The notes: generated by a model from the letters alone, not told the origin. DNA of 64,000 bases from Spirochaetia bacterium (GCA_965208575.1 CBDBOV010000006.1:1280001-1344000), one strand, 5' to 3'; positions 1 to 64,000 are shown, counted from the stretch's first letter. Translations and numbers: made by a program.

Positions 1-446
1 GCTCACGCCGTGCGCGGATGCGGTTCCTTGAGTATCATTTTGCACCCCCTATTTTGATTTACTTGGCCACGGGGTGCCCGGTCATATGGCTGACAGAAGC
101 TGTGTGTCTCGGGTCGGAAGGAGGGGTCGCCTACGGGGCGATCAGCCGGAGCGGTTAGTTGTTTCTCGGTCGAAAGTGCCGCGGAGGGAAGTGGGGGGGG
201 GCGACGAGGCATGAATCTGTTCATGATTCTATCGCGGGCTTGTGATCGTGTCACGGACGTGGAGCGCGGGTAGCGCGGGTCAGCGCCAGCCCACCGACCG
301 AGCCCCAGCGAGCCCCACTGCGGCATCGCCCGTGCTCGCGCAGCGAGAGGGCAACTGTCTCGGAAGCGCTTTGTCCACATTTTGCGCGCCGCGGCTACAA
401 GCGCGCAAGTGACCCTTCGCACCAGGCCGGGCCTGCCGGACGCGAG

Positions 447-1522
447 TCACATACCCCACACGTCGACTGCCACCGCGCTGCCGCCGCGCGCCGGGTTGTG
501 CCGCAGATGGAGCACCTTCTCCTCCCAGCTCCGCCGCTCCCGGCGGTCGATCACGACCAGGTGCCCCGCTTCGGCCGCGCTGCGGTCCACGTAGCGAGCC
601 GTCTGCGCGACGCCCTCCGCGATGACGCCATCGAGCCCGTCGCGCTCCCGCACCACCTTGCACTCCACCACGAACTCCTGCACCCGGTCGGCCATCGGCC
701 ACACGATCAGCAGGTCCACCCTCCCGCTGCCCAGGGCGTATTCGCGCTCGATGCGCCCGCCGCCGTTCACCACGCGCTGCAAGTACGCCTGCAGGAGCAA
801 CTGCGCGCCTGGGTCCACACCGCCTCCAGCGCCTCAGGCGCGAATGCCTGGCCGGTCTCTTCCGCGTGCTGGGTCAGCAGCGCCAGCGTCTGCGCCCGTG
901 AGAAGTCTCCCAGCCGCAGCGACGCCGCGGCGATGTTGAATGGGCTGCCGGCGGCGCCCATGCGGTAGTCGCGCAGGTCGCGCATGCCGCACAGGACCAC
1001 GCTGTGCGGGAAGCGTTCCGGACGCCCGGGGTAGCCGGCGCGGATCTGCTGGAGCACCGACAGGAGCGAATCGCCCACCAGCGTGTCGATCTCGTCGATC
1101 AGCAGCACCAGCGGGCGCGCCGACGCCTGCGCCCAGCGCTCCAGAGCTACGCTCAACGCCAGGTCCGGACCGAACTCAGCGAGGATCTCCGCCCAAACGC
1201 CTCGCAGGAATCGGTCGCCCGACGCCGCATCTGCCGCATTCGCCAGCGTGGCGAGGACCACGCGCATCGCCCGCTGCACGTCGTCGCGGGCGGTGCGGGC
1301 GGTCTCGACCGTGACGTAAACGCAACCGTATCCTCGCTCGTTCAACACTTCGGCCAGCGCCAACAGCGCCGACGTCTTGCCAGTCTGCCGCGGCGCGTGC
1401 AGCACGAAGTACTGCTCGTCCCGTACCAGCCCGAGCACTTCGTCCAGGTCGATGCGTTCAAGCGATGGGATACAATAGTGCTTGTCGGGCTTGACGGGAC
1501 CGGCGGTGGTGAACGAACGCAT
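447..1522 (-). pseudogene. AAA-like ATPase with C-terminal PD-(D/E)XK-type nuclease domain, broken by an internal deletion and frameshift near 808
   Basis: N-part MRSFTTAGPV, Walker A APRQTGKTS, Walker B LLIDEID, ends at EAVWTQ. C-part in another frame (AQLLLQAYLQRVVNGGGRIEREYALGSGRVDLL..VECK) begins at the same point. The middle region typical of this family is missing. Confidence 0.8.
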
Positions 1523-1617
1523 GGTATCCTCGCTTGGCGACGGCCGGGAGTGGCCCGGCGCTCCCGTGCGGAGTGTATCATAGCGCCTGCTCCACCTCCG
1601 GGAGCGCCCCTTGCTGC

Positions 1618-1659
1618 GATCTGCAACGGGTCGACGAGGAGATTCCCGCAGCCTTCGAC
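1618..1659 (+). repeat. Diverged copy of the 3' end of the downstream LLM gene (about 2566-2607)
   Basis: gatctgcaacgggtcgacgaggagattcccgcagccttc (DLQRVDEEIPAAF) vs gacctgcagcgggtggacgaggagatcatcgccgccttc (DLQRVDEEIIAAF). Confidence 0.75.
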
Positions 1660-1686
1660 CAATACGATGGAAGGAGACAAGAGAAA

Positions 1687-2610
1687 ATGAAGTTCGGTTC
1701 ACAGCTCAAGATCTACCGTGCCCGGTGGGACGAGATGGAGGCGCAGATTCAGGCAATGGAAGCGGGGCGCTGGAACAGCATCTGGTTTCCCGACCACTTC
1801 CTGCCGCCTACCGCCGTCACCAGCATTCCCGCCGAGCAGGATGAGCGCAATCCGGCCTGGGAAGCGTTCATCCCGCTCGCCGTGACGGCCGGAATCACCA
1901 AGCGGCTCAAGCTCGGCACCCTGGTCGCCGGCAACCCGTACCGCAACCCGGCGCTGGTGGCGAAGATGGCCGCCGAGATCGACCAGGCCTCCAGGGGCCG
2001 CCTGATCCTGGGCATCGGCGCCGGCTGGTTCGAACGCGAGCACCAGGCGTACGGTTGGGACTTCGCCGCAATGAAGGAGCGGCAGGACCGGCTGGAGGAG
2101 GCCTGCGCCGTGATCCGCGGGCTGTTCACGGCGGGACAGCCCGTGGACTTCCAGGGCGAGTACTACCGGCTGGAGCGGGCGCCGCTGTCCCCCGGCTGTT
2201 ATCAGCAGCCCAACATTCCGATCATGATCGGCGGCAACGGCGAGCGCCGTACGCTGCGCACTGCCGCGCGCTACGCGGACATCTACAACTACAATGGCTG
2301 GGCGGGGATGGACGTCGAGGTGTTCAAGCACAAGCGCAGCGTGCTGGAGCGGCACTGCGACGACATCGGCCGCGATCCGGCGGAAATCAGGTTGACGGTT
2401 CACTACCCGTTGCGGCTTGCCAACACCGAAGCGGAGCGGAAACGCATTCTGCAGGAACATCCGAACCGTACGGTGGGATCGCGCGATTTCCACATCGATC
2501 TGGTCGGCGAGTTCGCGGAGGCGGGCGTCGAGGAGATGTGCTGCGCCACCCAGGACAATGTCGAAGACCTGCAGCGGGTGGACGAGGAGATCATCGCCGC
2601 CTTCTCTTAG
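1687..2610 (+). CDS. LLM-class (luciferase-like, probably F420-dependent) oxidoreductase
   Basis: Motifs SIWFPDHF, RNPALVAKMAAEIDQASRGRLILGIGAGW, PIMIGGNGE..TLRTAARYAD. ATG at 1687 after aaggag. Confidence 0.9.
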   Translation: MKFGSQLKIYRARWDEMEAQIQAMEAGRWNSIWFPDHFLPPTAVTSIPAEQDERNPAWEAFIPLAVTAGITKRLKLGTLVAGNPYRNPALVAKMAAEIDQASRGRLILGIGAGWFEREHQAYGWDFAAMKERQDRLEEACAVIRGLFTAGQPVDFQGEYYRLERAPLSPGCYQQPNIPIMIGGNGERRTLRTAARYADIYNYNGWAGMDVEVFKHKRSVLERHCDDIGRDPAEIRLTVHYPLRLANTEAERKRILQEHPNRTVGSRDFHIDLVGEFAEAGVEEMCCATQDNVEDLQRVDEEIIAAFS

Positions 2611-2675
2611 CTGCCCTTCACGAGCTGGCAGCCCGGTCGCGACGGCAACCACGCGCCCGCGTGCCGACGCGCCTT

Positions 2676-2711
2676 GATGCGGTGATGTAACGATGCGATG
2701 ATACCGTGATG
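2676..2711 (+). promoter_or_regulatory. Probable vapBC operator: clustered GATG direct repeats
   Basis: tgatgc..tgatgt..cgatgc.gatgat..tgatg immediately before the RHH antitoxin start. Confidence 0.4.
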
Positions 2712-2939
2712 CGTACCACCGTGACGATCGACGATGACGTACTGGCCGTTGCCCGGGCGCTCGCGCAGAGAGACGGCGGCAGCTTGGGGAGTGCTTTGTC
2801 CACGCTCGCGCGCCGCGGCTTCAGGAGCGCGGCAATCGATGACGACGATGAGGACGACCTGCCCACATTCCGCGTTACGCCCGACTCCGCACCCATCACC
2901 AGCGAGGATGTCCGGAAAGCGCTCAGCGACTGGCCATGA
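2709..2939 (+). CDS. vapB: VapB/CopG-type RHH antitoxin
   Basis: MRTTVTIDDDVLAVARALA N-terminus. Stop overlaps the PIN toxin start (ATGA). Confidence 0.85.
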   Translation: MRTTVTIDDDVLAVARALAQRDGGSLGSALSTLARRGFRSAAIDDDDEDDLPTFRVTPDSAPITSEDVRKALSDWP

Positions 2940-3370
2940 TCGCGCTGCCCGACGTCAATACGCTGATAGCGCTCGCCTGGCCCAACCACGTCCACCACGA
3001 CGCGGCGCGCACCTGGTTCGCAGCGGCCCGCGCCGCCGGGTGGGCGACGTGTGCCATCACCGAAGCCGGCTTCGTCCGCGTATCCTGCAATCGCTCCGCG
3101 GTCGGCCACGAGGTAACGCCACTCGACGCGCTCGCGCTGTTGCGCAGGCTGCGGCGGCGCGGGGCGCACACGTTCTGGGTGCAGGATCGCTCGATCACCT
3201 CGTTGCCGGATGAGATCCTCACCCGCATCCAGGGATACCGCCAGATCACCGATGCCGTGCTGGTCGCGCTGGCCATGCAGCACGCCGGCCGGCTCGCGAC
3301 GTTCGACGGGGGAATCAAGAACCTGTTGCCCAAGACTCGACAACCGTCGGTACACGTCATCCCGGTCTGA
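2936..3370 (+). CDS. vapC: VapC PIN-domain ribonuclease toxin
   Basis: LPDVNTLIALAWPNHVHH, TCAITEAGFVR, QITDAVLVALA, LATFD. Confidence 0.9.
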   Translation: MIALPDVNTLIALAWPNHVHHDAARTWFAAARAAGWATCAITEAGFVRVSCNRSAVGHEVTPLDALALLRRLRRRGAHTFWVQDRSITSLPDEILTRIQGYRQITDAVLVALAMQHAGRLATFDGGIKNLLPKTRQPSVHVIPV

Positions 3371-3403
3371 ACGCGCAGCGCCCGATCCGAGATTGCGCGC
3401 AGG

Positions 3404-4204
3404 TCACCCAAGCAAGCGCAGCAGGTCGTCTCGGTTGACCAGTTCGATATCCTCCTGCCGTTCGAGGAACGGACGCAGGTCGGTCACGGCGCGGCCCCAA
3501 TCCATGGCGTCCATTCGCTCGGCCAGCGACCTCCGCCATTTGTGCGGCGTCATTTCCGGGCCGCGCCAGTCGGTTTGCCGCAGCGCCGCGTTGAGCAGTA
3601 CGAGGTTGGGCGGCGGCCACTCCGGGTCGCTCAGATACCAGGCCAGGTCGTACACGTCACGCCCCTTGGTATACGGACGCTGCAGCACGGCATGCAGCTT
3701 GCCGGCGAGCAGGGACGCGCGGTCATGGTGAAACAGCCGCAGCGTTTCGTGGCGGCGCACCAGGCTGGTGGTCATGCGCGCGCCGGACGGCGGCCGGGTG
3801 TCCACCTCGATCTTGATGGCGAGCACTTCCGCCCGGTGCGGCGACAGGCCGATTTCGTACAGCAGGCCCGGGAACCGCACCCAGGCGCCGTGCACGGTGC
3901 GGGTGTCCTGGACGCGCAGCTCGATGCGGTAGTGCTCCGCGGCCAGCTCGGCGCGGATCGCCTGCAGCCAGCCGCGCAGCCGGTATCCGCCCCGGTCGCC
4001 TTCCAGGGCGAAGTCGAGGTCTTCGGAATAGCGCGGCAGGCTGAACAGAAAGCGCAGGCACGTTCCGCCGTGAAACGCCAGCGAGGTCATCGCGCCGGCC
4101 CGCTGCAGCGCTCCGAGAATGCGCGCCTGCAGATATTCGCGGGCGACATTCCGGGCTTGCAGCGGACCGCGCCCCTGCACGAGCTGCCGCAGGTGATCCT
4201 TCAC
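3404..4204 (-). CDS. abiEii: AbiEii nucleotidyltransferase toxin (type IV TA)
   Basis: FHGGTCLRFLFSLPRYSEDLDF, KLHAVLQR..KGRDVYDL. Confidence 0.9.
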   Translation of the reverse strand: MKDHLRQLVQGRGPLQARNVAREYLQARILGALQRAGAMTSLAFHGGTCLRFLFSLPRYSEDLDFALEGDRGGYRLRGWLQAIRAELAAEHYRIELRVQDTRTVHGAWVRFPGLLYEIGLSPHRAEVLAIKIEVDTRPPSGARMTTSLVRRHETLRLFHHDRASLLAGKLHAVLQRPYTKGRDVYDLAWYLSDPEWPPPNLVLLNAALRQTDWRGPEMTPHKWRRSLAERMDAMDWGRAVTDLRPFLERQEDIELVNRDDLLRLLG

Positions 4205-4836
4205 AGGGCCTCGTAGCCCGGCTCGTCACCGGCGATCCAGCGAATACCGCCGGCGGCGCGGAGCAGTTTCGGCGTCGCACAGATCCCCGCAAGCGCCTCC
4301 AGCCGCTGCAGGTGCAACCTGTCGAAGTCAAGACGCAACTCGCGCAGGTACGCCGCGTCGTCTCCCCCGGGGTGCAGATGGATCAGGTCAAGCAGCGCCT
4401 TCTCCGGCTCCGCAACGAATGCGCTTTGGCCGCCGCCCAACTCGACCTGGCGATAGCCGAACAGCAGGCCGGGCTTCAGGTGACGGAAGGAGAACCTGCC
4501 GATCGCGGTATCGCGCAGGTGCGGGCGCCCCGGCGTGACGCTGGTCACTTCCGCCACGTACTCGGGAATCGCCTGCACGAACGCCAACGCCGCCAGCCCG
4601 CTGACGTAGGACCCCCGCGCCAGCCGGTTCGCCACCAGGAACGGGTGCGGAGTCCGTCTCTCCCATGGCGGCGCCAGGGTATACAGTCCGCGTCGCAGTT
4701 GCCGAATGCGCCCGCTGCGCGTCCAGCGCGAGAGCTGGCGCCGCAGACTGGCAGGATCGACGGCCCCCGCCAGCAGCAGCCCGGTCTCGAACACCGGCTC
4801 ATCCGCCACGATCTCCACCAACTCCTCAAATCGCAT
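4201..4836 (-). CDS. abiEi: AbiEi antitoxin / wHTH regulator (type IV TA)
   Basis: LSRWTRSGRIRQLRRGLY, SYVSGLAAL, VAEPEKALLD. Overlaps the abiEii start. Confidence 0.85.
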   Translation of the reverse strand: MRFEELVEIVADEPVFETGLLLAGAVDPASLRRQLSRWTRSGRIRQLRRGLYTLAPPWERRTPHPFLVANRLARGSYVSGLAALAFVQAIPEYVAEVTSVTPGRPHLRDTAIGRFSFRHLKPGLLFGYRQVELGGGQSAFVAEPEKALLDLIHLHPGGDDAAYLRELRLDFDRLHLQRLEALAGICATPKLLRAAGGIRWIAGDEPGYEAL

Positions 4837-4856
4837 TGCAATAAGTTACCACTTAA

Positions 4857-4870
4857 GGCAAAATATTGCC
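4857..4870. promoter_or_regulatory. Inverted repeat GGCAA-aata-TTGCC upstream of abiEi, likely autoregulatory operator
   Basis: Palindrome in an AT-rich patch about 20 bp upstream of the start. AbiEi proteins are known to bind promoter inverted repeats. Confidence 0.5.
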
Positions 4871-4880
4871 ACATAGATTC

Positions 4881-5050
4881 GGAAAGCGTGCATCCGCTCA
4901 CCGTGAGCGCGGGGATGACCAAGAGGCTCAAGCTCGCCACTTGGTCGCCGGAACCCCCATCGCAATCCAGCCCTGGCGGCAGAGATCGCTGCCGAGATCG
5001 ACCAAGTCTCCGAGCTTGGCCGGCTGGTTCCGGCAAGCGATATCAGCGCC
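4881..5050 (+). pseudogene. Decayed internal fragment of the LLM oxidoreductase gene (matches about 1859-2022)
   Basis: accaagaggctcaagctcgccacttggtcgccgga..gccgagatcgaccaagtctcc aligns to accaagcggctcaagctcggcaccctggtcgccggca..gccgagatcgaccaggcctcc, with frameshifts. Confidence 0.8.
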
Positions 5051-5056
5051 CGCGGG

Positions 5057-5332
5057 TCATGACAGCTCGATGTGGACCACTTTGCCGAGTGCGCGGGCCA
5101 CCTTCTCGAGCGTCGCAAGGGTAATGCTCTCGGCGTGATTCTCGAGTCTGGAGATCGCACTCTTGGTGGTCTGAATTTCCCGCGCGAGCTGTTCCTGCGT
5201 CATGCCTTTTTCGAGGCGCAGCTCTTTGATCAGCAGGCCGATCCGCAGATTGCGCCGCTCATCCTCCAGTCCGGCTCGGAAGTTCGAGTTCTTCTTCTCC
5301 CGCTTCCGTACGTATCTCTCAACATCGCTCAT
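5057..5332 (-). CDS. XRE-family HTH antitoxin (HigA-like)
   Basis: IKELRLEKGMTQEQLAREIQTTKSAISRLE. Follows the toxin with an ATGA overlap. Confidence 0.85.
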   Translation of the reverse strand: MSDVERYVRKREKKNSNFRAGLEDERRNLRIGLLIKELRLEKGMTQEQLAREIQTTKSAISRLENHAESITLATLEKVARALGKVVHIELS

Positions 5333-5679
5333 GGTTGCCTCCGTGCGAAATAGTCCCGGCGATATCGTTCCGCGCGATCGATTTCCCGCCGTGGCGTTCG
5401 TTGAGTCTTCTTCATGAACCCGTGCGTAATCACCACGGTGTTGTTCCGGTCGAAGAAGCACAGCAGTCGGTAGATGTTCCTCTCCCACCGTATGCGAAAC
5501 TCGAACAGTTCGGTACCGACCAGCTTCCTGAAGTACTTTGCAGGGACGATTGGCACTGTTTCGACGAGTTCGATCACTGCGATGACCTTCTGCACGACCT
5601 TGTCCGACAGCATGTCCAAGAACGCTTCCGTCGGAACGGCTCCGTTCTTCGTCCTGTAGAACTCAATCGTTCGTCTCAC
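5329..5679 (-). CDS. RelE/ParE (HigB/Gp49-like) toxin
   Basis: IEFYRTKNG..FL, LFEFRI..NIYRLLCFF..VVITHGFMKKTQRTP..EI. Confidence 0.88.
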   Translation of the reverse strand: MRRTIEFYRTKNGAVPTEAFLDMLSDKVVQKVIAVIELVETVPIVPAKYFRKLVGTELFEFRIRWERNIYRLLCFFDRNNTVVITHGFMKKTQRTPRREIDRAERYRRDYFARRQP

Positions 5680-5799
5680 TGACGAAGGTTAGCAAGAATG
5701 TGAATATCGATCAAGCGGAGACATCGAGGAGCACCTCAATGGACGGCTGGCAGCTTGACCGGCCCCGCTTGGCGTAGGGCCGCGCCGGTGAGGGGTGAG

Positions 5800-6543
5800 C
5801 TACGGGGCGAGGTGGCGGCAAAACCAGGTCAGGGCATTGGCCCAGCCGGCCGCGGTGAACTCGTGGGCCACGCCGTCGTGGAGGACCACTTCCAGCCGCT
5901 CCGGGCAGTGCGCGTATACCTCCTCGCGCAGGGCGGCGACGAACCGTTGGCTGCCGTCGGGCGGAACCTGCCGGTCCTCGGCGCCGTTCTGGAAGCTGAT
6001 GGCGGGAGTGTGGCGATACGCCGCCAGGTTGGTGAGTGGGTCGCGCCGCTCGTAGCAGGCCTCAGCCGCCGCATCGGGCGCCCCCGGCGGCTCGAACGAG
6101 CCGGGCCGCAACCAGTCCGCCGTGGCGATGGCCGCGGCCACAACCGTAACGCGCGGATCCACCGCTGCCGCCACGACGGAGGTGTCGCCGCCGGCGGAGA
6201 TGCCGCCCATGCCGGCCGCCTCGGCCACGCCGAGATGCCGTACCGCCCAATCGAGCACCTGCGGCACTTCTTCCGCGGTGTGCGCCAGGATCGGCCAGAA
6301 GTAGCGGCGGATGTTGCCGCGCACCCGTTCGCGCAGTTGGTCAATCGACTCGATGCGCCGCTCACCGTGCTGGTACGGGTCGAAGCTCAGCGCCACGAAT
6401 CCCGCCGCCGCCAGGTCGGCCAGGTAGGGCTGCATCATCTCCTTGGTGCCGCTGAACCCCGGCAGCCAGATCACCAGCGTCCGCGTCGCCGCCGCCGGCT
6501 CCACCCATACCAGCGGAATCTCCCCCGCCCGCCCGGTACGCAT
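5800..6543 (-). CDS. Alpha/beta-fold hydrolase (esterase/peptidase S9-like)
   Basis: GISAGG nucleophile elbow, D (GAEDRQVP), H (GVAHEF). Confidence 0.8.
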   Translation of the reverse strand: MRTGRAGEIPLVWVEPAAATRTLVIWLPGFSGTKEMMQPYLADLAAAGFVALSFDPYQHGERRIESIDQLRERVRGNIRRYFWPILAHTAEEVPQVLDWAVRHLGVAEAAGMGGISAGGDTSVVAAAVDPRVTVVAAAIATADWLRPGSFEPPGAPDAAAEACYERRDPLTNLAAYRHTPAISFQNGAEDRQVPPDGSQRFVAALREEVYAHCPERLEVVLHDGVAHEFTAAGWANALTWFCRHLAP

Positions 6544-6545
6544 AG

Positions 6546-7697
6546 CTACAGTCCGGCCGGGGCGAGTCCGCCGATCGATTGGGATAGGTTGTCGGGCTGC
6601 TCCCGGCGGGTAGCGGCAGGTTCGGTGCCCGGGTTGGCGGTGGCGGGCAGCGGGGTGTCGTACTGGTAGTCCGGTTCGGTTTGCTGGCGCTTCCAGACGG
6701 CGCGCATCTCGCGCCATGCCTCGGCGAGCGTGCGCGGCTTCGGCATGTCGGCGGCGATCTCCCGGTACAGCTTGGACAGGTTGTAGCAGGGTACGCCGGC
6801 GTACATGTGGTGCTCGGTGTGCCAGTTCATGTGCCAGTAGATGAACTCCGAAAACGGGTCCAGGGTGATCGAGCGCACGCACTTGCGGAAGTCGGTGACG
6901 TTGTCGCGCAGGCCGGCGTGCATCGGCAGGCCGACGAAGTGTGCCCACCAGTTGGCGATGAACGGAAACAGCGACAGCACGATCGGCAGCACCCACAATC
7001 CGGTGGCGATCGCCACCGCGAGGATGGCGCCGTGAAACGCCAGGATGGCGCGCGCCCACCAGATCGCCTTGCGCTTCTCCTGCTGCTGGTCGGCGTACAT
7101 GGCGGTCCACCACTCGCCGCCGACCACGCCGAACGCCGCCTCCACGGTGTCGATCAGGGTCGGCAGCAGGCCGCCGTGGCCGAGGTTGCGGCGCGAGCGC
7201 CACACGTTGAAGGTGAACAGCTGCAGCAGGAGCAGGAAACGCAGCGACACGTTGGCCGGCAGCACCGCCTCGCGGTCGCCCTCCGGGTGCAGGGTGTAGC
7301 GGTGGTGATAGGTGTGGCTCACCGCGTAGTGGAACGGGTTGTCCCAGCTCGGCAGCGCGTACACGTACAGGAACAGCTTGTTCAGCCACTTGGTGCGGAA
7401 CACCGTCTTGTGGTTCAGCTCGTGGGTCGCCAGGCCGCGGAAGAAGGTGCCGATGGTGCCGTGCGCGAACAGCGCCAGCGCGAACAGGAACCAGAGCTGG
7501 TGCGCCCAGCACAGGATCACCAGCGCCGCCGTGCACGCGAACAGGGCCAGGTGCCCGCCGGCCTGAAACCAGCCCCTCGCGTCGCTGCGCCGCATCAGCT
7601 CGCGCAGCTTCGCCGGCGCCACCGGGCACCGGTACCACTGTACCCGCAGTTCCTTGCGCACTTCCGCCAGCGGCGGCCACTGATCGTTCACACCCAT
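6546..7697 (-). CDS. Fatty acid desaturase family protein
   Basis: His boxes HELNH, HTYHH, HTEHH, plus membrane segments. Confidence 0.88.
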   Translation of the reverse strand: MGVNDQWPPLAEVRKELRVQWYRCPVAPAKLRELMRRSDARGWFQAGGHLALFACTAALVILCWAHQLWFLFALALFAHGTIGTFFRGLATHELNHKTVFRTKWLNKLFLYVYALPSWDNPFHYAVSHTYHHRYTLHPEGDREAVLPANVSLRFLLLLQLFTFNVWRSRRNLGHGGLLPTLIDTVEAAFGVVGGEWWTAMYADQQQEKRKAIWWARAILAFHGAILAVAIATGLWVLPIVLSLFPFIANWWAHFVGLPMHAGLRDNVTDFRKCVRSITLDPFSEFIYWHMNWHTEHHMYAGVPCYNLSKLYREIAADMPKPRTLAEAWREMRAVWKRQQTEPDYQYDTPLPATANPGTEPAATRREQPDNLSQSIGGLAPAGL

Positions 7698-7867
7698 ACC
7701 TGTGGCGCGATCTTATCAGGCCTCCTGCTCTTCGCGTAGCCGCCACCTCGCCTCGGCTGACCCGGCAGGCCCCGGCAGGCACGAGCAATTTCAGCGCGGC
7801 ACGGATTCGTGATACGGTGAGCGGAAGCCGCTCCGTGCGGCATGGAGCAGGCATAGGAGGTTAAGGA

Positions 7868-9898
7868 ATGAGACGGAGTGTAGTCTCCTCGCTGCTGGCC
7901 GCGTTCGCGGCCCTGCTGCTGTCGGGGGCCACCGCGTGGGCCGGCGCAACGTCCGAGCCGGAGGAACAGGCGTCAGGCACCATGGCCGCCACGGGCACGT
8001 ACAACGAAGCCCCCATGCTGGCCAAGCTGGTCGCCGCCGGCGAACTCCCACCGGTCGATGACCGGCTGCCCGAAGTACCCAAGGTGCACCACATGATCGA
8101 AAGCGTCGGCCGGTATGGCGGCGAGTTGCGCGCCTTTGCCGTGACCGACAACATCTGGGAGAACGACCTGCAGGGGCAGTTCGGATCCTCCCTGTTCCGC
8201 CGGCCGATAGACAACCCGTTCGGCGTAGAGGGCGACCTGGCGCAGGGCTACGCGATCAACGACGACCGCACCGCCATGACCATCTCTCTGCGCAAGGGAT
8301 TGAAGTGGTCTGACGGCACCCCCTACACGTCGGAGGACATCCGCTTCATGCTGGAGGATTACCGCTGGCATCCCGACCTGCGCGGCGGCTCGACCTACTA
8401 CGGCGTCGACTCGGTGGAGGTAATCGACGACTACACGATCCGCCTGCACAGCCCGGACGGGTTGGGGGACATCCCGTTGATCCTGACCGCCTGGCGCGGC
8501 GGATTCCGCATGGTCTTCACGCCGTCGGAGTACATGAAACAGTTCCACATCGACTTCAATTCCGGCGCTCAGAAGACTGCCGCCGAAAACGGCTTCGACA
8601 GTTGGACCGACTACTTTCAGAATCGCATCAACGACGCCCCCTTGCGCAACATCGACAAGCCGCAGGTCGAGCCGTGGGAGCTGACCCAGATCACCGACAC
8701 GATCAAGGTGATGGAGCGCAATCCATACTTCTGGAGGGTCGATCCCGACGGCAACCAGCTCCCCTACATCGACCGGGTCGTGATCCAGATCGTCAATCCC
8801 GAAGTCTATCAACTGAAGGTGAGCGGCGGCGATGCTTCAATCGCGTACTATCGCACCAGTCTGGACAACCTGCCCCTGTACATGGCCGGAGCCGACGCCG
8901 GCGACTACCGGACAATCCTGTACCGCAGCCACTCTACCGCATGGATGAAGTACTTCACGGTCGGCAGATTCAACAAGGATCCGGTGATCCGCGAGTTGTT
9001 CTCCGACATCGACTTCCGCCATGCACTCTCGGTGGCGCTCAACCGCGACGAGATCAACAACGTGATCTACCAGGGACTGGGCGTGCCGGGCGTGGTGGCG
9101 CCGCTGTCGAGCGTGTCGTTCTACCAGGAAGGATGGCGCACCGATTGGGCGCAGTACGATCCCGACCTCGCCAATCAACTGCTCGACAAGGTGGGACTGG
9201 ACAAGCGCGACGCGGAGGGCTTCCGGATGCTGCCCGACGGGCGCCCCTTCAACTTCGTCATCGACTACGGCGCCGACCGCTGGACCGCGGAACTGGAACT
9301 GTACGTGGAGCAGTACCGGGACGTCGGCATTCGTACCGTGATACGCCTCGGCGATGCGCGTTCGTACAGTGATCGGCGCTGGCAGGGCGAGGGCATGGGC
9401 TGGGTTCACAACAACCCGATTGTTCCGCAGGCGGGCGAGCGCCAGTTGATCGAGGACTTCTTTACCTGGGACCAGCAGTTCGATGCCTGGAAGCTGTGGA
9501 TCCAGTCGCACGCCAATGCGGTTCGTTCGACGCTTCCCGAGGGCGCCATTCTGCCCGCCGGGTGGCAACTGCTGCCGCCCGTAACGGGCTGGGAGTACGT
9601 CGGCAGCCGCGGCCGCGCCGCGGAGGAGCCGCCGCTGCACTGGAAGGAGTGGCGGGTGCTCAAGGACCGCTGGTTGAACATGGAGCACGGCTCGGACGAG
9701 TTCATCGCAGCGGCTATCGAGATCTTCAACTACGTGGTGAAGGACTTCGGCATCATCGGGGCAGTTGGCGAGGTTCCGTCGGTGATTGTTGCCAAGAACA
9801 ATCTCGGCAACGTGGTTACCGAGGACATCTGGCCGGGAACGGGGGTGGCCGATCTGCTGATGCAGTCCTGGATGGACCAGCTCTACTGGAAGCAGTAG
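7868..9898 (+). CDS. ABC transporter substrate-binding protein, family 5 (peptide/nickel)
   Basis: Signal peptide, YNEAPML..GELPPVDDRLP, LRKGLKWSDGTP, RNPYFWRVDPDGNQLPYID. Confidence 0.92.
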   Translation: MRRSVVSSLLAAFAALLLSGATAWAGATSEPEEQASGTMAATGTYNEAPMLAKLVAAGELPPVDDRLPEVPKVHHMIESVGRYGGELRAFAVTDNIWENDLQGQFGSSLFRRPIDNPFGVEGDLAQGYAINDDRTAMTISLRKGLKWSDGTPYTSEDIRFMLEDYRWHPDLRGGSTYYGVDSVEVIDDYTIRLHSPDGLGDIPLILTAWRGGFRMVFTPSEYMKQFHIDFNSGAQKTAAENGFDSWTDYFQNRINDAPLRNIDKPQVEPWELTQITDTIKVMERNPYFWRVDPDGNQLPYIDRVVIQIVNPEVYQLKVSGGDASIAYYRTSLDNLPLYMAGADAGDYRTILYRSHSTAWMKYFTVGRFNKDPVIRELFSDIDFRHALSVALNRDEINNVIYQGLGVPGVVAPLSSVSFYQEGWRTDWAQYDPDLANQLLDKVGLDKRDAEGFRMLPDGRPFNFVIDYGADRWTAELELYVEQYRDVGIRTVIRLGDARSYSDRRWQGEGMGWVHNNPIVPQAGERQLIEDFFTWDQQFDAWKLWIQSHANAVRSTLPEGAILPAGWQLLPPVTGWEYVGSRGRAAEEPPLHWKEWRVLKDRWLNMEHGSDEFIAAAIEIFNYVVKDFGIIGAVGEVPSVIVAKNNLGNVVTEDIWPGTGVADLLMQSWMDQLYWKQ

Positions 9899-10069
9899 CC
9901 GGCGCTCGGCGACGAGAGGAGGGCCCGGTGCGATTGCCCTCCTCTTGTCACGGTTCGTCGGCCTCGGGGGCGTATGTACGGTGGTTTACGCCGGACGGGC
10001 TGATGTGCCGGCCCGTGTCGTGGCAAGCATGGACGACGACACTCGGTGCATCGCCGACCGGTGCACGAC

Positions 10070-11221
10070 TCACTTGTAGGGATCCGCAGCATCCCGCAGG
10101 CCGTCGCCGAGGAAGTTGAATGCAAGCACGGTGAGTACCACCAGCAGCGCCGGGATGATGAGCCACGGATACAGCGTGACCGAGCGGATGTTCTGCGCCT
10201 GCTGCAGGAGTACTCCCCAGCTCACCGCCGGCGGCCGCATCCCGATGCCCAGAAAGCTGAGTGCGGTCTCTCCCAATATCATCTGCGGTATGGCAAGGGT
10301 GATGCTCACGATCAGGTAGCTGGTGAAGGACGGCAACAGATGGCGAACCAGTATTCGAGGCTCCCCGGACCCGGCGATCTTGGCCGCCAGCACGTAGTCT
10401 TCTTCCCTGGTGGCGAGCAGCTTCCCGCGGACCACTCGTGCCAGTCCGGTCCAGCCGAAGATCGACAGGATTATGGTAATCCCGAAGTACACCTGAATGA
10501 TCGGCCATACCGGCGGCAGCGCGGCGCTCAGCGCCATCCACAACGGGATCTGCGGGATGTTCTGGAGGAACTCGATGAGTCGTTGGATGATCATGTCGGG
10601 CGCTCCGCCGAAGTAGCCTGACACTCCGCCCAGGAAACAACCCAGGATGAAACTGATCGCGATACCCACCAGGCCGACGCTCAGCGACACGCGCGTTGCG
10701 TACAGAATCCGGGACAGCACGTCCCTGCCGATGCTCTCGGTACCGAGCAGGTGGATCACGCCGGGCTCGTCCACGCCGAAGAAGTGGATGTTGCTCGGAA
10801 TGAGACCGAGCAGCTTGTAGTCCGAGCCCCGGACAAAGAAGCGTACCGGGTAGCGCTGCGACCTGTCCTCCGAAAACTCCAGGAAAAAGGTCTTCGTGCT
10901 GCGTTCGCTGGTGACAGCGTAGACGAACGGACGGTGAAGTTTCCCGGCGTGCAACAGTCGCACTCGTTGCGGCGGAAGATGGACCAGGTCGGTGTGCCGC
11001 TCGTAGATGTCGTAGGGCGACCAGAACTCCGCGAACACCGCCAGAACGACGAATGTCAGGATGACCGCGGCCCCCAGTCTGGCCAACCGGTGGCGGCGGA
11101 ACTTGCGCCAGATGAGTTGCCGTTGAGATGCGACGAAGTAAGCCTCTTCAGCTTGACTCAAGCGACCGTCCGAGGGAGTACCGCTGTCGTCAACCGATTC
11201 CCGGGAGCCGTGCCGAGTCAC
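10070..11221 (-). CDS. Peptide ABC permease (DppC/OppC-like)
   Basis: LGTESIGRDVLSR, EEDYVLAAKIAG EAA loop, FNFLGDGLRDAADP. Confidence 0.92.
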   Translation of the reverse strand: MTRHGSRESVDDSGTPSDGRLSQAEEAYFVASQRQLIWRKFRRHRLARLGAAVILTFVVLAVFAEFWSPYDIYERHTDLVHLPPQRVRLLHAGKLHRPFVYAVTSERSTKTFFLEFSEDRSQRYPVRFFVRGSDYKLLGLIPSNIHFFGVDEPGVIHLLGTESIGRDVLSRILYATRVSLSVGLVGIAISFILGCFLGGVSGYFGGAPDMIIQRLIEFLQNIPQIPLWMALSAALPPVWPIIQVYFGITIILSIFGWTGLARVVRGKLLATREEDYVLAAKIAGSGEPRILVRHLLPSFTSYLIVSITLAIPQMILGETALSFLGIGMRPPAVSWGVLLQQAQNIRSVTLYPWLIIPALLVVLTVLAFNFLGDGLRDAADPYK

Positions 11222-12204
11222 TTTTCGAGCCTTATCCGTGGATCGACGACCGCCAGAAGGATGTCCGAGATCAGGGTCCCGATCACGCCGAGTGTGCTCA
11301 CCATGAGTACCAGGGCAGCGGCCAGATGCATGTCCTGTGCCTGCAGCGCACCGAACAGAAGGGGGCCAACGGTAGGCAGGTTGAGGACGATCGAGGTGAT
11401 GGTCGAGCCGGACACGATCGCGGGCAGCAGGTTGGAGACCTGGCTGATGATCGGGTTCAGCGCGATACGCACGGGATACTTGAAGACCAGGCGCGACTCC
11501 GGGAGGCCCTTGGCTTGCGCCGTCACCACGTAGTTCTTGGCAAGCTCGTCGAGCAGCGACGCACGCAGGACGCGGATCAGGCCCGCGGTGCCGGCGGTGC
11601 CCAGGACTACTATGGGAATGGGCAGGTGCTTGATCAGGTCCCAGACCTTGGCGATGCTCCAGGCCGACAGTTCATACTCGACCGAAAACAGCCCGCCGAC
11701 ATCCATTCCGAACGTGCTCGAGAAGAACAGCATCAGGATCATCGCGAGCAGGAAATTGGGCGTAGCCAGGCCGACGAAACCGAAAAACGTCCACAGGTAA
11801 TCGCCCACCGAGTACTGCCGGGTAGCGGAGTAGATGCCGATCGGTATCGCCATGACGTAGGTGAATACGAGGGTGGTCATGGAGATGATCACGGTGAGGG
11901 TGAGCCGGTCGCCGATCAGTTGCGAGACCGGCCGCTGGTACTCCATGCTGCGGCCGAAGTCGCCCTGCAGGATACGCCACGCCCACCGGAGGTACTGCTG
12001 ATGGAGCGGCATGTCGAGGCCGTAGCGCCTTGCCAGCAGCTCGATCAGTTCATCGGTCACCCGCTCGCCGCGCAATCTCATGTTGTCGATCATGTTGGTC
12101 ACGTAGTCGCCGGGTGGAAGCTGGATGATCACGAACGCGACCATCGAAATCGCCACCAGCACGAAGACCATGTACACCACACGGCGAACGATGTAGCTTA
12201 CCAT
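11218..12204 (-). CDS. Peptide ABC permease (DppB/OppB-like)
   Basis: YIVRR, LPPGD, GDFGRS, YVVTAQAKGL, DPRIR. Confidence 0.92.
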   Translation of the reverse strand: MVSYIVRRVVYMVFVLVAISMVAFVIIQLPPGDYVTNMIDNMRLRGERVTDELIELLARRYGLDMPLHQQYLRWAWRILQGDFGRSMEYQRPVSQLIGDRLTLTVIISMTTLVFTYVMAIPIGIYSATRQYSVGDYLWTFFGFVGLATPNFLLAMILMLFFSSTFGMDVGGLFSVEYELSAWSIAKVWDLIKHLPIPIVVLGTAGTAGLIRVLRASLLDELAKNYVVTAQAKGLPESRLVFKYPVRIALNPIISQVSNLLPAIVSGSTITSIVLNLPTVGPLLFGALQAQDMHLAAALVLMVSTLGVIGTLISDILLAVVDPRIRLEK

Positions 12205-12211
12205 GTGGAGC

Positions 12212-13777
12212 TTATGGTCTTGTCGTGATGAGCGCCCGGCCCTGCGTTTGGCCGGCGCGGAATACCGCGAGATTGGTTCCGCTCGCGTCTTTTGCGACCC
12301 AGATGTGGCCGTCGAAGGTGTGCTGAGTTACCTCGGCACCCGGAGCAACGCTCCCGTAGTAGGCCTCCTTGCCTTCGAAGTCTATCCAGTAGTAGTGGAT
12401 ATCCGAGTTGGTACGATTGACGAAGACAATGGCGGTTTCGACGCGGCTTCCGGGCGATTTCAGACGCGAAAGCAGACTCGGGTCGAGTCGTTCCAGTTCC
12501 GGCGGCCCATCACCACGATCCCCGACTTGTCGCCTGGTCTCCGTGCCGGGCCCCGAGGTGACAAGCGCTCTCCCCGTTTTGCCGGACGCGCGAAACGCAG
12601 CCAGGTTCCTCCCGCTCGCATCCTTGATCAACCAGACGTGGCCCTCATAGGTTGACTGGGTCGCATAATCACCAGGACCAATTCGTCCGTAGTGGTGTTC
12701 CTCGCCCCTATCATCGATCCAATGGTAGGAGACCTCCGATCGGGTACCGTTGACCAGCATCACCGTGACTTCACGCCGGCTTTGCTCCGATCTCATCCTG
12801 GGAACCAAACCCGGTTCATGACGCCGTAAATCAGTCCACTTGCCGCCGCCATCGCTGTCCGGACTGCGTAACTCCCGATTCAACTCCGACAGTTCCATCA
12901 ACTCGGGAGGCCACTCGAACCTTGGCGAGTCCGCCGGATTGAAGCCGCGCAGATGTGCCATGTGCGTGCGCGCCGTCGCCGGAGAGTAACGCCACTCCGT
13001 GTCGCCGAATACTTCCTCCAGCAATGTGGCCAGAGCGGGGTCGTATTGCTTCAACTCGGCGCGCGTATCGACGTGGTTGTGTTCGCTGTCATGCTCGCGG
13101 TTGGTATCAAACCAGGACTGGACCCCCTCCGCCCAATACTCCTCCTTGTTGGTGGCGGCGTAGGTGTTGGTCCACAGCCCGTTCCGCAGAGCCTCGTCGT
13201 ATGCCTTCCGGAGGCGGCTCTCGAAACGTGGATCAACGGTGTTCAACCCCATTTCATGAATGGCGTGACTGAACTCATGGATCAGGATGTTTTCGGTTGC
13301 ATAGGGATCTCCCGGAAAGCTGAGCAGGTTCTCCTCGCCGCAACTAGTTGCCGGCCTGATCCGTGTAGGACCCAAGCCGCGCGCCCGGCGATCCCAATAG
13401 AAACCGGGAATGAGATCGCTGTGTTCGGGAATGTCGGTGGTCAACTCGTCATGGGCCATCACCGCAAATCGCACCCGGTTTGCTGCAAGTGCCCCGAGCA
13501 CGTCCTTGCGATGGCCGATCATCTTTCCAATGAGCCATGCCGCTTCCTTCACGGCGTATGGATCAACGCTGGCTGACGCTACGACCGGCATACCCTCCAC
13601 GTCGATCCACTGCCGGTAGAACGGGCTCAGGCCGAAGGCATTCCGGACAGAGGCCGGGGGAGGGATCGGCTCCGGAATGGCGATATCTCGTGCCGCTGCA
13701 GGTAGTTGGATGGCGCACAGAAGCACGCCGACCAGCGCAACGCGACGGTGGCACGCTTGTCTCAGGACCGCTGTCAT
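12212..13777 (-). CDS. Secreted zinc metallopeptidase (HEXXH) with two C-terminal VHL beta-domains
   Basis: Signal-like N-terminus, ENILIHEFSHAIH, EYWAEGVQSWF, then two ~85-aa repeats (FVN.T..YWID..G..YG..PG...Q.T..GH.W..KDA) matching the von Hippel-Lindau beta domain. Confidence 0.8.
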   Translation of the reverse strand: MTAVLRQACHRRVALVGVLLCAIQLPAAARDIAIPEPIPPPASVRNAFGLSPFYRQWIDVEGMPVVASASVDPYAVKEAAWLIGKMIGHRKDVLGALAANRVRFAVMAHDELTTDIPEHSDLIPGFYWDRRARGLGPTRIRPATSCGEENLLSFPGDPYATENILIHEFSHAIHEMGLNTVDPRFESRLRKAYDEALRNGLWTNTYAATNKEEYWAEGVQSWFDTNREHDSEHNHVDTRAELKQYDPALATLLEEVFGDTEWRYSPATARTHMAHLRGFNPADSPRFEWPPELMELSELNRELRSPDSDGGGKWTDLRRHEPGLVPRMRSEQSRREVTVMLVNGTRSEVSYHWIDDRGEEHHYGRIGPGDYATQSTYEGHVWLIKDASGRNLAAFRASGKTGRALVTSGPGTETRRQVGDRGDGPPELERLDPSLLSRLKSPGSRVETAIVFVNRTNSDIHYYWIDFEGKEAYYGSVAPGAEVTQHTFDGHIWVAKDASGTNLAVFRAGQTQGRALITTRP

Positions 13778-13853
13778 GGAGGTTACCCCGCGGTCATGAT
13801 ACCAGCCCGGACGCACCTCTTCCACGCCGGACTCCCTGGTTTACAATTGCGGC

Positions 13854-15446
13854 ATGATTCAGGACAGTCACCGGCCCGTCTATCACCACCTCCCGGATGA
13901 GGGCCTGCTGTGGGATCCGTGCGCGGCGGTGTTCCACGGCGAGCGCTACCACCTGTTCTACCTGCACGACTCGTGGGCGGAGGCAGGGCCGTCGAAGCGC
14001 TCCGACGGCTACAACTACAAGGCGTGGGCGCACGTGTCGAGCGAGGACCTCGTGCACTGGCGGCGCCACGCGGACGCGATCGCGCGCGGCCAGACCGGCA
14101 ACCTGTTCGATTGGAACGGCACGCCGGCGATCGTGTTTCCCCACCCCGACGGCGGCGGCGCGAGCTGCTTCGCGAGCAACCCGGAGGGTGACCTGGAGAA
14201 CTGGCGGTTCGACCCGGCCGGCGCGGCGCTGCGCCACCCGGTGCAGGGCAACTCGCTCTATCCGGGCAGCAACGACGTCACCGCCTGGCAGGAGGGCGAG
14301 TGGTGCCACGTGCTCACCGGCACCCGCGACCAGCGCCACGGCGGCGACACGCAGCACCTGTTCCGCAGCCGCAGCCCGTTCGCGCCGGGCGCGCGCCACG
14401 GCGACACGGCGGCGTGGGAGTACGTGCACCAGTTCTACCGGGCGCGGCGCGAGTGGACGGCGGCCGGGGACGACTGCGCCTGTCCCGACTTTTTCCGCAT
14501 CGGCAGCGGGGAGGCGGCCAAGTGGATGCTGCTGCACTTCTGCCACAACGCGCCGGGCGGCAGCCGCTACTACCTGGGCAGCTATCGCGACCGCCGCTTC
14601 CACCCGGAGTGCTTCGACCGCATCAACTGGCCCGGCGGCAACCTGCACGCGCCGCGCGCGATGCTCGACGGCCAAGGCCGCCGCATCCTGTTTGCCAACC
14701 TCAACGAGCGCCGCCCGCCGGACGAGCTGGTGGCCGCCGGCTGGAGCGGCTGCATGAGCCTGCCGGTGGCGCTGACGCTGGCCCCGGGCGGCGGGCGGAT
14801 ACTGTTCGCGCCGGTAGAGGAGCTGCAGGCGCTGCGCCACGAGCCGCGCGAGTGGACCGACATGGCGCTGTCAGAGGCCCGTGCTTCGGCGGATGCGAAG
14901 GCGGCGCTCCCGGAGGCCGGTGCCGCCGACGCCGGCTCGGCAGGTCCGTCGAGCGGCGCTGCCCGTACGGCCGAGGCAGAGGTGGCGCTGCCGGACGCGG
15001 GCGGCGACGCGCTGGAGATAGAGCTGCAGATCGAGGCCGGCAGCGCCGCCGCCTGCGGCGTCAAGGTGCGCTGCTCGCCTGACGGCGCCGAGGAAACCGC
15101 CATCGCCCTCAACGCCGCCGAGCGCGCGGTCGAGATCGAGTTCGGCAAGGCGAACCTGCGAAGCGACCTGGCCCTTGCCCGCTGGGACGCAAAGCTGGAA
15201 AGCCCCGTGCAGAGCGCTCCGCTGGAATTCGACCCGGTGCGGCCGGTGACCGTGCGGGTTTTCGTAGACCACTCGGTGGTGGAGGTGTTCGCCGGCGCCG
15301 GTGCCGACGCCCGCCAGTTCGAGCGTTACCTCGTGCAGCGCATCTACCCCACCCGCCCCGACGCTCTGGAAGTGAAGCTGTTCAGCCGCGGCGGCACCGC
15401 CCGTGCGCGCCGTCTGCGCACTTGGCGGATGCACCCCGCCAGATAG
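13854..15446 (+). CDS. Glycoside hydrolase family 32-like protein
   Basis: HRPVYH..WDP, YHLFYLH, WAHVSSEDLVHW, CPDFF, C-terminal VFVDHSVVEVF. Canonical RDP and EC motifs are altered. Confidence 0.8.
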   Translation: MIQDSHRPVYHHLPDEGLLWDPCAAVFHGERYHLFYLHDSWAEAGPSKRSDGYNYKAWAHVSSEDLVHWRRHADAIARGQTGNLFDWNGTPAIVFPHPDGGGASCFASNPEGDLENWRFDPAGAALRHPVQGNSLYPGSNDVTAWQEGEWCHVLTGTRDQRHGGDTQHLFRSRSPFAPGARHGDTAAWEYVHQFYRARREWTAAGDDCACPDFFRIGSGEAAKWMLLHFCHNAPGGSRYYLGSYRDRRFHPECFDRINWPGGNLHAPRAMLDGQGRRILFANLNERRPPDELVAAGWSGCMSLPVALTLAPGGGRILFAPVEELQALRHEPREWTDMALSEARASADAKAALPEAGAADAGSAGPSSGAARTAEAEVALPDAGGDALEIELQIEAGSAAACGVKVRCSPDGAEETAIALNAAERAVEIEFGKANLRSDLALARWDAKLESPVQSAPLEFDPVRPVTVRVFVDHSVVEVFAGAGADARQFERYLVQRIYPTRPDALEVKLFSRGGTARARRLRTWRMHPAR

Positions 15447-15518
15447 CGCGACTGTTCCCAACAGCACCGGACTGGCGGGAAGAGCTGCTACTACAGAGAC
15501 GGACGTCGGAGGTCACCC

Positions 15519-15737
15519 TTGGGCAAACTGAAGCAACTGTCAGGACGGGAGGTTTGTCGAATCCTTCAAGCCCATGGGTTTGTAGAGGTCCGCCGTCGAG
15601 GCAGTCACGTGATCGTGCAGAAGCGGGAAGGGGAGGACACGGTAACCGTTCCTGTTCCTGATCACTCGGAGGTGCGTATCGGGACGCTGACGGCGATCAT
15701 CCGTCAGTCCGATGTGCCTCGTTCCGCGTTCGAGTAA
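15519..15737 (+). CDS. hicA: HicA-family toxin
   Basis: LSGREVCRILQAHGFVEVRRRGSH, VPVPDH..IGTL..IIRQ. TTG start. Confidence 0.85.
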   Translation: MGKLKQLSGREVCRILQAHGFVEVRRRGSHVIVQKREGEDTVTVPVPDHSEVRIGTLTAIIRQSDVPRSAFE

Positions 15738-15747
15738 TCCAGGTGGG

Positions 15748-16074
15748 TCAGCGAGGGGCCGTCGCCGTCACCTTTGGCGCGCGGACCGAGACCTGAACCC
15801 GCGTCACGTAGACTTCCGAACGGAGTCGGCGCGCAATCTCGCTGTCCGAGGCCGTTTCGAAAAACAGTTCCAGCGCTTCCTGGAGGTTGGTGCGGGCCTC
15901 CTGGATCGTGTTACCCTGACTGGCTACGTCAACCTCCGGACACAGGGCCACATAACCGGTGCCCTCGCGCTCGATGATCGCGGTCAATTCCGCGGGACCG
16001 TCGCGCCCGCCACCAGGTTCTGCCTTCGTAGCTTGGCCCGACACGGGCGCGTGCGTTGAACGAACTGGCACCAT
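15748..16074 (-). CDS. hicB: HicB-family antitoxin, convergent to hicA (start uncertain)
   Basis: LTAIIEREGTGYVALCPEVDVASQGNTIQEARTNLQEALELFFE. Confidence 0.75.
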   Translation of the reverse strand: MVPVRSTHAPVSGQATKAEPGGGRDGPAELTAIIEREGTGYVALCPEVDVASQGNTIQEARTNLQEALELFFETASDSEIARRLRSEVYVTRVQVSVRAPKVTATAPR

Positions 16075-16178
16075 GACAGGAGTATCGCTGACAATGCGAG
16101 GTGCAGCAACAGCTACAGCGCCTCACCTCTGTGATAAACCTTATGAGAACCCGTTACTGAAAGCGTTGCTGCGCGCGC

Positions 16179-16988
16179 TTATTGCGCCAGGAAGCCGCCG
16201 TCTACCGGGATGGCGGCGCCGTTGACGAAGGAGGCGGCGTCCGAGCACAGCCACACTACCAGCTCGGCGACCTCGGGCGGCTGCCCGAAACGCCCGGCGG
16301 GGTACATGCGCAGCAGGCGCTCCATGTATTCCGGCCGGTCGCGCATGCCGATGGTCATCGGCGTCCACACGTGGCCCGGACACACCGCGTTGACGCGGAT
16401 GCCCTTGGCGGCGTAGTCGAGCGCCGCCGACTTGGTAAGGCCCACCACGGCGTGCTTGCTGGCCACGTAGCCGGCCTGCCGGTCGCCGCTCACGCCGCCG
16501 GCCGCAAGCCCGTAGATAGAGGCGACGTTGCACACCGCCCCGCCGCCCTGCTCCACCATCTGGCGCAACTCCTGCTGCATGCACAGGAACACGCCGTGCA
16601 GGTTGACCGCGATGGTGCGTTGCCAACGCTCCCACGACACCTCGGTCACGCTCTTCCCGTCGCCGCCGACGCCGGCGCTGTTGAACGCGCAGTCCAGCCG
16701 CCCCCAGCGTTCCAGCGTCGCAGCCAGCAGCGCTTCCACGTCGGCCGGCTCGGTGACGTCGGTCTGCACCACGATCGCTTCGCCACCCGCGGAAGCCACG
16801 GCATGCGCGGTCTCCTCGCAGCCGGCAGTATTCTGGTCGGCGACCACCACCCGCGCCCCCTGGCGGGCAAACACCACCGCCGATGCCCGGCCGAGGCCCG
16901 ACCCGCCCCCGGTAACCAGCGCGACCCTGCCGTCGAAGGAGGTGGGAGCCGGCGCGCCGCCGGTTTCGGCCTTCTCGCTTGTAGCCAT
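16179..16988 (-). CDS. SDR-family oxidoreductase
   Basis: TGGGSGLG, NSAG, YVASK, IRVNAVCPG, VDGG. Confidence 0.93.
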   Translation of the reverse strand: MATSEKAETGGAPAPTSFDGRVALVTGGGSGLGRASAVVFARQGARVVVADQNTAGCEETAHAVASAGGEAIVVQTDVTEPADVEALLAATLERWGRLDCAFNSAGVGGDGKSVTEVSWERWQRTIAVNLHGVFLCMQQELRQMVEQGGGAVCNVASIYGLAAGGVSGDRQAGYVASKHAVVGLTKSAALDYAAKGIRVNAVCPGHVWTPMTIGMRDRPEYMERLLRMYPAGRFGQPPEVAELVVWLCSDAASFVNGAAIPVDGGFLAQ

Positions 16989-17205
16989 ACCAGTCGAAGC
17001 TTACCGGCACTGCCGGCCCCGTACCAGTCTGTGTTCCAGGTGTATCTACGCCGGCGCGGGTTGCCGGGACGACTCGAACCGCAGTGGGCGCGGCCAACTT
17101 GACGCATGGCATGAGGAGGGCACAATAGGGAGTCTCGCTGCCCGGCGACCGGCTTGCCGGGCCAGGTGGTCACATCGAGTGTGACCAGGATCAACGGAGG
17201 AAGAA

Positions 17206-19041
17206 ATGACTGTTCTACGTGGCTTGATGCCGTCGCCGGCGCGGGTTGCCGGGGGCGTGCTGGTGCTCGCGCTGGCCGCCGCCGGCTTGTGGGGCGCGCC
17301 GGCCGGCGAAGAGGGATCGGGCGCCGCGGCAATGGAGATGGTGGCCAACGTGTATGGCGAGATGGTCGAGAAGCCGCAGTACGGCGGCACCATCGCGGTC
17401 GCCATCACCGAGTCGCCGACCAACTTCGACCCCTGGTTCGGCTACAGCGTGCCGGAGGTGCTCAACGGGCAGGAACCGGTGTTCGAGCGGCTCGGCGACC
17501 TGAACTGGGCGTTCAGAGGCGGCGCCGGCGGCGAGCCGTCGCGCTACATCAGCCTGCCGGAGACCGCCGGCGAGCTGGCCGAGAGCTGGCAGATCTCGCC
17601 CGATCTCAAGACCTACACGTTCCGCATCCGGCGCGGCATCCACTGGCAGGACAAGGGCGAGGTGGCCGGCCGCGAATTCGACGCCCACGACGTGTTGTTC
17701 ACCTTTCAGCGCAACTGGGGCCTGGAAGAGTTCAGCGACAAGGGCGGCGGCCCGGCGTGGTGGAAGACGGGGCAGATCCCCTACGAGTCGGTGGAAGCGC
17801 CCGACCAATGGACGTTCGTGATCAGGACCCACACGCCGGCGCTCGACACGCTCGACCAGATCCTTTGCGCCAACCGGTGCCCGAACTTCATGGTGGCCCC
17901 GGAGGTGATCCGCGCCCACGGCGACATGAGTGACTGGCGCAACGTGGTCGGCACCGGCCCGTTCATGCTCACCGACTTCGTGCCCGGATCGTCGGTCACC
18001 TACACCCGCAATCCCAACTACTGGAACTCCGACCCGCTGCATCCCGACAACCAGCTCCCGTACGCCGACGAGGTCAAGTACTTCGTGATCCCGGAGCCGG
18101 AAGCGCGGGTGGCGGCGTTCCGTAGCGGACGGGTAGCGCTGCCGGGCCTGTACTGGAGCTCGCTCACCTTCGAGCAGCGCCGGACGCTCGCGCAGACCAA
18201 CCCCGAGCTGGTGGAGGTGGCGATTCCCGGCGAGCAGTCCACTACCTTCACGTTCCGCATGGACCGGCCGCCATTCGACGACAAGAACGTGCGCATCGCG
18301 ATGCAGAAGGCGATCAACGCCGCCGAGCTCAACGACCTGTACTACGACGGCAAGGGCGATCCCACGCCGTACGGCTACGTGAGCACGCTCACGGGCGGCA
18401 TGAACGTGCCCTACGCCGAGTGGCCGGACGACATCAAGTGGCAGTACGAGTACGACCCGGAGGAGGCGGAGCGGCTCCTGGACGAGGCGGGCTACCCGCG
18501 CGGCGCGGACGGCACCCGGTTCAAGGCCGGCTGGGACGTGACCACCGCCTGGGGCCACGACGTCGACCTGGCGCAGGCGGTCACCACCTACTTCGAGCAG
18601 ATCGGGGTGGACATCGAGGTGAACGAGCTGCCCGACGGCACCACCATGCAGGACCGGCTGAGCGCGGGATCGCACGGCGGCATCACGGCGGGTTGCTGCC
18701 GGCACGCCCCCTACGATGCCTACGCCTCGATGCGCTACCGCTTCTACGGCGAACCCGGCCTGTACCACGGCGTCGCCGACGCGGCGTTCAACGCGCTCAT
18801 GGATCAGATCGCGGCGGCGACCGACAACGAGACGATGGCCGAGCTGGTGCGCGCGGTGGACCTGCACTACATCAGCGAGATGTGGTCGGTGTCGTGGCCG
18901 CTCAGCCCGATCGGCATGATGCACCAGCCGTGGCTGAAGGGTTACACCGGCCAGCTCGGCGCCGCCATGGAGGGCGCCGTGTACCTGTTGCCGTACCTGT
19001 GGGTCGACCAGGGGCTGAAGGCCCGGATGGGACACGAGTAG
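17206..19041 (+). CDS. ABC transporter substrate-binding protein, family 5
   Basis: PQYGG, GELAESW, VVGTGPFML, RNPNYW, PFDDKNVRIAM, YDPEEAERLLDEAGY. Confidence 0.92.
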   Translation: MTVLRGLMPSPARVAGGVLVLALAAAGLWGAPAGEEGSGAAAMEMVANVYGEMVEKPQYGGTIAVAITESPTNFDPWFGYSVPEVLNGQEPVFERLGDLNWAFRGGAGGEPSRYISLPETAGELAESWQISPDLKTYTFRIRRGIHWQDKGEVAGREFDAHDVLFTFQRNWGLEEFSDKGGGPAWWKTGQIPYESVEAPDQWTFVIRTHTPALDTLDQILCANRCPNFMVAPEVIRAHGDMSDWRNVVGTGPFMLTDFVPGSSVTYTRNPNYWNSDPLHPDNQLPYADEVKYFVIPEPEARVAAFRSGRVALPGLYWSSLTFEQRRTLAQTNPELVEVAIPGEQSTTFTFRMDRPPFDDKNVRIAMQKAINAAELNDLYYDGKGDPTPYGYVSTLTGGMNVPYAEWPDDIKWQYEYDPEEAERLLDEAGYPRGADGTRFKAGWDVTTAWGHDVDLAQAVTTYFEQIGVDIEVNELPDGTTMQDRLSAGSHGGITAGCCRHAPYDAYASMRYRFYGEPGLYHGVADAAFNALMDQIAAATDNETMAELVRAVDLHYISEMWSVSWPLSPIGMMHQPWLKGYTGQLGAAMEGAVYLLPYLWVDQGLKARMGHE

Positions 19042-19246
19042 GCGCCAGGCAGGCAGGATCTCGACACACCGTGGCGGTACCCGGCAGCGCGCCGACAGCG
19101 GTGCGGCGCCCGGCCGGCTGGGCGCGGCGAACGAGCCGATCGGCCATCGCTGAGCGAGGAGCGAGCCAACCGGCCGGGATGCATCGCCGCTGGAGTGTAG
19201 CCGGTGGTTCGCCACCGGCCGCCACGGCCTGCGCACCGCCGCGCCG

Positions 19247-20203
19247 ATGTTGCGCTATGTAGTCCGCCGCCTGCTGCTGACCATCCCCACCCTGTTCCTG
19301 GTGGCGACCATCGTGTTCCTGCTGCTGCGGCTGGTGCCGGGCGACATGGTCGACACGGTGATGGCTCGGCTGGCGGTGCTCGGCGGCACCGTGGACCGGG
19401 CGGCCCTGGAGCGCGCCTTCGGGCTCGACGCGCCGCTGCACGTGCAGTACGTGCGCTGGTGGGCCGACCTGCTGCTGCGCGGCAGCCTGGGCATCTCCAT
19501 GAACTCCGGGCAGCCGGTGGTGCCGCTCATCCTGGGCCGGCTGCCGGTGACCATTGAGCTGGGCCTGCTCGGCATCGCCGTGTCGGTGGCAATCGGCCTG
19601 CCGGTCGGCATCTACTCCGCGCTGCGGCAGGACACCGTGGGCGACTACGCCGGGCGCAGCCTGGCGATCCTGTTCGTGGCCGCGCCGAGCTTCTGGGTGG
19701 CGACGCTGGTGATCCTGTACGCGTCGCTCTGGTGGGGGTGGTCGCCGCCGCTGGAGTTGGTGCCGCTGGCGCGCGACCCGATCGGCAACCTGCGCATGTT
19801 CATCCTGCCGGCGTTCATCCTCGGCATGGTGATGGCCGGCACCACGATGCGGATGACCCGCACCATGATGCTGGAAGTGCTGCGCCAGGACTTCATCCGC
19901 ACCGCCTACGCGAAGGGGCTGCGCGAGCGGCTGGTGGTGGTGGGCCACGCGCTCAAGAACGCGCTGATCCCGGTGGTGACGATCGTGGGGGCGGACCTGA
20001 CCGTGCTGATCGGCGGCGCGGTGATCATCGAATCGATCTTCGCCCTGCCGGGCACCGGGCGGCTGATGGTGGACGCGCTGAAGGTGCGCGACTACGCACT
20101 GGTGTCGGGCGTGAACCTGGTGTTCGCGGTGGCGGTGGTCGGCGCCAACCTGCTGGTCGACCTGTCGTACGCGTTTCTGGACCCGCGCGTGCGCTACCGG
20201 TGA
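19247..20203 (+). CDS. Peptide ABC permease (DppB-like)
   Basis: YVVRRLL, VPGD, FIRTAYAKGL, LDPRVRY. Confidence 0.92.
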   Translation: MLRYVVRRLLLTIPTLFLVATIVFLLLRLVPGDMVDTVMARLAVLGGTVDRAALERAFGLDAPLHVQYVRWWADLLLRGSLGISMNSGQPVVPLILGRLPVTIELGLLGIAVSVAIGLPVGIYSALRQDTVGDYAGRSLAILFVAAPSFWVATLVILYASLWWGWSPPLELVPLARDPIGNLRMFILPAFILGMVMAGTTMRMTRTMMLEVLRQDFIRTAYAKGLRERLVVVGHALKNALIPVVTIVGADLTVLIGGAVIIESIFALPGTGRLMVDALKVRDYALVSGVNLVFAVAVVGANLLVDLSYAFLDPRVRYR

Positions 20204-21111
20204 ACGTGCGCTCCGGGACGCAGGAGCGCGGCGCGGCGCGCGCCTTGCTGCGCCGCTTCATCCGCGAGAAGCGGCTGGGCGCGGTGGGCGCGGTCATCGT
20301 GCTGCTGCTGCTGGTGTGCGGCATCTTCGCCGACCTGCTCGCCCCCTACGGTATGGACGAGAAGAGCCTGCCCGACCGATTCGCGGCCCCGTCGGCGCAG
20401 CACCTGCTCGGCGCCGACCAGGTGGGCCGCGACATTCTCAGCCGCCTGATCTACGGGGCGCGCATCTCGATGCTGGTCGGCCTGGCGGCCACCACCGTCA
20501 CCGTAACGGTGGCGGCGCTGGTCGGGGTGCCGTCCGGCTACTTCGGCGGCCGCTTCGACGTGATCACGCAACGGTTCGTGGACGCCTGGATGTCGTTTCC
20601 CGAGCTCCTGGTGCTGCTGACCGTGATGAGCATGGTGGGCCGCGGGCAACTGCAGATCATCCTGGTCATCGGCATCTTCACCGGCATCCGCTGGACCCGC
20701 GTGGTACGCGGCGCGGTGATCGGCATCAAGGAGAACGACTACTTCGAGGCGGCGCGGGCGGTCGGCCAGCCCCACCTGGGCATCATCGTGCGCCACGTCC
20801 TGCCCAACATCCTGGGCCCGCTGATCGTGATCTACAGCGTCAGCCTGGGCTGGGCAATCCTGGCCGAGGCGAGCCTCAGCTTTCTCGGCTTCGGCCTGCC
20901 CCTGGACGTGCCGAGCTGGGGCGGCATGCTCAGCGGCGAAGGCCGCCGCTACCTGGAACGCAAGCCGGCGCTGGCGATGTGGCCGGGCGTCTGCCTGACC
21001 GTGGTGATCTACGGCATCAACATGCTCGGCGACGCCCTGCGCGACCTGCTCGACCCCCGCCTCGCCGGCCCCGCCCGCGGTGGTGGCCGCGGTGGACCGG
21101 ACGTTGGGTGA
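20200..21111 (+). CDS. Peptide ABC permease (DppC-like)
   Basis: HLLGADQVGRDILSRLIYGARIS, YFEAARAVG, GDALRDLLDP. GTG start overlaps the upstream stop. Confidence 0.9.
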   Translation: MNVRSGTQERGAARALLRRFIREKRLGAVGAVIVLLLLVCGIFADLLAPYGMDEKSLPDRFAAPSAQHLLGADQVGRDILSRLIYGARISMLVGLAATTVTVTVAALVGVPSGYFGGRFDVITQRFVDAWMSFPELLVLLTVMSMVGRGQLQIILVIGIFTGIRWTRVVRGAVIGIKENDYFEAARAVGQPHLGIIVRHVLPNILGPLIVIYSVSLGWAILAEASLSFLGFGLPLDVPSWGGMLSGEGRRYLERKPALAMWPGVCLTVVIYGINMLGDALRDLLDPRLAGPARGGGRGGPDVG

Positions 21112-21258
21112 ACGGGTGCGCGACTTGGAGCGCGACGTTGCCGAGCTGAAGCGATAGCGATTCCCGTGCAGTGGGCGCGATCCGCGAAGCCTGCGTAGCA
21201 GCCCGAGGTGCAGCCCGGAGCGGCTCGACAGTAGCCGGCGCTTTGCTCACCGTGATAC

Positions 21259-22020
21259 CTACGGGCGGGTCGTTCGCCGGGTGTCGCGGTAGTGCTTGCT
21301 CGGCGGCTGCAGGATCTGGCGCTGGCGTTCGGTCACGGCGAGCCCGTCGGCTGCCGGGTAGTTGTGGCTCCAGGCGCCGCCGCGGTGGTGGTACTTGTAG
21401 AACAGGGTGCGGCGCTCGTGGGCGCCGGACCACGGCAGCGGGCCGTGGGTGAGTGCCTCGGTAAACAGGACGGCGGTACCGGCCGGGCCGGTGATGCGCT
21501 CCACGAACGGCTGCCGGCCGGTCAGGTCGCGCAGGTCGCGCCACTCGGCCGGGAACGGGTAGTTGCTCTTGTGGCTGCCGGGCACGCACGCGAAGCCGCC
21601 GTCCTCCGGCCCCACGTCCGCCAGGTTGTAGGCCACCACGAACAACCCGCTGTACATGCGGCCATTGCGGAAGTCGTAGAAGTTCACCCGGTCGAACGGC
21701 GTGCCGCCGCCGTGCAGGGTGGCGCCGATCGGGCTCAGGCCGCTGCGGATCATGTCCAGGTAGACGTGATCGACGCGGAACCCGTCGCCCAGTATCTCGG
21801 TCAGGTGCGGCATCACCGGCGGGTTGTCGAGCAGGTCCACGAACGGCTGCCCCCAGGTCAACGGATTCATGAACCGGTGGGTGGCCTCATCCGGCCCCAT
21901 CCCGCGCGCGACATGTTCATCGAGCGCGGCGTTCAGACTCGCGACCTGGCCGGCGGTCAGCGCATCCGGAACCACCAGGTAGCCCTGCAGATCGAACAGG
22001 TACCGCTCTTGATCGGTCAT
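21259..22020 (-). CDS. Phytanoyl-CoA dioxygenase (PhyH) family protein
   Basis: YLFDLQGYL, LHGG, GGFACVPGSHK, FTEALTHG, RRTLFYKY. Confidence 0.88.
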   Translation of the reverse strand: MTDQERYLFDLQGYLVVPDALTAGQVASLNAALDEHVARGMGPDEATHRFMNPLTWGQPFVDLLDNPPVMPHLTEILGDGFRVDHVYLDMIRSGLSPIGATLHGGGTPFDRVNFYDFRNGRMYSGLFVVAYNLADVGPEDGGFACVPGSHKSNYPFPAEWRDLRDLTGRQPFVERITGPAGTAVLFTEALTHGPLPWSGAHERRTLFYKYHHRGGAWSHNYPAADGLAVTERQRQILQPPSKHYRDTRRTTRP

Positions 22021-22169
22021 CCGTCACGCTCCTCCATGCATTGCGCCGCACGTCACCAGGGCCACCCGACGCGTGCCGTCCGCAGAGGCGCGGCTCGCAC
22101 TCCACTCGACCATCCTGCACACCCGCGTGTCAAGCACTCGGGCGCTGTCAATTATTGTAGTATATTGCA

Positions 22170-23342
22170 TTGTTGTCATCGGATAATCGACATTACATTG
22201 AACGTCTGAAGCTTGTTCGGACGATCCGGCAGAATCTTGCCGAGGCCCCGATCGTTGCGTTGCTTGGAGCCCGGCAGGTCGGCAAGACGACACTCGCCCG
22301 GCAGGTCGCCGGCGGCTGGCCGGGCGGATCGGTGGTATTCGACCTGGAACGTGCTGCGGTGCGGGAGGCGCTGTCGAGTACTCCCGAGCGGTTGCTGGGC
22401 GGCCGCGAGGGCCTCGTGGTGATCGACGAAGTGCAGCGCCTGCCAACCCTGTTCGAAACGCTGCGCCCGATCGCCGACGACCCGGCACGGAAGGCGGTCT
22501 TCCTCCTGCTCGGCAGTGCGTCCTGGGACCTGGTTCGCGGGATCTCCGAGACCCTCGCGGGCCGGATCCTGTTCGTGGACGTGGGCGGATTCTCCCTGGC
22601 CGAAGTGGGGCCGGCAGGTCAGGACCGGCTCTGGATGCGCGGCGGATTTCCGCGCGCCTGGCTGGCTCCGTCGGCGCCGGCGTGGACCCGGTGGATGCGA
22701 TCCTTCACGCGCACGTTCCTGGAGCGCGACATTCCCGGCCTGGGCTCGAGGGTGGCTCCCGAAGCACTCGGTCGCTTCTGGCGGATGCTCGCGCACCGGC
22801 ACGGCCAGCTCTGGAACGCCAGCGAACTCGCCCGGTCGATGGCCATGAGCGTGACCTCCGTAAACCACTACCGGGACCTGCTCGCCGGCACTTTCATGAT
22901 CCGCGTGCTGCCGCCGTGGTTCGAGAACGTCGGCAAACGCCTGGTCAAGTCGCCGCGGGTCTTCCTGCGCGACAGCGGCATCGTGCACTCGCTGCTCGGC
23001 ATCGACGATCCCGAACAGTTGCCGATGCACCCGGTCTACGGTGCAAGTTGGGAGGGGTTCGCGGTGGAACAGACGCTCCTTGCCCACGGCGGGCACGAGG
23101 CGTATTTCTACCGCACCCAGCGCGGTGCGGAGCTCGACCTGATGCTGCTGCGCGGCGGCAAGCGGTTCGGATTCGAGTTCAAGTGTTCCGACGCACCCCG
23201 GACGACCCGTTCGATGCACCTGGTATCCGACGACCTCGGGCTCGCCCACCTCTGGGTGATCTATCCCGGTGACCTGGAGTACCCCCTCGGCAACCGAATC
23301 ACCGCCCTCCCCCTCAAGCAGATCCCCGATCTCCGACTGTAG
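22170..23342 (+). CDS. AAA_14 ATPase with DUF4143 (C-terminal nuclease-like) domain
   Basis: GARQVGKTT, IDEVQ, LLGSAS, SETLAGR, GGFP, VKSPRVFLRDSG, YRTQRGAELDL, FEFK. Exact start uncertain. Confidence 0.9.
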   Translation: MLSSDNRHYIERLKLVRTIRQNLAEAPIVALLGARQVGKTTLARQVAGGWPGGSVVFDLERAAVREALSSTPERLLGGREGLVVIDEVQRLPTLFETLRPIADDPARKAVFLLLGSASWDLVRGISETLAGRILFVDVGGFSLAEVGPAGQDRLWMRGGFPRAWLAPSAPAWTRWMRSFTRTFLERDIPGLGSRVAPEALGRFWRMLAHRHGQLWNASELARSMAMSVTSVNHYRDLLAGTFMIRVLPPWFENVGKRLVKSPRVFLRDSGIVHSLLGIDDPEQLPMHPVYGASWEGFAVEQTLLAHGGHEAYFYRTQRGAELDLMLLRGGKRFGFEFKCSDAPRTTRSMHLVSDDLGLAHLWVIYPGDLEYPLGNRITALPLKQIPDLRL

Positions 23343-23462
23343 CGTTCCAAAGGAGGTTGGTGGCGCCGCAGCACCTCCTCGCCTGTCACCACCGCGGCTG
23401 ACTGCCGCTCGACGCGCCCTGCTACTGGATGCTCACACACCGGCAGGCGCGGCCGGCCGGCG

Positions 23463-23906
23463 TTGACCGCGTTGACCCGCGTTGACCACTCCCACTTGCT
23501 CCGCGTCGCGGAGATGCAGAGGGCATCTGCAGATGCGACGCATCCCGCACACGGCGCGGCGCTGCGATTCATGACCAGAAAGCACTATCGGCACGTATAC
23601 AGTCCCCGCCCCGATCACTACTATATGTCACCGGATCCTGGAGAGACCGTCTACCGATCGTTAGTTGAGGTATGCGGGAAGGAGAACGTGAAACATCATG
23701 TCAACTATGATGTCGGCGGACTACCTGACTTTCCGGTTGAACTGGACGAAGAAGTGGTGGTTTCAGCTTCGTCAGTGTCGGATGTGCTGCAACAAAATAT
23801 GCCGCTAAGTTTCGATTCCGTTTTCGTGGCGCCAGAGGTGGCCAGTCACGCACGTGGTTATCTGAAAGTCAACACACGAAGGATACTTGAAGGAAGTTCA
23901 TCATGA
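23463..23906 (+). pseudogene. Probable C-terminal remnant of an HD-domain phosphohydrolase (HD motif absent)
   Basis: Lower GC, no credible start, no HD motif. Stop overlaps a YwgA-like gene, the usual partner of HD dNTPase-like genes. Confidence 0.5.
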
Positions 23907-24475
23907 ATCATGAGAAGGCGTTAGATTCAACTCGCAATGCAGCAGTTATCGGCGTCTTGGTTGCGGAGTTGAGGAAGGCGGATAACTGGTGTGGCGAGAC
24001 CCATGTTCAGAAGGCCGTGTACTTCCTGCAGACTGCTTGTCGGGTACCGATGGGCTATTCGTTCGTACTCTACAAGCATGGACCTTATTCGTTCGACCTT
24101 AGGGTGGATACAGCAAGGCTATTGGGACGCCGCATGTTGAAGCAGGAGCCGTCAACCCCACCCTACGGGCCTCGACTGAAAGCCACCACGATCATGACAA
24201 AGCATGTGGAACGCCACCGTGAAGCGATCTTTCACCACCTGGAGGAGGTCACACGTGTAGTCCAGTTTGTTGGTAGGCGGGGAGTTGGCGAACTGGAGAG
24301 GCTGTCAACGGCGCTCTACGTCACCATCCAACAAGACAAACATTCGATGGAATCCCGAGCGGAACGTTTACATCACCTGAAGCCGCATGTCTCGGTAGAA
24401 TCCGCGACCGCGGCAGTCAGGGAACTTGACGCATCGTCCATCTTCAAGAGCCCGTACTCTGGTGCCTCTGGATAG
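23903..24475 (+). CDS. YwgA/SocA(DUF4065)-like protein
   Basis: GETHVQKAVYFLQ..FVLYKHGPYSFDL..LERLST. Confidence 0.7.
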   Translation: MNHEKALDSTRNAAVIGVLVAELRKADNWCGETHVQKAVYFLQTACRVPMGYSFVLYKHGPYSFDLRVDTARLLGRRMLKQEPSTPPYGPRLKATTIMTKHVERHREAIFHHLEEVTRVVQFVGRRGVGELERLSTALYVTIQQDKHSMESRAERLHHLKPHVSVESATAAVRELDASSIFKSPYSGASG

Positions 24476-24530
24476 ATCCGAAGTGTAGGGAGCACCCCAC
24501 CGGCGTGCGGCCGGCGCAGTAGTAGTTGTT

Positions 24531-24982
24531 GGTGAGCCGATTACGCCACCGACCAGTATCGAAGAGATCGATACGCCCCATGGGTATACTCTGGTGTCCG
24601 TCCCCTTGATCCGCCTGTCGGGCCGTAGCGTGCAAGCGAATCTCACGCTCGACGAAGGCGTTGCAGCGTTCATCGACGGCGGAGCGCGACGCCGGAAGAT
24701 GACACGGACCGCCTACATCGAATGGATGGCTCGGCGAATCGCCCAGGCCGGCGGATAACTGGATCAGGTTCTCCCCAAAGCAATACTGACCGCGGCTGCC
24801 CACGTGTCGTGGCTTCCCAAGCTGCTGGAGAAAGGTGGCGTGGTGGAGCAGCTCGATGCCGTCTTCGGTGATGCGGTCGTGGGGGTCCAGGGAGACGACG
24901 ATGCGGCGGCCGGTCTCCGGGTGATCGGCATTCAGCTCGCGCAGCCCCTTGGCGTGATCGGCGCGCACCCGGCTGACCGCCT
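24531..24982 (+). repeat. Diverged direct repeat of 28624-29089 (3' part of hicB, spacer, 3' tip of AAA-DUF4143 gene)
   Basis: Long near-identical alignment, e.g. tccccttgatccgcctgtcgggccgtagcgtgc and gcagccccttggcgtgatcggcgcgcacccggctgaccgcct. Confidence 0.93.
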
Positions 24983-25123
24983 GTCTACGCTGAAGACTCG
25001 GCCGGCTCGGTGGTGATGAACCACGCTCTTCCAGAATCCGGGGCAGATGTCGAACGAGTAGTACAGATTCTTCGCCGTGATGAAGACGTCCGAATCTACG
25101 ATGTACGTCAGATCCACCCTCAC
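24983..25123 (-). pseudogene. DUF4411 (PIN-like) gene truncated by the repeat
   Basis: YIVDSDVFITAKNLYYSFDICPGFW..VFSVDR then runs into the AAA repeat. Confidence 0.8.
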
Positions 25124-26274
25124 GGGAGACTCACGCCCAGTCGACGGGCGTACTTCTGAAACGTTCCTCCGCGCAGCCCTGTCAGGTCATAGGCTTCCTT
25201 GAAACCGATACGGCCCTCCATCGCCGCACGCAGCACCTGCGTCGCAAACAGTTCGCCTATACGCGTGTTCTGGTTGTTGTAGAAGTCGCCGCCTCCACTC
25301 GGTTCGGCGCCACTCTCCTTGCGGTTCGGACTGACGTAGCGCTCGTAGAACTCGGCAAAGGTGTTGCGCTCAACCAGATGCAGGTCGAGAGCACGGCGGG
25401 CGGCAACCACGGGGCTTACCTTGAACCTTCGGGCGAGAGCATCGAAGGGCTTGCCCTGGCGTCTGACTTCTGCCCAACGCGCTCTAACCTCCTGTGCTGG
25501 CGCAAGGAACTCCGCCGCCGCTCGGTTGCACCAGTCCTCCACGTTCGTGCCGCGGGGGAGCAGACCATCAAAGCCGGAGACGCCTTCCGAGCCGAGCCAT
25601 ACGTGCGCCAACTCGTGAGCAAGCGTGAACATCTGTGCCGACTTCGCGTCGGCACCGTTCACGAAGATCAGCGGCGCATGGGAATCGGTAAGCGCGAAGC
25701 CGCGGAATTCCTCTACGCTCAGCCGGCGCGAGGTGTTGTTGCCCACGACCCCATTTATCACAGCCATCACGCCGAGTTGCTCGATCGTGCGGCGCAACTC
25801 GCTCACTGCGACCTGCCAAGTGGCCACTTCCACGCCCCATCCTTCGCCGAGACCGAGCGTCCGTCGCATCTCGCGACCCACAACTTCCGGCTCATCGGCA
25901 AGCCGGGCACTTGCCACGAACGTCAGCGGGGCCACGTCGTTCTCGACGAGGGTTTCCCGTAGCCACTCCTGCCGACGTTGCATCGTGTAGAGCGTGTCGA
26001 GCAAATCGGGGCTCGGCGTGCCTCGCGTCGTGCCCGCCACGGTGCGATAGTCAGGCACTGGAAGGCGTTCGGCCGGGGGCTCGGGGAGGAAAAGGTAGCC
26101 GAACGGCGTATGAGTGAGTTTGGCAAGCTTCTCCAGCTGCTTCAGCGTTGGTTGTCCCTCGCGCCGGACCCAGGCCGGGAGTTGTGGCATGCGCTTGGCA
26201 AGGCGCGCAACGTCGAAGCCGGCACGTTCACAGGCCCAGCGAAGCATCTCCGGCGACACGGGGACGCGCGTCAT
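25120..26274 (-). CDS. XRE-HTH + ImmA/IrrE metallopeptidase
   Basis: MLRWACERAG..PTLKQLEKLA, EFRGFAL, FTLAHELAH, EDWCNRAAAEFL. Confidence 0.92.
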   Translation of the reverse strand: MTRVPVSPEMLRWACERAGFDVARLAKRMPQLPAWVRREGQPTLKQLEKLAKLTHTPFGYLFLPEPPAERLPVPDYRTVAGTTRGTPSPDLLDTLYTMQRRQEWLRETLVENDVAPLTFVASARLADEPEVVGREMRRTLGLGEGWGVEVATWQVAVSELRRTIEQLGVMAVINGVVGNNTSRRLSVEEFRGFALTDSHAPLIFVNGADAKSAQMFTLAHELAHVWLGSEGVSGFDGLLPRGTNVEDWCNRAAAEFLAPAQEVRARWAEVRRQGKPFDALARRFKVSPVVAARRALDLHLVERNTFAEFYERYVSPNRKESGAEPSGGGDFYNNQNTRIGELFATQVLRAAMEGRIGFKEAYDLTGLRGGTFQKYARRLGVSLP

Positions 26275-26424
26275 GCCCGTCTCCCCGCGGCACCAACCCG
26301 ACTGGACCGGACGTGGAACACACCGCCACAGTCCTTGCCCGATTCTTCGACGATCACGGTCATTCCGGCGGACCTCGGAATCCTATCAATGATCGGCTGC
26401 TTGCGCCTGCCCGCGGCCCGAACT

Positions 26425-27576
26425 TCAGAACAGCGCGCCTTCCCAGAGCTGCTGGAGGAAGGTGGCGTGGTAGAGCAGGTCGATGCCGTCTTCGGTGGTG
26501 CGGTCGTGGGGGTCCAGGGACACGACGATGCGGCGGCCGGTCTCCGGGTGATCGGCCTTCAACTCGCGCAGCCCCTTGGCGTGATCGGCGCGCACCCGGC
26601 TCACCGCCTTCGCCTCCACCGCGCAATCGATGTGGTTGACCACGAAGTCGACTTCGATGCCCGAACTGAGCCGCCAGTAGAAGAAGTCGGCGTAGCGCGC
26701 CCGGTACGAGTTGTAGCAGCACAGCTCGTGGAACACCCAGTTCTCGAATGCCTTGCCAAACAGCTCGCCGCCCGGCTGCAGCGCCCCGCGCCGGGCCAGG
26801 AAGTTCACCACCCCCACGTCCCCGAAGTAGAACTTCGGCGCCGCCACCACCCGCCGCTTCGGCCGCCTGCGGTACGCGGGCAGGAACCGACCCAGGAGCG
26901 TGTCCTCCAGGATCTCGAAGTAGCCCCGCACCGTCTGGCTGGAGGTGCCGGTGTCGCGCGCGATGGTCGTGTAGTTCACCACGTCACCGTCGGAGAGGGC
27001 GGCGAGCGCGAGGAAGTCCGCGTAGGCGGGCAGGCGCCGCACCAGACCCTCCGCAGCGATCTCCTCCTTCAGGTACTGGGAGACGTATGCGTCGAGCAGC
27101 GGCAGCGGGCGCTCGGCGTCGTATATGGGCGGCAGGTATCCGTGGTTCAGCAGTCGGACCAGGTCGACTCCCGGTCCGATCTCCATCGCCGACAGCCCAT
27201 GCAGCTCGCGCCGCTCGCCGCGCCCGCCGAGGAGGTTTGCCTGCCCGCGCCGCACCTTGCGCGCGCTCGATCCACACAACGCGAAGTGCACGCCGCGCCG
27301 CTCCATGAGCCAGTGCACCACATCGAGCAGCTCCGGCACCTTCTGGACCTCGTCGATTACGATGAATCCGGCACCATGCCGGTGCTGCTCCTCGATCAGC
27401 AGTTCCGGAGTCTGCAGATAGCGCCGGTAGGTCGCCGGCAACAGCAGGTCGACCCACGGCACGCCGGGAAACTCGGCTCGGAGCAACGTGCTCTTGCCCG
27501 ATTGCCGCGGCCCCCAAAGGAAGAACGTCCCCTGTGGATCCCCACGCAACCCGAGCAATCTCGTGTACTCTCCCAT
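26425..27576 (-). CDS. AAA_14 ATPase with DUF4143 domain (intact copy)
   Basis: GPRQSGKST, IDEVQK, CGSSARK, APKFYFGDVG, YWRLSSGIEVDF, VEAK. Confidence 0.92.
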   Translation of the reverse strand: MGEYTRLLGLRGDPQGTFFLWGPRQSGKSTLLRAEFPGVPWVDLLLPATYRRYLQTPELLIEEQHRHGAGFIVIDEVQKVPELLDVVHWLMERRGVHFALCGSSARKVRRGQANLLGGRGERRELHGLSAMEIGPGVDLVRLLNHGYLPPIYDAERPLPLLDAYVSQYLKEEIAAEGLVRRLPAYADFLALAALSDGDVVNYTTIARDTGTSSQTVRGYFEILEDTLLGRFLPAYRRRPKRRVVAAPKFYFGDVGVVNFLARRGALQPGGELFGKAFENWVFHELCCYNSYRARYADFFYWRLSSGIEVDFVVNHIDCAVEAKAVSRVRADHAKGLRELKADHPETGRRIVVSLDPHDRTTEDGIDLLYHATFLQQLWEGALF

Positions 27577-27651
27577 GATAACTTGAATATTACATGAAAA
27601 TCGAAAGTTCCGCTACGCACGCATGCACGAACAACCGCTGACGACACGATT

Positions 27652-27887
27652 CGGCGGCGGTTCCGGGGAGCCCCTGCACGCGCGGCCTCCGGTGGATGGG
27701 TGCTTGCGCCGATGAGCAGGTCACCCATCAACGGCCCCTCGCGCATTTCAGCGGCCCGGCTCGGGCACTCGAGCACGGAACAGGAGCGCGGTGCCGCGCT
27801 CGCGGTGGCCGCCGACCGCGGCGGGAACGAACAACGCTTCGCCGTCGCGGCACTCTCCAACGAGCGTCCCTGTGCGTCTGCGGTCGT
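27652..27887 (-). repeat. Diverged, frameshifted copy of the manA 3' end plus downstream spacer (matches about 29349-29587)
   Basis: gtcacccatcaacggccc..gcgcatttcagcg..ccggctcgggcact..gagcacggaacag..gccgaccgcggcgggaacgaaca shared. 2-nt insertion (cactctccaacg vs cactccaacg). Confidence 0.92.
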
Positions 27888-27894
27888 TCCACTG

Positions 27895-28066
27895 GGGCGT
27901 CGGCGCATCTCCGGCGGAGCCCTCACGACGAGATCGACGGGATTCTCGACCTCACTCTGCGCGCGATTTCGAGAGCTTGCGCGATGCCGGTGCTGCTGCG
28001 CTCCATGATTACGAGCAAGTCGACATCCGAGTCCTCGGAAGCCGTGCCGTAGGCATGAGAGCCGAA
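27895..28066 (-). pseudogene. Minimal nucleotidyltransferase (MNT antitoxin-like) remnant
   Basis: Manual translation FGSHAYGTASEDSDVDLLVI..ALEIARR, frameshift, then PVDLVVR. No start codon. Confidence 0.75.
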
Positions 28067-28251
28067 TGCTCGCCGGCCCGCAGGCCGCCGACCTGGCCGC
28101 GCCCTGAGCGACGGCTACGTCAACGTCCCCCTCGGCCCCGGCTTCGGCGTCACCCTGGGACGAAGCCAAGATCCGCACCCACGAACTCCCCAAGCCCCAC
28201 GGACGCCGGCTGTCCGGGCCCAGAAGTCCGTGCTAATATATGCACGCGGCG

Positions 28252-28440
28252 ATGGTTGAAACCAGGACCAGCGACGTCAGGCGTCGATTGCTGAGGGATG
28301 AGTGGTACCTCGATCGCCACGGAGCCAACCACGACATCTATCGGCATCCGACGATCAAGGGCATTATCACGTTGCCCCGCCACAAGCAACTCTCGGTCGG
28401 GGTCGCGCGGTCGATTGCCAAGCAAGCTGGCTGGTCGTAG
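28252..28440 (+). CDS. hicA: HicA-family toxin
   Basis: RRLLRDEWYLDRHGANHDIYRHP..ITLPRH..GVARSIAKQAGW. Confidence 0.85.
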   Translation: MVETRTSDVRRRLLRDEWYLDRHGANHDIYRHPTIKGIITLPRHKQLSVGVARSIAKQAGWS

Positions 28441-28449
28441 GGCCGGCCC

Positions 28450-28851
28450 ATGGAGGATGTGCGCGTGACCAGATATCCAGCCTGGATCGACGGAGAGCGA
28501 GGCTCCTATGGCGTCTCGTTTCCTGATCTCCCCGGCATCGTCGCCATGGGCACGACGGTGGACGAGGCATTGCTGCATGCCGAGGAATCACTACGCGACT
28601 ACGTGATCGAGACCGAGAGAGACGGTGAGCCGATCACGCCACCGACCAGTATCGAAGAGATCGAAACGCCCACCGGTTATACCCTGGTCTCCGTCCCCTT
28701 GATCCGCCTGTCGGGCCGTAGCGTGCGTGCGAATCTCACGCTCGACGAGGGCGTTGCAGCGTTCATCGACGGCGAAGCGCGACGCCGGAAGATGACACGG
28801 ACCGCCTACATCGAATGGATGGCTCGGCGCATCGCCCAGGCCGGCGGATAA
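28450..28851 (+). CDS. hicB: HicB-family antitoxin with C-terminal RHH
   Basis: YGVSFPDLPGIVAMGTTVDEAL..RANLTLDEG..ID..ARRRKMTR. Confidence 0.9.
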   Translation: MEDVRVTRYPAWIDGERGSYGVSFPDLPGIVAMGTTVDEALLHAEESLRDYVIETERDGEPITPPTSIEEIETPTGYTLVSVPLIRLSGRSVRANLTLDEGVAAFIDGEARRRKMTRTAYIEWMARRIAQAGG

Positions 28852-28904
28852 CCGGATCAGACTCTCCCAAGCACGACTGACCGCGGCTGCCCACATGGAG
28901 TGGC

Positions 28905-29350
28905 TCAGAACAGCGCGCCTTGCCAGAGCTGCTCCAGGAAGGTGGTGTGGTGGAGCAGCTCGATGCCGTCCTCCGTGGTGCGGTCGTGGGGGTCCAGGGA
29001 CACCACGATGCGGCGGCCGGTCTCGGGATGATCGGCCTTCAGCTCGCGCAGCCCCTTGGCGTGATCGGCGCGCACCCGGCTGACCGCCTTTGTCTCCACC
29101 GCGCACTCGATGTGGTTGACCACGAAATCCACTTCGATGCCCGAACTGAGCCGCCAGTAGAACAAGTCGGCGTAGCGCGCCCGGTACGAGTTGTAGCAGC
29201 ACAGCTCGTGGAACACCCAGTTCTCGAATGCCTTGCCGAACAGCTCGCCGCCCGGCTGCAGCGCCCCGCGTCTGGCCAGGAAATTCACCACTCCCACGTC
29301 GGAGCAACGTGCTCTTGCCCGATTGTCGCGGCCCCCAAAGGAAGAACGTC
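28905..29350 (-). pseudogene. Deleted copy of the AAA-DUF4143 gene 26425-27576
   Basis: Walker A segment (FFLWGPRQSGKSTLL) is joined directly to the last ~130 codons. About 660 bp internal loss plus loss of the start and promoter. Confidence 0.9.
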
Positions 29351-29447
29351 GGCGTCGGTCCCGGGGAGATTCTGCACGCGCGCGGGCTCTGCTGGGTCGG
29401 TGCTTGCGCCGATGTGCGGGTCACCCATCAACGGCCCGTCGCGCATT

Positions 29448-30680
29448 TCAGCGACCCGGCTCGGGCACTTGAGCACGGAACAGAAGCGCGGTGCCGCGCA
29501 CGCGGTAGCCGCCGACCGCGGCGGGAACGAACAGCGCTTCGCCGCCGCGGCACTCCAACGAGCGTCCTTGCGCGTCTGTGACGGTCGCTTCGCCATGGAG
29601 GAAAAGCAGGATCTCCGGGCCGGTTGTGTTCGGCGCGAACACGGATTCGCGCTGCAGGCGGTCGAGCGCCACCGACGAGAGCGCGAACTCCGCCGCCGGA
29701 GTCGGGTAGCGCCGCTCGCCGTTGGCGTCCGCCGCCGGGTTCAACACGCCAGCCTCCTGAGGTTCGAAGCGGGCCACGTGCAACAGCTCCGGAACGTCGA
29801 CGTGCTTCACCGTCAGGCCCCCGCGCAGCACGTTGTCGGAGTTGGCCTGCAACTCCACCGCCGTTCCGCTCAGCGCGGCGTGCAGCGTGCCGGCTCCGGT
29901 GAAGGTTCCCTCGCCCGGTGCCAAGCGCACCACGTTCAGCAGATACGGACTGAGCACGCCGGCGTCACCGGGGTAACTTGCGGCCAGCCGTTCCACCCAG
30001 CGAGCCGCAGCTTCGGCGCCGGTTTCGAGACCGCCGCCGCGGAGTTGGCTGGCGGCGTGCTCCGCGGTGTGGGACACCAGGTCGGCACGTTGCCGGTCAT
30101 TCAACTGCAGCGCCGTCGCCAACAGTGAGCCCAGCGCTCGCGCCGTCGGGCGCTCGCGCAGCGCGGCGGTCGCCGCTCGCAGGTCCGGCACGTCGACAGA
30201 CTCCAGGTGCCGGACCAGCTCGGCGTAGGGCCGAAAGCCGCTCATCATCCAATACGGTTCCAGCGCCACCGCCAGTTCCGGCTTGTGGTTGCGGTCACGG
30301 TAGTTGCGGTTCGGCGCGTCGGGCGGGATGGCGGCCGCCTGCTCGCGCGCGAACCCCTCCGCCGCCTGCGCCAGCGAGGGATGCGCCTGGATCGACAGCG
30401 GCTCCGCAACGGCGAGTATCTTGAGCAGAAACGGCAGCTCCGTTCCGAACCGCTGCACGGCCGGCCCGAGGGTCTCGGCGGGGCGCTCGGCCACCAGCCG
30501 GTCCAGCTTGATGCGGCCACCGGCAACCGTAACGGCCGACGGTGCCTGCGGATGCGCCCCGATCCACAGTTCCGCCTCCGGTTCATCAGCCGGTGGCCTT
30601 CCCTGCAGCCTGGCAAGCGCCGTCTTCGAGCCCCACGCATAGTGCTGGATCGGGTTGTCCAACTTCAGCAGACCGAGCAT
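29448..30680 (-). CDS. manA: Mannose-6-phosphate isomerase, class I
   Basis: QHYAWGS, AELWIGAHP, LPFLLKIL..PLSIQAHP, NYRDRNHKPEL, ANSDNVLRGGLT. Confidence 0.96.
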   Translation of the reverse strand: MLGLLKLDNPIQHYAWGSKTALARLQGRPPADEPEAELWIGAHPQAPSAVTVAGGRIKLDRLVAERPAETLGPAVQRFGTELPFLLKILAVAEPLSIQAHPSLAQAAEGFAREQAAAIPPDAPNRNYRDRNHKPELAVALEPYWMMSGFRPYAELVRHLESVDVPDLRAATAALRERPTARALGSLLATALQLNDRQRADLVSHTAEHAASQLRGGGLETGAEAAARWVERLAASYPGDAGVLSPYLLNVVRLAPGEGTFTGAGTLHAALSGTAVELQANSDNVLRGGLTVKHVDVPELLHVARFEPQEAGVLNPAADANGERRYPTPAAEFALSSVALDRLQRESVFAPNTTGPEILLFLHGEATVTDAQGRSLECRGGEALFVPAAVGGYRVRGTALLFRAQVPEPGR

Positions 30681-30685
30681 CCGGC

Positions 30686-31627
30686 CTACGGCCCCTCCTC
30701 GCTGACGGCGGCAGCGTCTCGCCGGCCGCGGGGCGGGGCGCGGAACACCTGCCTAGTGTGCCACGCGACGTACCGGCCGGCAGGCTCGCGGGTCCCCTCC
30801 TGCGGTGGCCGTATAGGGCGGTCGTGGTAATCCAGGAGCCAGCGCACCGCCGGGCTCATGCCATGCACCTCGCGCGAGACCAGCAACCGCCAGCCTGAAC
30901 CGCGTTCGTCCTCCGCCAGACCGATTGCTCCGCGGTCGAACGCGCCATGATGGAACGTACACAACGCCAGTCCGTTGGCAACCTGATCGGGACCGCCGTG
31001 GGAGTGCCACTGGATGTGAGCGGCTTCGAGACCGAGCAAATCGTCCCTGAGACGCAGGTCGAAGTCGCACACCGCGCACCGCCGCTCGTATGCCGTCAGT
31101 ACCGCCTCGCGGAAGTGCGGGTCGCGGCGCGGACGGGGAGTGACCCTCTCCTCCACCTCGGGAACTCCCCACAACCCGACCGCCTCCAGGATGTGCTGAT
31201 GCATGGAGGCAGGAAAGTGCTGGTCCAGAATCCACCGAGCTTCCGCCAGCGCTCGACCAGGGTTGTCAGCCAGTTCGCGAAACAGTGGCTCGGGTAGGCC
31301 TCCGGTGACGCCTCTCTCTCGTAGCTCTTTGATGTGGAAGTCACCACCCGTCGTCCGCGTAAGCGAGGAAACCTCAGGCACTTCCCACAACTCGTTTTCC
31401 AAGTGCGAAAATGGATACACCGGACGAGGTGATCGCGGGGTGCCGAAATGCCGAAGCAGACCAACCAACTCACTCTCGATGTCGCGGAATCGCACCAACC
31501 GATCTCGCCCACGCAAGGCCCAACCCATTGCCAACAGCAAGAGCAGTGGCTTGTGAGGTGCGCGCCTGCCACCTTTCCGCCACACCTTGAGCTTGGTGAG
31601 TCTGTGGTGGAATTCATCCAAGGTCAA
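30686..31627 (-). CDS. HNH endonuclease with probable N-terminal sulfur-binding domain (phosphorothioate-dependent restriction-like)
   Basis: RAPHKPLLLL..PVYPFSHL N-terminus. RDPHFREAVL..CAVC..LEAAHI..NGLALC..HH.AFD HNH domain. Confidence 0.8.
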   Translation of the reverse strand: MTLDEFHHRLTKLKVWRKGGRRAPHKPLLLLLAMGWALRGRDRLVRFRDIESELVGLLRHFGTPRSPRPVYPFSHLENELWEVPEVSSLTRTTGGDFHIKELRERGVTGGLPEPLFRELADNPGRALAEARWILDQHFPASMHQHILEAVGLWGVPEVEERVTPRPRRDPHFREAVLTAYERRCAVCDFDLRLRDDLLGLEAAHIQWHSHGGPDQVANGLALCTFHHGAFDRGAIGLAEDERGSGWRLLVSREVHGMSPAVRWLLDYHDRPIRPPQEGTREPAGRYVAWHTRQVFRAPPRGRRDAAAVSEEGP

Positions 31628-31738
31628 TTTGGAACCCTCTGTCCAGGAACTATGACATAAGAGCCCGGTGAACCGGTAGTCAGCGCCGGATGAGAGTCGG
31701 TTGAGGTTGCCGAACCCTTCTGAATCGGCAGGTCTGTA

Positions 31739-31915
31739 TCATGGGATGCGGAAGTTCCTGGCTTTGTAGAATTGGAAGTCGGAGATGCAGGGAATCTTCA
31801 CTTGCCCTGCAGAGGCCTCGGCAATCAACCAGTCCCAGAACGGCCGGATGCGATCGAGCGGGTAGTAGTCCTCATGGACGCGGGTCAGCACATTCGCATC
31901 AAGCAGGTACAGCAC
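31739..31915 (-). pseudogene. DUF4411 (PIN-like) gene with a large in-frame internal deletion
   Basis: LYLLDANVL..YYPLDRIRPFWDWL..GQVKIP joined directly to a C-terminal-like CISDFQFYKARNFRIP. Only 58 codons. Confidence 0.7.
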
Positions 31916-31917
31916 GA

Positions 31918-33159
31918 CTATCCCGACTGCCGCGTTGGACTTCCAGCCACCAATCCGCCCAAGAGCGGCTCTACGCCGCTGGGCTTCACGCCAAGGATCA
32001 GGGCGGCCTTGGTGTGGGTCAGTTCGTTGGACCTCAGGGCGCGGCCGACGAGTTTGATCAGTGGTCGACCGAGACGATGCTTTCGGAGCGTGTAATAGGT
32101 GGGACCGGTTCCCGCGGATTCCTGGCGTAGTTCGCGGCGACGGGGTCGTGCAGCCTGCCACCGTGCGGCGTATGCGGCCGCAAGTCGTCGGTAGACCTCG
32201 GCGTCAAGCGCGCCGGTACGCCAGTAGCGGTACGCCACCATCGCTTCGCTCACGTTGCGGGCAGCGGCGACTTCGCTGATCTGGTCCGCGGCGGCGTCCA
32301 CGGTGTGTCCTTGGCGAAGTCTGGGAAGGGAGTTGTGCGGAAGAAGCACTTCGCTGGCGACGTCGTTGCAGAATCGCTCCACGCGCGCTCGGTGGGTGCG
32401 TGGCGGGACTGCAGTAGGAGCGGCACTCACACCGGTAGATCCGGTATACACGTGGACGAATTCGTGGATGAGCGTAAACGACTGGGCCGCGGTTGCATCC
32501 TGGTCATTGATGATGATGAATGGCGCAATCTGATCGGCAACTGCAAATCCTCGAAACACCCGTTCATCGAGATTGGTATGGTGGGAACCAAGATTCCCCA
32601 CCAGCAGCACGAAGACACCAAGCGCTTCGACCCGTTCTCTGAGAGTAGCGAATTGCACGGCTGAAGAGGCAACACGCGCATGACGCGTTTCGTCGAGGTG
32701 GAGAGCGACGCGAATCGTTGCAGCCGCGTCCTCTATCGGCTCGGTGATGGGCATCGATCCAACGAAGGAGAGGCTCTCGGCGTCATCGTCATCTTCGAGG
32801 ATGGACCTGACCAGGTCCTGACGCACGCGCGTAGCGCGGAGAAGCGCGTCGAGCAGGGGTTCGCTCTTGTCGGTCGCTCCGCCGACGGACCGGAAGTCCT
32901 CGCCGCGGATGCCCGGAACGGGAGGTGCGGTGCGATAGAACGCCGTCAGAGGGCGCCGGTACGTCGCCGCGATCTTGAGCAACTGGTTCCGCGTCGGTTT
33001 CGCCTCGCCCCGTTCGAGAGCTTCCAGTCGCGCCGCCGAAGCGCGCCTGGCCCTTGATGTGAAGCCAAGTCGCAGCGCGGCTTCGTCGAGCGACATCCCG
33101 GCAGTCTCGCGTGCCCAATTCAAGATAGATGGGTTGATGTTCTCAGCGCGCGGAGTCAT
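31918..33159 (-). CDS. XRE-HTH + ImmA/IrrE metallopeptidase
   Basis: INPSILNWARETAG..PTRNQL, VFRGFA, FTLIHEFVH, ERFCNDVASEVL. Confidence 0.9.
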   Translation of the reverse strand: MTPRAENINPSILNWARETAGMSLDEAALRLGFTSRARRASAARLEALERGEAKPTRNQLLKIAATYRRPLTAFYRTAPPVPGIRGEDFRSVGGATDKSEPLLDALLRATRVRQDLVRSILEDDDDAESLSFVGSMPITEPIEDAAATIRVALHLDETRHARVASSAVQFATLRERVEALGVFVLLVGNLGSHHTNLDERVFRGFAVADQIAPFIIINDQDATAAQSFTLIHEFVHVYTGSTGVSAAPTAVPPRTHRARVERFCNDVASEVLLPHNSLPRLRQGHTVDAAADQISEVAAARNVSEAMVAYRYWRTGALDAEVYRRLAAAYAARWQAARPRRRELRQESAGTGPTYYTLRKHRLGRPLIKLVGRALRSNELTHTKAALILGVKPSGVEPLLGGLVAGSPTRQSG

Positions 33160-33280
33160 GTCTCTCTGCAGTCAGCATCAGCGTCCTTGCAGCCCTGTCC
33201 CCATTATATTGCCGTTGCCCGCTACTGGGCACAACTCGGCGCGCGATCACGTAGTCGGCGGCCTCCAGGATTCAACGCCC

Positions 33281-33310
33281 TTGCATTGGTACTACAAATG
33301 TAGTTATAGT
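33281..33310 (+). promoter_or_regulatory. brnTA promoter (TTGCAT / TATAGT) with palindromic operator ACTACA-aa-TGTAGT (33291-33304)
   Basis: Sigma70-like hexamers 18 nt apart, with a perfect 6-bp inverted repeat between them. Confidence 0.6.
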
Positions 33311-33323
33311 TGGATAGGGACAA

Positions 33324-33593
33324 ATGTTCGAGTGGGATCCCGTCAAGAACCAATCCAACATAGAGAAGCACGGGGTTTCCTTCGAGACTGCCAAACGCAT
33401 CTTCGATGGCCCCGTAGCATCTGGGGTCGACACTCGAGAGGACTACGGTGAGGAACGCTTTATCGGCATCGGCCGGGCCGCGAACGCTGTTCTTGTCGTC
33501 GTCTATACCTATCGGGGAGAGAACACTCGATTGATCTCCGCCCGGCCGGCAACCCGTACGGAACGGGGGAAGTACAGTGACCAGATACAATAA
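33324..33593 (+). CDS. brnT: BrnT-family toxin
   Basis: FEWDPVKNQSNIEKHGVSFE..YGEERF..VVVYTYRG..RLISARPA. Confidence 0.92.
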   Translation: MFEWDPVKNQSNIEKHGVSFETAKRIFDGPVASGVDTREDYGEERFIGIGRAANAVLVVVYTYRGENTRLISARPATRTERGKYSDQIQ

Positions 33594-34140
33594 ACCGCTC
33601 ACACCCGACCAGATTGCCGCCATCCAGGACAAGGATATCGACCTCAGCGATATCCCGGAGCTCGACGATGACTTCTGGCAGGAGGCCGAGGTGAAGTTCC
33701 CTGATCTCACCGAGCAGGTCACCTTACGCGTGAAGGGCTCGGTGCTGGCCCACTTCAAAGCCTCGGGGAAGGGCTATCAGACCCGAATCAATCAGGTGCT
33801 CGAAGGCTACGTGCAGGAAAGCAAGCGACGCGCAAGGCGACAGGCCCGGCAGGACCCGGCGGTCAAGGCGATTGCAGAGTTTCAGAAGTTCTGGAAGGAG
33901 AGTGCCGCTGCGCAGATAGAGCGTGCCGCGGCCGGAGAGATGCAGAAGTTCTTGAAGGAGAATGGCGTGGCCACGATAGAGAGTGCCGTAGCCGCGGTGG
34001 CCGGGGAAATGCAGAGGCTCTTGAAGGAGGGCTTCGTGGCCACGATGGCCGCAGAGATGCAGAAGCTCCTGAAGGAAAGCGACGCGGCCACGATGGAACG
34101 TTCCGCCGCCGAGGAGATGCAGAGGAACCGACATCGATGA
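33577..34140 (+). CDS. brnA: BrnA-family antitoxin with an atypical repetitive C-terminal extension
   Basis: DIDLSDIPEL..VTLRV..VLAHFKASGKGYQTRINQVL, then ~4 copies of an EMQK.LKE..AT.E repeat. Confidence 0.85.
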   Translation: MTRYNKPLTPDQIAAIQDKDIDLSDIPELDDDFWQEAEVKFPDLTEQVTLRVKGSVLAHFKASGKGYQTRINQVLEGYVQESKRRARRQARQDPAVKAIAEFQKFWKESAAAQIERAAAGEMQKFLKENGVATIESAVAAVAGEMQRLLKEGFVATMAAEMQKLLKESDAATMERSAAEEMQRNRHR

Positions 34141-34305
34141 CGCGGACACGCAGCCACGGACCGATTATTGCGGTGTTGTAGACGCCGAGCGTAGGTCAGA
34201 AGCTCGCCGGACCGGCGGTCGCCCGGTGTCTACAAGCCCCGCCCGGCCACCAGGGCACGGTCGAACCGGTAGTCAGTGGTGTGCGGGGGCGGGTATCGTA
34301 GCGGC

Positions 34306-35397
34306 ATGGTTCGGTTTGGGATCATTGGGACCGGCGGGGTGGCCGGGGGCGGGGCGCGGGATCTTGGCGAGAACCCGGAGGCGGAGCTGATCGCGGTGGC
34401 CGATCCCAGCGGCGAGCGGCGAGCGGCGTTCGGGAAGCGGTTCGGGGTGCCGCACGTGCTCGAGAGCGCCGACCAGTTGCTGGACCTGGACGCGGTGGAC
34501 GCGGTGTACATCGCGGTGCCCAACTACCTGCACGTGCCGCTGGCAGCGCAGGCGCTGAACGCCGGCAAGCACGTGATTCTGGAGAAGCCGCTGGCCCTGA
34601 GCCGGGCCGACGCGGAGCCGCTGGTGGAGGCCGCGCGCGGGGCCGGTACCCACTTCATGCTGGGCATGAACCAGCGCTTCACGCCGCACGTGCAGCGCGC
34701 CCGCGGGCTGGTGGCGCAGGGACGCATCGGACGCGCCTACCACTGCAAGACCTACTGGCGCCGGCGGGCGGGCATCCCCGGCATCGGGAGCTGGTTCACC
34801 CGCAAGGAGATGTCCGGCGGCGGCGGGCTGCTGGACATCGGCGTGCACATGCTCGACAACGCCCTCTACATCCTGGACAACTTCGCCGTGCACTCGGTGT
34901 CCGGCGCCACCTACCGCGAGTTCGGCCCGAACGGCACCGGCGAGGGCGGCTATGGGCTGTCGGAGCGCACCGATGCGGCGTTCGACGTGGACGACTTCGC
35001 CACCGCCCTGATCAAGCTCGCCGGCGGCGCCACCGTGCTGATCGACGCGGTGTGGGCGATGCACAACGGGCGCAGGAGCGAGATGAACATCGAGCTGTAC
35101 GGCTCGGAGGGCGCCATCGACACCTACGGCGACAAACTGTTCCGCCAGCAGGGCAGCGAGTACCACGCCATCGAAGGCCCCGACGCCGGCCCGCTGCCCT
35201 ACCCGCACACCAGCCGCTTCCACCACTTCGTGAACGTGATCCTCGGCCGCGAGCAGCCGTGCGTGACCCTGGAGCAGGCACTCGCCGTGCAGCGCGTGAT
35301 CGACGCCATCTACGCCTCCGCGGCGAACGGGAAGGAAGTGCTCCTGAGCGGGGACGCTGCAAGCGGGACGCCGGCAGGCGAACCGGCACGCAAATAG
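34306..35397 (+). CDS. Gfo/Idh/MocA oxidoreductase
   Basis: GIIGTG, AVPNYLH, GKHVILEKP, GGGGLLDIGVHMLD. Confidence 0.93.
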   Translation: MVRFGIIGTGGVAGGGARDLGENPEAELIAVADPSGERRAAFGKRFGVPHVLESADQLLDLDAVDAVYIAVPNYLHVPLAAQALNAGKHVILEKPLALSRADAEPLVEAARGAGTHFMLGMNQRFTPHVQRARGLVAQGRIGRAYHCKTYWRRRAGIPGIGSWFTRKEMSGGGGLLDIGVHMLDNALYILDNFAVHSVSGATYREFGPNGTGEGGYGLSERTDAAFDVDDFATALIKLAGGATVLIDAVWAMHNGRRSEMNIELYGSEGAIDTYGDKLFRQQGSEYHAIEGPDAGPLPYPHTSRFHHFVNVILGREQPCVTLEQALAVQRVIDAIYASAANGKEVLLSGDAASGTPAGEPARK

Positions 35398-35411
35398 GAG
35401 GGGACGGCACC

Positions 35412-36362
35412 ATGCGGATTTTCTTTGTCGACGACACCGACATCGGCCTGAACGACGACATCGACTTCTCCGGGCTGCAGGCGCTCGGCGAGTACCGGAG
35501 CCTGCCCAACGGCACCGAGGCCGAGATTATCGCGCACGGAGAGGGCACCGAGATCATCGCCGTCAACAAGGCGCAGATCACGGCGCCGATCTTCGAAGCG
35601 CTGACCACGCTGCGGCTGGTGGCCGTGACCGCCACCGGTTACAACAACGTCGACCTGGAGGCGGCGCGCGCCGCCGGGGTCACGGTGAGCAACGTGGCCG
35701 GGTACGCCGGCGACACCGTGCCGCAGCACGCCTTCGCGCTGATCCTGAACCTGGCCACCAAGGCGTACAAGTACGCCGCCGACGTGGAGCGCGGAGACTG
35801 GCAGCGCAGCTCCTCGTTCACGCTGCTGCGCTACCCCGCCTTCGAGCTGAAGGGGCTGACCATCGGCATCGTCGGCTTCGGGGTGATCGGTCGCGGCGTG
35901 GCGCGCATCGCCGAGGGGTTCGGCATGCGGGTGCTCGCCAACGACGCCTTCCCGATCAAGGACAGCGCCTACCGCAACACGCCGCTCGACGAGTTGCTCG
36001 CGGCATCCGACTTCGTGACCATCCACAGCCCGCTGACCGAGGAGACGCGCAACCTGATCGACGCCGCGGCGCTGGCGAAGATGAAACCCACCGCGTACGT
36101 GATCAACACCGCGCGCGGCGGCATCGTGGACGAGGCCGCGCTGGCCGCGGCGCTGCATGGGGGCCGCCTCGCCGGGGCCGGCTTCGACGTGCTCACCGAG
36201 GAGCCGCCGACCGCCGGCAACCCGCTGCTCGATGCCCCCAACATCATCCTCACCCCGCACAGCGCCTGGTCCACCCGCGAGGCGCGGCAGGCCCTGATCG
36301 ACCAGACCACCATCAACATCCGCTCCTTCATCGCCGGCACCCCCCGCAACGTCGTGTCGTAG
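35412..36362 (+). CDS. D-2-hydroxyacid dehydrogenase (glycerate dehydrogenase-like)
   Basis: ATGYNNVD, GIVGFGVIG, INTARGG, DVLTEEPP, TPHSAW. Confidence 0.92.
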   Translation: MRIFFVDDTDIGLNDDIDFSGLQALGEYRSLPNGTEAEIIAHGEGTEIIAVNKAQITAPIFEALTTLRLVAVTATGYNNVDLEAARAAGVTVSNVAGYAGDTVPQHAFALILNLATKAYKYAADVERGDWQRSSSFTLLRYPAFELKGLTIGIVGFGVIGRGVARIAEGFGMRVLANDAFPIKDSAYRNTPLDELLAASDFVTIHSPLTEETRNLIDAAALAKMKPTAYVINTARGGIVDEAALAAALHGGRLAGAGFDVLTEEPPTAGNPLLDAPNIILTPHSAWSTREARQALIDQTTINIRSFIAGTPRNVVS

Positions 36363-36389
36363 CGTCTGCGTCCATAGGGGTCGAAGGCT

Positions 36390-36564
36390 ATCACATCGGT
36401 GAAGCAGGCCGCCGCCCACGCGAAACTCTCGTTTCCAACCGCTTCAAGCGCACTGGGGATCCTCGAACGGGCCGGGATCGCGCGGGAGCTCACTGGCAGA
36501 AAGCGCAACCGCCTCTTCGCCTATCTATGACAGCTACGTGAACATCATCAGCGAGGACACCTGA
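36390..36564 (+). pseudogene. 3' remnant of a Fic-family gene (C-terminal wHTH)
   Basis: Manual translation AKLSFPTASSALGILERAGIARELTGRKRNRLFAY. A ctat duplication shifts the frame before YDSYVNIISEDT*. Confidence 0.7.
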
Positions 36565-36607
36565 CCGTATCGATCCGGCGGGCGCGTGGCCCGGCAGCCG
36601 CAGTGTG

Positions 36608-37300
36608 CTACCCGATACCAAGGGTGGACGCGGCGGCGGGGGTGTCGATGTCGAACTCTCCCGCGGGGAAGGCGACCGTCACCAAGTCGTCGCAGTAGCA
36701 TGTGAACAGGGCGCGGGCGCCACGGTCCCCGGTAAGGCGGGTCAGCTCCGGGAAATAGCGGCGGGCAAACAGGGCCGGGACGCCGAGGGCGCCGCTGGCG
36801 TAGCGGCTGGCCACCAGCGCGGCACCCGCGCTCCGGTAGGCGGCGGCGATTTCGGCCAGGATCGCTTGTGACAGGAGCGGTTGATCAGTGACCAGCACCA
36901 ACGCCGCCCCGGGCGTGGAACGGGTGACCGCCACGGAGGTCTGCTCGGGGTCGGCGGTGCGGCAGGTCTCGGTGCCGGCATCGGGCTCGCGGACGGTGGG
37001 TAGGCTGGCGATGCCGCGGGCCAGGGAGCTGCCCATTCCTGTATGCCAGTCGGCGTTGATCACGGTGGTCACACGGCTGGCCAGGTCCTCCAGCGCCTCG
37101 CCGACCGCAGGCGCACTGCAGCCGAGCACCACGTGGACCGGATCGAGGCCGGCCGCCAAGGCCAGGCGCACGGTGCGGTGCAGCAGGGTCTCGCCGCGGT
37201 AGCGCAGCAACTGCTTGGGAGTGCCGAGGCGGCTCGAAGAGCCGGCGGCCAGGACCACGCCTGCAACGCCGCCGCCGCTGACCGGCGCCGCGTCGTTCAT
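36608..37300 (-). CDS. mocA: Molybdenum cofactor cytidylyltransferase-like nucleotidyltransferase
   Basis: VVLAAGSSSRLGTPKQLL, GMGSSL, DQP, GVPALF, GDRGAR, DIDTP. Confidence 0.8.
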   Translation of the reverse strand: MNDAAPVSGGGVAGVVLAAGSSSRLGTPKQLLRYRGETLLHRTVRLALAAGLDPVHVVLGCSAPAVGEALEDLASRVTTVINADWHTGMGSSLARGIASLPTVREPDAGTETCRTADPEQTSVAVTRSTPGAALVLVTDQPLLSQAILAEIAAAYRSAGAALVASRYASGALGVPALFARRYFPELTRLTGDRGARALFTCYCDDLVTVAFPAGEFDIDTPAAASTLGIG

Positions 37301-38436
37301 GCGCCGCCGGTTACGGCGCTCGGTTTGGCGGTGTGGATCGGGGCGGCGCGGGCGCGCAGCGGGGTGCCGGCGCGGCCGGCGAGGGCGGTGCGGATCTCGG
37401 CCAGGATGGACAGCGCGATCTCCGGCGGCGAGTCGGCGCCGATGTCGAGGCCGGCGGGGCCGTACAGCAGTTCGCCGGCGGGTGCGCGGTCGCCGAGTTC
37501 CTCCACCAGGCGCTGCAGGCGGCGGCGCGGGCCGAGCACGCCGATGTAGCGCACGTCGCGGGCGCCGAGCTGCTCCAGGTACTGCAGGTCGGTGGGGTAG
37601 CTGTGGGTCATCAGCACCACCACCTCGCCGTGGCGCGCCGGCACGGTGGCGGTGAACTCTTCGCGCGCTGCGGTACGTACCTGCACGGCGGCGGGAAAGC
37701 GCTCGGGACGGGCGAAGGCGGCGCGGTGGTCGAACACGATCGGCGCCCAGCCGAGCGCACCGGCCAGCGCCACCAGCGGCTCGGCGTCGGGACCGGCGCC
37801 GCACACGGTCAGTGGCAGCGGCGGCTCGATCACTTCCAGCAGCACGCGCACCGGCGCGCCGTCTATCTCGTAGCGGGCGGATCGCGAACTTCCCGCCTCC
37901 ATCAACCGCATCAGGTCGTTGCTCACCGCGGCGCACAACTCGGAACGCCAGTGGCCGTAGGGGGTGCCTTCCGAAGCCGCAGTCATGGCGAGCCGCGCGC
38001 CTACCTCCGCCTCATGCCCGGACTCGTAAACGGTCGCCAGGACGCTGCGATGGCCGCGCGCGCGGGCCGCGGCGATGCTCGGCAGGTAGCGGCTGTCGGC
38101 GACCGCGTCCGCGGGGGCCACGCGCTCCAGCAGTACGTCGACCACGCCGTTGCAGCCCAGTCCCAGGCCGAGCAGGGCATCCTCGGGAGCGGTCGAGTCG
38201 TAGCGCACGGTGCGCGAACGGCCGTCGGCCAGCACTTCGGCGGCGCGCTCCAGAAGGTCGCCCTCCAGGCAGCCGCCGCTGATCATGCCGACGGTGTCGC
38301 CGCCGGGCAACGCAAGGGCGCGCGCCCCGACGCTACGGTAGCTCGACCCCTCCACGTGCACCAGGGTGGCCAGCGCGCACACCGATCCCGCGGGCAGCGC
38401 GGACAGTGTGTCAGTGATGCTTTGCAGCTCGTCCAT
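37297..38436 (-). CDS. xdhC: XdhC/CoxI Mo-hydroxylase accessory protein
   Basis: VEGSSYR, ISGGCLE, GLGCNG, LMTH, YIGVLGP, GPAGLDIGADSPPEIALSILAE. Confidence 0.9.
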   Translation of the reverse strand: MDELQSITDTLSALPAGSVCALATLVHVEGSSYRSVGARALALPGGDTVGMISGGCLEGDLLERAAEVLADGRSRTVRYDSTAPEDALLGLGLGCNGVVDVLLERVAPADAVADSRYLPSIAAARARGHRSVLATVYESGHEAEVGARLAMTAASEGTPYGHWRSELCAAVSNDLMRLMEAGSSRSARYEIDGAPVRVLLEVIEPPLPLTVCGAGPDAEPLVALAGALGWAPIVFDHRAAFARPERFPAAVQVRTAAREEFTATVPARHGEVVVLMTHSYPTDLQYLEQLGARDVRYIGVLGPRRRLQRLVEELGDRAPAGELLYGPAGLDIGADSPPEIALSILAEIRTALAGRAGTPLRARAAPIHTAKPSAVTGGA

Positions 38437-38474
38437 GTGCGGCGCGCAACGACCTCCGGCCCCCGCGCGGCGGA

Positions 38475-38732
38475 TCAGCCGCCGGCGACCGCGGGGATGA
38501 AGTACACCTCGCTATCGGCCTGCACGCGCTCCAGGAAGGCATCCTCGAGGCGCTGGCCGATGATCTCGCCGTCGATGGCGATGGCGGTGGTGGCCTTCAG
38601 CTCGTCGACCAACCCCGGAAAGCGCTCATCGAGCACGCGCAGCACGCCGCGCACGTTGTGCGCCTCCACCTCGATGCTGCTCTCGCCGCCGGTTCGCTCC
38701 AGCAGGCGAGTGGGGATTTCGATGCGCGCCAT
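38475..38732 (-). CDS. MoaD/ThiS sulfur-carrier family protein
   Basis: Ubiquitin-like size, ends FIPAVAGG. Confidence 0.85.
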
Positions 38733-38754
38733 CGTCCCGGAACCGGCCCGGCGG

Positions 38755-39234
38755 TCAACTCTGCGCCTGCAGCACCGTGGCGGCGTCCTGCACCGCGCGC
38801 ACGATCTTGTCGTAGCCGGTGCAGCGGCACAGGTTGCCGGACAGCCAGTAGCGGATCTCGTGCTCGCTCGGGTCGGGGTTGCGCTCCAGCAGCGCCTTGG
38901 CCGCGACCACCACGCCGGGGGTGCAGATCCCGCACTGCAGGCCGGCGTGCTCCAGCAGCTTCTGCTGTACCGGGTGCAGCTTCTGGTCCTTGGCAACGCC
39001 CTCCACGGTCTCGATCTCGTGGCCGGCGGTCTCCGCCGCATACACCAGGCAGGAACAGACGATGTTGCCGTCCATCACCACGGTGCAGGCGCCGCAGTCG
39101 CCGGTGGCGCAGCCTTCCTTGGTGCCGGTGAGGCCGATCTTGTCGCGCAGCACCTCCAAGAGGCTCAAGTGCGCCTCGCACAGGAACTCGGTGGGTTCGC
39201 CGTTGATGGTGGTTTGTACGTGCATCTGGCTCAT
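38755..39234 (-). CDS. Mo-hydroxylase small (2Fe-2S) subunit, CoxS-like
   Basis: [33 protein letters not shown]. Confidence 0.93.
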
Positions 39235-39263
39235 GTTTCTCTCCCTTCTCTCTCGCTGTTCGC

Positions 39264-40130
39264 CTAAAGCGACGCGCGCGCCCGGTCGCGGGCCGCGGCG
39301 GCCGCGCGCCTGGTCAGCACGCCGGCGACGTGGCGGCGGAACTCGGCGGTTCCGCGCCGGTCGGTGATTGGACGGGAGGCCGCGGAAGCCGCCGCCCCGG
39401 CGCGCTCCAGGTCGCCATCGTCGATGGCGGTTCCGATCAGCGCTGCCGCCGCGTCGGGAACCATGATGGCGGTCGGCGCCACCGCTCCGAGCGCCACGCG
39501 GGCGGCGCTGCAGTTGCCGGAGGCATCGAGCGTCACGCTCACCCCCGAGCCGACCACCGCGATGTCCATCTCGTTGCGCGGGATGAAGCGCAGGTAGGCG
39601 TCGCGCGAGCCGGCGCCCGGCGCCGGAATCTCGAACGACACCAGGAACTCGCCGTCGGCGAGCACGTTGCTGCCCGGTCCGGTGCAGAAGTCCTCCACCG
39701 CAACCCGGCGCTCGCCGGTCGGTCCGGCGATCCGGCACACCGCGCCCACCGCCATCAGCGCCGGCACGGTGTCGGCCGCCGGCGACGAGTGGCACAGGTT
39801 GCCGCCCAGGCTGGCGCGGCTCTGGATCTGGGACGAGCCGATCAACTCGGCCGCCTCCACCACGCCGGGATAGACCTGGCGCAGCGTCGGGTGATCGGTC
39901 AGGTCGACCGCCGGCACCGCGGCGCCAAGCACCAGGCCATCGTCCGAGAGCGCAATCTCTCGGGTCGCGGCGATGTTCTTTACGTCGACGATCAGTTCGG
40001 GGATGTTGCGGGTCAGCCTCATCTGCACCATGAGATCGGTGCCGCCCGCCAACACCCGGGCTCCGGGATTCTGGCCGAGCACCTCGGTGGCTTCACTCAC
40101 GGTCATCGGGCTCGCGTATCGCGCACTCAT
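39264..40130 (-). CDS. Mo-hydroxylase FAD-binding medium subunit, CoxM-like
   Basis: [37 protein letters not shown]. Confidence 0.92.
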
Positions 40131-40249
40131 AGCAGGGCCAGTATAACGCTCCGTGACGCAGCGCGCATACCCCGGATGCTCGACCACGCTCGACCACGAT
40201 CAACGCGCCCGACCCGCTCAGCGTCGGCTGCTCCGTGGGGTGCCTTCGG

Positions 40250-40543
40250 CTATCGCCGGCCAGCCCAGTACGTTGGCCTTCGCTTCATGTGCATTGTGGC
40301 GAGAACGCGAATACGATCGACAAGCGTCCTATAGACGACCGCGTATGGGAACCCACGTACGAGCCGTCTTCGAATCTCACCCTGCATCAGCCGACCCGAA
40401 TTGGGGAATGCGACGATTGACTCCGTGCAAGCTTCAACGGAGTCCACGAACATCATTCCCAATCCGGTACTTCTGCTCTCGTAGTAGTGGGCTGCCTCGT
40501 CGAGTTCACACACTGCCAGCGGGTGAAACGAGAGCATCCGCAT
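40250..40543 (-). CDS. RelE/ParE-family toxin
   Basis: FHPLA..EL.EA..YYE..GLG..F, RRRLVRGFPYAVVY, MHMKRRPTYW. Confidence 0.88.
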   Translation of the reverse strand: MRMLSFHPLAVCELDEAAHYYESRSTGLGMMFVDSVEACTESIVAFPNSGRLMQGEIRRRLVRGFPYAVVYRTLVDRIRVLATMHMKRRPTYWAGRR

Positions 40544-40759
40544 CTACGTCAGTTGTCCACGCAGCTCGTTGAACACCTCCTCCGCCGGTTTGTCAGTCAT
40601 GTAGGGCGCCAAGTCCCGTCTGGCGGCTTCTTCCGCCCAGATCTCGTCGTTCTGCTCAACGGTGAGCTCGTCCAGGCTCTGCAGTAGGGTGCCCGCCAAC
40701 TGCGCACGCGACCGTGGGTGAAGCTTGAGCGCCTCCGTGACTATCTCGTCCAGTTGCAT
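40544..40759 (-). CDS. Addiction module antidote (TIGR02574-like)
   Basis: EALKLHPRSRAQLAGTLLQSL..WAEEAARR..PAEEVF. Directly upstream of the toxin. Confidence 0.85.
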   Translation of the reverse strand: MQLDEIVTEALKLHPRSRAQLAGTLLQSLDELTVEQNDEIWAEEAARRDLAPYMTDKPAEEVFNELRGQLT

Positions 40760-40965
40760 GGGCTCAGTGTACCGTCGCCAGCGGCACTGTGCATCATCGA
40801 ATCTCCGACCGAGCGCATCCGGTGCCGTTGCAACCATCCGGTGGTGTTCGTAGGCTGCCGGCACGTGATGCGGATCTTCGCGGGACAGATCCTCCTGGCC
40901 ATGACGGCCCACCGGTGCCGTGCTCCGCTCCCGGCGCCGTCCAGCCGCGCCGGGATGCCGGCGCC

Positions 40966-41973
40966 GTGAATCGACCGGCCGTCCGAGGCGGCTGGCGCGG
41001 CGACCTGCTTACCCTGCTGCGCGGCGTGGGGCTGGGCGTGGTCGAGCTGGTACCGGGGGTGAGCGCCGGCACCCTGGCGCTGATTCTGGGCATCTACGAA
41101 CGCATGGTGGGCGCGATCGCCGCGCTGGTCGAGGTGGTGCGCGCACTGCTGCTGCCGCGGCGCGACGGCTCCGCCACCTGGCGGGCGCAGATCGCGCAGG
41201 CGTGGCGCGCGGTGCCGTGGCGCTTCGCGCTGGTGCTTGGGGCCGGCATGGGCGGTGCGCCGCTGCTGTTCAGCCACCCGGTGGGGACGGTGATCGATAC
41301 GGCGCCGCACCTGGCGCTGGCATTTTTTTGCGGCGTGGTGCTGGTCGCGGTGGTGCTGCCGCTGCGTTCCGTCGGTGCCTGGCGGTTGCCCCAGGTTGCG
41401 GCGTTCCTGCTTGCCGGGGCCGCCGCGGTGGTGCTGCTCGGACTGCCGGTGCAAGGCGGCGGCGAGCCGGCCATGTGGTTCCTGGGTCTGAGCGGCGTGG
41501 TGGCGGCCGCCGTGATGGTGCTGCCCGGGGTGAGCGGCGCGTTCGTACTGCTGGTGCTCGGCCCCTACCCCTACCTGATCGGCGTGATCCGCGGCCTGAC
41601 CACCGGTGACCCGCAGCTCGTGCCGCTGATCGTGTTCCAGGCCGGCGTGCTGATCGGCATGGGCGCGGTCAGCAAGGCGCTGTCGTGGCTGCTGCAACGC
41701 GCGCGCGGCATCACGCTGGCGGCGCTGAGCGGCCTCATGCTGGGCTCGCTGCGCCGCCTGTGGCCGTTCCTGGCCCGGCCCGACGCCGCCGAGGCGGATC
41801 ACCTGCCGCTGCATGCCTTCCCCAAGGTGCCGCCCGCCGAACTGGCTCAGGTACCGCCCGCCGAGCTCACGGCGGTCCTGCTGGCCGCATTGGCCGGCGC
41901 CTTGCTGGCCGCCCTCGGGGTTGCCGGCGCGTTGCGGCACGCATCGGCCGCGGGCGGGCGAGCCGACTCGTAG
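40966..41973 (+). CDS. DUF368 membrane protein (undecaprenyl-phosphate translocase family)
   Basis: Duplicated motif ELVPGVSAGTLALILGIYE and MVLPGVSGAFVLLVLG, plus GLMLGSL..WP. Confidence 0.85.
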   Translation: MNRPAVRGGWRGDLLTLLRGVGLGVVELVPGVSAGTLALILGIYERMVGAIAALVEVVRALLLPRRDGSATWRAQIAQAWRAVPWRFALVLGAGMGGAPLLFSHPVGTVIDTAPHLALAFFCGVVLVAVVLPLRSVGAWRLPQVAAFLLAGAAAVVLLGLPVQGGGEPAMWFLGLSGVVAAAVMVLPGVSGAFVLLVLGPYPYLIGVIRGLTTGDPQLVPLIVFQAGVLIGMGAVSKALSWLLQRARGITLAALSGLMLGSLRRLWPFLARPDAAEADHLPLHAFPKVPPAELAQVPPAELTAVLLAALAGALLAALGVAGALRHASAAGGRADS

Positions 41974-42120
41974 CCCCGTGGACGGCTAATTGAGCTTTGC
42001 TCTGATGTTGCGAGAGCGTCACCGGCTCCGCGCGGCGAGTAACCGAGGCACCCTGATACCAGGCGCGGCCATCTATGTTCGCCATGCCGGACGGGTTACA
42101 TTGCGGTACCCGTGACATCC

Positions 42121-42618
42121 ATGACCGACATCCTGCGACGCTCCGGCGCCATGCCGATGATGCTGGCCGCGGCCGCTTTGATGATGAGTTGCGACGTGCC
42201 TACCGCGACTCAGAAGCTAAGCGAGCAGACCCTGGCCGAGGGCGATCCGCCGAGCGCATCGGACATTTCCGGAGGCCGAGCGCTCCGCCGCTCCGACTTG
42301 GCTGGCGACAGTTGGAAGATCGTGTTTCAAGATGGCCTATCAACCCGAGGCCTGCCGCACTGGCCGCGCGTCTGGGTCGCCGTCGCACTTGGAACGAACG
42401 GACGCTACGTCGCGCATTGCGTGGAGGGGCGCTGGTGTGACGACCGGATCGGAGGAGGGGGTAGCTGGGATGTGGTAGACCGCGAGCTAAGTATCGGGGA
42501 GTTAGGCGGACCAGGATTCGAAGGGACATTCGCGAACGGCGTGCGTATCGACGCCAAAACGGTGTGCTTCGATCTGGATGCTCAGCGTTGCGGTGCCGTT
42601 CTGCAGAAGATCAGATAG
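42121..42618 (+). CDS. Hypothetical lipoprotein
   Basis: Lipobox-like AAALMMSC after a hydrophobic stretch, with four further cysteines. Confidence 0.55.
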   Translation: MTDILRRSGAMPMMLAAAALMMSCDVPTATQKLSEQTLAEGDPPSASDISGGRALRRSDLAGDSWKIVFQDGLSTRGLPHWPRVWVAVALGTNGRYVAHCVEGRWCDDRIGGGGSWDVVDRELSIGELGGPGFEGTFANGVRIDAKTVCFDLDAQRCGAVLQKIR

Positions 42619-42876
42619 GTGTCCGGACGCGGTGACCCTTCCGGATCCCAAGCTCCTGACCGCGTACCCCATGCCGCGAGTCTGCCAACTTTAAAGATAC
42701 ATACGCCGACGCTCGGTTGTGGGCGACCAAGCGCAGGACTGGAACCGCAGGCAAGCATGGTCTCGGTGCCACTGCCGCAACGCGCGAGCCGGACGCCTCG
42801 GCTGCCCGGCGGCGGCGTGCACGAACGGCTCGCCGGTTTGCGCCTTGGGGAGCGGCGGGTGTAGCGTTGGGGTGCG

Positions 42877-43476
42877 ATGCGAACCGCTCTGCTGGTGATC
42901 GACGTGCAGAACGACTTCTGCCCCGGCGGCGCCCTGGCCGTGACCGACGGCGACGCCGTGGTCGCGGCGGCGAATGCCCTGATGGCGCGCTTCGACGTGG
43001 TGGTGGCTACCCGCGACTGGCATCCTCCCGACCACTGCTCGTTCGCGTCCCGGCATCCGGGTGCCGCGCTGTACGACACCGTCGAGGTGGGCGGCGTCGC
43101 GCAGACGCTGTGGCCCGACCACTGCGTGCAGGGCAGCGACGGGGCGGCGTTGCATCCGCGCCTGGATCAGCGCGGCGTCGACCTGATTCTGCACAAGGGC
43201 ATGCGCCGCGACCTGGACTCCTACTCGGCGTTTTTCGAGAACGACCGCCGTACCGCCACCGGGCTGGCCGGCTACCTGCGCGAACTGGAGGTGCGGCAGG
43301 TGACGCTGTGCGGCCTGGCCACCGACTACTGCGTGCGCTACTCGGCGCTGGACGCCGCCCGGCTCGGGTTCGAGGTGTGCGTGATCGGGGACGCGTGCCG
43401 CGGCGTGGACGTGCCCGACGGCAACATTGCGCGCTCACTCGAACAGATGCGGGGCGCGGGAATCTCCATCGAGTAG
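42877..43476 (+). CDS. pncA: Nicotinamidase/pyrazinamidase
   Basis: IDVQNDFCPGGAL, TRDWHP..H, WPDHCVQG, KG..DSYSAF, GLATDYCV. Confidence 0.95.
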   Translation: MRTALLVIDVQNDFCPGGALAVTDGDAVVAAANALMARFDVVVATRDWHPPDHCSFASRHPGAALYDTVEVGGVAQTLWPDHCVQGSDGAALHPRLDQRGVDLILHKGMRRDLDSYSAFFENDRRTATGLAGYLRELEVRQVTLCGLATDYCVRYSALDAARLGFEVCVIGDACRGVDVPDGNIARSLEQMRGAGISIE

Positions 43477-43670
43477 GTGTCCGACCGATTGCGATGCGCC
43501 GCGGGAGCCGGACGGTCGAACCGCAAGCGGCATTCGGCGCCGCCGCGGCGCTCACTGCCCGCGCCGCGCCGCGCCTGCCGGCGGATCACGACCGGCGGTG
43601 AGCCCGTGGGCTCGGCTGCGATGGCCTTCGATGGCGGAATGAGCACGCGTACCGGGCGCGAGGAGTTGGC

Positions 43671-45044
43671 GTGACCTCGGCGCTGCTTACCGATCTCTAC
43701 CAGCTTACCATGGTGCAGGGCTACTTCCTGCGCCGCCGCGACCCGCTGGCGGCGTTCGAGCTGTTCTTTCGCCGCGCGCCGTTCGGCGGCAGCTACGCGT
43801 TGGCCGCCGGCCTCCAGGACGCGGTCGACGCCATCGCCGCGCTGCGCTTCACCACCGACGAGCTGGCATACCTGCGCAGCCTGGAGCTGTTCCGCGACGA
43901 GTTCCTGGCGTTCCTGGCGGAGTGGCGGTTCCGCGGCGCGCTGCACGCGGTGCCGGAGGGCACGGCGATGTTTCCCGGCGAGCCGCTGGTGCGGGTGACG
44001 GCGCGGCTGACCGAGGCGCAACTGGTCGAGAGCATGCTGCTCAACGTGATCAACTTCCAGACCCTGATCGCGACCAAGGCGGCGCGCATCGTGCAGGCGG
44101 CCGGCGGCGGTCCGGTGCTGGAGTTCGGGCTGCGCCGCGCCCAGGGCCGGGATGGGGCGCTGTCCGCCGCCCGCGCCGCCTATATCGGCGGCGTGCAGGG
44201 CACCTCCAACGTAGCGGCCGGCCAACGCTACGGCATCCCGGTGGGCGGCACCATGGCGCACTCCTGGATCCAGTCGTTCCCGAGCGAACAGGAGGCGTTC
44301 GACCGCTTCGCCGAGCTGTACCCCGAGCGGGCAGTCCTGCTCGTCGACACCTACGACACGTTGGCCAGCGGCATCCCGCATGCCATCCCGGCGCTGACCA
44401 GGTTGCGGGAGCGAGGACACGGCGGCTTCGGCGTGCGCCTCGACAGCGGCGACCTCGGACCGCTGAGCCGCGCGGTGCGGGCGCGCCTGGACGCCGCCGG
44501 ACTCCGGCAGGCACGGATCGTGGCCTCCAACGACCTGGACGAGGCGCGCATCAGCGAGTTGCGCGCCGCCGGCGCCCCGATAGACATGTGGGGCGTCGGC
44601 ACCCGCCTGGTCACCGCATACGACGACCCCGCCCTCGGCGGCGTCTACAAGCTGGTCGCCGTACATGACGGGGCCGGCTGGCGGCCGAGCGCGAAGCGTT
44701 CGGAGGAGGCGGGCAAGGCCACCCTGCCCGGCATCAAGCAGGTGGTGCGCTGCCGGGGGCCGGAAGGCGCAACCGAAGACCTGCTGTGCCTCGCCGACGA
44801 GGCCTCGTCCCTTGCCTCCGTGCATACCGGCGAGTTCCGCACCCCCCTGCTGGTGGAGTGCATGCGAGCCGGCCGGCGCCTCGCACCGGCCGAGCCGCTG
44901 AGCGTCATCCGCGACCGCGCTGCGGCAAGCCTCGAAAGTCTGCCTCCGACCACGCGTGCGCTCGTCAATCCGGCTCCCTATCCGGTACGACCTACCCCCA
45001 CACTGACCGCGATGCAACGCCAGACTGCGCCACACGACGCTTGA
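43671..45044 (+). CDS. pncB: Nicotinate phosphoribosyltransferase
   Basis: LLTDLYQLTM, LEFGLRRAQG, GTMAHSW, LVDTYDT, VRLDSGD, GGVYKLV. Confidence 0.95.
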   Translation: MTSALLTDLYQLTMVQGYFLRRRDPLAAFELFFRRAPFGGSYALAAGLQDAVDAIAALRFTTDELAYLRSLELFRDEFLAFLAEWRFRGALHAVPEGTAMFPGEPLVRVTARLTEAQLVESMLLNVINFQTLIATKAARIVQAAGGGPVLEFGLRRAQGRDGALSAARAAYIGGVQGTSNVAAGQRYGIPVGGTMAHSWIQSFPSEQEAFDRFAELYPERAVLLVDTYDTLASGIPHAIPALTRLRERGHGGFGVRLDSGDLGPLSRAVRARLDAAGLRQARIVASNDLDEARISELRAAGAPIDMWGVGTRLVTAYDDPALGGVYKLVAVHDGAGWRPSAKRSEEAGKATLPGIKQVVRCRGPEGATEDLLCLADEASSLASVHTGEFRTPLLVECMRAGRRLAPAEPLSVIRDRAAASLESLPPTTRALVNPAPYPVRPTPTLTAMQRQTAPHDA

Positions 45045-45049
45045 TGCGC

Positions 45050-45230
45050 TCAGGTACTCCCCACGAACCTGACCCGCCCGACCCGATTCCGGGAAAGTCG
45101 TGAGATGATCGACAGCGCGTATGACCCGGTCGACGACCGATTGCGCGGCAGGTAGGCTGGTGAGTGCAATGTAGTCGCGAATATGGGCGAGGTCGCCGAC
45201 CGCGGATTCCTGCCACCTGAGTTCGACCAA
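45050..45230 (-). pseudogene. RelE/ParE toxin truncated at the pncB 3' end
   Basis: LRWQESAVGDLAHIRDYIA..AAQSVVDRVIRAVDHLTTFPESGRAG, then reads into pncB antisense with no C-terminal third. Confidence 0.75.
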
Positions 45231-45236
45231 CAGGGG

Positions 45237-45449
45237 CTACTTGCGGAAGAACTCTCGGACCTGTTCCTGGGTGAGGAAGGAGCCTGGATCCCTGAGACGA
45301 CGCTCGGCCTCCGCAACCTGCTCGGAACTGAGGCGTACACTGCGCGGACCATCCTGGACGAAATTCAGCAGCAACCCGGCCGCTTCGTCCTGCCGCTTGC
45401 TCGGCAGGGTCCGAATTGCAGCGATCGCTTGCGAGAGCAACCTCGTCAT
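45237..45449 (-). CDS. Putative antitoxin
   Basis: MTRLLSQAIAAIRTLP..QDEAA..LS.EQ.AE.ERRL. Directly upstream of the RelE remnant. Confidence 0.65.
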   Translation of the reverse strand: MTRLLSQAIAAIRTLPSKRQDEAAGLLLNFVQDGPRSVRLSSEQVAEAERRLRDPGSFLTQEQVREFFRK

Positions 45450-45609
45450 TACTGTCACTCTACCAACGACCGCAAGCCCTGGCGAGTCCCAGGCAGTCCC
45501 TGGCGAAACCCACCTGACTCCGGCGCCGAACGGGGCGCGCGGCGACGTGAACCACCTCGCCCGAGGATTCGTAATTGTGTAAGTTGGTTTCCATTTTCGG
45601 ACGATGAAA

Positions 45610-45627
45610 GTATGTTACATGTAATAC
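45610..45627. promoter_or_regulatory. Palindrome TTACATGTAA upstream of the RHH-like gene
   Basis: gtatgTTACATGTAAtac in an AT-rich patch just before the ggagga RBS. Confidence 0.5.
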
Positions 45628-45649
45628 CGCCCGGGAGGAGTATCATTCA

Positions 45650-46057
45650 ATGGGCAAGGACGACAAGACCGAACGCAAGCGGGCGGACGGGCCGCAGGTG
45701 ATCGCGATCAAGCTCGACAAGGCGGACGGCGCCGTCGGCGATGCGATCGGGGAGGTAGTCGCCACCACGGTCGGCGAATCGCTGCGCACTACGATCGAGT
45801 CGGTGCGCAGCAAGCGCGACAACGTGGTGATGGTCCGCGTCAGCGGCGAGAGCCTGACCAGGCTGGACGAGCTGGTGGATTGCGGCCTGACCAACAGCCG
45901 CTCGGAAGCGGCGGCGTTCCTGATCGCCGAGGGGATCAAGGCGCGCCACGACCTGTACGAGAAGATCGCCGAGCAGAGCAGGGTGATCCGGCAGGCCAAG
46001 GAGCGCCTCAAGGCGCTGCTCGACGACGAGGCGATACCCGAACCGGACGACGAGTGA
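45650..46057 (+). CDS. Hypothetical protein with RHH-like DNA-binding segment and coiled coil
   Basis: NVVMVRVSGESLTRLDELVDCGLTNSRSEAAAFLI. Good RBS; stop overlaps the next gene. Confidence 0.7.
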   Translation: MGKDDKTERKRADGPQVIAIKLDKADGAVGDAIGEVVATTVGESLRTTIESVRSKRDNVVMVRVSGESLTRLDELVDCGLTNSRSEAAAFLIAEGIKARHDLYEKIAEQSRVIRQAKERLKALLDDEAIPEPDDE

Positions 46058-46554
46058 GCCACGCTGCCAACGATCGCACGGTCCACACCTTGCGGGTGAA
46101 CGGAGCCGAGCGGCGCGTCACGGCGGCACCGGATACGCCGCTGCTGCTCGTGCTGCGCAATGACCTGGGACTGACCAGTCCGAAGTACGGCTGCGGCGCG
46201 GAGCAGTGCGGGGCATGCATGGTGCTGGTCGACGGCCAGCCCGCGCCCACCTGCCGGCTGCCGCTGCGGGCGGCGGCCGGGCGCGCTATCGTCACGGTGG
46301 AGGGGCTGGCGCCGGGCGCGGATCTGCACCCGATTCAGGAGGCGTTCATCGAGCACAACGCGATTCAGTGCGGCTACTGCGCCGGCGGGGTGATGATCGC
46401 GGCCGCGGCCCTGCTGGCCCGGGAGCCATCGCCGACCCGGGAGCAGGTGCAGGCCGCGCTGGACCGCAACATCTGCCGCTACGGCGCCCACAACCGGATG
46501 ATCCGTGCCACGCGGCACGCCGCCGCGGCCGCGGCGCACGAGTCGGCACCGTGA
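46054..46554 (+). CDS. Mo-hydroxylase (2Fe-2S) small subunit, NicA-like; last Cys ligand replaced by Tyr
   Basis: KYGCGAEQCGACMV, QCGYC, NICRYG in place of N.CRCG. Confidence 0.88.
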   Translation: MSHAANDRTVHTLRVNGAERRVTAAPDTPLLLVLRNDLGLTSPKYGCGAEQCGACMVLVDGQPAPTCRLPLRAAAGRAIVTVEGLAPGADLHPIQEAFIEHNAIQCGYCAGGVMIAAAALLAREPSPTREQVQAALDRNICRYGAHNRMIRATRHAAAAAAHESAP

Positions 46555-49500
46555 ACGGCCGCATCGCGGAACGGCTGCGGTTCGAGCCCGACCGCACCGT
46601 CACCGTCCTGTCCGGCAAGGTGGAACTGGGCCAGGGGCTGAACGATGCGCTGACCCTGATCTGCAGCGAGGAGCTGGCGCTGGAGCCGAACCGAATCCGC
46701 GTGCGCTGCGGCGACACCGGTGCCACTCCCGACGACGGCCTCACCGCCGGCAGCGGATCGATGGAACGTGCCGGCGCCGCGGTCCGGGCAGCCGCACGCG
46801 CCGCGCGCCTCGAGTTGATCCTCCGCGCATCGAAGCGTCTCGGTGTGTCGCCCGGACGCCTGGTAGCGCACGCCGGGACGATCTGCCGGCACCCCGATGA
46901 CGTCGGCGGCGAACGGGGTCCCGCCCACGGCAAGGCCCCGCGTACGGCGGACCGCCCGCACAGCGGCCGCGGCTCCACGGCCCCCGCAGCCGGCGCAACC
47001 GCGGCCGGCGGCGGCATCGACTACTGGGAACTTCTCGACCCGAAGGACGCCGCGGCCCCGCCGGTTCGTCACGGCCACGCCGACGCGGCCGGCGCGACCT
47101 CCGCCGCAGCCGGGGGCGCCGCGCCCACGGGCAGCACCGCTGCGGAACTCGGTAGACGCCAGACTCACCGGAGCCGCCCGGCTGCGGCCGGGATGCCCCC
47201 GGCACCCGGCGACCGAGATCATTCCTCGCCCATCACGGTCGCCGCGCCGCGATCGGCACCGGTGGACGGCGCACGGCAAGTGCGCGATTCGTTTCCGCCG
47301 CCCCCCAAACCGGATGCGCAGCACCTCCCGACCACGGCCCCGAACCGGCCACTCGCTGCGCAGCGGAGCGAGTGGTGGCGGCGGGTGGACCGGGTGGTGC
47401 GCGCATGCGCCAACTTCGTGCACGACCTGCGCCTGCCGGACATGGTGCACGGCCGGGTGCTGCGCCCGCCCGGCTACGAGTACCGGCTCAACGCCGTGGC
47501 GGCGGACGCGGCGCGCGCCATGGACGGCGTGCTGGCGGTGGTGGTGGACGGCAGCTTCGTGGCGGTAGCCGCGGAGCGCGCGGAGCAGGCGGACGCGGCG
47601 CACGCCGTGCTGGCGGCAAGCGCTCGCTGGCAGCGGCAGGCGGACGCGCACCCAGGCGAGCGCCGCGCACCGGCCGAGACCACGCCGACCCGGCAGCACG
47701 GCGCTCAGGTACCCCGCCCGCCCGCCGACAGCGGAACACCGCAGCGCGGTTCGCAGGCCGCCGCCGCGGCCACGACGCTGCTCCGACGCCGGTCGCCGGC
47801 ACCGGGCTCGCCCGCGGCCGGTCGCGCGGCCCTGCGCGAGGCGCGGGCCGAGGTCACGCCGGGCCGGCAACGCGGATCCCCGTCGCCGGACCCGCCCGCC
47901 GCCGGCGCGACCGCCGCGCTCGACACGCCGGCCGCCGCCACGCCGCCGGCTGCCCGTGGTGGAACCCGGCGCGGCACCGACAGCGGGCGAAGCGCCCCGC
48001 CGGCGCGGCTCGGCTTGCCCGCCGATGGGCGCGCGGCGTTGTACGCGGCAAGGGCCGAGAGCAAAGCGATTCTGCGCCGCGGTTCGCCGCCCGACACGCA
48101 CACCGCCACCGTCTCGGCAACCTACTCGCGCCCGTTTCTGATGCACGCGTCGCTCGGGCCGTCCGCCGCCGCGGCGCGCCTCGACCGTGACGGCGGCCTG
48201 ACCATCTGGTCGCACACCCAGGGCCCGTACGAGTTGCGCGCCGCGCTGGCCGAGGCGCTGCGGCGCGCGCCCGAGACCATTCGCGTGATCCACGTCGACG
48301 GCGCCGGCTGCTACGGACACAACGGCGCCGACGACGTGGCGCTGGACGCGGCCCTGCTGGCGCTGGCGGTGCCGGGGCGGCCGGTACTGGTCACCTGGAG
48401 CCGGGAAGACGAGCACCGCTGGGAGCCATACGGGACGGCGATGATCGTCACCTGCAGCGCCGACCTGGACGCCGCCGGCTCGGTAACACGCTGGCGGCAT
48501 GAAGTGCGCAGCCACGCTCACGGTACCCGGCCACGCGGCACGCCGGGTCACTCCACGCTGCTGGCCGCCTGGCACCGCGCCACTCCCCTCACGCCGCCGG
48601 CGCCGCGCAACGGCACCGACCTTACCGCGGGACCGCAGCGCAACGCCGAGCCGTTGTACGACTTCCCCGGGCTCGCCATCACCACTCACTTCGTACCCGA
48701 GGCGCCGCTACGCGTGTCCGCGCTGCGTTCCCTGGGTGCGTTCGCCAACGTGTTCGCGATCGAGTCGTTCATGGACGAACTGGCGGCGCGCCGCGGCGCG
48801 GACCCGCTCGCCTACCGCCTGTGCCACCTGCGCGACGAGCGCGCCGGGCGGGTGCTTTATGCGGCGGTGCGCGCCGCCCCGGGCCGCCCCGCCCCCGCAA
48901 CGCGGTCCGTTCTCTCTCCCGCGCCAGACCCCGTCACCTCTGCCGATCACCACCGAGTCGTCGGCACGGGCATCGATTTCGCCGAGCCGGTCCGAGCCGC
49001 CGATGCACCTGCCACGGGCGCGGCGGCAGCGCCGGCCTGCACCGGTGACGAACGCCCGTTGGCGCCGGCGGCAGCCACCGCAACCAGCACCTCCGCCGAA
49101 CCTGCGCGGGCACCCGCACGTGCGCCAACCGGGAGACCGCCGGGGCCGCCGGGGCCGCCCGGGCAATCGCCGGCGAACGCCACCGGAGTGGCTGTTCCGA
49201 GCGCTACCGGCAACGAGCTGCGCGGGCGCGGCATGGCCGTGGCGCGCTACAAGAACCTGCAGGCGTGCGTGGCGGTGGTGTGCGACGTGGCGGTCGACCC
49301 CGGCAGCGGGCGGATCCGCCTGCTGCACGCCGCCATCGCCGCCGACGCCGGACGCATCGTCGACCGCGACGGGCTGGCCAACCAGCTCGAGGGAGGCTTC
49401 CTGCAGGCGGCGAGCTGGACGCTGAAGGAGGCGGTGCGCTGGGACCGCGAGGCGATCCGCAGCACCGACTGGGACACCTACCCGGTGCTGCGCTTCAGCG

Positions 49501-49766
49501 AAGTGCCGCCGGTAACGGTGCGCCTGGTCGACCGCCCGGATCTGCCAAGCGTCGGCGCCGGCGAGGCCGCCCAGGGCCCGACCCCGGCGGCGATCGCCAA
49601 CGCCGTGTACGCCGCCACCGGCATTCGCCTGCGCCACACCCCGTTCACCCCGGCGCTGGTGATGGCGGCTCTCGGTTCCGCCGGGAGCACAGCCACGGGT
49701 TCGGCTCACGCGCACCAGAGCCCGCGTTCGGTCTCGACGCCGGGCGGCGTGACCGGCCGCGGCTGA
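46551..49766 (+). CDS. Molybdopterin-binding large subunit (nicotinate dehydrogenase/isoquinoline oxidoreductase beta-like) with three Ala/Pro-rich insertions
   Basis: GKVELGQG, TAGSGS, MHASLGPS, GAGCYGHNGADD, LRSLGAFANVFAIESFMDELA, NQLEGG, GAGEAAQGP. Confidence 0.85.
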   Translation: MNGRIAERLRFEPDRTVTVLSGKVELGQGLNDALTLICSEELALEPNRIRVRCGDTGATPDDGLTAGSGSMERAGAAVRAAARAARLELILRASKRLGVSPGRLVAHAGTICRHPDDVGGERGPAHGKAPRTADRPHSGRGSTAPAAGATAAGGGIDYWELLDPKDAAAPPVRHGHADAAGATSAAAGGAAPTGSTAAELGRRQTHRSRPAAAGMPPAPGDRDHSSPITVAAPRSAPVDGARQVRDSFPPPPKPDAQHLPTTAPNRPLAAQRSEWWRRVDRVVRACANFVHDLRLPDMVHGRVLRPPGYEYRLNAVAADAARAMDGVLAVVVDGSFVAVAAERAEQADAAHAVLAASARWQRQADAHPGERRAPAETTPTRQHGAQVPRPPADSGTPQRGSQAAAAATTLLRRRSPAPGSPAAGRAALREARAEVTPGRQRGSPSPDPPAAGATAALDTPAAATPPAARGGTRRGTDSGRSAPPARLGLPADGRAALYAARAESKAILRRGSPPDTHTATVSATYSRPFLMHASLGPSAAAARLDRDGGLTIWSHTQGPYELRAALAEALRRAPETIRVIHVDGAGCYGHNGADDVALDAALLALAVPGRPVLVTWSREDEHRWEPYGTAMIVTCSADLDAAGSVTRWRHEVRSHAHGTRPRGTPGHSTLLAAWHRATPLTPPAPRNGTDLTAGPQRNAEPLYDFPGLAITTHFVPEAPLRVSALRSLGAFANVFAIESFMDELAARRGADPLAYRLCHLRDERAGRVLYAAVRAAPGRPAPATRSVLSPAPDPVTSADHHRVVGTGIDFAEPVRAADAPATGAAAAPACTGDERPLAPAAATATSTSAEPARAPARAPTGRPPGPPGPPGQSPANATGVAVPSATGNELRGRGMAVARYKNLQACVAVVCDVAVDPGSGRIRLLHAAIAADAGRIVDRDGLANQLEGGFLQAASWTLKEAVRWDREAIRSTDWDTYPVLRFSEVPPVTVRLVDRPDLPSVGAGEAAQGPTPAAIANAVYAATGIRLRHTPFTPALVMAALGSAGSTATGSAHAHQSPRSVSTPGGVTGRG

Positions 49767-50082
49767 GCCGTCGCCGTCGCGCGCGCGGCTCACACCCGAA
49801 CATGCGCCTGCTGGCGGCGAATCGCTGCCGAAACGCCGCAGCGGCACGCGCAACTCCGGGTGGCGGCGAACGCATTGCCGGGGCGGGCGGGCGGGCATCG
49901 GTCCCGGGGCGGCGGCCGGGCAGGTGCCGGCGGGGCCTCATGCGCGAAGCAGCGCCCGGGCCGGTGCCGGGCGGCCGCCACCGGGCAGTCGTACCGTGTG
50001 GCGCGCCGGGCGGCGCTCCGCCACGGTACGGCACAGGCGCAGCGGCGGACGGTCCGGGCTCAGCGCCGGTTGGCGGAAGCGG

Positions 50083-52002
50083 TCAGGTAGCGGATTGGGC
50101 GGCGGCGGCGCCGACGGCGGCGGCCGGGATGTCGTCGAACGAGGCGTAGTGCATGCCGTACAGGTTGGCGTACAGGCCGTCGAGCGCCATCAGCTCGTCG
50201 TGCGAGCCCTGCTCGATGATGCGGCCCTCCTGCAGCACCAGGATGCGATCGGCGTTGCGGATGGTGGCCAGGCGGTGGGCGATCACCAGGCCCGTGCGCT
50301 GATGCAGCAGGCCGCGCAGCGCGCGCTGAATCTGCATCTCGGTGTAGCTGTCGACATTGGCGGTCGCCTCGTCCAGCACCAGCACGCGGGTATCGGCCAC
50401 GATGGCACGTGCGAAGCTGATCAACTGGCGCTGACCGAGCGACAGATTGCTGCCGCGCTGCTCCAGGAGCGTGTTGTAGCCTTGCGGCAGGCGGGTAATG
50501 AAGTCGTGCGCGCCCACCGCCCGCGCCGCCTGCTCCACCTCCTCGCCGGTGGCGCCGCGGGCGGCGTAGCGGATGTTCTCAGTGATGGTGCCGGTGAACA
50601 GGAACGGCTCCTGCAGCACCATGCCGATGTGGCGCCCGAGCGACGCCTGGGTCACGTCGCGCACGTCGTGGCCGCCGACCAGGATCTGCCCCTGCCACAC
50701 GTCGTAGAAGCGATGCGCCAGGGCGGTGATGCTGGTCTTGCCGGAGCCGGTCGGCCCCACCAGCGCCACCGTCTCGCCCGGCTCCACCCGGAACGAGATG
50801 TCGTGCAGGATCGGCTGGCCCTCGACGTAACCGAAGGTGACGTTGCGAAACTCCACCGAGCCGTCGATGTCCCCCGGATCGTGCGCGCCGGGGCGATCCT
50901 CGATCTGCACCGGCACGTCGAGCACCTCGAAGATGCGCTGCCCGGAGGCCATGGCGCGCTGCATGATGCTGTACTGCATGGTGACCGACCGGATCGGGGC
51001 GAAGAAGCGCTGCACGTAGAAGAAGAAGGCGACCAGCACGCCAAGCTCGATCGAACCGCCGAGGGTCAGCGCGCCGCCGATCATCACCACCAGGCCGATG
51101 GCCAGGCCGGACAGGGTATCGACGGTGGGGATCATCGCCATCGAGAAGCGCGACGCCCGCACGTGGCTGCGCATGTTGTCGTGCACCTTCTCTTCGTACA
51201 GGTCGAAATTGACCCGCTGGCGGCCCATCTCCTGGATCAGGCGCACGCCGTTGATGCTCTCGGCCAGCGCGCCGTTGGCGGTGGAGCTGCTCTCCCGTGC
51301 CCCCAGGTACGCCCGCCGCGCAAACGGCAGCCAGATACAGCGTACGATCAGCAGGGCGGGTATGATCGCGAGGGTCATCAACCCGAGCGGCATGTTCAGC
51401 GTGAGCAGGATGACGATGATGCCGACCAGCAGCACCAGGTCGCCGATCGCGAACACGGTGGATTCCAGGAACTCCTGCAGCGCGTTTACGTCGCCCTGCA
51501 AGCGGGACATCAGCCGGCCCACCTCGGTACGGTCCATGAACGCCAGCGCGACCCGCTGCAGGTGCGCGTACATGGCGCGGCGCAGGTCGAACAGCACCTG
51601 TTCCGCCACCCGCGCCACCACCGCCTCCTGGATCAGGTTGGCCACGTAGTTGACCAGGACGAGCCCCGCGAACACGGCGCAGGCGCCGAACAGCAGGCCG
51701 CGTGCCGCCGAGCCGGCCTCCGCCATCAGCACGTCGTCCACCACCACGCGGATGATCAGCGGCAGCGCCATCTGCGAGAACGTGAACGCCAGCACCGCGG
51801 CCAGCGAGATCCACAGGCGCGTCCGGTAGGGGCGCACGAACGCCATGAAGCGCTTTACGACCCGGCCGTTGAACGCCGCGCCGAACATCTGTTCTTCCTG
51901 GTTCACCTGCGAGCCGACCGCGGCCAGCGGCGGCTGGTTCCCATTGCGGCGCGCCTTGGCCAGGTACACCTGATCGGTCGGTGCCGCTGTGCGGCTGCTC
52001 AT
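50083..52002 (-). CDS. ABC exporter, permease + ATPase
   Basis: GPTGSGKTS, LSLGQRQ, LVLDEAT, IAHRL. Confidence 0.93.
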   Translation of the reverse strand: MSSRTAAPTDQVYLAKARRNGNQPPLAAVGSQVNQEEQMFGAAFNGRVVKRFMAFVRPYRTRLWISLAAVLAFTFSQMALPLIIRVVVDDVLMAEAGSAARGLLFGACAVFAGLVLVNYVANLIQEAVVARVAEQVLFDLRRAMYAHLQRVALAFMDRTEVGRLMSRLQGDVNALQEFLESTVFAIGDLVLLVGIIVILLTLNMPLGLMTLAIIPALLIVRCIWLPFARRAYLGARESSSTANGALAESINGVRLIQEMGRQRVNFDLYEEKVHDNMRSHVRASRFSMAMIPTVDTLSGLAIGLVVMIGGALTLGGSIELGVLVAFFFYVQRFFAPIRSVTMQYSIMQRAMASGQRIFEVLDVPVQIEDRPGAHDPGDIDGSVEFRNVTFGYVEGQPILHDISFRVEPGETVALVGPTGSGKTSITALAHRFYDVWQGQILVGGHDVRDVTQASLGRHIGMVLQEPFLFTGTITENIRYAARGATGEEVEQAARAVGAHDFITRLPQGYNTLLEQRGSNLSLGQRQLISFARAIVADTRVLVLDEATANVDSYTEMQIQRALRGLLHQRTGLVIAHRLATIRNADRILVLQEGRIIEQGSHDELMALDGLYANLYGMHYASFDDIPAAAVGAAAAQSAT

Positions 52003-54398
52003 GAACGGCCTCCCGCGGCTCCGGAACCGGCACCGGCCGCTTCGTTCGCTCGCGTTGCGGCGGCGGGCTCCGCCGCCGGTTCGGCCGAGCCGTCACCGGC
52101 CTGGCCGTTGCCGCCAGGTGCTGCGACTGGCCATGCGGACGGTGGTTCGCCGGCGCTCTGCGCGGCGGCGGCAGCGGGCACGCTGACCGGCGGTGCGGGC
52201 GCTTCGCCCGCGCTCCGTGCGGCGGCGGCAACGGGCACGCCGACCGGCGGTGCGGACGCTTCGCCCGCGGCGGCTGGTGCCGCCCCGTGGCCGCCGTGGC
52301 CGAACGCGCGGCTTGCTCCAGCCGCAATGCCGTCCGCCGCCGCGGCGCCGTTGCCGCCGGCGGGCGCGCCAGCGGTGCCGTTGCCACCCGACCGCTCGCC
52401 GGCGGCTGCGACCGCGGCCGGGCCAGGCGCTCCCGCGTTGCCTTTTTCCAACCGCCCGGCGGCGGCTGCGGCTCGGTCCGGCTGCGCGGCTCCGCCCGCA
52501 CGCGCGGCACCGTTGCTGCCCGCGACAACCGGTTGCGGCGTCACCGCCTCGCCCGGGACGCTGCCGTCGTGCGCGGCGCCGGTGGTGCGGCGTGCCTGCA
52601 GCTCGAACAGCGCCGCGTAACGGCCGCCGCGCGCCAGCAGTTGCTCGTGGCTGCCGCGCTCCACGACCCGGCCCCGGTCCAGGAACAGGATCTCGTCGGC
52701 GTGCATCAGCGAGCTCAGCCGGTGGGCGATGATGATGGTGGCGCACTGCCGGGTCACCTCGCGCAGCGAGGCGCGGATGCGCTGCTCGGTGCCGGCGTCG
52801 ACCGCCGCGGTGGAGTCGTCGAAGATCATGAACGGCGGACGCAGCATCACGCTGCGCGCAATCGACAGCCGCTGCCGTTGGCCGCCCGACAGCGACACCC
52901 CGCGCTCGCCCACCAGCGTGCGGTAGCCGAGCGGCAGGCTGCGCACCCAGGCGTCGAGCTGCGCCGACGCGGTGGCGTGCGCGATGCGGTCGCGGTCGGC
53001 CCACGGATCGCCGTACGCCACGTTGCGCTCGAGGGCGGAGGTGAACACGAAGCTGTCCTGCTGGATCACCCCGACCGCGTTGCGCAGCGAATCCAGGGTC
53101 ACGTCGCGGATGTCCTGGCCGTCGATGGTGACGCGCCCGCCGGTGACGTCATAGAAGCGCGGCACCAGGTGGGCGATGGTCGACTTGCCTGCGCCCGGCG
53201 GGCCGACGATGCCCAGGGTCTGGCCGGGACCGACCGCGAACGACACCCCGCGCAGCGCTTCCGCGTCGCCGTCCTCGGTCCGGTAGACGAACGATACATC
53301 CTCGAAGCGCAACTCGCCGCCGGTCACCGCCAGCGCCGGCGCGCCCGGCTTGTCGGCCACGTCCGGCTCCTGGTCGAGCACCTCGAACAGCCGCTGGCCG
53401 GAGGAGGAGGCGCGCGCGAACGCGTTCACCATCATGCCGAGCTGGCGCACCGGCAACTGCAGAATGGTCATGAACGCCAGGAACTCGGTGAGCCGGCCCA
53501 CCGTGGCATCGCCGTTCATCACCTTCAACCCGCCCACCAGCAGCACCAGGCACATGGCGGCGTAGTAGGTCATGGTCATGACCGTGGTATTCCGCACCCG
53601 GATGCGGATCCGCTTGCGCGCCAGCAGCAGCGCCCACCGCGAGGCGCGGTCGAACTTGTGCATCTCGTGGTCCTGCGAGGTGAAGGCGCGCACCACGCGA
53701 ATCCCGCTCAGGTTCTCGTCCATCACCCGGGTCAGGATCGACATGCGCTTCTGCAACTGGTACCAGCTCTCGCGCAACTGCAGGCGCGACACGATGGCCC
53801 GCCAGCCCACCACCGGCACGAAGCTCACCGCGACCAGAGCCATCAACGGATCGGTAATGATGAGTTGCCAGGTGCCGAAGCCGATCAGCACGGCCAGGTA
53901 GAACGTGCGCAGCAGGCCGAAGTTCACGAACATGCGCACGCCTTCCACGTCGAGCATGCCGCGCGTCATCAGGTCGCCGGTGTGCACGCGGTCGTGGTAG
54001 CTGAAGCTGAGGTGTTGCAGCTTCTCGTAGTAGGCGAGCCGCAGCGAATACGCAAGCCGCTGGCCGAGCGCCTCGCCCTGCTGCATGTACAGGGCCATGA
54101 ACAGGCCGCGCCCGACGCTGGCGCCGAGCAGCCCGAGGGCCACCATCAACAGCCCGTTGCGGGTCGCCGGGTTCCACTGGGTCGCCGCCTGCAACAGGCC
54201 ATGGATGCCGTCCACCGCCTGTCCCATGAAGCGCGGAATCAGGAGTTGCGCCAGCGCCGCCGCCACGGTGCCGAGAATGCCGATCAGCAGGCGCGCGCGG
54301 TAGCGCAACGCCATGCGCGTGATGCGCGCCAGCACCCCGGCCCCGGTACGGGTGTCGACGAACGGCTGATGCCTGTCGGAAAGTGAAATGGAACTCAT
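51999..54398 (-). CDS. ABC exporter, permease + ATPase, with long Ala-rich C-terminal tail
   Basis: GPPGAGKST, LSGGQRQ, IFDDST (degenerate site typical of heterodimeric exporters), IAHRL. Confidence 0.9.
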   Translation of the reverse strand: MSSISLSDRHQPFVDTRTGAGVLARITRMALRYRARLLIGILGTVAAALAQLLIPRFMGQAVDGIHGLLQAATQWNPATRNGLLMVALGLLGASVGRGLFMALYMQQGEALGQRLAYSLRLAYYEKLQHLSFSYHDRVHTGDLMTRGMLDVEGVRMFVNFGLLRTFYLAVLIGFGTWQLIITDPLMALVAVSFVPVVGWRAIVSRLQLRESWYQLQKRMSILTRVMDENLSGIRVVRAFTSQDHEMHKFDRASRWALLLARKRIRIRVRNTTVMTMTYYAAMCLVLLVGGLKVMNGDATVGRLTEFLAFMTILQLPVRQLGMMVNAFARASSSGQRLFEVLDQEPDVADKPGAPALAVTGGELRFEDVSFVYRTEDGDAEALRGVSFAVGPGQTLGIVGPPGAGKSTIAHLVPRFYDVTGGRVTIDGQDIRDVTLDSLRNAVGVIQQDSFVFTSALERNVAYGDPWADRDRIAHATASAQLDAWVRSLPLGYRTLVGERGVSLSGGQRQRLSIARSVMLRPPFMIFDDSTAAVDAGTEQRIRASLREVTRQCATIIIAHRLSSLMHADEILFLDRGRVVERGSHEQLLARGGRYAALFELQARRTTGAAHDGSVPGEAVTPQPVVAGSNGAARAGGAAQPDRAAAAAGRLEKGNAGAPGPAAVAAAGERSGGNGTAGAPAGGNGAAAADGIAAGASRAFGHGGHGAAPAAAGEASAPPVGVPVAAAARSAGEAPAPPVSVPAAAAAQSAGEPPSAWPVAAPGGNGQAGDGSAEPAAEPAAATRANEAAGAGSGAAGGRS
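52145..52275 (-). repeat. Imperfect 57-bp in-frame tandem repeat in the ABC exporter tail
   Basis: AGEASAPPVGVPVAAAARS / AGEAPAPPVSVPAAAAAQS / AGEPP. Confidence 0.7.
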
Positions 54399-54449
54399 CA
54401 AGGCTGCACTTAAGTGCAAGTGCTCCCTTAATATACGGTCGGCAGAATC

Positions 54450-54884
54450 ATGGGCAAGGTGAACAACTGTACCACTTGTACGATTTGCAGGATCATCTCC
54501 GGTGAGTTGCCTTCCGCCCCGGTCCTGGAGAATTCGGAGGTGATTGCATTCATGGACCTGCGCCAGCCGCAGCCGGGCCACGTGCTGGTGGTGCCGCGCA
54601 CCCACTACGCGCGCCTCGGCGAGCTTCCCGCGGAGCTGGCGTGCGCGATGACACAGGCCGTGCTGCGCCTGACCGCGGCAATCTACCGCACGCTCGCGCC
54701 GGCCGGCGTCAACCTGACCCTGGCCGACGGCCGCGCCGCCGGCCAGGAAATCATGCACGTGCACCTGCACATCCGCCCCCGTGCGCCCGGAGACGGCGTG
54801 CTCACCGTCCGCCCCTGCGCCCCCTCCGACCAGGCCGAACTGGCCGCCCTCGCCGCCCGCATCCGCGCGCAGATGGCCGAATGA
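54450..54884 (+). CDS. HIT-family hydrolase
   Basis: CTICRI, PGHVLVVP, AGQEIMHVHLHI. Confidence 0.92.
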   Translation: MGKVNNCTTCTICRIISGELPSAPVLENSEVIAFMDLRQPQPGHVLVVPRTHYARLGELPAELACAMTQAVLRLTAAIYRTLAPAGVNLTLADGRAAGQEIMHVHLHIRPRAPGDGVLTVRPCAPSDQAELAALAARIRAQMAE

Positions 54885-55104
54885 CCGTGCCTGACCGCGC
54901 CCGCCGCGCCACATTGGCCGGCACAGGCGTCGCTCCGGATCCTGACCCTGTCGCAGACACGCGGAGCAGCGCCCGTCGTCCTGCGCCGACTGTGGCCGTG
55001 GCGTGGTAGTCTGTCGCCATGGCGAGAGGCGCAACACCGGCCCGTGCACCCCGCTCAGCCACGTGGGTGTCGCGGTGCTGCGTTACCGTCCGGGGAGCCG
55101 CCGC

Positions 55105-56904
55105 GTGAAGCTGTTGCACTACCTGGAGATCCAGAACTTCAAGCGGTTCGGCGACAGCGAGCGCATCGAACTGGATCACCCGGCGGTGCTGATCGGACCC
55201 AACAACTGCGGCAAGACCACGGCCATACAGGCGATCGCGCTGTGGTCGCAGGCGGTGCGGGCGTGGCACGCAAGCAAGGGCAAGGCACCGCCGAGGCAGC
55301 GCACCTCCACCTCGTTGAACCGCCTCACCATTGTCGCCGTACCCGTGCAGCGTACGCGCTACTTCTGGCACAACGCGGCCGTGCGCGCCGGCAACACCGA
55401 CATTCCGTTGCGGATCACGCTCGGCGTCCTGCACGACCACAAGGTGGAGCCGGTTACGATGCAGTTTCGCAATCAGGGTGAGGACCTGGTGTACTGCACC
55501 CCCGACGAATCGACCCTGGCGCGGCCGGAGCTGGTCGCCACGGCCGCCGCGCTGAACGTCGAACTGCTCTATCCGATGTCGGGCCTGGAGACCGAGGAGC
55601 CGATTCTGCAGCGCGGGCGCATCGACGTGCTGCTCGGCCAGGGCCAGACCGCGCAGGTGCTGCGCAACCTGTGTCTGCTGGTATACCAGGCGAACCCGGA
55701 TAACTGGAAGCGGATCGCCGAATGGATGCAGCGCCTGTTCAACGTCACGTTCAGCGACCCGAAAGAGACCTCTCGGGGAAGCATCGACCTGTTCTATCGG
55801 CAGGATTCGGTCAGAGAACCCCTCGACGTTGCCGTGGCGGGCCGTGGTTTGCAGCAGATGCTGCTGTTGCTAGCGTATCTCTACTCGCATCGCCGCAGCG
55901 TCATCCTGATCGACGAACCGGACGCGCACCTGGAGATCCTGCGGCAGAAACAGGTGTACGTCCTGTTGCGCGAACTTGCCGCCGAGAACGAGTCACAAGT
56001 GATTCTCGTCACCCACTCGGAAGTGATCCTGGACGAGGCGCTCGACCACAACCTCACCCTCCTCCTTGCCGGCCGGGCCGACGACGTGGCGGCAAGGGCC
56101 TCAATCAGAAATGCGCTCAAGCACTACGGCGCCGAGCACTACGTCCGCGCCCGCGAACGGGGCTACGTGCTGTATGTCGAAGGCGGTACCGACATCGAGA
56201 TCCTCCGAGCCCTGGCCGAACGGATCGGGCACCCCGCAGCGGCCGAGTGGGACGAGCGAATCAACTCGTTCTACGTGGCCGACAACTATCCCGACACCAG
56301 CCTGGATTCCGAGCTGGCCCGCGTCGAGGGGGGCTTCGGCGTCACGCCGCAACGGCACTTTCACGCACTGCGCGGCATGGTGCCGGGGCTGATCGGACTG
56401 GCGATCCTCGACAACGATGGGAGGGCGCGCCAGGACTCCACCGAAGGCGGACTCACCATCCGTTACTGGCAGCGGTACGAATGCGAAAACTATGTCGTAA
56501 CGCCCGAGACGCTGGGCGAGTTCGCCAGGGACTACTACCGGGAGACCCCGTTGTTCGGTGGATTCCAGACCGAGATCGACGAGAGCCTGGACACCGTGAT
56601 TCTGGAACACATCTTTGCCGGCCGCGAACAGGACTTCGAACTGTGGCGGGCGGCGGACGAAGCGACCCGGCGGCTGCTGTGGGAAGCTCGCACCGAGCAC
56701 CTCAAGCTGAGTTCGTTTGCCGAGGAATTCTTTCGCCGTCTCGCGCAGCGGCTCGGACACGCCATGCTGCTGCGCAAAGGGGAACTCCATCGGCTCGTGG
56801 AGTATCTTCCCGTAGAGCGCATTCCCGAGGAGGTCGCCGGCAAGCTGGACCTGGTCGCCGGCCTGTTCGCGGGCGCCCGCCGCGAACAAACCGAGACCGG
56901 ATAG
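55105..56904 (+). CDS. ABC-type ATPase + TOPRIM protein (OLD-family-like nuclease)
   Basis: IQNFKRF, GPNNCGKTT, GRGLQQ, LIDEPDAHL, VTHS, TOPRIM YVEGGTD and ILDND, RYECENY. Confidence 0.8.
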   Translation: MKLLHYLEIQNFKRFGDSERIELDHPAVLIGPNNCGKTTAIQAIALWSQAVRAWHASKGKAPPRQRTSTSLNRLTIVAVPVQRTRYFWHNAAVRAGNTDIPLRITLGVLHDHKVEPVTMQFRNQGEDLVYCTPDESTLARPELVATAAALNVELLYPMSGLETEEPILQRGRIDVLLGQGQTAQVLRNLCLLVYQANPDNWKRIAEWMQRLFNVTFSDPKETSRGSIDLFYRQDSVREPLDVAVAGRGLQQMLLLLAYLYSHRRSVILIDEPDAHLEILRQKQVYVLLRELAAENESQVILVTHSEVILDEALDHNLTLLLAGRADDVAARASIRNALKHYGAEHYVRARERGYVLYVEGGTDIEILRALAERIGHPAAAEWDERINSFYVADNYPDTSLDSELARVEGGFGVTPQRHFHALRGMVPGLIGLAILDNDGRARQDSTEGGLTIRYWQRYECENYVVTPETLGEFARDYYRETPLFGGFQTEIDESLDTVILEHIFAGREQDFELWRAADEATRRLLWEARTEHLKLSSFAEEFFRRLAQRLGHAMLLRKGELHRLVEYLPVERIPEEVAGKLDLVAGLFAGARREQTETG

Positions 56905-56965
56905 CGGTGCGCGCGGTGCGCCGCTTGCGTTGACAGGGCGGAGCGGCGTTCGTAGGGTCGCAGGC

Positions 56966-57823
56966 ATGCCGATTACCGCGGCCGCAGAGCGCGAGCAGTT
57001 GATCCGGGACGGGTATTGCGTGTTCGAGCAGGTGCTCGATGCCGGCACGGTGGCGGAGCTGAACGAGATGAGCGAGTGGACGCTCGCGCAGGTGGACGCC
57101 TCCCACTTCGCCGAGAACCGGGCGCGCGGCAGCATCATCCCCTACTGGACCTACCCGCACCCGGCCTTCGCCGAGTTGCTGGCGCATCCGGCCGCGCTGG
57201 CGGCGTTCGCCCGGCTCGGGTTCGACCGGCCCCGGGTGTGGAGCGGGTTCGTGATCAGCAAGCCGCCGCACAGCCCGCCGCTGCACTGGCACCAGGACGG
57301 CCTGCTGTGGGAGCATCCGATCAGCTACACCGACCAGCCGCAGCAGTACTTCCTGATGTACTACCTGGTCGACACCAGCCGCGACAACGGCTGTTTGCGG
57401 CTCATACCGGGCTCGCATCTCAAGCGCCACCCCCTGCACGATCAGGACCCGCGCGCTACCGGGGAGCACGACGTGATCCGCGACGTGGCGCTCGATCACC
57501 CGGCGTTCCAGCCCGCGGAGGGAGAGGTCGACGTGCCGGTTCGTGCCGGCGACGTGGTGATCGGCGACGCCCGCCTGCTGCACTCGGCGCACGGCAACGG
57601 CAGCGACCGGCGGCGCACGGTGCTCACCATCTGGTACTGGCCCGCCTACGACGACCTGCCGGGAGCGGTGAAGGCGCTGATCACCGACCACGTCGCCGAG
57701 TCCCCCGAGTGGTGCGACTGGGTGCGGGCGACGCGGTCGATCACCGCGCCGCTCATCCCGGCCTACGACGGCGCCGCCAAGGCGCCGCCGCTGCGCACCG
57801 CCCCCGGCCCCGCCCTGCGCTGA
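56966..57823 (+). CDS. Phytanoyl-CoA dioxygenase (PhyH) family protein
   Basis: WHQD, NGCLRLIPGSH, AGDVVIGDARLLHSAHGN..RR. Confidence 0.9.
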   Translation: MPITAAAEREQLIRDGYCVFEQVLDAGTVAELNEMSEWTLAQVDASHFAENRARGSIIPYWTYPHPAFAELLAHPAALAAFARLGFDRPRVWSGFVISKPPHSPPLHWHQDGLLWEHPISYTDQPQQYFLMYYLVDTSRDNGCLRLIPGSHLKRHPLHDQDPRATGEHDVIRDVALDHPAFQPAEGEVDVPVRAGDVVIGDARLLHSAHGNGSDRRRTVLTIWYWPAYDDLPGAVKALITDHVAESPEWCDWVRATRSITAPLIPAYDGAAKAPPLRTAPGPALR

Positions 57824-58036
57824 CCGGTTCCCGGAGACCACGGGCCGCTACGCTGCCGGCGCCGACGGCCCGAGCCGGGCGCACGCTCCGCCGCGGGAGT
57901 CGCCGCCGCACGCGGAGCTGATGCGCAGCGTGGTCCGTCGCGTGAGCGACGGGTACGGCTTCGCCCGGCGGGCGGGCCGCGCTGGCCGGGTGGCCGGTCT
58001 TGCGGGCCGTTGCGCCGGGCGCTACATTCCGGCGCG

Positions 58037-59173
58037 ATGAACGTACAAGAGGACCGGGTACGACTCGGCGTGATCGGCTGCGGGATGGTGAGCGACTCCT
58101 ACCTGCAGACCCTGCAGCGGTTCGACCACGTGGTGTTCGCCGCCTGTGCCGACCTGGATCCGGAGCGGGCGCGGCGCGTAGCCGCGGAATATGGGTTCGC
58201 ACGCGCGTGCAGCGTCGATGAACTGGTGCGCGGAGACGACACCGACCTGGTGCTCAACCTGACCATCCCGGCGGCGCACGCCGAGCTCAACCTGGCGGCG
58301 CTGGACGGGGGCAAGCACGTCTACTCCGAGAAGCCGCTCGGCATCACGCTCCAGGAAGCTCAGGAGGTGCTTCGCCGGGCCGAACACCTGGGTGCGCGCG
58401 TCGGCTGCGCTCCCGACACCTTCCTGGCCGGGGGCCACCAGCACTGCCGGGACCTGGTCGACCAGGGCGCCGTCGGCCGGCTGGTCGCCGCGTTCGGCGC
58501 CGTGGCCGGACACGGTCCCGACGCCTACCACGCCAACCCGCACTTCTTCTACGAGCAGGGCGCGGGGCCGCTGCTCGACCAGGGCGTGTACGTGATCACC
58601 GCACTGCTGCCGCTGTTCGGGCGGGTCAAGGCGGTGTCGGCGCGCGCCCAGGTCGGCATCACCGACCGCACGGTGCTCACCGAGCCGCGCTTCGGCGAGA
58701 AGATCGACGTGCAGACGCCCACCCACCTGGTGTGCGCCCTGGAATTCGAGGCGGGCGGCCTGGCCAACCTGATGGTGAGTTGGGAGATCTGGGCCTCCAA
58801 GGTGCCGTTGATGGAGGTGTACGGCACCGGGGGCACCATCCGGCTGCCGCACTGGAACCACTACGAAGCCGAGTTCGACCTGTACCGCCACGGGCCGGAG
58901 GGCGGCACATGGCAGGCCGTCACGACCGAGCGCCCCTACGCCGCCGGCTCCTGGCGCGGCCTGGGCGTGGCCGACATGGCGGCCGCGCTCCTGTCCGGCC
59001 GCCCCCACCGCGCCTCCGGCGAGCGCGCCAACCACGTCCTGGAGATCATGGCCGGCCTCGTGCGCTCCGCCAAAACCGGCGCCCCGATCCCGATCACCAC
59101 CCCCTACACCAAGCCCGACCCATTCCCCGCCCACCTCGCCGACGGCCACCTGGACCAACTCCCCGCAACCTGA
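58037..59173 (+). CDS. Gfo/Idh/MocA oxidoreductase
   Basis: GVIGCG, NLTIPAAH, GKHVYSEKP, GAGPLLDQGVY. Confidence 0.92.
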   Translation: MNVQEDRVRLGVIGCGMVSDSYLQTLQRFDHVVFAACADLDPERARRVAAEYGFARACSVDELVRGDDTDLVLNLTIPAAHAELNLAALDGGKHVYSEKPLGITLQEAQEVLRRAEHLGARVGCAPDTFLAGGHQHCRDLVDQGAVGRLVAAFGAVAGHGPDAYHANPHFFYEQGAGPLLDQGVYVITALLPLFGRVKAVSARAQVGITDRTVLTEPRFGEKIDVQTPTHLVCALEFEAGGLANLMVSWEIWASKVPLMEVYGTGGTIRLPHWNHYEAEFDLYRHGPEGGTWQAVTTERPYAAGSWRGLGVADMAAALLSGRPHRASGERANHVLEIMAGLVRSAKTGAPIPITTPYTKPDPFPAHLADGHLDQLPAT

Positions 59174-59261
59174 ATCCCTACAGAGAGATACTCGATGTCC
59201 TCATGTGCGAAGAAATAGGACAACCTAGCGCAAGCTAGTCGTCTACGCCCCTGGTGGGCGG

Positions 59262-62261
59262 CTACGCGTCAATCTGCTTGCGGATGTCCGCCGCAATTTT
59301 GAGAACTTCCACTGGTGCGCGCACCTCTTCACCGGTGCGCTGGCGCAACGCTACGACGAGCGGGGCCAGTGCGTCGGACTTCTCCGGATCACTCGACAGT
59401 GTGTCAAGCACCTCTTGGTCTGGACTACCGCCGGAGACCAGGAGGCGCACGCAGTCTATCAACTTGCCCGTCATCACATCGCTTACGGGAGCGAATGCAG
59501 CATACAGGGAACGAAAAGCACTATCACTTCGGCTTTTGTCGCCTCGTTTGATCAGGATCATCATCCTCATCCATCGCGCGTTCCACTCGAACGGAACTCC
59601 CCTATTGTCCAACAACGAGCCGTATCTGGTCTCCAGTTCGTCGCAGCCGTGCAGAGCACATGCTTCCTTCCCAATCGTGATGTGTGTCAAGCTCCTAAGA
59701 AAAATCGCTTGTGCTACCAATGATCGTAGATCAGTCGAGTCGCTATTACGAAGACGCTCCACTACTTCGTTGAATGATGCAATAGCAACCATGCGTGTCT
59801 CTCGCTGTGTCTGAACGACTCCCTTGTTGATCAACGCTCCGGCGCATATCCTCCGCAGCTCCGGGGCATCACAATCGCCAAAACGCTCCACAACAAGGTC
59901 ATATATTGTCACCTCGGCTTCGTGTTCACCAAGCTCCCCGTGTACGCAAGCCTTGTTGAACATAGCTTGGGCAACAAGCTCCCTTACATACGGCCCTGCA
60001 TAGACGCTGAAGCGCTTCAGCAGTTGGTCATAACTCGCGGTCGCCAGAGCGCGCTCCCCACGTTGGGATTCCGAAAATCCCTTGTTGAAAATCGCTTGGG
60101 CGACAAGCACCTGCAGGTCCTGTATAGTGCTGTCTCCAAAGCGCTCAATCACCTCGTTGTAGGTCCTTGTCTCTGCTGCGTACAGCGCTTGCTTACGTTG
60201 CACCTCACCCTTGTTTACCAACGCTGCCGCCACCATCTCCAGGATATTTCGAGATTCACTCGTACCAAAACGCCGTACGACCTCGTCGCACGTTGCCATC
60301 GCGGCTGCATGCCGGTGACACTCTCTCTGCTCAACGCTCTTGCGGAACATTGCACGGGCTACCGCACTCTGCAATTCAGGATCGTCGCTTCGTCCGAAAC
60401 GAAGCACAACGTCGTCGTTGGTCGCAATCGCAGCGTGGAACTCTCCACATTTCTCGTGCGAAATTGCCTTTCTGATCATTGAGAAAGCGACTATTCTCCG
60501 AACATCGGACGTGTTGTTTGTGGTAGAGCGTTTAATCACCTCTTCGTAGATAGGAATCGCATCGGCATGTCTTTTCTGCGTGTCGCACGCAATTCCGCTA
60601 CCCAACAACGCACGACAGACCGAGACCTGCAATTCCGGGGCGCTGCTTGATCCGAATTGTGTCACTACCTGCCCGTACGACAAGGTCGCCGCCGAATACG
60701 CGCCAGTCGTGTGTTGCACAATCCCTTTGTTGATCAGACTCGCGGCGACCCAAACCTGAAGGTCTATTTCATCGCTCGAACCGAATCTGTCGATTGCCTC
60801 GTCGTAAGTCGCAATCGCGGCGCGATGTTCTCCGAGCTGTCCTTGAACACGGCCCTTTCTAACGATCGCGGAAGCGACCTGCACGAGCGAACCCAGGTCT
60901 CGGCGGGAACCCAGGCGCTCCACGACCCTATCATAAACGACTATCTGCTTGATGTCTGTCCATGCACCGTCATTGAAGGCGTGGTCGAGCTGCGAAATCT
61001 CCATTCTAGCCCGCTCGATGCCGGCTCGGATCACAATGGATCGCGAGGCCTCCGAGATCAGGTGACCAGACAAAGCGACAATCTCCTCGTTGCGATAGAA
61101 GGCGATCATGAATCGGAGCAGGTTCTGTACGACGGCCGCTTCATCACGTTGGCGGCGCAACTGGTAGTAGATGGAGTATAGGGGTTCCGCAACTTCGTAG
61201 AGCCGCCTCCTGCCACTCCCTCGCGCGCGCACGGCGTGACGCTTGACGAGCCGCCCCAGCATGGTCGAGACGGTTCGTACGTCCATCCGCGCGTGGTCGG
61301 AGATCTCGCCTGTGCTCGACGGTTGCCAGAGGTCGGCAATGGCCAGGAATACGCGGCGCTCGATTCTGGGGAGAGCTTCCTGGTAGCCGCGGAAGGTGTC
61401 CGTCAGATCGTCAACCAGTTGCGCCAGTTCTTCCATCAACTGGCGCAGGGAACGGTGTCTGGCGAATCCGGCGACGATGACTACGTAACGGGGAGAGCCG
61501 CCGGTCAGGATCTCAAGCGCCCTCTGCTGGCGTTCGCTCGCCGCGTCGCCACTCACCACCTCCCACAAGCGTCCGCACTGCGCGGCATTCAACGGTGCGA
61601 GAGCGATAATTCGGAACAACTCGAAGAACGGTTCGCCGGCGTCATCCAGTGCCTCGAAGCGGCTGGTCGCAGTGGCCAACAGGATGATCTGCGGCTCGGT
61701 CTGCAGCGTCTTGCGCAGGTTCCAACCGAAGTCTTCGTCCACGTTGGCGCACAGCGCCTGCAGGTTCTCCACCATGAGGACGAGACGCCTGCCAAGTGAG
61801 CACGCAGCCTCCAGGACAGCGACGCGGACACGCTCGTCGAGCTCCCGTTCCCGCCAGCGGGTGGCAAGGTCGTCTCGGGTTGCCCGCAGGTTCCGTGCGA
61901 GCCCGGGGTTCTCCTTGTCGACAGCGTTTGCAAGATAGAACAGAACCTCCAACCAGAAGTCCGCGGCGCTGAGGATCTCGTCGCTCTCCTCCATGAAGCG
62001 AACGGGCAGCAGGTGATCAGAGAGCTCGGAGTTGCCGCGTAGTTCAGCGGCGATACGAGCCAACAGCATGGTCTTCCCCCTGCCTCTCGGGGCCACGATC
62101 AATGTGTGCTGGCAGGAGTCGACGGCGACATTCCCCCGAAGAGTCTCAAGCGCGATGGCGAGTTCGTGCTCTCGGACCACGAACTGCGCCCTGACTTCCT
62201 CGTCAGACTGGAGCATTCCGGGATTGCGCTTGCGAATGATCCGCGGTTGCGATTTACTCAC
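59262..62261 (-). CDS. STAND-like P-loop ATPase + winged helix + TPR-like repeat protein (999 aa)
   Basis: Walker A APRGRGKT, LMVEN, TGGSPR, wHTH (STGEI..VSTMLGRLV), then ~9 repeats of ~45 aa (A...NKG...AI..Y.EV..RFG.S....L...VA). Confidence 0.8.
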   Translation of the reverse strand: MSKSQPRIIRKRNPGMLQSDEEVRAQFVVREHELAIALETLRGNVAVDSCQHTLIVAPRGRGKTMLLARIAAELRGNSELSDHLLPVRFMEESDEILSAADFWLEVLFYLANAVDKENPGLARNLRATRDDLATRWRERELDERVRVAVLEAACSLGRRLVLMVENLQALCANVDEDFGWNLRKTLQTEPQIILLATATSRFEALDDAGEPFFELFRIIALAPLNAAQCGRLWEVVSGDAASERQQRALEILTGGSPRYVVIVAGFARHRSLRQLMEELAQLVDDLTDTFRGYQEALPRIERRVFLAIADLWQPSSTGEISDHARMDVRTVSTMLGRLVKRHAVRARGSGRRRLYEVAEPLYSIYYQLRRQRDEAAVVQNLLRFMIAFYRNEEIVALSGHLISEASRSIVIRAGIERARMEISQLDHAFNDGAWTDIKQIVVYDRVVERLGSRRDLGSLVQVASAIVRKGRVQGQLGEHRAAIATYDEAIDRFGSSDEIDLQVWVAASLINKGIVQHTTGAYSAATLSYGQVVTQFGSSSAPELQVSVCRALLGSGIACDTQKRHADAIPIYEEVIKRSTTNNTSDVRRIVAFSMIRKAISHEKCGEFHAAIATNDDVVLRFGRSDDPELQSAVARAMFRKSVEQRECHRHAAAMATCDEVVRRFGTSESRNILEMVAAALVNKGEVQRKQALYAAETRTYNEVIERFGDSTIQDLQVLVAQAIFNKGFSESQRGERALATASYDQLLKRFSVYAGPYVRELVAQAMFNKACVHGELGEHEAEVTIYDLVVERFGDCDAPELRRICAGALINKGVVQTQRETRMVAIASFNEVVERLRNSDSTDLRSLVAQAIFLRSLTHITIGKEACALHGCDELETRYGSLLDNRGVPFEWNARWMRMMILIKRGDKSRSDSAFRSLYAAFAPVSDVMTGKLIDCVRLLVSGGSPDQEVLDTLSSDPEKSDALAPLVVALRQRTGEEVRAPVEVLKIAADIRKQIDA

Positions 62262-63508
62262 CGGGCTTGACCTCCAGCATGATCCTGCGAGTGGGCAGCA
62301 AGGGGAACGTGGTGATTGCGGAAGCGTGCGGCCCACCAGTCTCTCAGTGGATGCAGTTGGAATCGATAGAGATCTTCGCTGACTTCGAGATAGCCGTCGT
62401 GTTCCAGCACGTCGAGAACCTCGGTGATGCGGCCCTGGGCGTCGGGCACTACTCGGGAGTAGAGCTCGCCGAGACGGGACCGCGTGCGTGGCGTGAACAC
62501 TCCTTGCGTGGCGGCCTCGGCGAGGATCTCCATGGCGATGGAGCGGTTCTCCTCGTCGAGTGCGTCGCGGAGACGGGTTTCGTAGTGGGCCAGGTCGTTC
62601 TGACCGGAAGGGCCAAGCACCCCTGTGCGGTATACTCTCTCGACATCGGCCACCGTCACCACATCGCGGTTCTCCATGACGGAGAAGTCCCGTAGCCTTG
62701 CGAAGAACGATTGCACGTGATGCGGGATGCCGATCCCGAGCGCGTCGTATACCGCCGCGGCGACGCCGTCCTCGACCGACAATGAGGCACTGTTCGCGAG
62801 CCGGTCGAAACAAGCGACGCTCTCCTCTCGGTTCCAGGGTCCCAGGCGAAACGGCGCAAGGTAATTGATCCGATCGGGTATACCGAGCCGGTGCACCAAC
62901 GGGGTCAGCCCGATGCTGCCGGACACGATGAGGACCGGGGAGTGATCGCCAAGACCTTGCAACACGCCACGCAACCAGCTCAGGAACCGCTCGACTCGGG
63001 TAGCGCCGTCCTGAGCGCGCAGCATCCGCTGGAGAAAGATCGGCAGTTCGTCGATCACCAGAAGCACGCGCCGTTCGTTCTCCGCGCAAGCCTGGAGGAG
63101 GCGCTCACCGTGGCGCCTCCAGTTTCCAGCGTCCAGACCCGCCCGGATCTTCAAGCGAAACCCGCTCACGCCGATTTCCTCGACGGCTTCAGCCGCCCGC
63201 CGTCGCAGACCGGCCAAACTGCCTAGTCGGGACACGATTGGCCGAACCGGGTACGCGGCCCGCGCAATATCGGCAATCACGTCTTCAGGGCAGGTGGCGT
63301 CTTCGACGTCGGTGAACAACGTTACCCATGCGCCGGAGTCCGTGAGCCGGCGCTCGAGTTCACGAACTATGCTCGTCTTGCCCATGCGCCGCTGGCCGGT
63401 CAACAGCACGTGGTTGCCTTCTTGTACCCGGTTCTCCAGGACGCGGAGCTCAGGTTCTCGGTCGAAGAAGTCGGCGCCGCTAACCCAGCGGCCGGTGGCT
63501 GATCTCAT
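62258..63508 (-). CDS. P-loop ATPase (ATPase_2/nSTAND-like), coupled to the TPR ATPase
   Basis: FFDREPEL, GQRRMGKTS, LLVIDELP, SGSIGL, C-terminal wHTH-like LEHDGYL..LRDWW. GTGA overlap with the next gene. Confidence 0.85.
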   Translation of the reverse strand: MRSATGRWVSGADFFDREPELRVLENRVQEGNHVLLTGQRRMGKTSIVRELERRLTDSGAWVTLFTDVEDATCPEDVIADIARAAYPVRPIVSRLGSLAGLRRRAAEAVEEIGVSGFRLKIRAGLDAGNWRRHGERLLQACAENERRVLLVIDELPIFLQRMLRAQDGATRVERFLSWLRGVLQGLGDHSPVLIVSGSIGLTPLVHRLGIPDRINYLAPFRLGPWNREESVACFDRLANSASLSVEDGVAAAVYDALGIGIPHHVQSFFARLRDFSVMENRDVVTVADVERVYRTGVLGPSGQNDLAHYETRLRDALDEENRSIAMEILAEAATQGVFTPRTRSRLGELYSRVVPDAQGRITEVLDVLEHDGYLEVSEDLYRFQLHPLRDWWAARFRNHHVPLAAHSQDHAGGQAR

Positions 63509-63542
63509 GATGCACACAGTCTACGAGCACTACCGTATTGTC

Positions 63543-63576
63543 GTCAACCATATTGTTGACTACTTATTGGTTGACC
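63543..63576. promoter_or_regulatory. GTCAAC/GTTGAC inverted repeats in the divergent promoter of the ATPase operon
   Basis: gtcaac-catatt-gttgac plus a third half-site tggttgac at 63568-63575. Confidence 0.5.
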
Positions 63577-63760
63577 ATAGTTCCGGCTTCGTGCGCGCTG
63601 AGAGCCCGTGACTTCTCTCTACGCGCGAACCGGCGCCGCCCCAAGGGCCGGTCCGCCGGCGGTTGTGGCGCTGGCGCGATTGTTGGAGGATTGGCGCGTA
63701 CGACGTTCCGCCCGGCACCGGCTGGAACCGCCGGTCGGCACGACCGAGGGAGAGCGACCC

Positions 63761-64000
63761 ATGAGTGAATACCAGTACTACGAGTTCCAGGCAATCGATC
63801 GGCCACTGAGTGACGCGGACCGGCAGGCGCTGCGGGGGCTGTCGACGCGGGCACGGATCACGGCCACGAGCTTTACCAACGAATACCATTGGGGCGACCT
63901 GAAGGGTGATCCCGTACAGTGGATGGAGCGCTGGTTCGACCTGCACCTGTACGTCGCCAACTGGGGAACGCAGCGACTGATGATCCGGCTGCCGCTGCGG
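63761..64000 (+). CDS. Conserved hypothetical protein (partial, runs off the window)
   Basis: MSEYQYYEFQAIDRPL..STRA.IT..F.NEYHWGD..FD.HLYVANWG. RBS gaggga. Absent from the ORF track because it has no stop in the window. Confidence 0.8.
   Translation, partial: MSEYQYYEFQAIDRPLSDADRQALRGLSTRARITATSFTNEYHWGDLKGDPVQWMERWFDLHLYVANWGTQRLMIRLPLR

Follow-up and report, generated by a model that had tools for sequence, protein, structure and literature searches.

Organization of the locus

The segment next to manA, in a 64,000-nt window of the 6.5-Mb genome (G000) of a high-GC, sponge-associated Spirochaetia genus, contains incomplete copies of the same genes. Self-comparison of the 20–38 kb part of the window (blastn) revealed five local repeat pairs, all of them direct, with 88–98% identity:

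24531-24982 vs 28624-29089: 88.9% (468 columns, 3 gaps, E-value = 1e-176)
26425-26820 vs 28905-29300: 93.9%, gap-free
27478-27529 vs 29299-29350: 98.1%
27651-27886 vs 29349-29587: 88.0%
24813-24982 vs 26439-26609: 94.7%

Both repeat pairs claimed in an earlier reading made from the sequence only (the sequence-only reading) were recovered in this way. In the whole-genome comparison at identity of at least 88%, the repeats matched nothing in G000 except one another, and their next-best matches were paralogues at other sites (64–80% identity). Alleles of a single hypervariable toxin-antitoxin/defence slot, partly deleted, are indeed piled up here in three layers; in relatives, the slot is bordered by manA on one side and by a convergent enolase-superfamily gene on the other. 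The following features were distinguished (window coordinates, strand):

23463-23906, +: gene of the distal flank (23463..24475), 147 aa
23903-24475, +: DarG-C-terminal-like gene, 190 aa (weak match, PADLOC E 8e-11)
24531..24758, +: hicB_C, last 75 codons of a second hicB gene, layer C (93.5% identity with hicB_A, 245 nt)
24813..24982, -: a4_C, third copy of the AAA gene 3' tip, layer C (94.7% identical to AAA_B)
24980..25123, -: DUF4411 stub, first 48 of 174 codons, cut at its joint with the AAA tip, layer B
25120..26274, -: intact IrrE/ImmA-type metallopeptidase gene, RmrA-like, layer B (Pfam Peptidase_M78 E 2.6e-15)
26425..27576, -: AAA_B, intact gene of a predicted AAA_14-DUF4143 ATPase-nuclease, layer B (Pfam DUF4143 E 2e-29, AAA_14 E 8e-16)
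27651..27886, -: m_B, second manA 3' end and downstream spacer, layer B (88.0% identical to 29349-29587)
27883..28066, -: fragment from the interior of an MNT nucleotidyltransferase antitoxin gene (tblastn, approximately residues 27-69)
28067..28204, +: 138-nt 3' tail of an enolase-superfamily (MR_MLE) gene, stop codon lost (9-copy alignment)
28240..28440, +: intact hicA toxin gene, layer A (Pfam HicA_toxin E 2.5e-13)
28450..28851, +: intact hicB antitoxin gene, layer A (Pfam HicB_lk_antitox E 3.4e-19)
28905..29350, -: AAA_A, dead AAA_14-DUF4143 gene, layer A (repeat comparison)
29448..30680, -: intact manA, class I mannose-6-phosphate isomerase (Pfam PMI_typeI_cat E 1e-30)
30686-31627, -: phosphorothioate-DNA-dependent HNH restriction endonuclease gene (NF045808, 284 bits, cut-off 180)
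within 31739-32161, -: DUF4411 N-terminal remnant (Pfam)
31918-33159, -: second IrrE+HTH gene (Pfam)

Each layer is headed by a conserved anchor, full or truncated, which may be the manA 3' end, the AAA_14-DUF4143 gene or both; the cargo that follows differs from layer to layer. Layer A consists of manA, the deleted AAA_14-DUF4143 gene and hicAB; layer B, of a manA 3' fragment, the intact AAA-DUF4143 gene, the IrrE/RmrA-like gene and the DUF4411 stub; and layer C, of the AAA tip and half of hicB. The intact genes left in the stack are hicAB, one AAA-DUF4143 gene and the orphan IrrE-type gene; the stack is mostly debris and not a working array.

The manA gene (TIGR00218, 233.6 bits, cut-off 116) is present in G000 as a single full copy and one fragment (tblastn), and the repeat copy m_A (29349-29587) comprises its last 140 nt and the downstream spacer. 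In AAA_A, a Walker-A piece (29299-29350) and the final 132 codons (28905-29300) are fused in different frames, with the loss of an internal 658 nt (26821-27477 in layer B) and of 121 nt including the start codon (27530-27650 in layer B); these are the two deletions that had been noticed in the copy at 28905-29587. The adjacent hicA and hicB genes, 9 nt apart on the + strand, have the arrangement of a putative HicAB type II toxin-antitoxin pair. The mean column identity of the nine aligned enolase copies was 80%. The full gene of G007 matched MR_MLE_C (E 1e-58), while G000 lacks a full orthologue, its best matches being 25–33% identical paralogues. The MNT fragment has no HEPN partner, and an intact MNT/HEPN pair was found in G007 (Pfam).

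In layer B, the coding remnant of m_B (27748-27886) is shifted in frame by a 2-nt insertion. AAA_B is a PADLOC candidate defence gene, PDC-S01 (PDLC04790, E 5e-53), and DUF4143 is placed in the PD-(D/E)XK superfamily (PMC3424549). In a Rosmer-type (RmrA/RmrT) system, the gene of an RmrA-like Zn-peptidase antitoxin adjoins a toxin gene. The IrrE-type gene matched the PADLOC RmrA profiles weakly, with E-values from 1e-11 (best 1.4e-11) to 3e-5, and its partner gene is truncated to the 48-codon DUF4411 stub, which is 93.8% identical to residues 1-48 of the full G001 protein (tblastn; Pfam DUF4411 E 7e-43, no PADLOC match). In layer C, a4_C lies within the 88.9% repeat to layer A and has its last codons altered by a 1-nt deletion near the end, hicB_C lacks the N-terminal half, and hicA is absent. 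No parent was found for the 85 nt (24446-24530) that separate hicB_C from the distal flank.

Most of the gene calls of the sequence-only reading stand (manA, AAA_14 with DUF4143, hicA, hicB, the MNT fragment, the frameshifted manA remnant and IrrE); DUF4411 proved to be a 48-codon stub only, and the enolase tail had been missed. The two distal-flank calls need correction. The gene called YwgA matches DarG models weakly and in their C-terminal part only (NCBIfam 37.7 bits, cut-off 250), and it lies directly past the full enolase gene in G007, G001 and G003. The 147-aa gene called an HD remnant had no matches in Pfam, PADLOC or NCBIfam, and its remnant status is unsupported, since it is conserved in G007 (81% aa identity, 132 residues). 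The proximal side of manA (30686..33159, - strand) is likewise variable, and in G001 the HNH gene is preceded by a 5' fragment of manA.

Joints and recombination genes

Six abrupt joints were located, at 24982, 27886, 28066, 29300, 29350 and, for hicB_C, at 24530, with 0–4 nt of overlap as judged against intact parents in relatives. The microhomology was 1–2 nt at the AAA_A deletion joints, 0–1 nt between the MNT fragment and the enolase tail, about 4 nt (CGAC) between m_B and the MNT fragment, and 2–3 nt between the DUF4411 stub and the AAA tip. All six joints are illegitimate and lie beside long homologous anchors; a core sequence common to them was not found.

The earlier observation that recombinases and transposases are missing was borne out: PF00589, PF00239, PF00665 and PF01609 (integrase, resolvase, rve and DDE transposase) had no matches in the window and 17, 0, 58 and 63 matches, respectively, in the whole genome, the nearest PF00589 match (C6:1257454-1257936) being about 47 kb off the stack. 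The island stretches retrieved for G001, G006 and G007 contained no PF00589 match, and the nearest one in G003 was about 9 kb outside the stretch retrieved. The window contained no tRNA genes and no Rfam families. None of the 11 short inverted repeats in 22000-34500 was located inside 24000-29600, where no attC-like repeat was found, and inverted repeats of at least 40 nt were not found. The genome encodes a Ku homologue (151.8 bits; the model matches one of 14 reference genomes used as a control) and ComEC/DprA homologues, whose models match 10–11 of the 14.

Two familiar arrangements do not fit the stack. An integron would have an IntI-type tyrosine recombinase by the array and attC-like inverted repeats between the cassettes, and neither was found, the latter by the inverted-repeat search. 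A site-specific island at a gene 3' end would have an integrase and short identical att border repeats; both are absent, and the repeat here crosses two genes and a spacer with 84–98% identity.

Divergence and phylogeny of the copies

AAA_A and AAA_B differ at 24 sites, distributed over codon positions 1/2/3 as 7/0/17 (dN 0.027, dS 0.193, omega 0.14), and hicB_A and hicB_C as 1/3/9 (omega 0.25, only 10 changed codons). Both the third-position bias described earlier and the low dN/dS that the sequence-only reading had proposed as a check of allelic origin were found. Divergence is higher in the non-coding spacer (about 84% identity, by eye from the alignment), and in the manA fragment the final 37 codons have about three synonymous and four non-synonymous changes (by eye), a number too small to discriminate. 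Selection shaped the divergence of the copies; the low omega could also reflect later allelic replacement of a copy, not the layering itself. The dS values relative to G006 were 0.20 for AAA (AAA_B, 94.3% nt identity), 0.17 for IrrE, 0.14 for hicB and 0.59 for manA; by this measure, the cassettes are younger than the manA flank.

In the AAA tree, the layer A copy (winA) pairs with a G006 fragment (support 81–82/90) and a4_C (winC) is the sister of a G001 fragment (89–90/94–95); the layer B copy (winB) shares 96.7% identity with a copy from G006. Every AAA copy is closer to a copy of another species than to the other layers. A single clade for the three copies was rejected by the AU test (p = 0.023) and A+B as one clade was not (p = 0.057), in a short alignment of 396 columns with two rows under half filled and with the test set after the tree was seen.

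Similar stacks were present in three of the four same-genus genomes inspected (G001, G006 and G007), where additional full or partial enolase, AAA or manA copies are interspersed with different cargo; G001 and G006 each have more than one enolase copy. The cargo downstream of manA differs among relatives and the structure is not identical, as the earlier reading had expected. The three 5'-truncated enolase copies of G001 differ from the full copy with dS 0.11–0.17 and omega 0.16–0.21, equal to the between-species omega (0.15–0.26). Including the comparisons among the truncated copies themselves, omega was 0.09–0.21, and dS between copies b and c was 0.03. The JGI contigs L101 and L102 carry a manA fragment, a truncated AAA gene, HigB, a full AAA gene, IrrE, DUF4411 and a 40-nt AAA tip.

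Origin of the stack

We consider it reasonably probable that the stack was built by sequential displacement, that is, by homology-anchored and illegitimate recombination followed by deletions. Such a process leaves a shared conserved anchor, and here two to three copies of the manA 3' end and of the AAA gene are present, with 88–98% identity; it also joins a non-homologous end at little or no homology, and all six joints have 0–4 nt. Incoming DNA, derived from a different strain or species within the genus or in some cases from a sister chromosome, would pair with the resident anchor by one RecA-type homologous crossover, and its non-homologous end would be joined illegitimately inside or beside the resident allele, possibly by Ku-type end joining. 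The old allele would be shifted distally with a truncated anchor, and redundant copies would subsequently be eroded by deletions. We infer the order and direction of the events, the donors and the enzymes; as to polarity, anchoring on the manA side and on the enolase side both fit. The sequence-only reading had placed the stack at the manA 3' end; besides manA, the AAA gene and the enolase-family gene also act as anchors.

Copying in situ would need no foreign DNA: unequal or illegitimate exchange between sister chromosomes would duplicate a unit of manA 3' end, AAA gene and cargo, with long coexistence, partial gene conversion or allelic replacement and final deletions. Near-identical or sister copies occur in relatives (G006 enolase, 99.6%; G007 full and fragment AAA, 97/93; JGI L101/L102), and therefore in-situ duplication or gene conversion is also at work here. 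Across roughly 130 bins of 20 kb, G000 has 601 local diverged direct-repeat pairs, so that plain paralogue duplication is frequent in this genome. That the A+B clade was not rejected is also in favour of copying in situ. As the source of this stack, it is nevertheless unlikely, given the omega of 0.14–0.25 in pairs of which one copy is now dead, the low omega of the truncated G001 enolase copies, the rejected three-copy clade and the proximity of each copy to that of another species; nor could it alone provide the differing cargo of the layers. In addition, 27626 is joined to 29349 in a contig of run X1, which belongs to another study (95–96% identity). This unstacked manA-AAA allele, known from match tables, retains the 121-nt segment and is hence no simple A x B recombinant. 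The allelic origin from different strains claimed earlier is in line with omega, the rejected three-copy clade, the lower dS of the cassettes than of manA and the X1 allele, and is weakened by the A+B result and by the near-identical copies in some relatives; homology-anchored layering agrees with the illegitimate joints by long anchors. Duplicated target-gene 3' ends are typical of site-specific integrative islands, and the stack could accordingly be read as decayed tandem elements at the manA (or enolase) 3' end that left replacement gene ends and later lost their integrases. Such elements are very unlikely: despite the 17 PF00589 matches in the genome and the three tandem tyrosine recombinase genes about 9–12 kb from the G003 locus, this family is absent from the window and the island stretches of G001, G006 and G007, the genome has no resolvase, and the six joints share no sequence and adjoin no tRNA gene. 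Moreover, the repeat unit, unlike a short att core, extends from the manA end across the spacer and part of the AAA gene.

The slot alleles of co-occurring strains might also have been threaded into one contig, since G000 was assembled from a metagenome (completeness 95%, contamination 5.75%) and loose ends at 23463, 29206 and 29238 show alternative paths in the sample. The left flank (22000-24626) is shallower than the rest (36.6–42 vs 50–58 in run X19, 12.7–15.4 vs 20–25 in X22), and joint 24982 had no bridge among the matches listed. Yet threading homologous bubbles cannot yield the MNT/manA-fragment or enolase-tail/MNT fusions, and Logan contigs of both runs, which are short k-mer contigs and probably stem from the source sample, match with 100% identity and independently bridge these and other joints, five of the six in total (24446-24531, 27886, 28066, 29300 and 29350). 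The depth over layers A, B and manA is comparable within each run (50–58 in X19, 20–25 in X22), the 1.66-Mb contig contains no N, and comparable stacks occur in the single-contig chromosomes of G001 and G007 and in the JGI contigs. A chimeric assembly is therefore most improbable. Read as the product of sequential displacement, the stack suggests a fossil record of a slot that may acquire new cargo through ordinary recombination, with no integrase needed.

Comparison with known systems

The closest described counterparts are the orphan immunity-gene arrays of the V. cholerae T6SS, attributed to sequential displacement of effector-immunity modules, in which a new module is proposed to enter by homology-facilitated illegitimate recombination (Kirchberger et al. 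2017, PMC5361080). As described there, these arrays share with the stack a conserved upstream stretch as the homologous anchor, an old module displaced downstream and kept as a remnant, members nearest to genes of other strains, and an uninvolved integrase. In contrast to them, the stack, in a sponge-associated spirochaete, carries toxin-antitoxin and candidate phage-defence genes instead of effector-immunity pairs, is anchored on the housekeeping manA end, an enolase-family gene and the AAA-DUF4143 gene, duplicates the anchor fragments themselves, and contains displaced genes that are mostly broken and not useful retained orphans. Rhs/CDI loci, cited in the same paper, hold strings of displaced "orphan" C-terminal toxin/immunity modules; like the stack, they combine a constant 5' region with a variable 3' region, and the displaced 3' pieces bring a constant-region stretch that enables more recombination (PMC5361080). 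There, displacement occurs inside one long toxin gene, whereas in the stack whole small operons lie between separate genes.

"Core defence hotspots" and toxin-antitoxin islets free of mobile elements, ascribed to homologous recombination at flanking core genes (PMC10250203, PMC13617665), likewise offer a fixed slot between conserved genes with variable defence or toxin-antitoxin cargo, no mobility genes and transfer reliant on flanking homology. As described, they undergo allele replacement by two homologous crossovers, whereas in the stack the old allele is kept, with anchor fragments and illegitimate joints as scars. With integrons the stack shares the concept of cassette addition at one end, with older cassettes moved along; unlike them, it has no IntI, attI/attC or promoter-proximal expression logic, and its joints are random microhomology joints. 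The earlier description as an integron-like array without an integrase is correct as to the missing integrase, but the integron comparison had already been drawn for the T6SS arrays and the idea published for T6SS/Rhs (PMC5361080), and the stack is largely debris. Since the displacement model has already been proposed for T6SS and Rhs arrays, the manA stack represents a variant of it and not a new kind of system.

Organization of the repeat stack

Down the minus strand from the manA 3' end, the window carries three stacked alleles (layers A, B, and C) of one toxin-antitoxin/defence slot, and the presence of this stack and of its repeats was confirmed. The gene map was compiled from ORFs, Pfam, PADLOC, NCBIfam, and tblastn with a 19-protein panel:

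29448-30680, minus strand, manA, intact
28905-29350, minus strand, dead AAA_14-DUF4143 gene of layer A (AAA_A)
28450-28851, plus strand, hicB, intact
28240-28440, plus strand, hicA, intact
28067-28204, plus strand, 138-nt 3' tail of an enolase-superfamily gene
27883-28066, minus strand, internal fragment of an MNT gene
27651-27886, minus strand, second manA 3' end with spacer, frameshifted
26425-27576, minus strand, intact AAA_14-DUF4143 gene of layer B (AAA_B; PADLOC PDC-S01, E = 5e-53)
25120-26274, minus strand, IrrE/RmrA-like peptidase gene, intact
24980-25123, minus strand, DUF4411 stub of 48 codons
24813-24982, minus strand, third AAA tip
24531-24758, plus strand, second hicB, C-terminal half
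23903-24475, plus strand, DarG-C-terminal-like gene
23463-23906, plus strand, unknown gene of 147 aa

The product of 23463-23906 had no match in Pfam, PADLOC, or NCBIfam. The sequence-only reading had identified the stack genes but overlooked the enolase tail at 28067-28204, and its "YwgA/HD remnant" labels found no confirmation in profile searches. This tail is all that survives of the enolase orthologue in the genome (G000), where the best matches are paralogues with 25-33% identity. The AAA-DUF4143 family is plentiful in G000 (25 tblastn matches with E of 1e-10 or better, query AAA_B), and relatives of AAA_B with 60-66% amino acid identity occur in MAGs labelled with many different phyla.

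A blastn self-comparison of 20-38 kb revealed five direct repeats, namely, 24531-24982 and 28624-29089 (88.9%, 468 columns, 3 gaps), 26425-26820 and 28905-29300 (93.9%, ungapped), 27478-27529 and 29299-29350 (98.1%), 27651-27886 and 29349-29587 (88.0%), and 24813-24982 and 26439-26609 (94.7%). Copy A lacks 26821-27477 and 27530-27650 of copy B; the repeat coordinates and the two deletions proposed from the sequence were thus correct. A separate repeat search recovered the same repeat families and no inverted repeats of at least 40 nt. In the whole genome (6.5 Mb in six contigs, N-free), the stack repeats matched only one another at 88-98%, all other matches being paralogues at 64-80%. It should be noted that G000 contains 601 local diverged direct-repeat pairs (80-98.5% identity, at least 150 nt, no more than 15 kb apart) spread over roughly 130 bins of 20 kb, for example at C1:120000-210000, C2:380000-400000, and C3:520000-560000; this number may include both similar stacks and families of tandem paralogues.

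Joints and assembly

Each joint was judged against intact parents. The overlap was 1-2 nt at the two deletion joints of AAA_A, 2-3 nt between DUF4411 and the AAA tip, about 4 nt (CGAC) between MNT and the manA fragment, and 0-1 nt between MNT and the enolase tail, while the hicB copy of layer C (hicB_C) started abruptly after 85 nt of filler without an identified parent. Comparison of all joints revealed no core sequence common to them.

Five of the six joints were spanned at 100% identity by Logan contigs (22901-24626, 26761-27993, 27969-28719, and 29241-29740); this bridging evidence consists of short k-mer contigs, and the joint at 24982 was absent among the pieces listed. These contigs come from four runs of one sample, in each of which 0.92-0.93 of the sampled words were present. 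The sample is probably that from which the genome was assembled, and the runs are therefore not counted as independent support. In the two runs matching the window at 100% (X19 and X22), contig depth over layers A and B, manA, and the HNH gene was 50-58 and 20-25, respectively, and that of the left flank (22000-24626) was lower (36.6-42 and 12.7-15.4), or about 0.55-0.8 of the stack/manA value; part of the population may carry a different left flank. Low-confidence joints in these runs, such as 26661 to 29206 and 22068 to 30150, had sides of only 21-22 letters and were set aside as shared k-mers or unrelated repeats.

In run X1, from another study, one contig of 3450 nt joined 27626 to 29349 with 23 other letters and comprised, at 95-96% identity, manA, the spacer in full length, and the intact start of the AAA gene; other X1 contigs ran on through the intact AAA gene into hicB. 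Judging by these contigs, X1 carries an unstacked allele, which is not a simple recombinant of A and B, because the 121-nt segment absent from A is kept. Runs X2-X18 contained only small shares of the words, and the pieces of X2 were short (95-99% identity), with no informative joint having a long side. The runs with small parts of the stretch were labelled as sponge, coral-reef, or marine metagenomes.

Flanking region and mobility genes

Upstream of manA, more genes of this kind were found, namely, an HNH endonuclease, a DUF4411 remnant (N-terminal part), a second IrrE gene (IrrE+HTH), and brnT/brnA (33324-34140). The HNH protein is a phosphorothioate (PT)-DNA-dependent endonuclease (NF045808, 284 bits). 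In the same-genus relative G001, a manA 5' fragment (residues 3-131; 4084-4482 of the fetched stretch L013) lies upstream of the HNH gene, which indicates that anchor duplication happened on this side too. The window sequence on this side of manA (30686-34140) is variable as well. Within the BrnA-domain ORF (33577-34140), a unit of 48-69 nt occurs in four tandem copies in the C-terminal part (33870-34114; 63-78% identity to the reference copy). On contig C61 of another relative, G006 (3837-11388 of the fetched stretch L016), genes downstream of manA encode a cysteine-desulfurase-like aminotransferase of class V, a DUF4007 protein, and a protein of 1160 aa. This set resembles an Ssp-type system for DNA phosphorothioation. 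In the window, the PT-dependent endonuclease gene is present with none of those G006 genes nearby.

Families PF00589, PF00239, PF00665, and PF01609 had no matches in the window and 17, 0, 58, and 63 matches, respectively, in the whole genome, the nearest being those of C6:1251346-1262860, 17 kb or more ahead of the start of the window. The island stretches retrieved from G001, G006, and G007 were likewise free of PF00589 matches. Neither a tRNA gene nor an Rfam family was found, and the 11 short inverted repeats detected all lay outside 24000-29600. Three adjacent tyrosine-recombinase genes occur in relative G003 (C5:2711398-2713842), about 9-12 kb from its slot and beyond the fetched stretch. 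C1:143441-205821 of G000, a region also rich in diverged direct repeats, contains a cluster of some ten incomplete Phage_integrase (PF00589) matches, most of which cover profile positions 24-139.

The slot in related genomes

With an 8.3-kb stretch as the query, a match was obtained in 33 of 41 genomes, G000 included, and manA neighbourhoods were mapped in 4 of 10 same-genus genomes. The borders of the slot are manA and the enolase gene. In G007, a single contig carries a GFO oxidoreductase gene, HNH, manA, AAA fragments, another AAA-DUF4143 type, a full AAA gene, and hicBA, followed by further AAA fragments, HigB, MNT-HEPN, a full convergent enolase gene, a DarG-like gene, and an unknown gene. 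G001, also on one contig, contains, besides the manA 5' fragment, a full manA copy and a distant second 3' fragment, one full enolase gene with four fragments, two MNT genes, three AAA fragments, and IrrE with a full DUF4411. In G006, a PhyH gene and an AAA gene lie between two full enolase copies and are followed by hicB and AAA fragments, and in G003, HNH faces the enolase gene without manA or AAA. Thus, the same kind of stacking was present in three of the four relatives inspected. Two JGI metagenome contigs (L101/L102) carry a manA fragment, an N-truncated AAA gene, HigB, a full AAA gene, IrrE, and DUF4411, and then a 40-nt AAA tip, enolase, and a DarG-like gene. A scan of JGI metagenome contigs for the exact 28-nt MNT/manA joint gave no matches, a result of little weight given the difference of about 5% between strains.

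Divergence and origin of the copies

AAA_A and AAA_B (396 nt) differed at 24 sites (7/0/17 by codon position; dN 0.027, dS 0.193, omega 0.14), and the hicB copies of layers A and C (225 nt) differed by 1/3/9 (omega 0.25). For the enolase copies of G001 with truncated 5' ends (a, b, and c), comparison with the full copy d gave dS of 0.11-0.17 and omega of 0.16-0.21, and the pairs a-b and a-c gave dS of 0.13-0.14 and omega of 0.09-0.14; these omega values are on a level with those between species (0.15-0.26). Between the window and G006, dS was 0.20 for AAA, 0.17 for IrrE, and 0.14 for hicB, whereas it was 0.59 for manA. In the tree of the AAA 3' region (396 columns, 16 and then 18 rows), the layer A copy paired with a G006 fragment (support 81-82/90), the layer C copy paired with a G001 fragment (89-90/94-95), and the layer B copy adjoined that of G006 contig C61. 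The AU test, run after the free tree had been inspected, rejected a single clade of the three window copies (p = 0.023) and did not reject A and B as one clade (p = 0.057). Most likely, the divergence of the window copies took place in separate lineages, while the genes were still functional. In the same tree, the AAA copies of G007 were sisters, as were the two JGI copies; enolase copies b and c of G001 were close (dS 0.03), and the two of G006 were 99.6% identical. In-place duplication or conversion, to judge by such sequences, clearly also acts at this locus in relatives.

Proposed mechanism

The gene and repeat map fits sequential displacement, in which manA, the AAA gene, or the enolase gene would serve as the anchor for one homologous crossover and one illegitimate joint would form at the other end of the incoming DNA; the former allele would be displaced along, keeping a truncated anchor, and deletions would come afterwards. 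As regards layer order, manA-side and enolase-side anchoring (either polarity) are both compatible with the map. Similar scars would be left by a Campbell-type insertion of a circularised fragment, as well as by unequal sister-chromosome exchange followed by allelic replacement. A Ku homologue is present in the genome. ComEC and DprA are present too, yet the same models match in 10-11 of 14 control genomes and therefore are not evidence for transformation.

DUF4143 is entered among the PD-(D/E)XK nucleases in PMC3424549. A further reading, which we consider very improbable, makes the AAA_14-DUF4143 (PDC-S01) ATPase-nuclease the driver of the stack: its PD-(D/E)XK domain would cut at or beside its own locus, and the breaks would seed recombination with incoming or sister DNA, giving a homing-like, recombinase-free "cassette-capture platform". 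Such a driver would explain why every layer has AAA as its first gene, why AAA fragments are strewn over the slot in four genomes, and why AAA moves faster between species than the flanks (dS 0.20 vs. 0.59).

Comparison with known systems

The locus consists largely of gene remains, carried by an uncultured symbiont of sponges, and its value is thus evolutionary and mechanistic, not functional. Many defence and toxin-antitoxin hotspots have no mobility genes, and their gain of cargo is usually explained by allele replacement via flanking homology only. Here, in contrast, one homologous crossover would be combined with one illegitimate joint, and the alleles are stacked, not swapped. The scars of this putative route, namely, duplicated anchor ends, microhomology joints, and orphaned partners, are kept in the window, in three relatives, and in metagenome contigs. 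A limited literature search, DUF4143 included, found no description of such stacks for defence slots.

According to PMC13617665, toxin-antitoxin islets without mobility genes spread via homologous recombination at flanking core genes. For the T6SS immunity arrays of V. cholerae, the same model and the comparison with an integrase-free integron have already been proposed, and that paper refers the model to Rhs loci (PMC5361080). The idea drawn from the window sequence, that alleles of different strains arrived by anchored recombination in an integron-like growing array, was largely right in spirit, with a mechanism that we infer, although such an array is not new in kind. With this stack, the model put forward for the toxin arrays of T6SS and Rhs loci would also cover ordinary defence slots, and the natural junctions of the stack form a set for testing that model.
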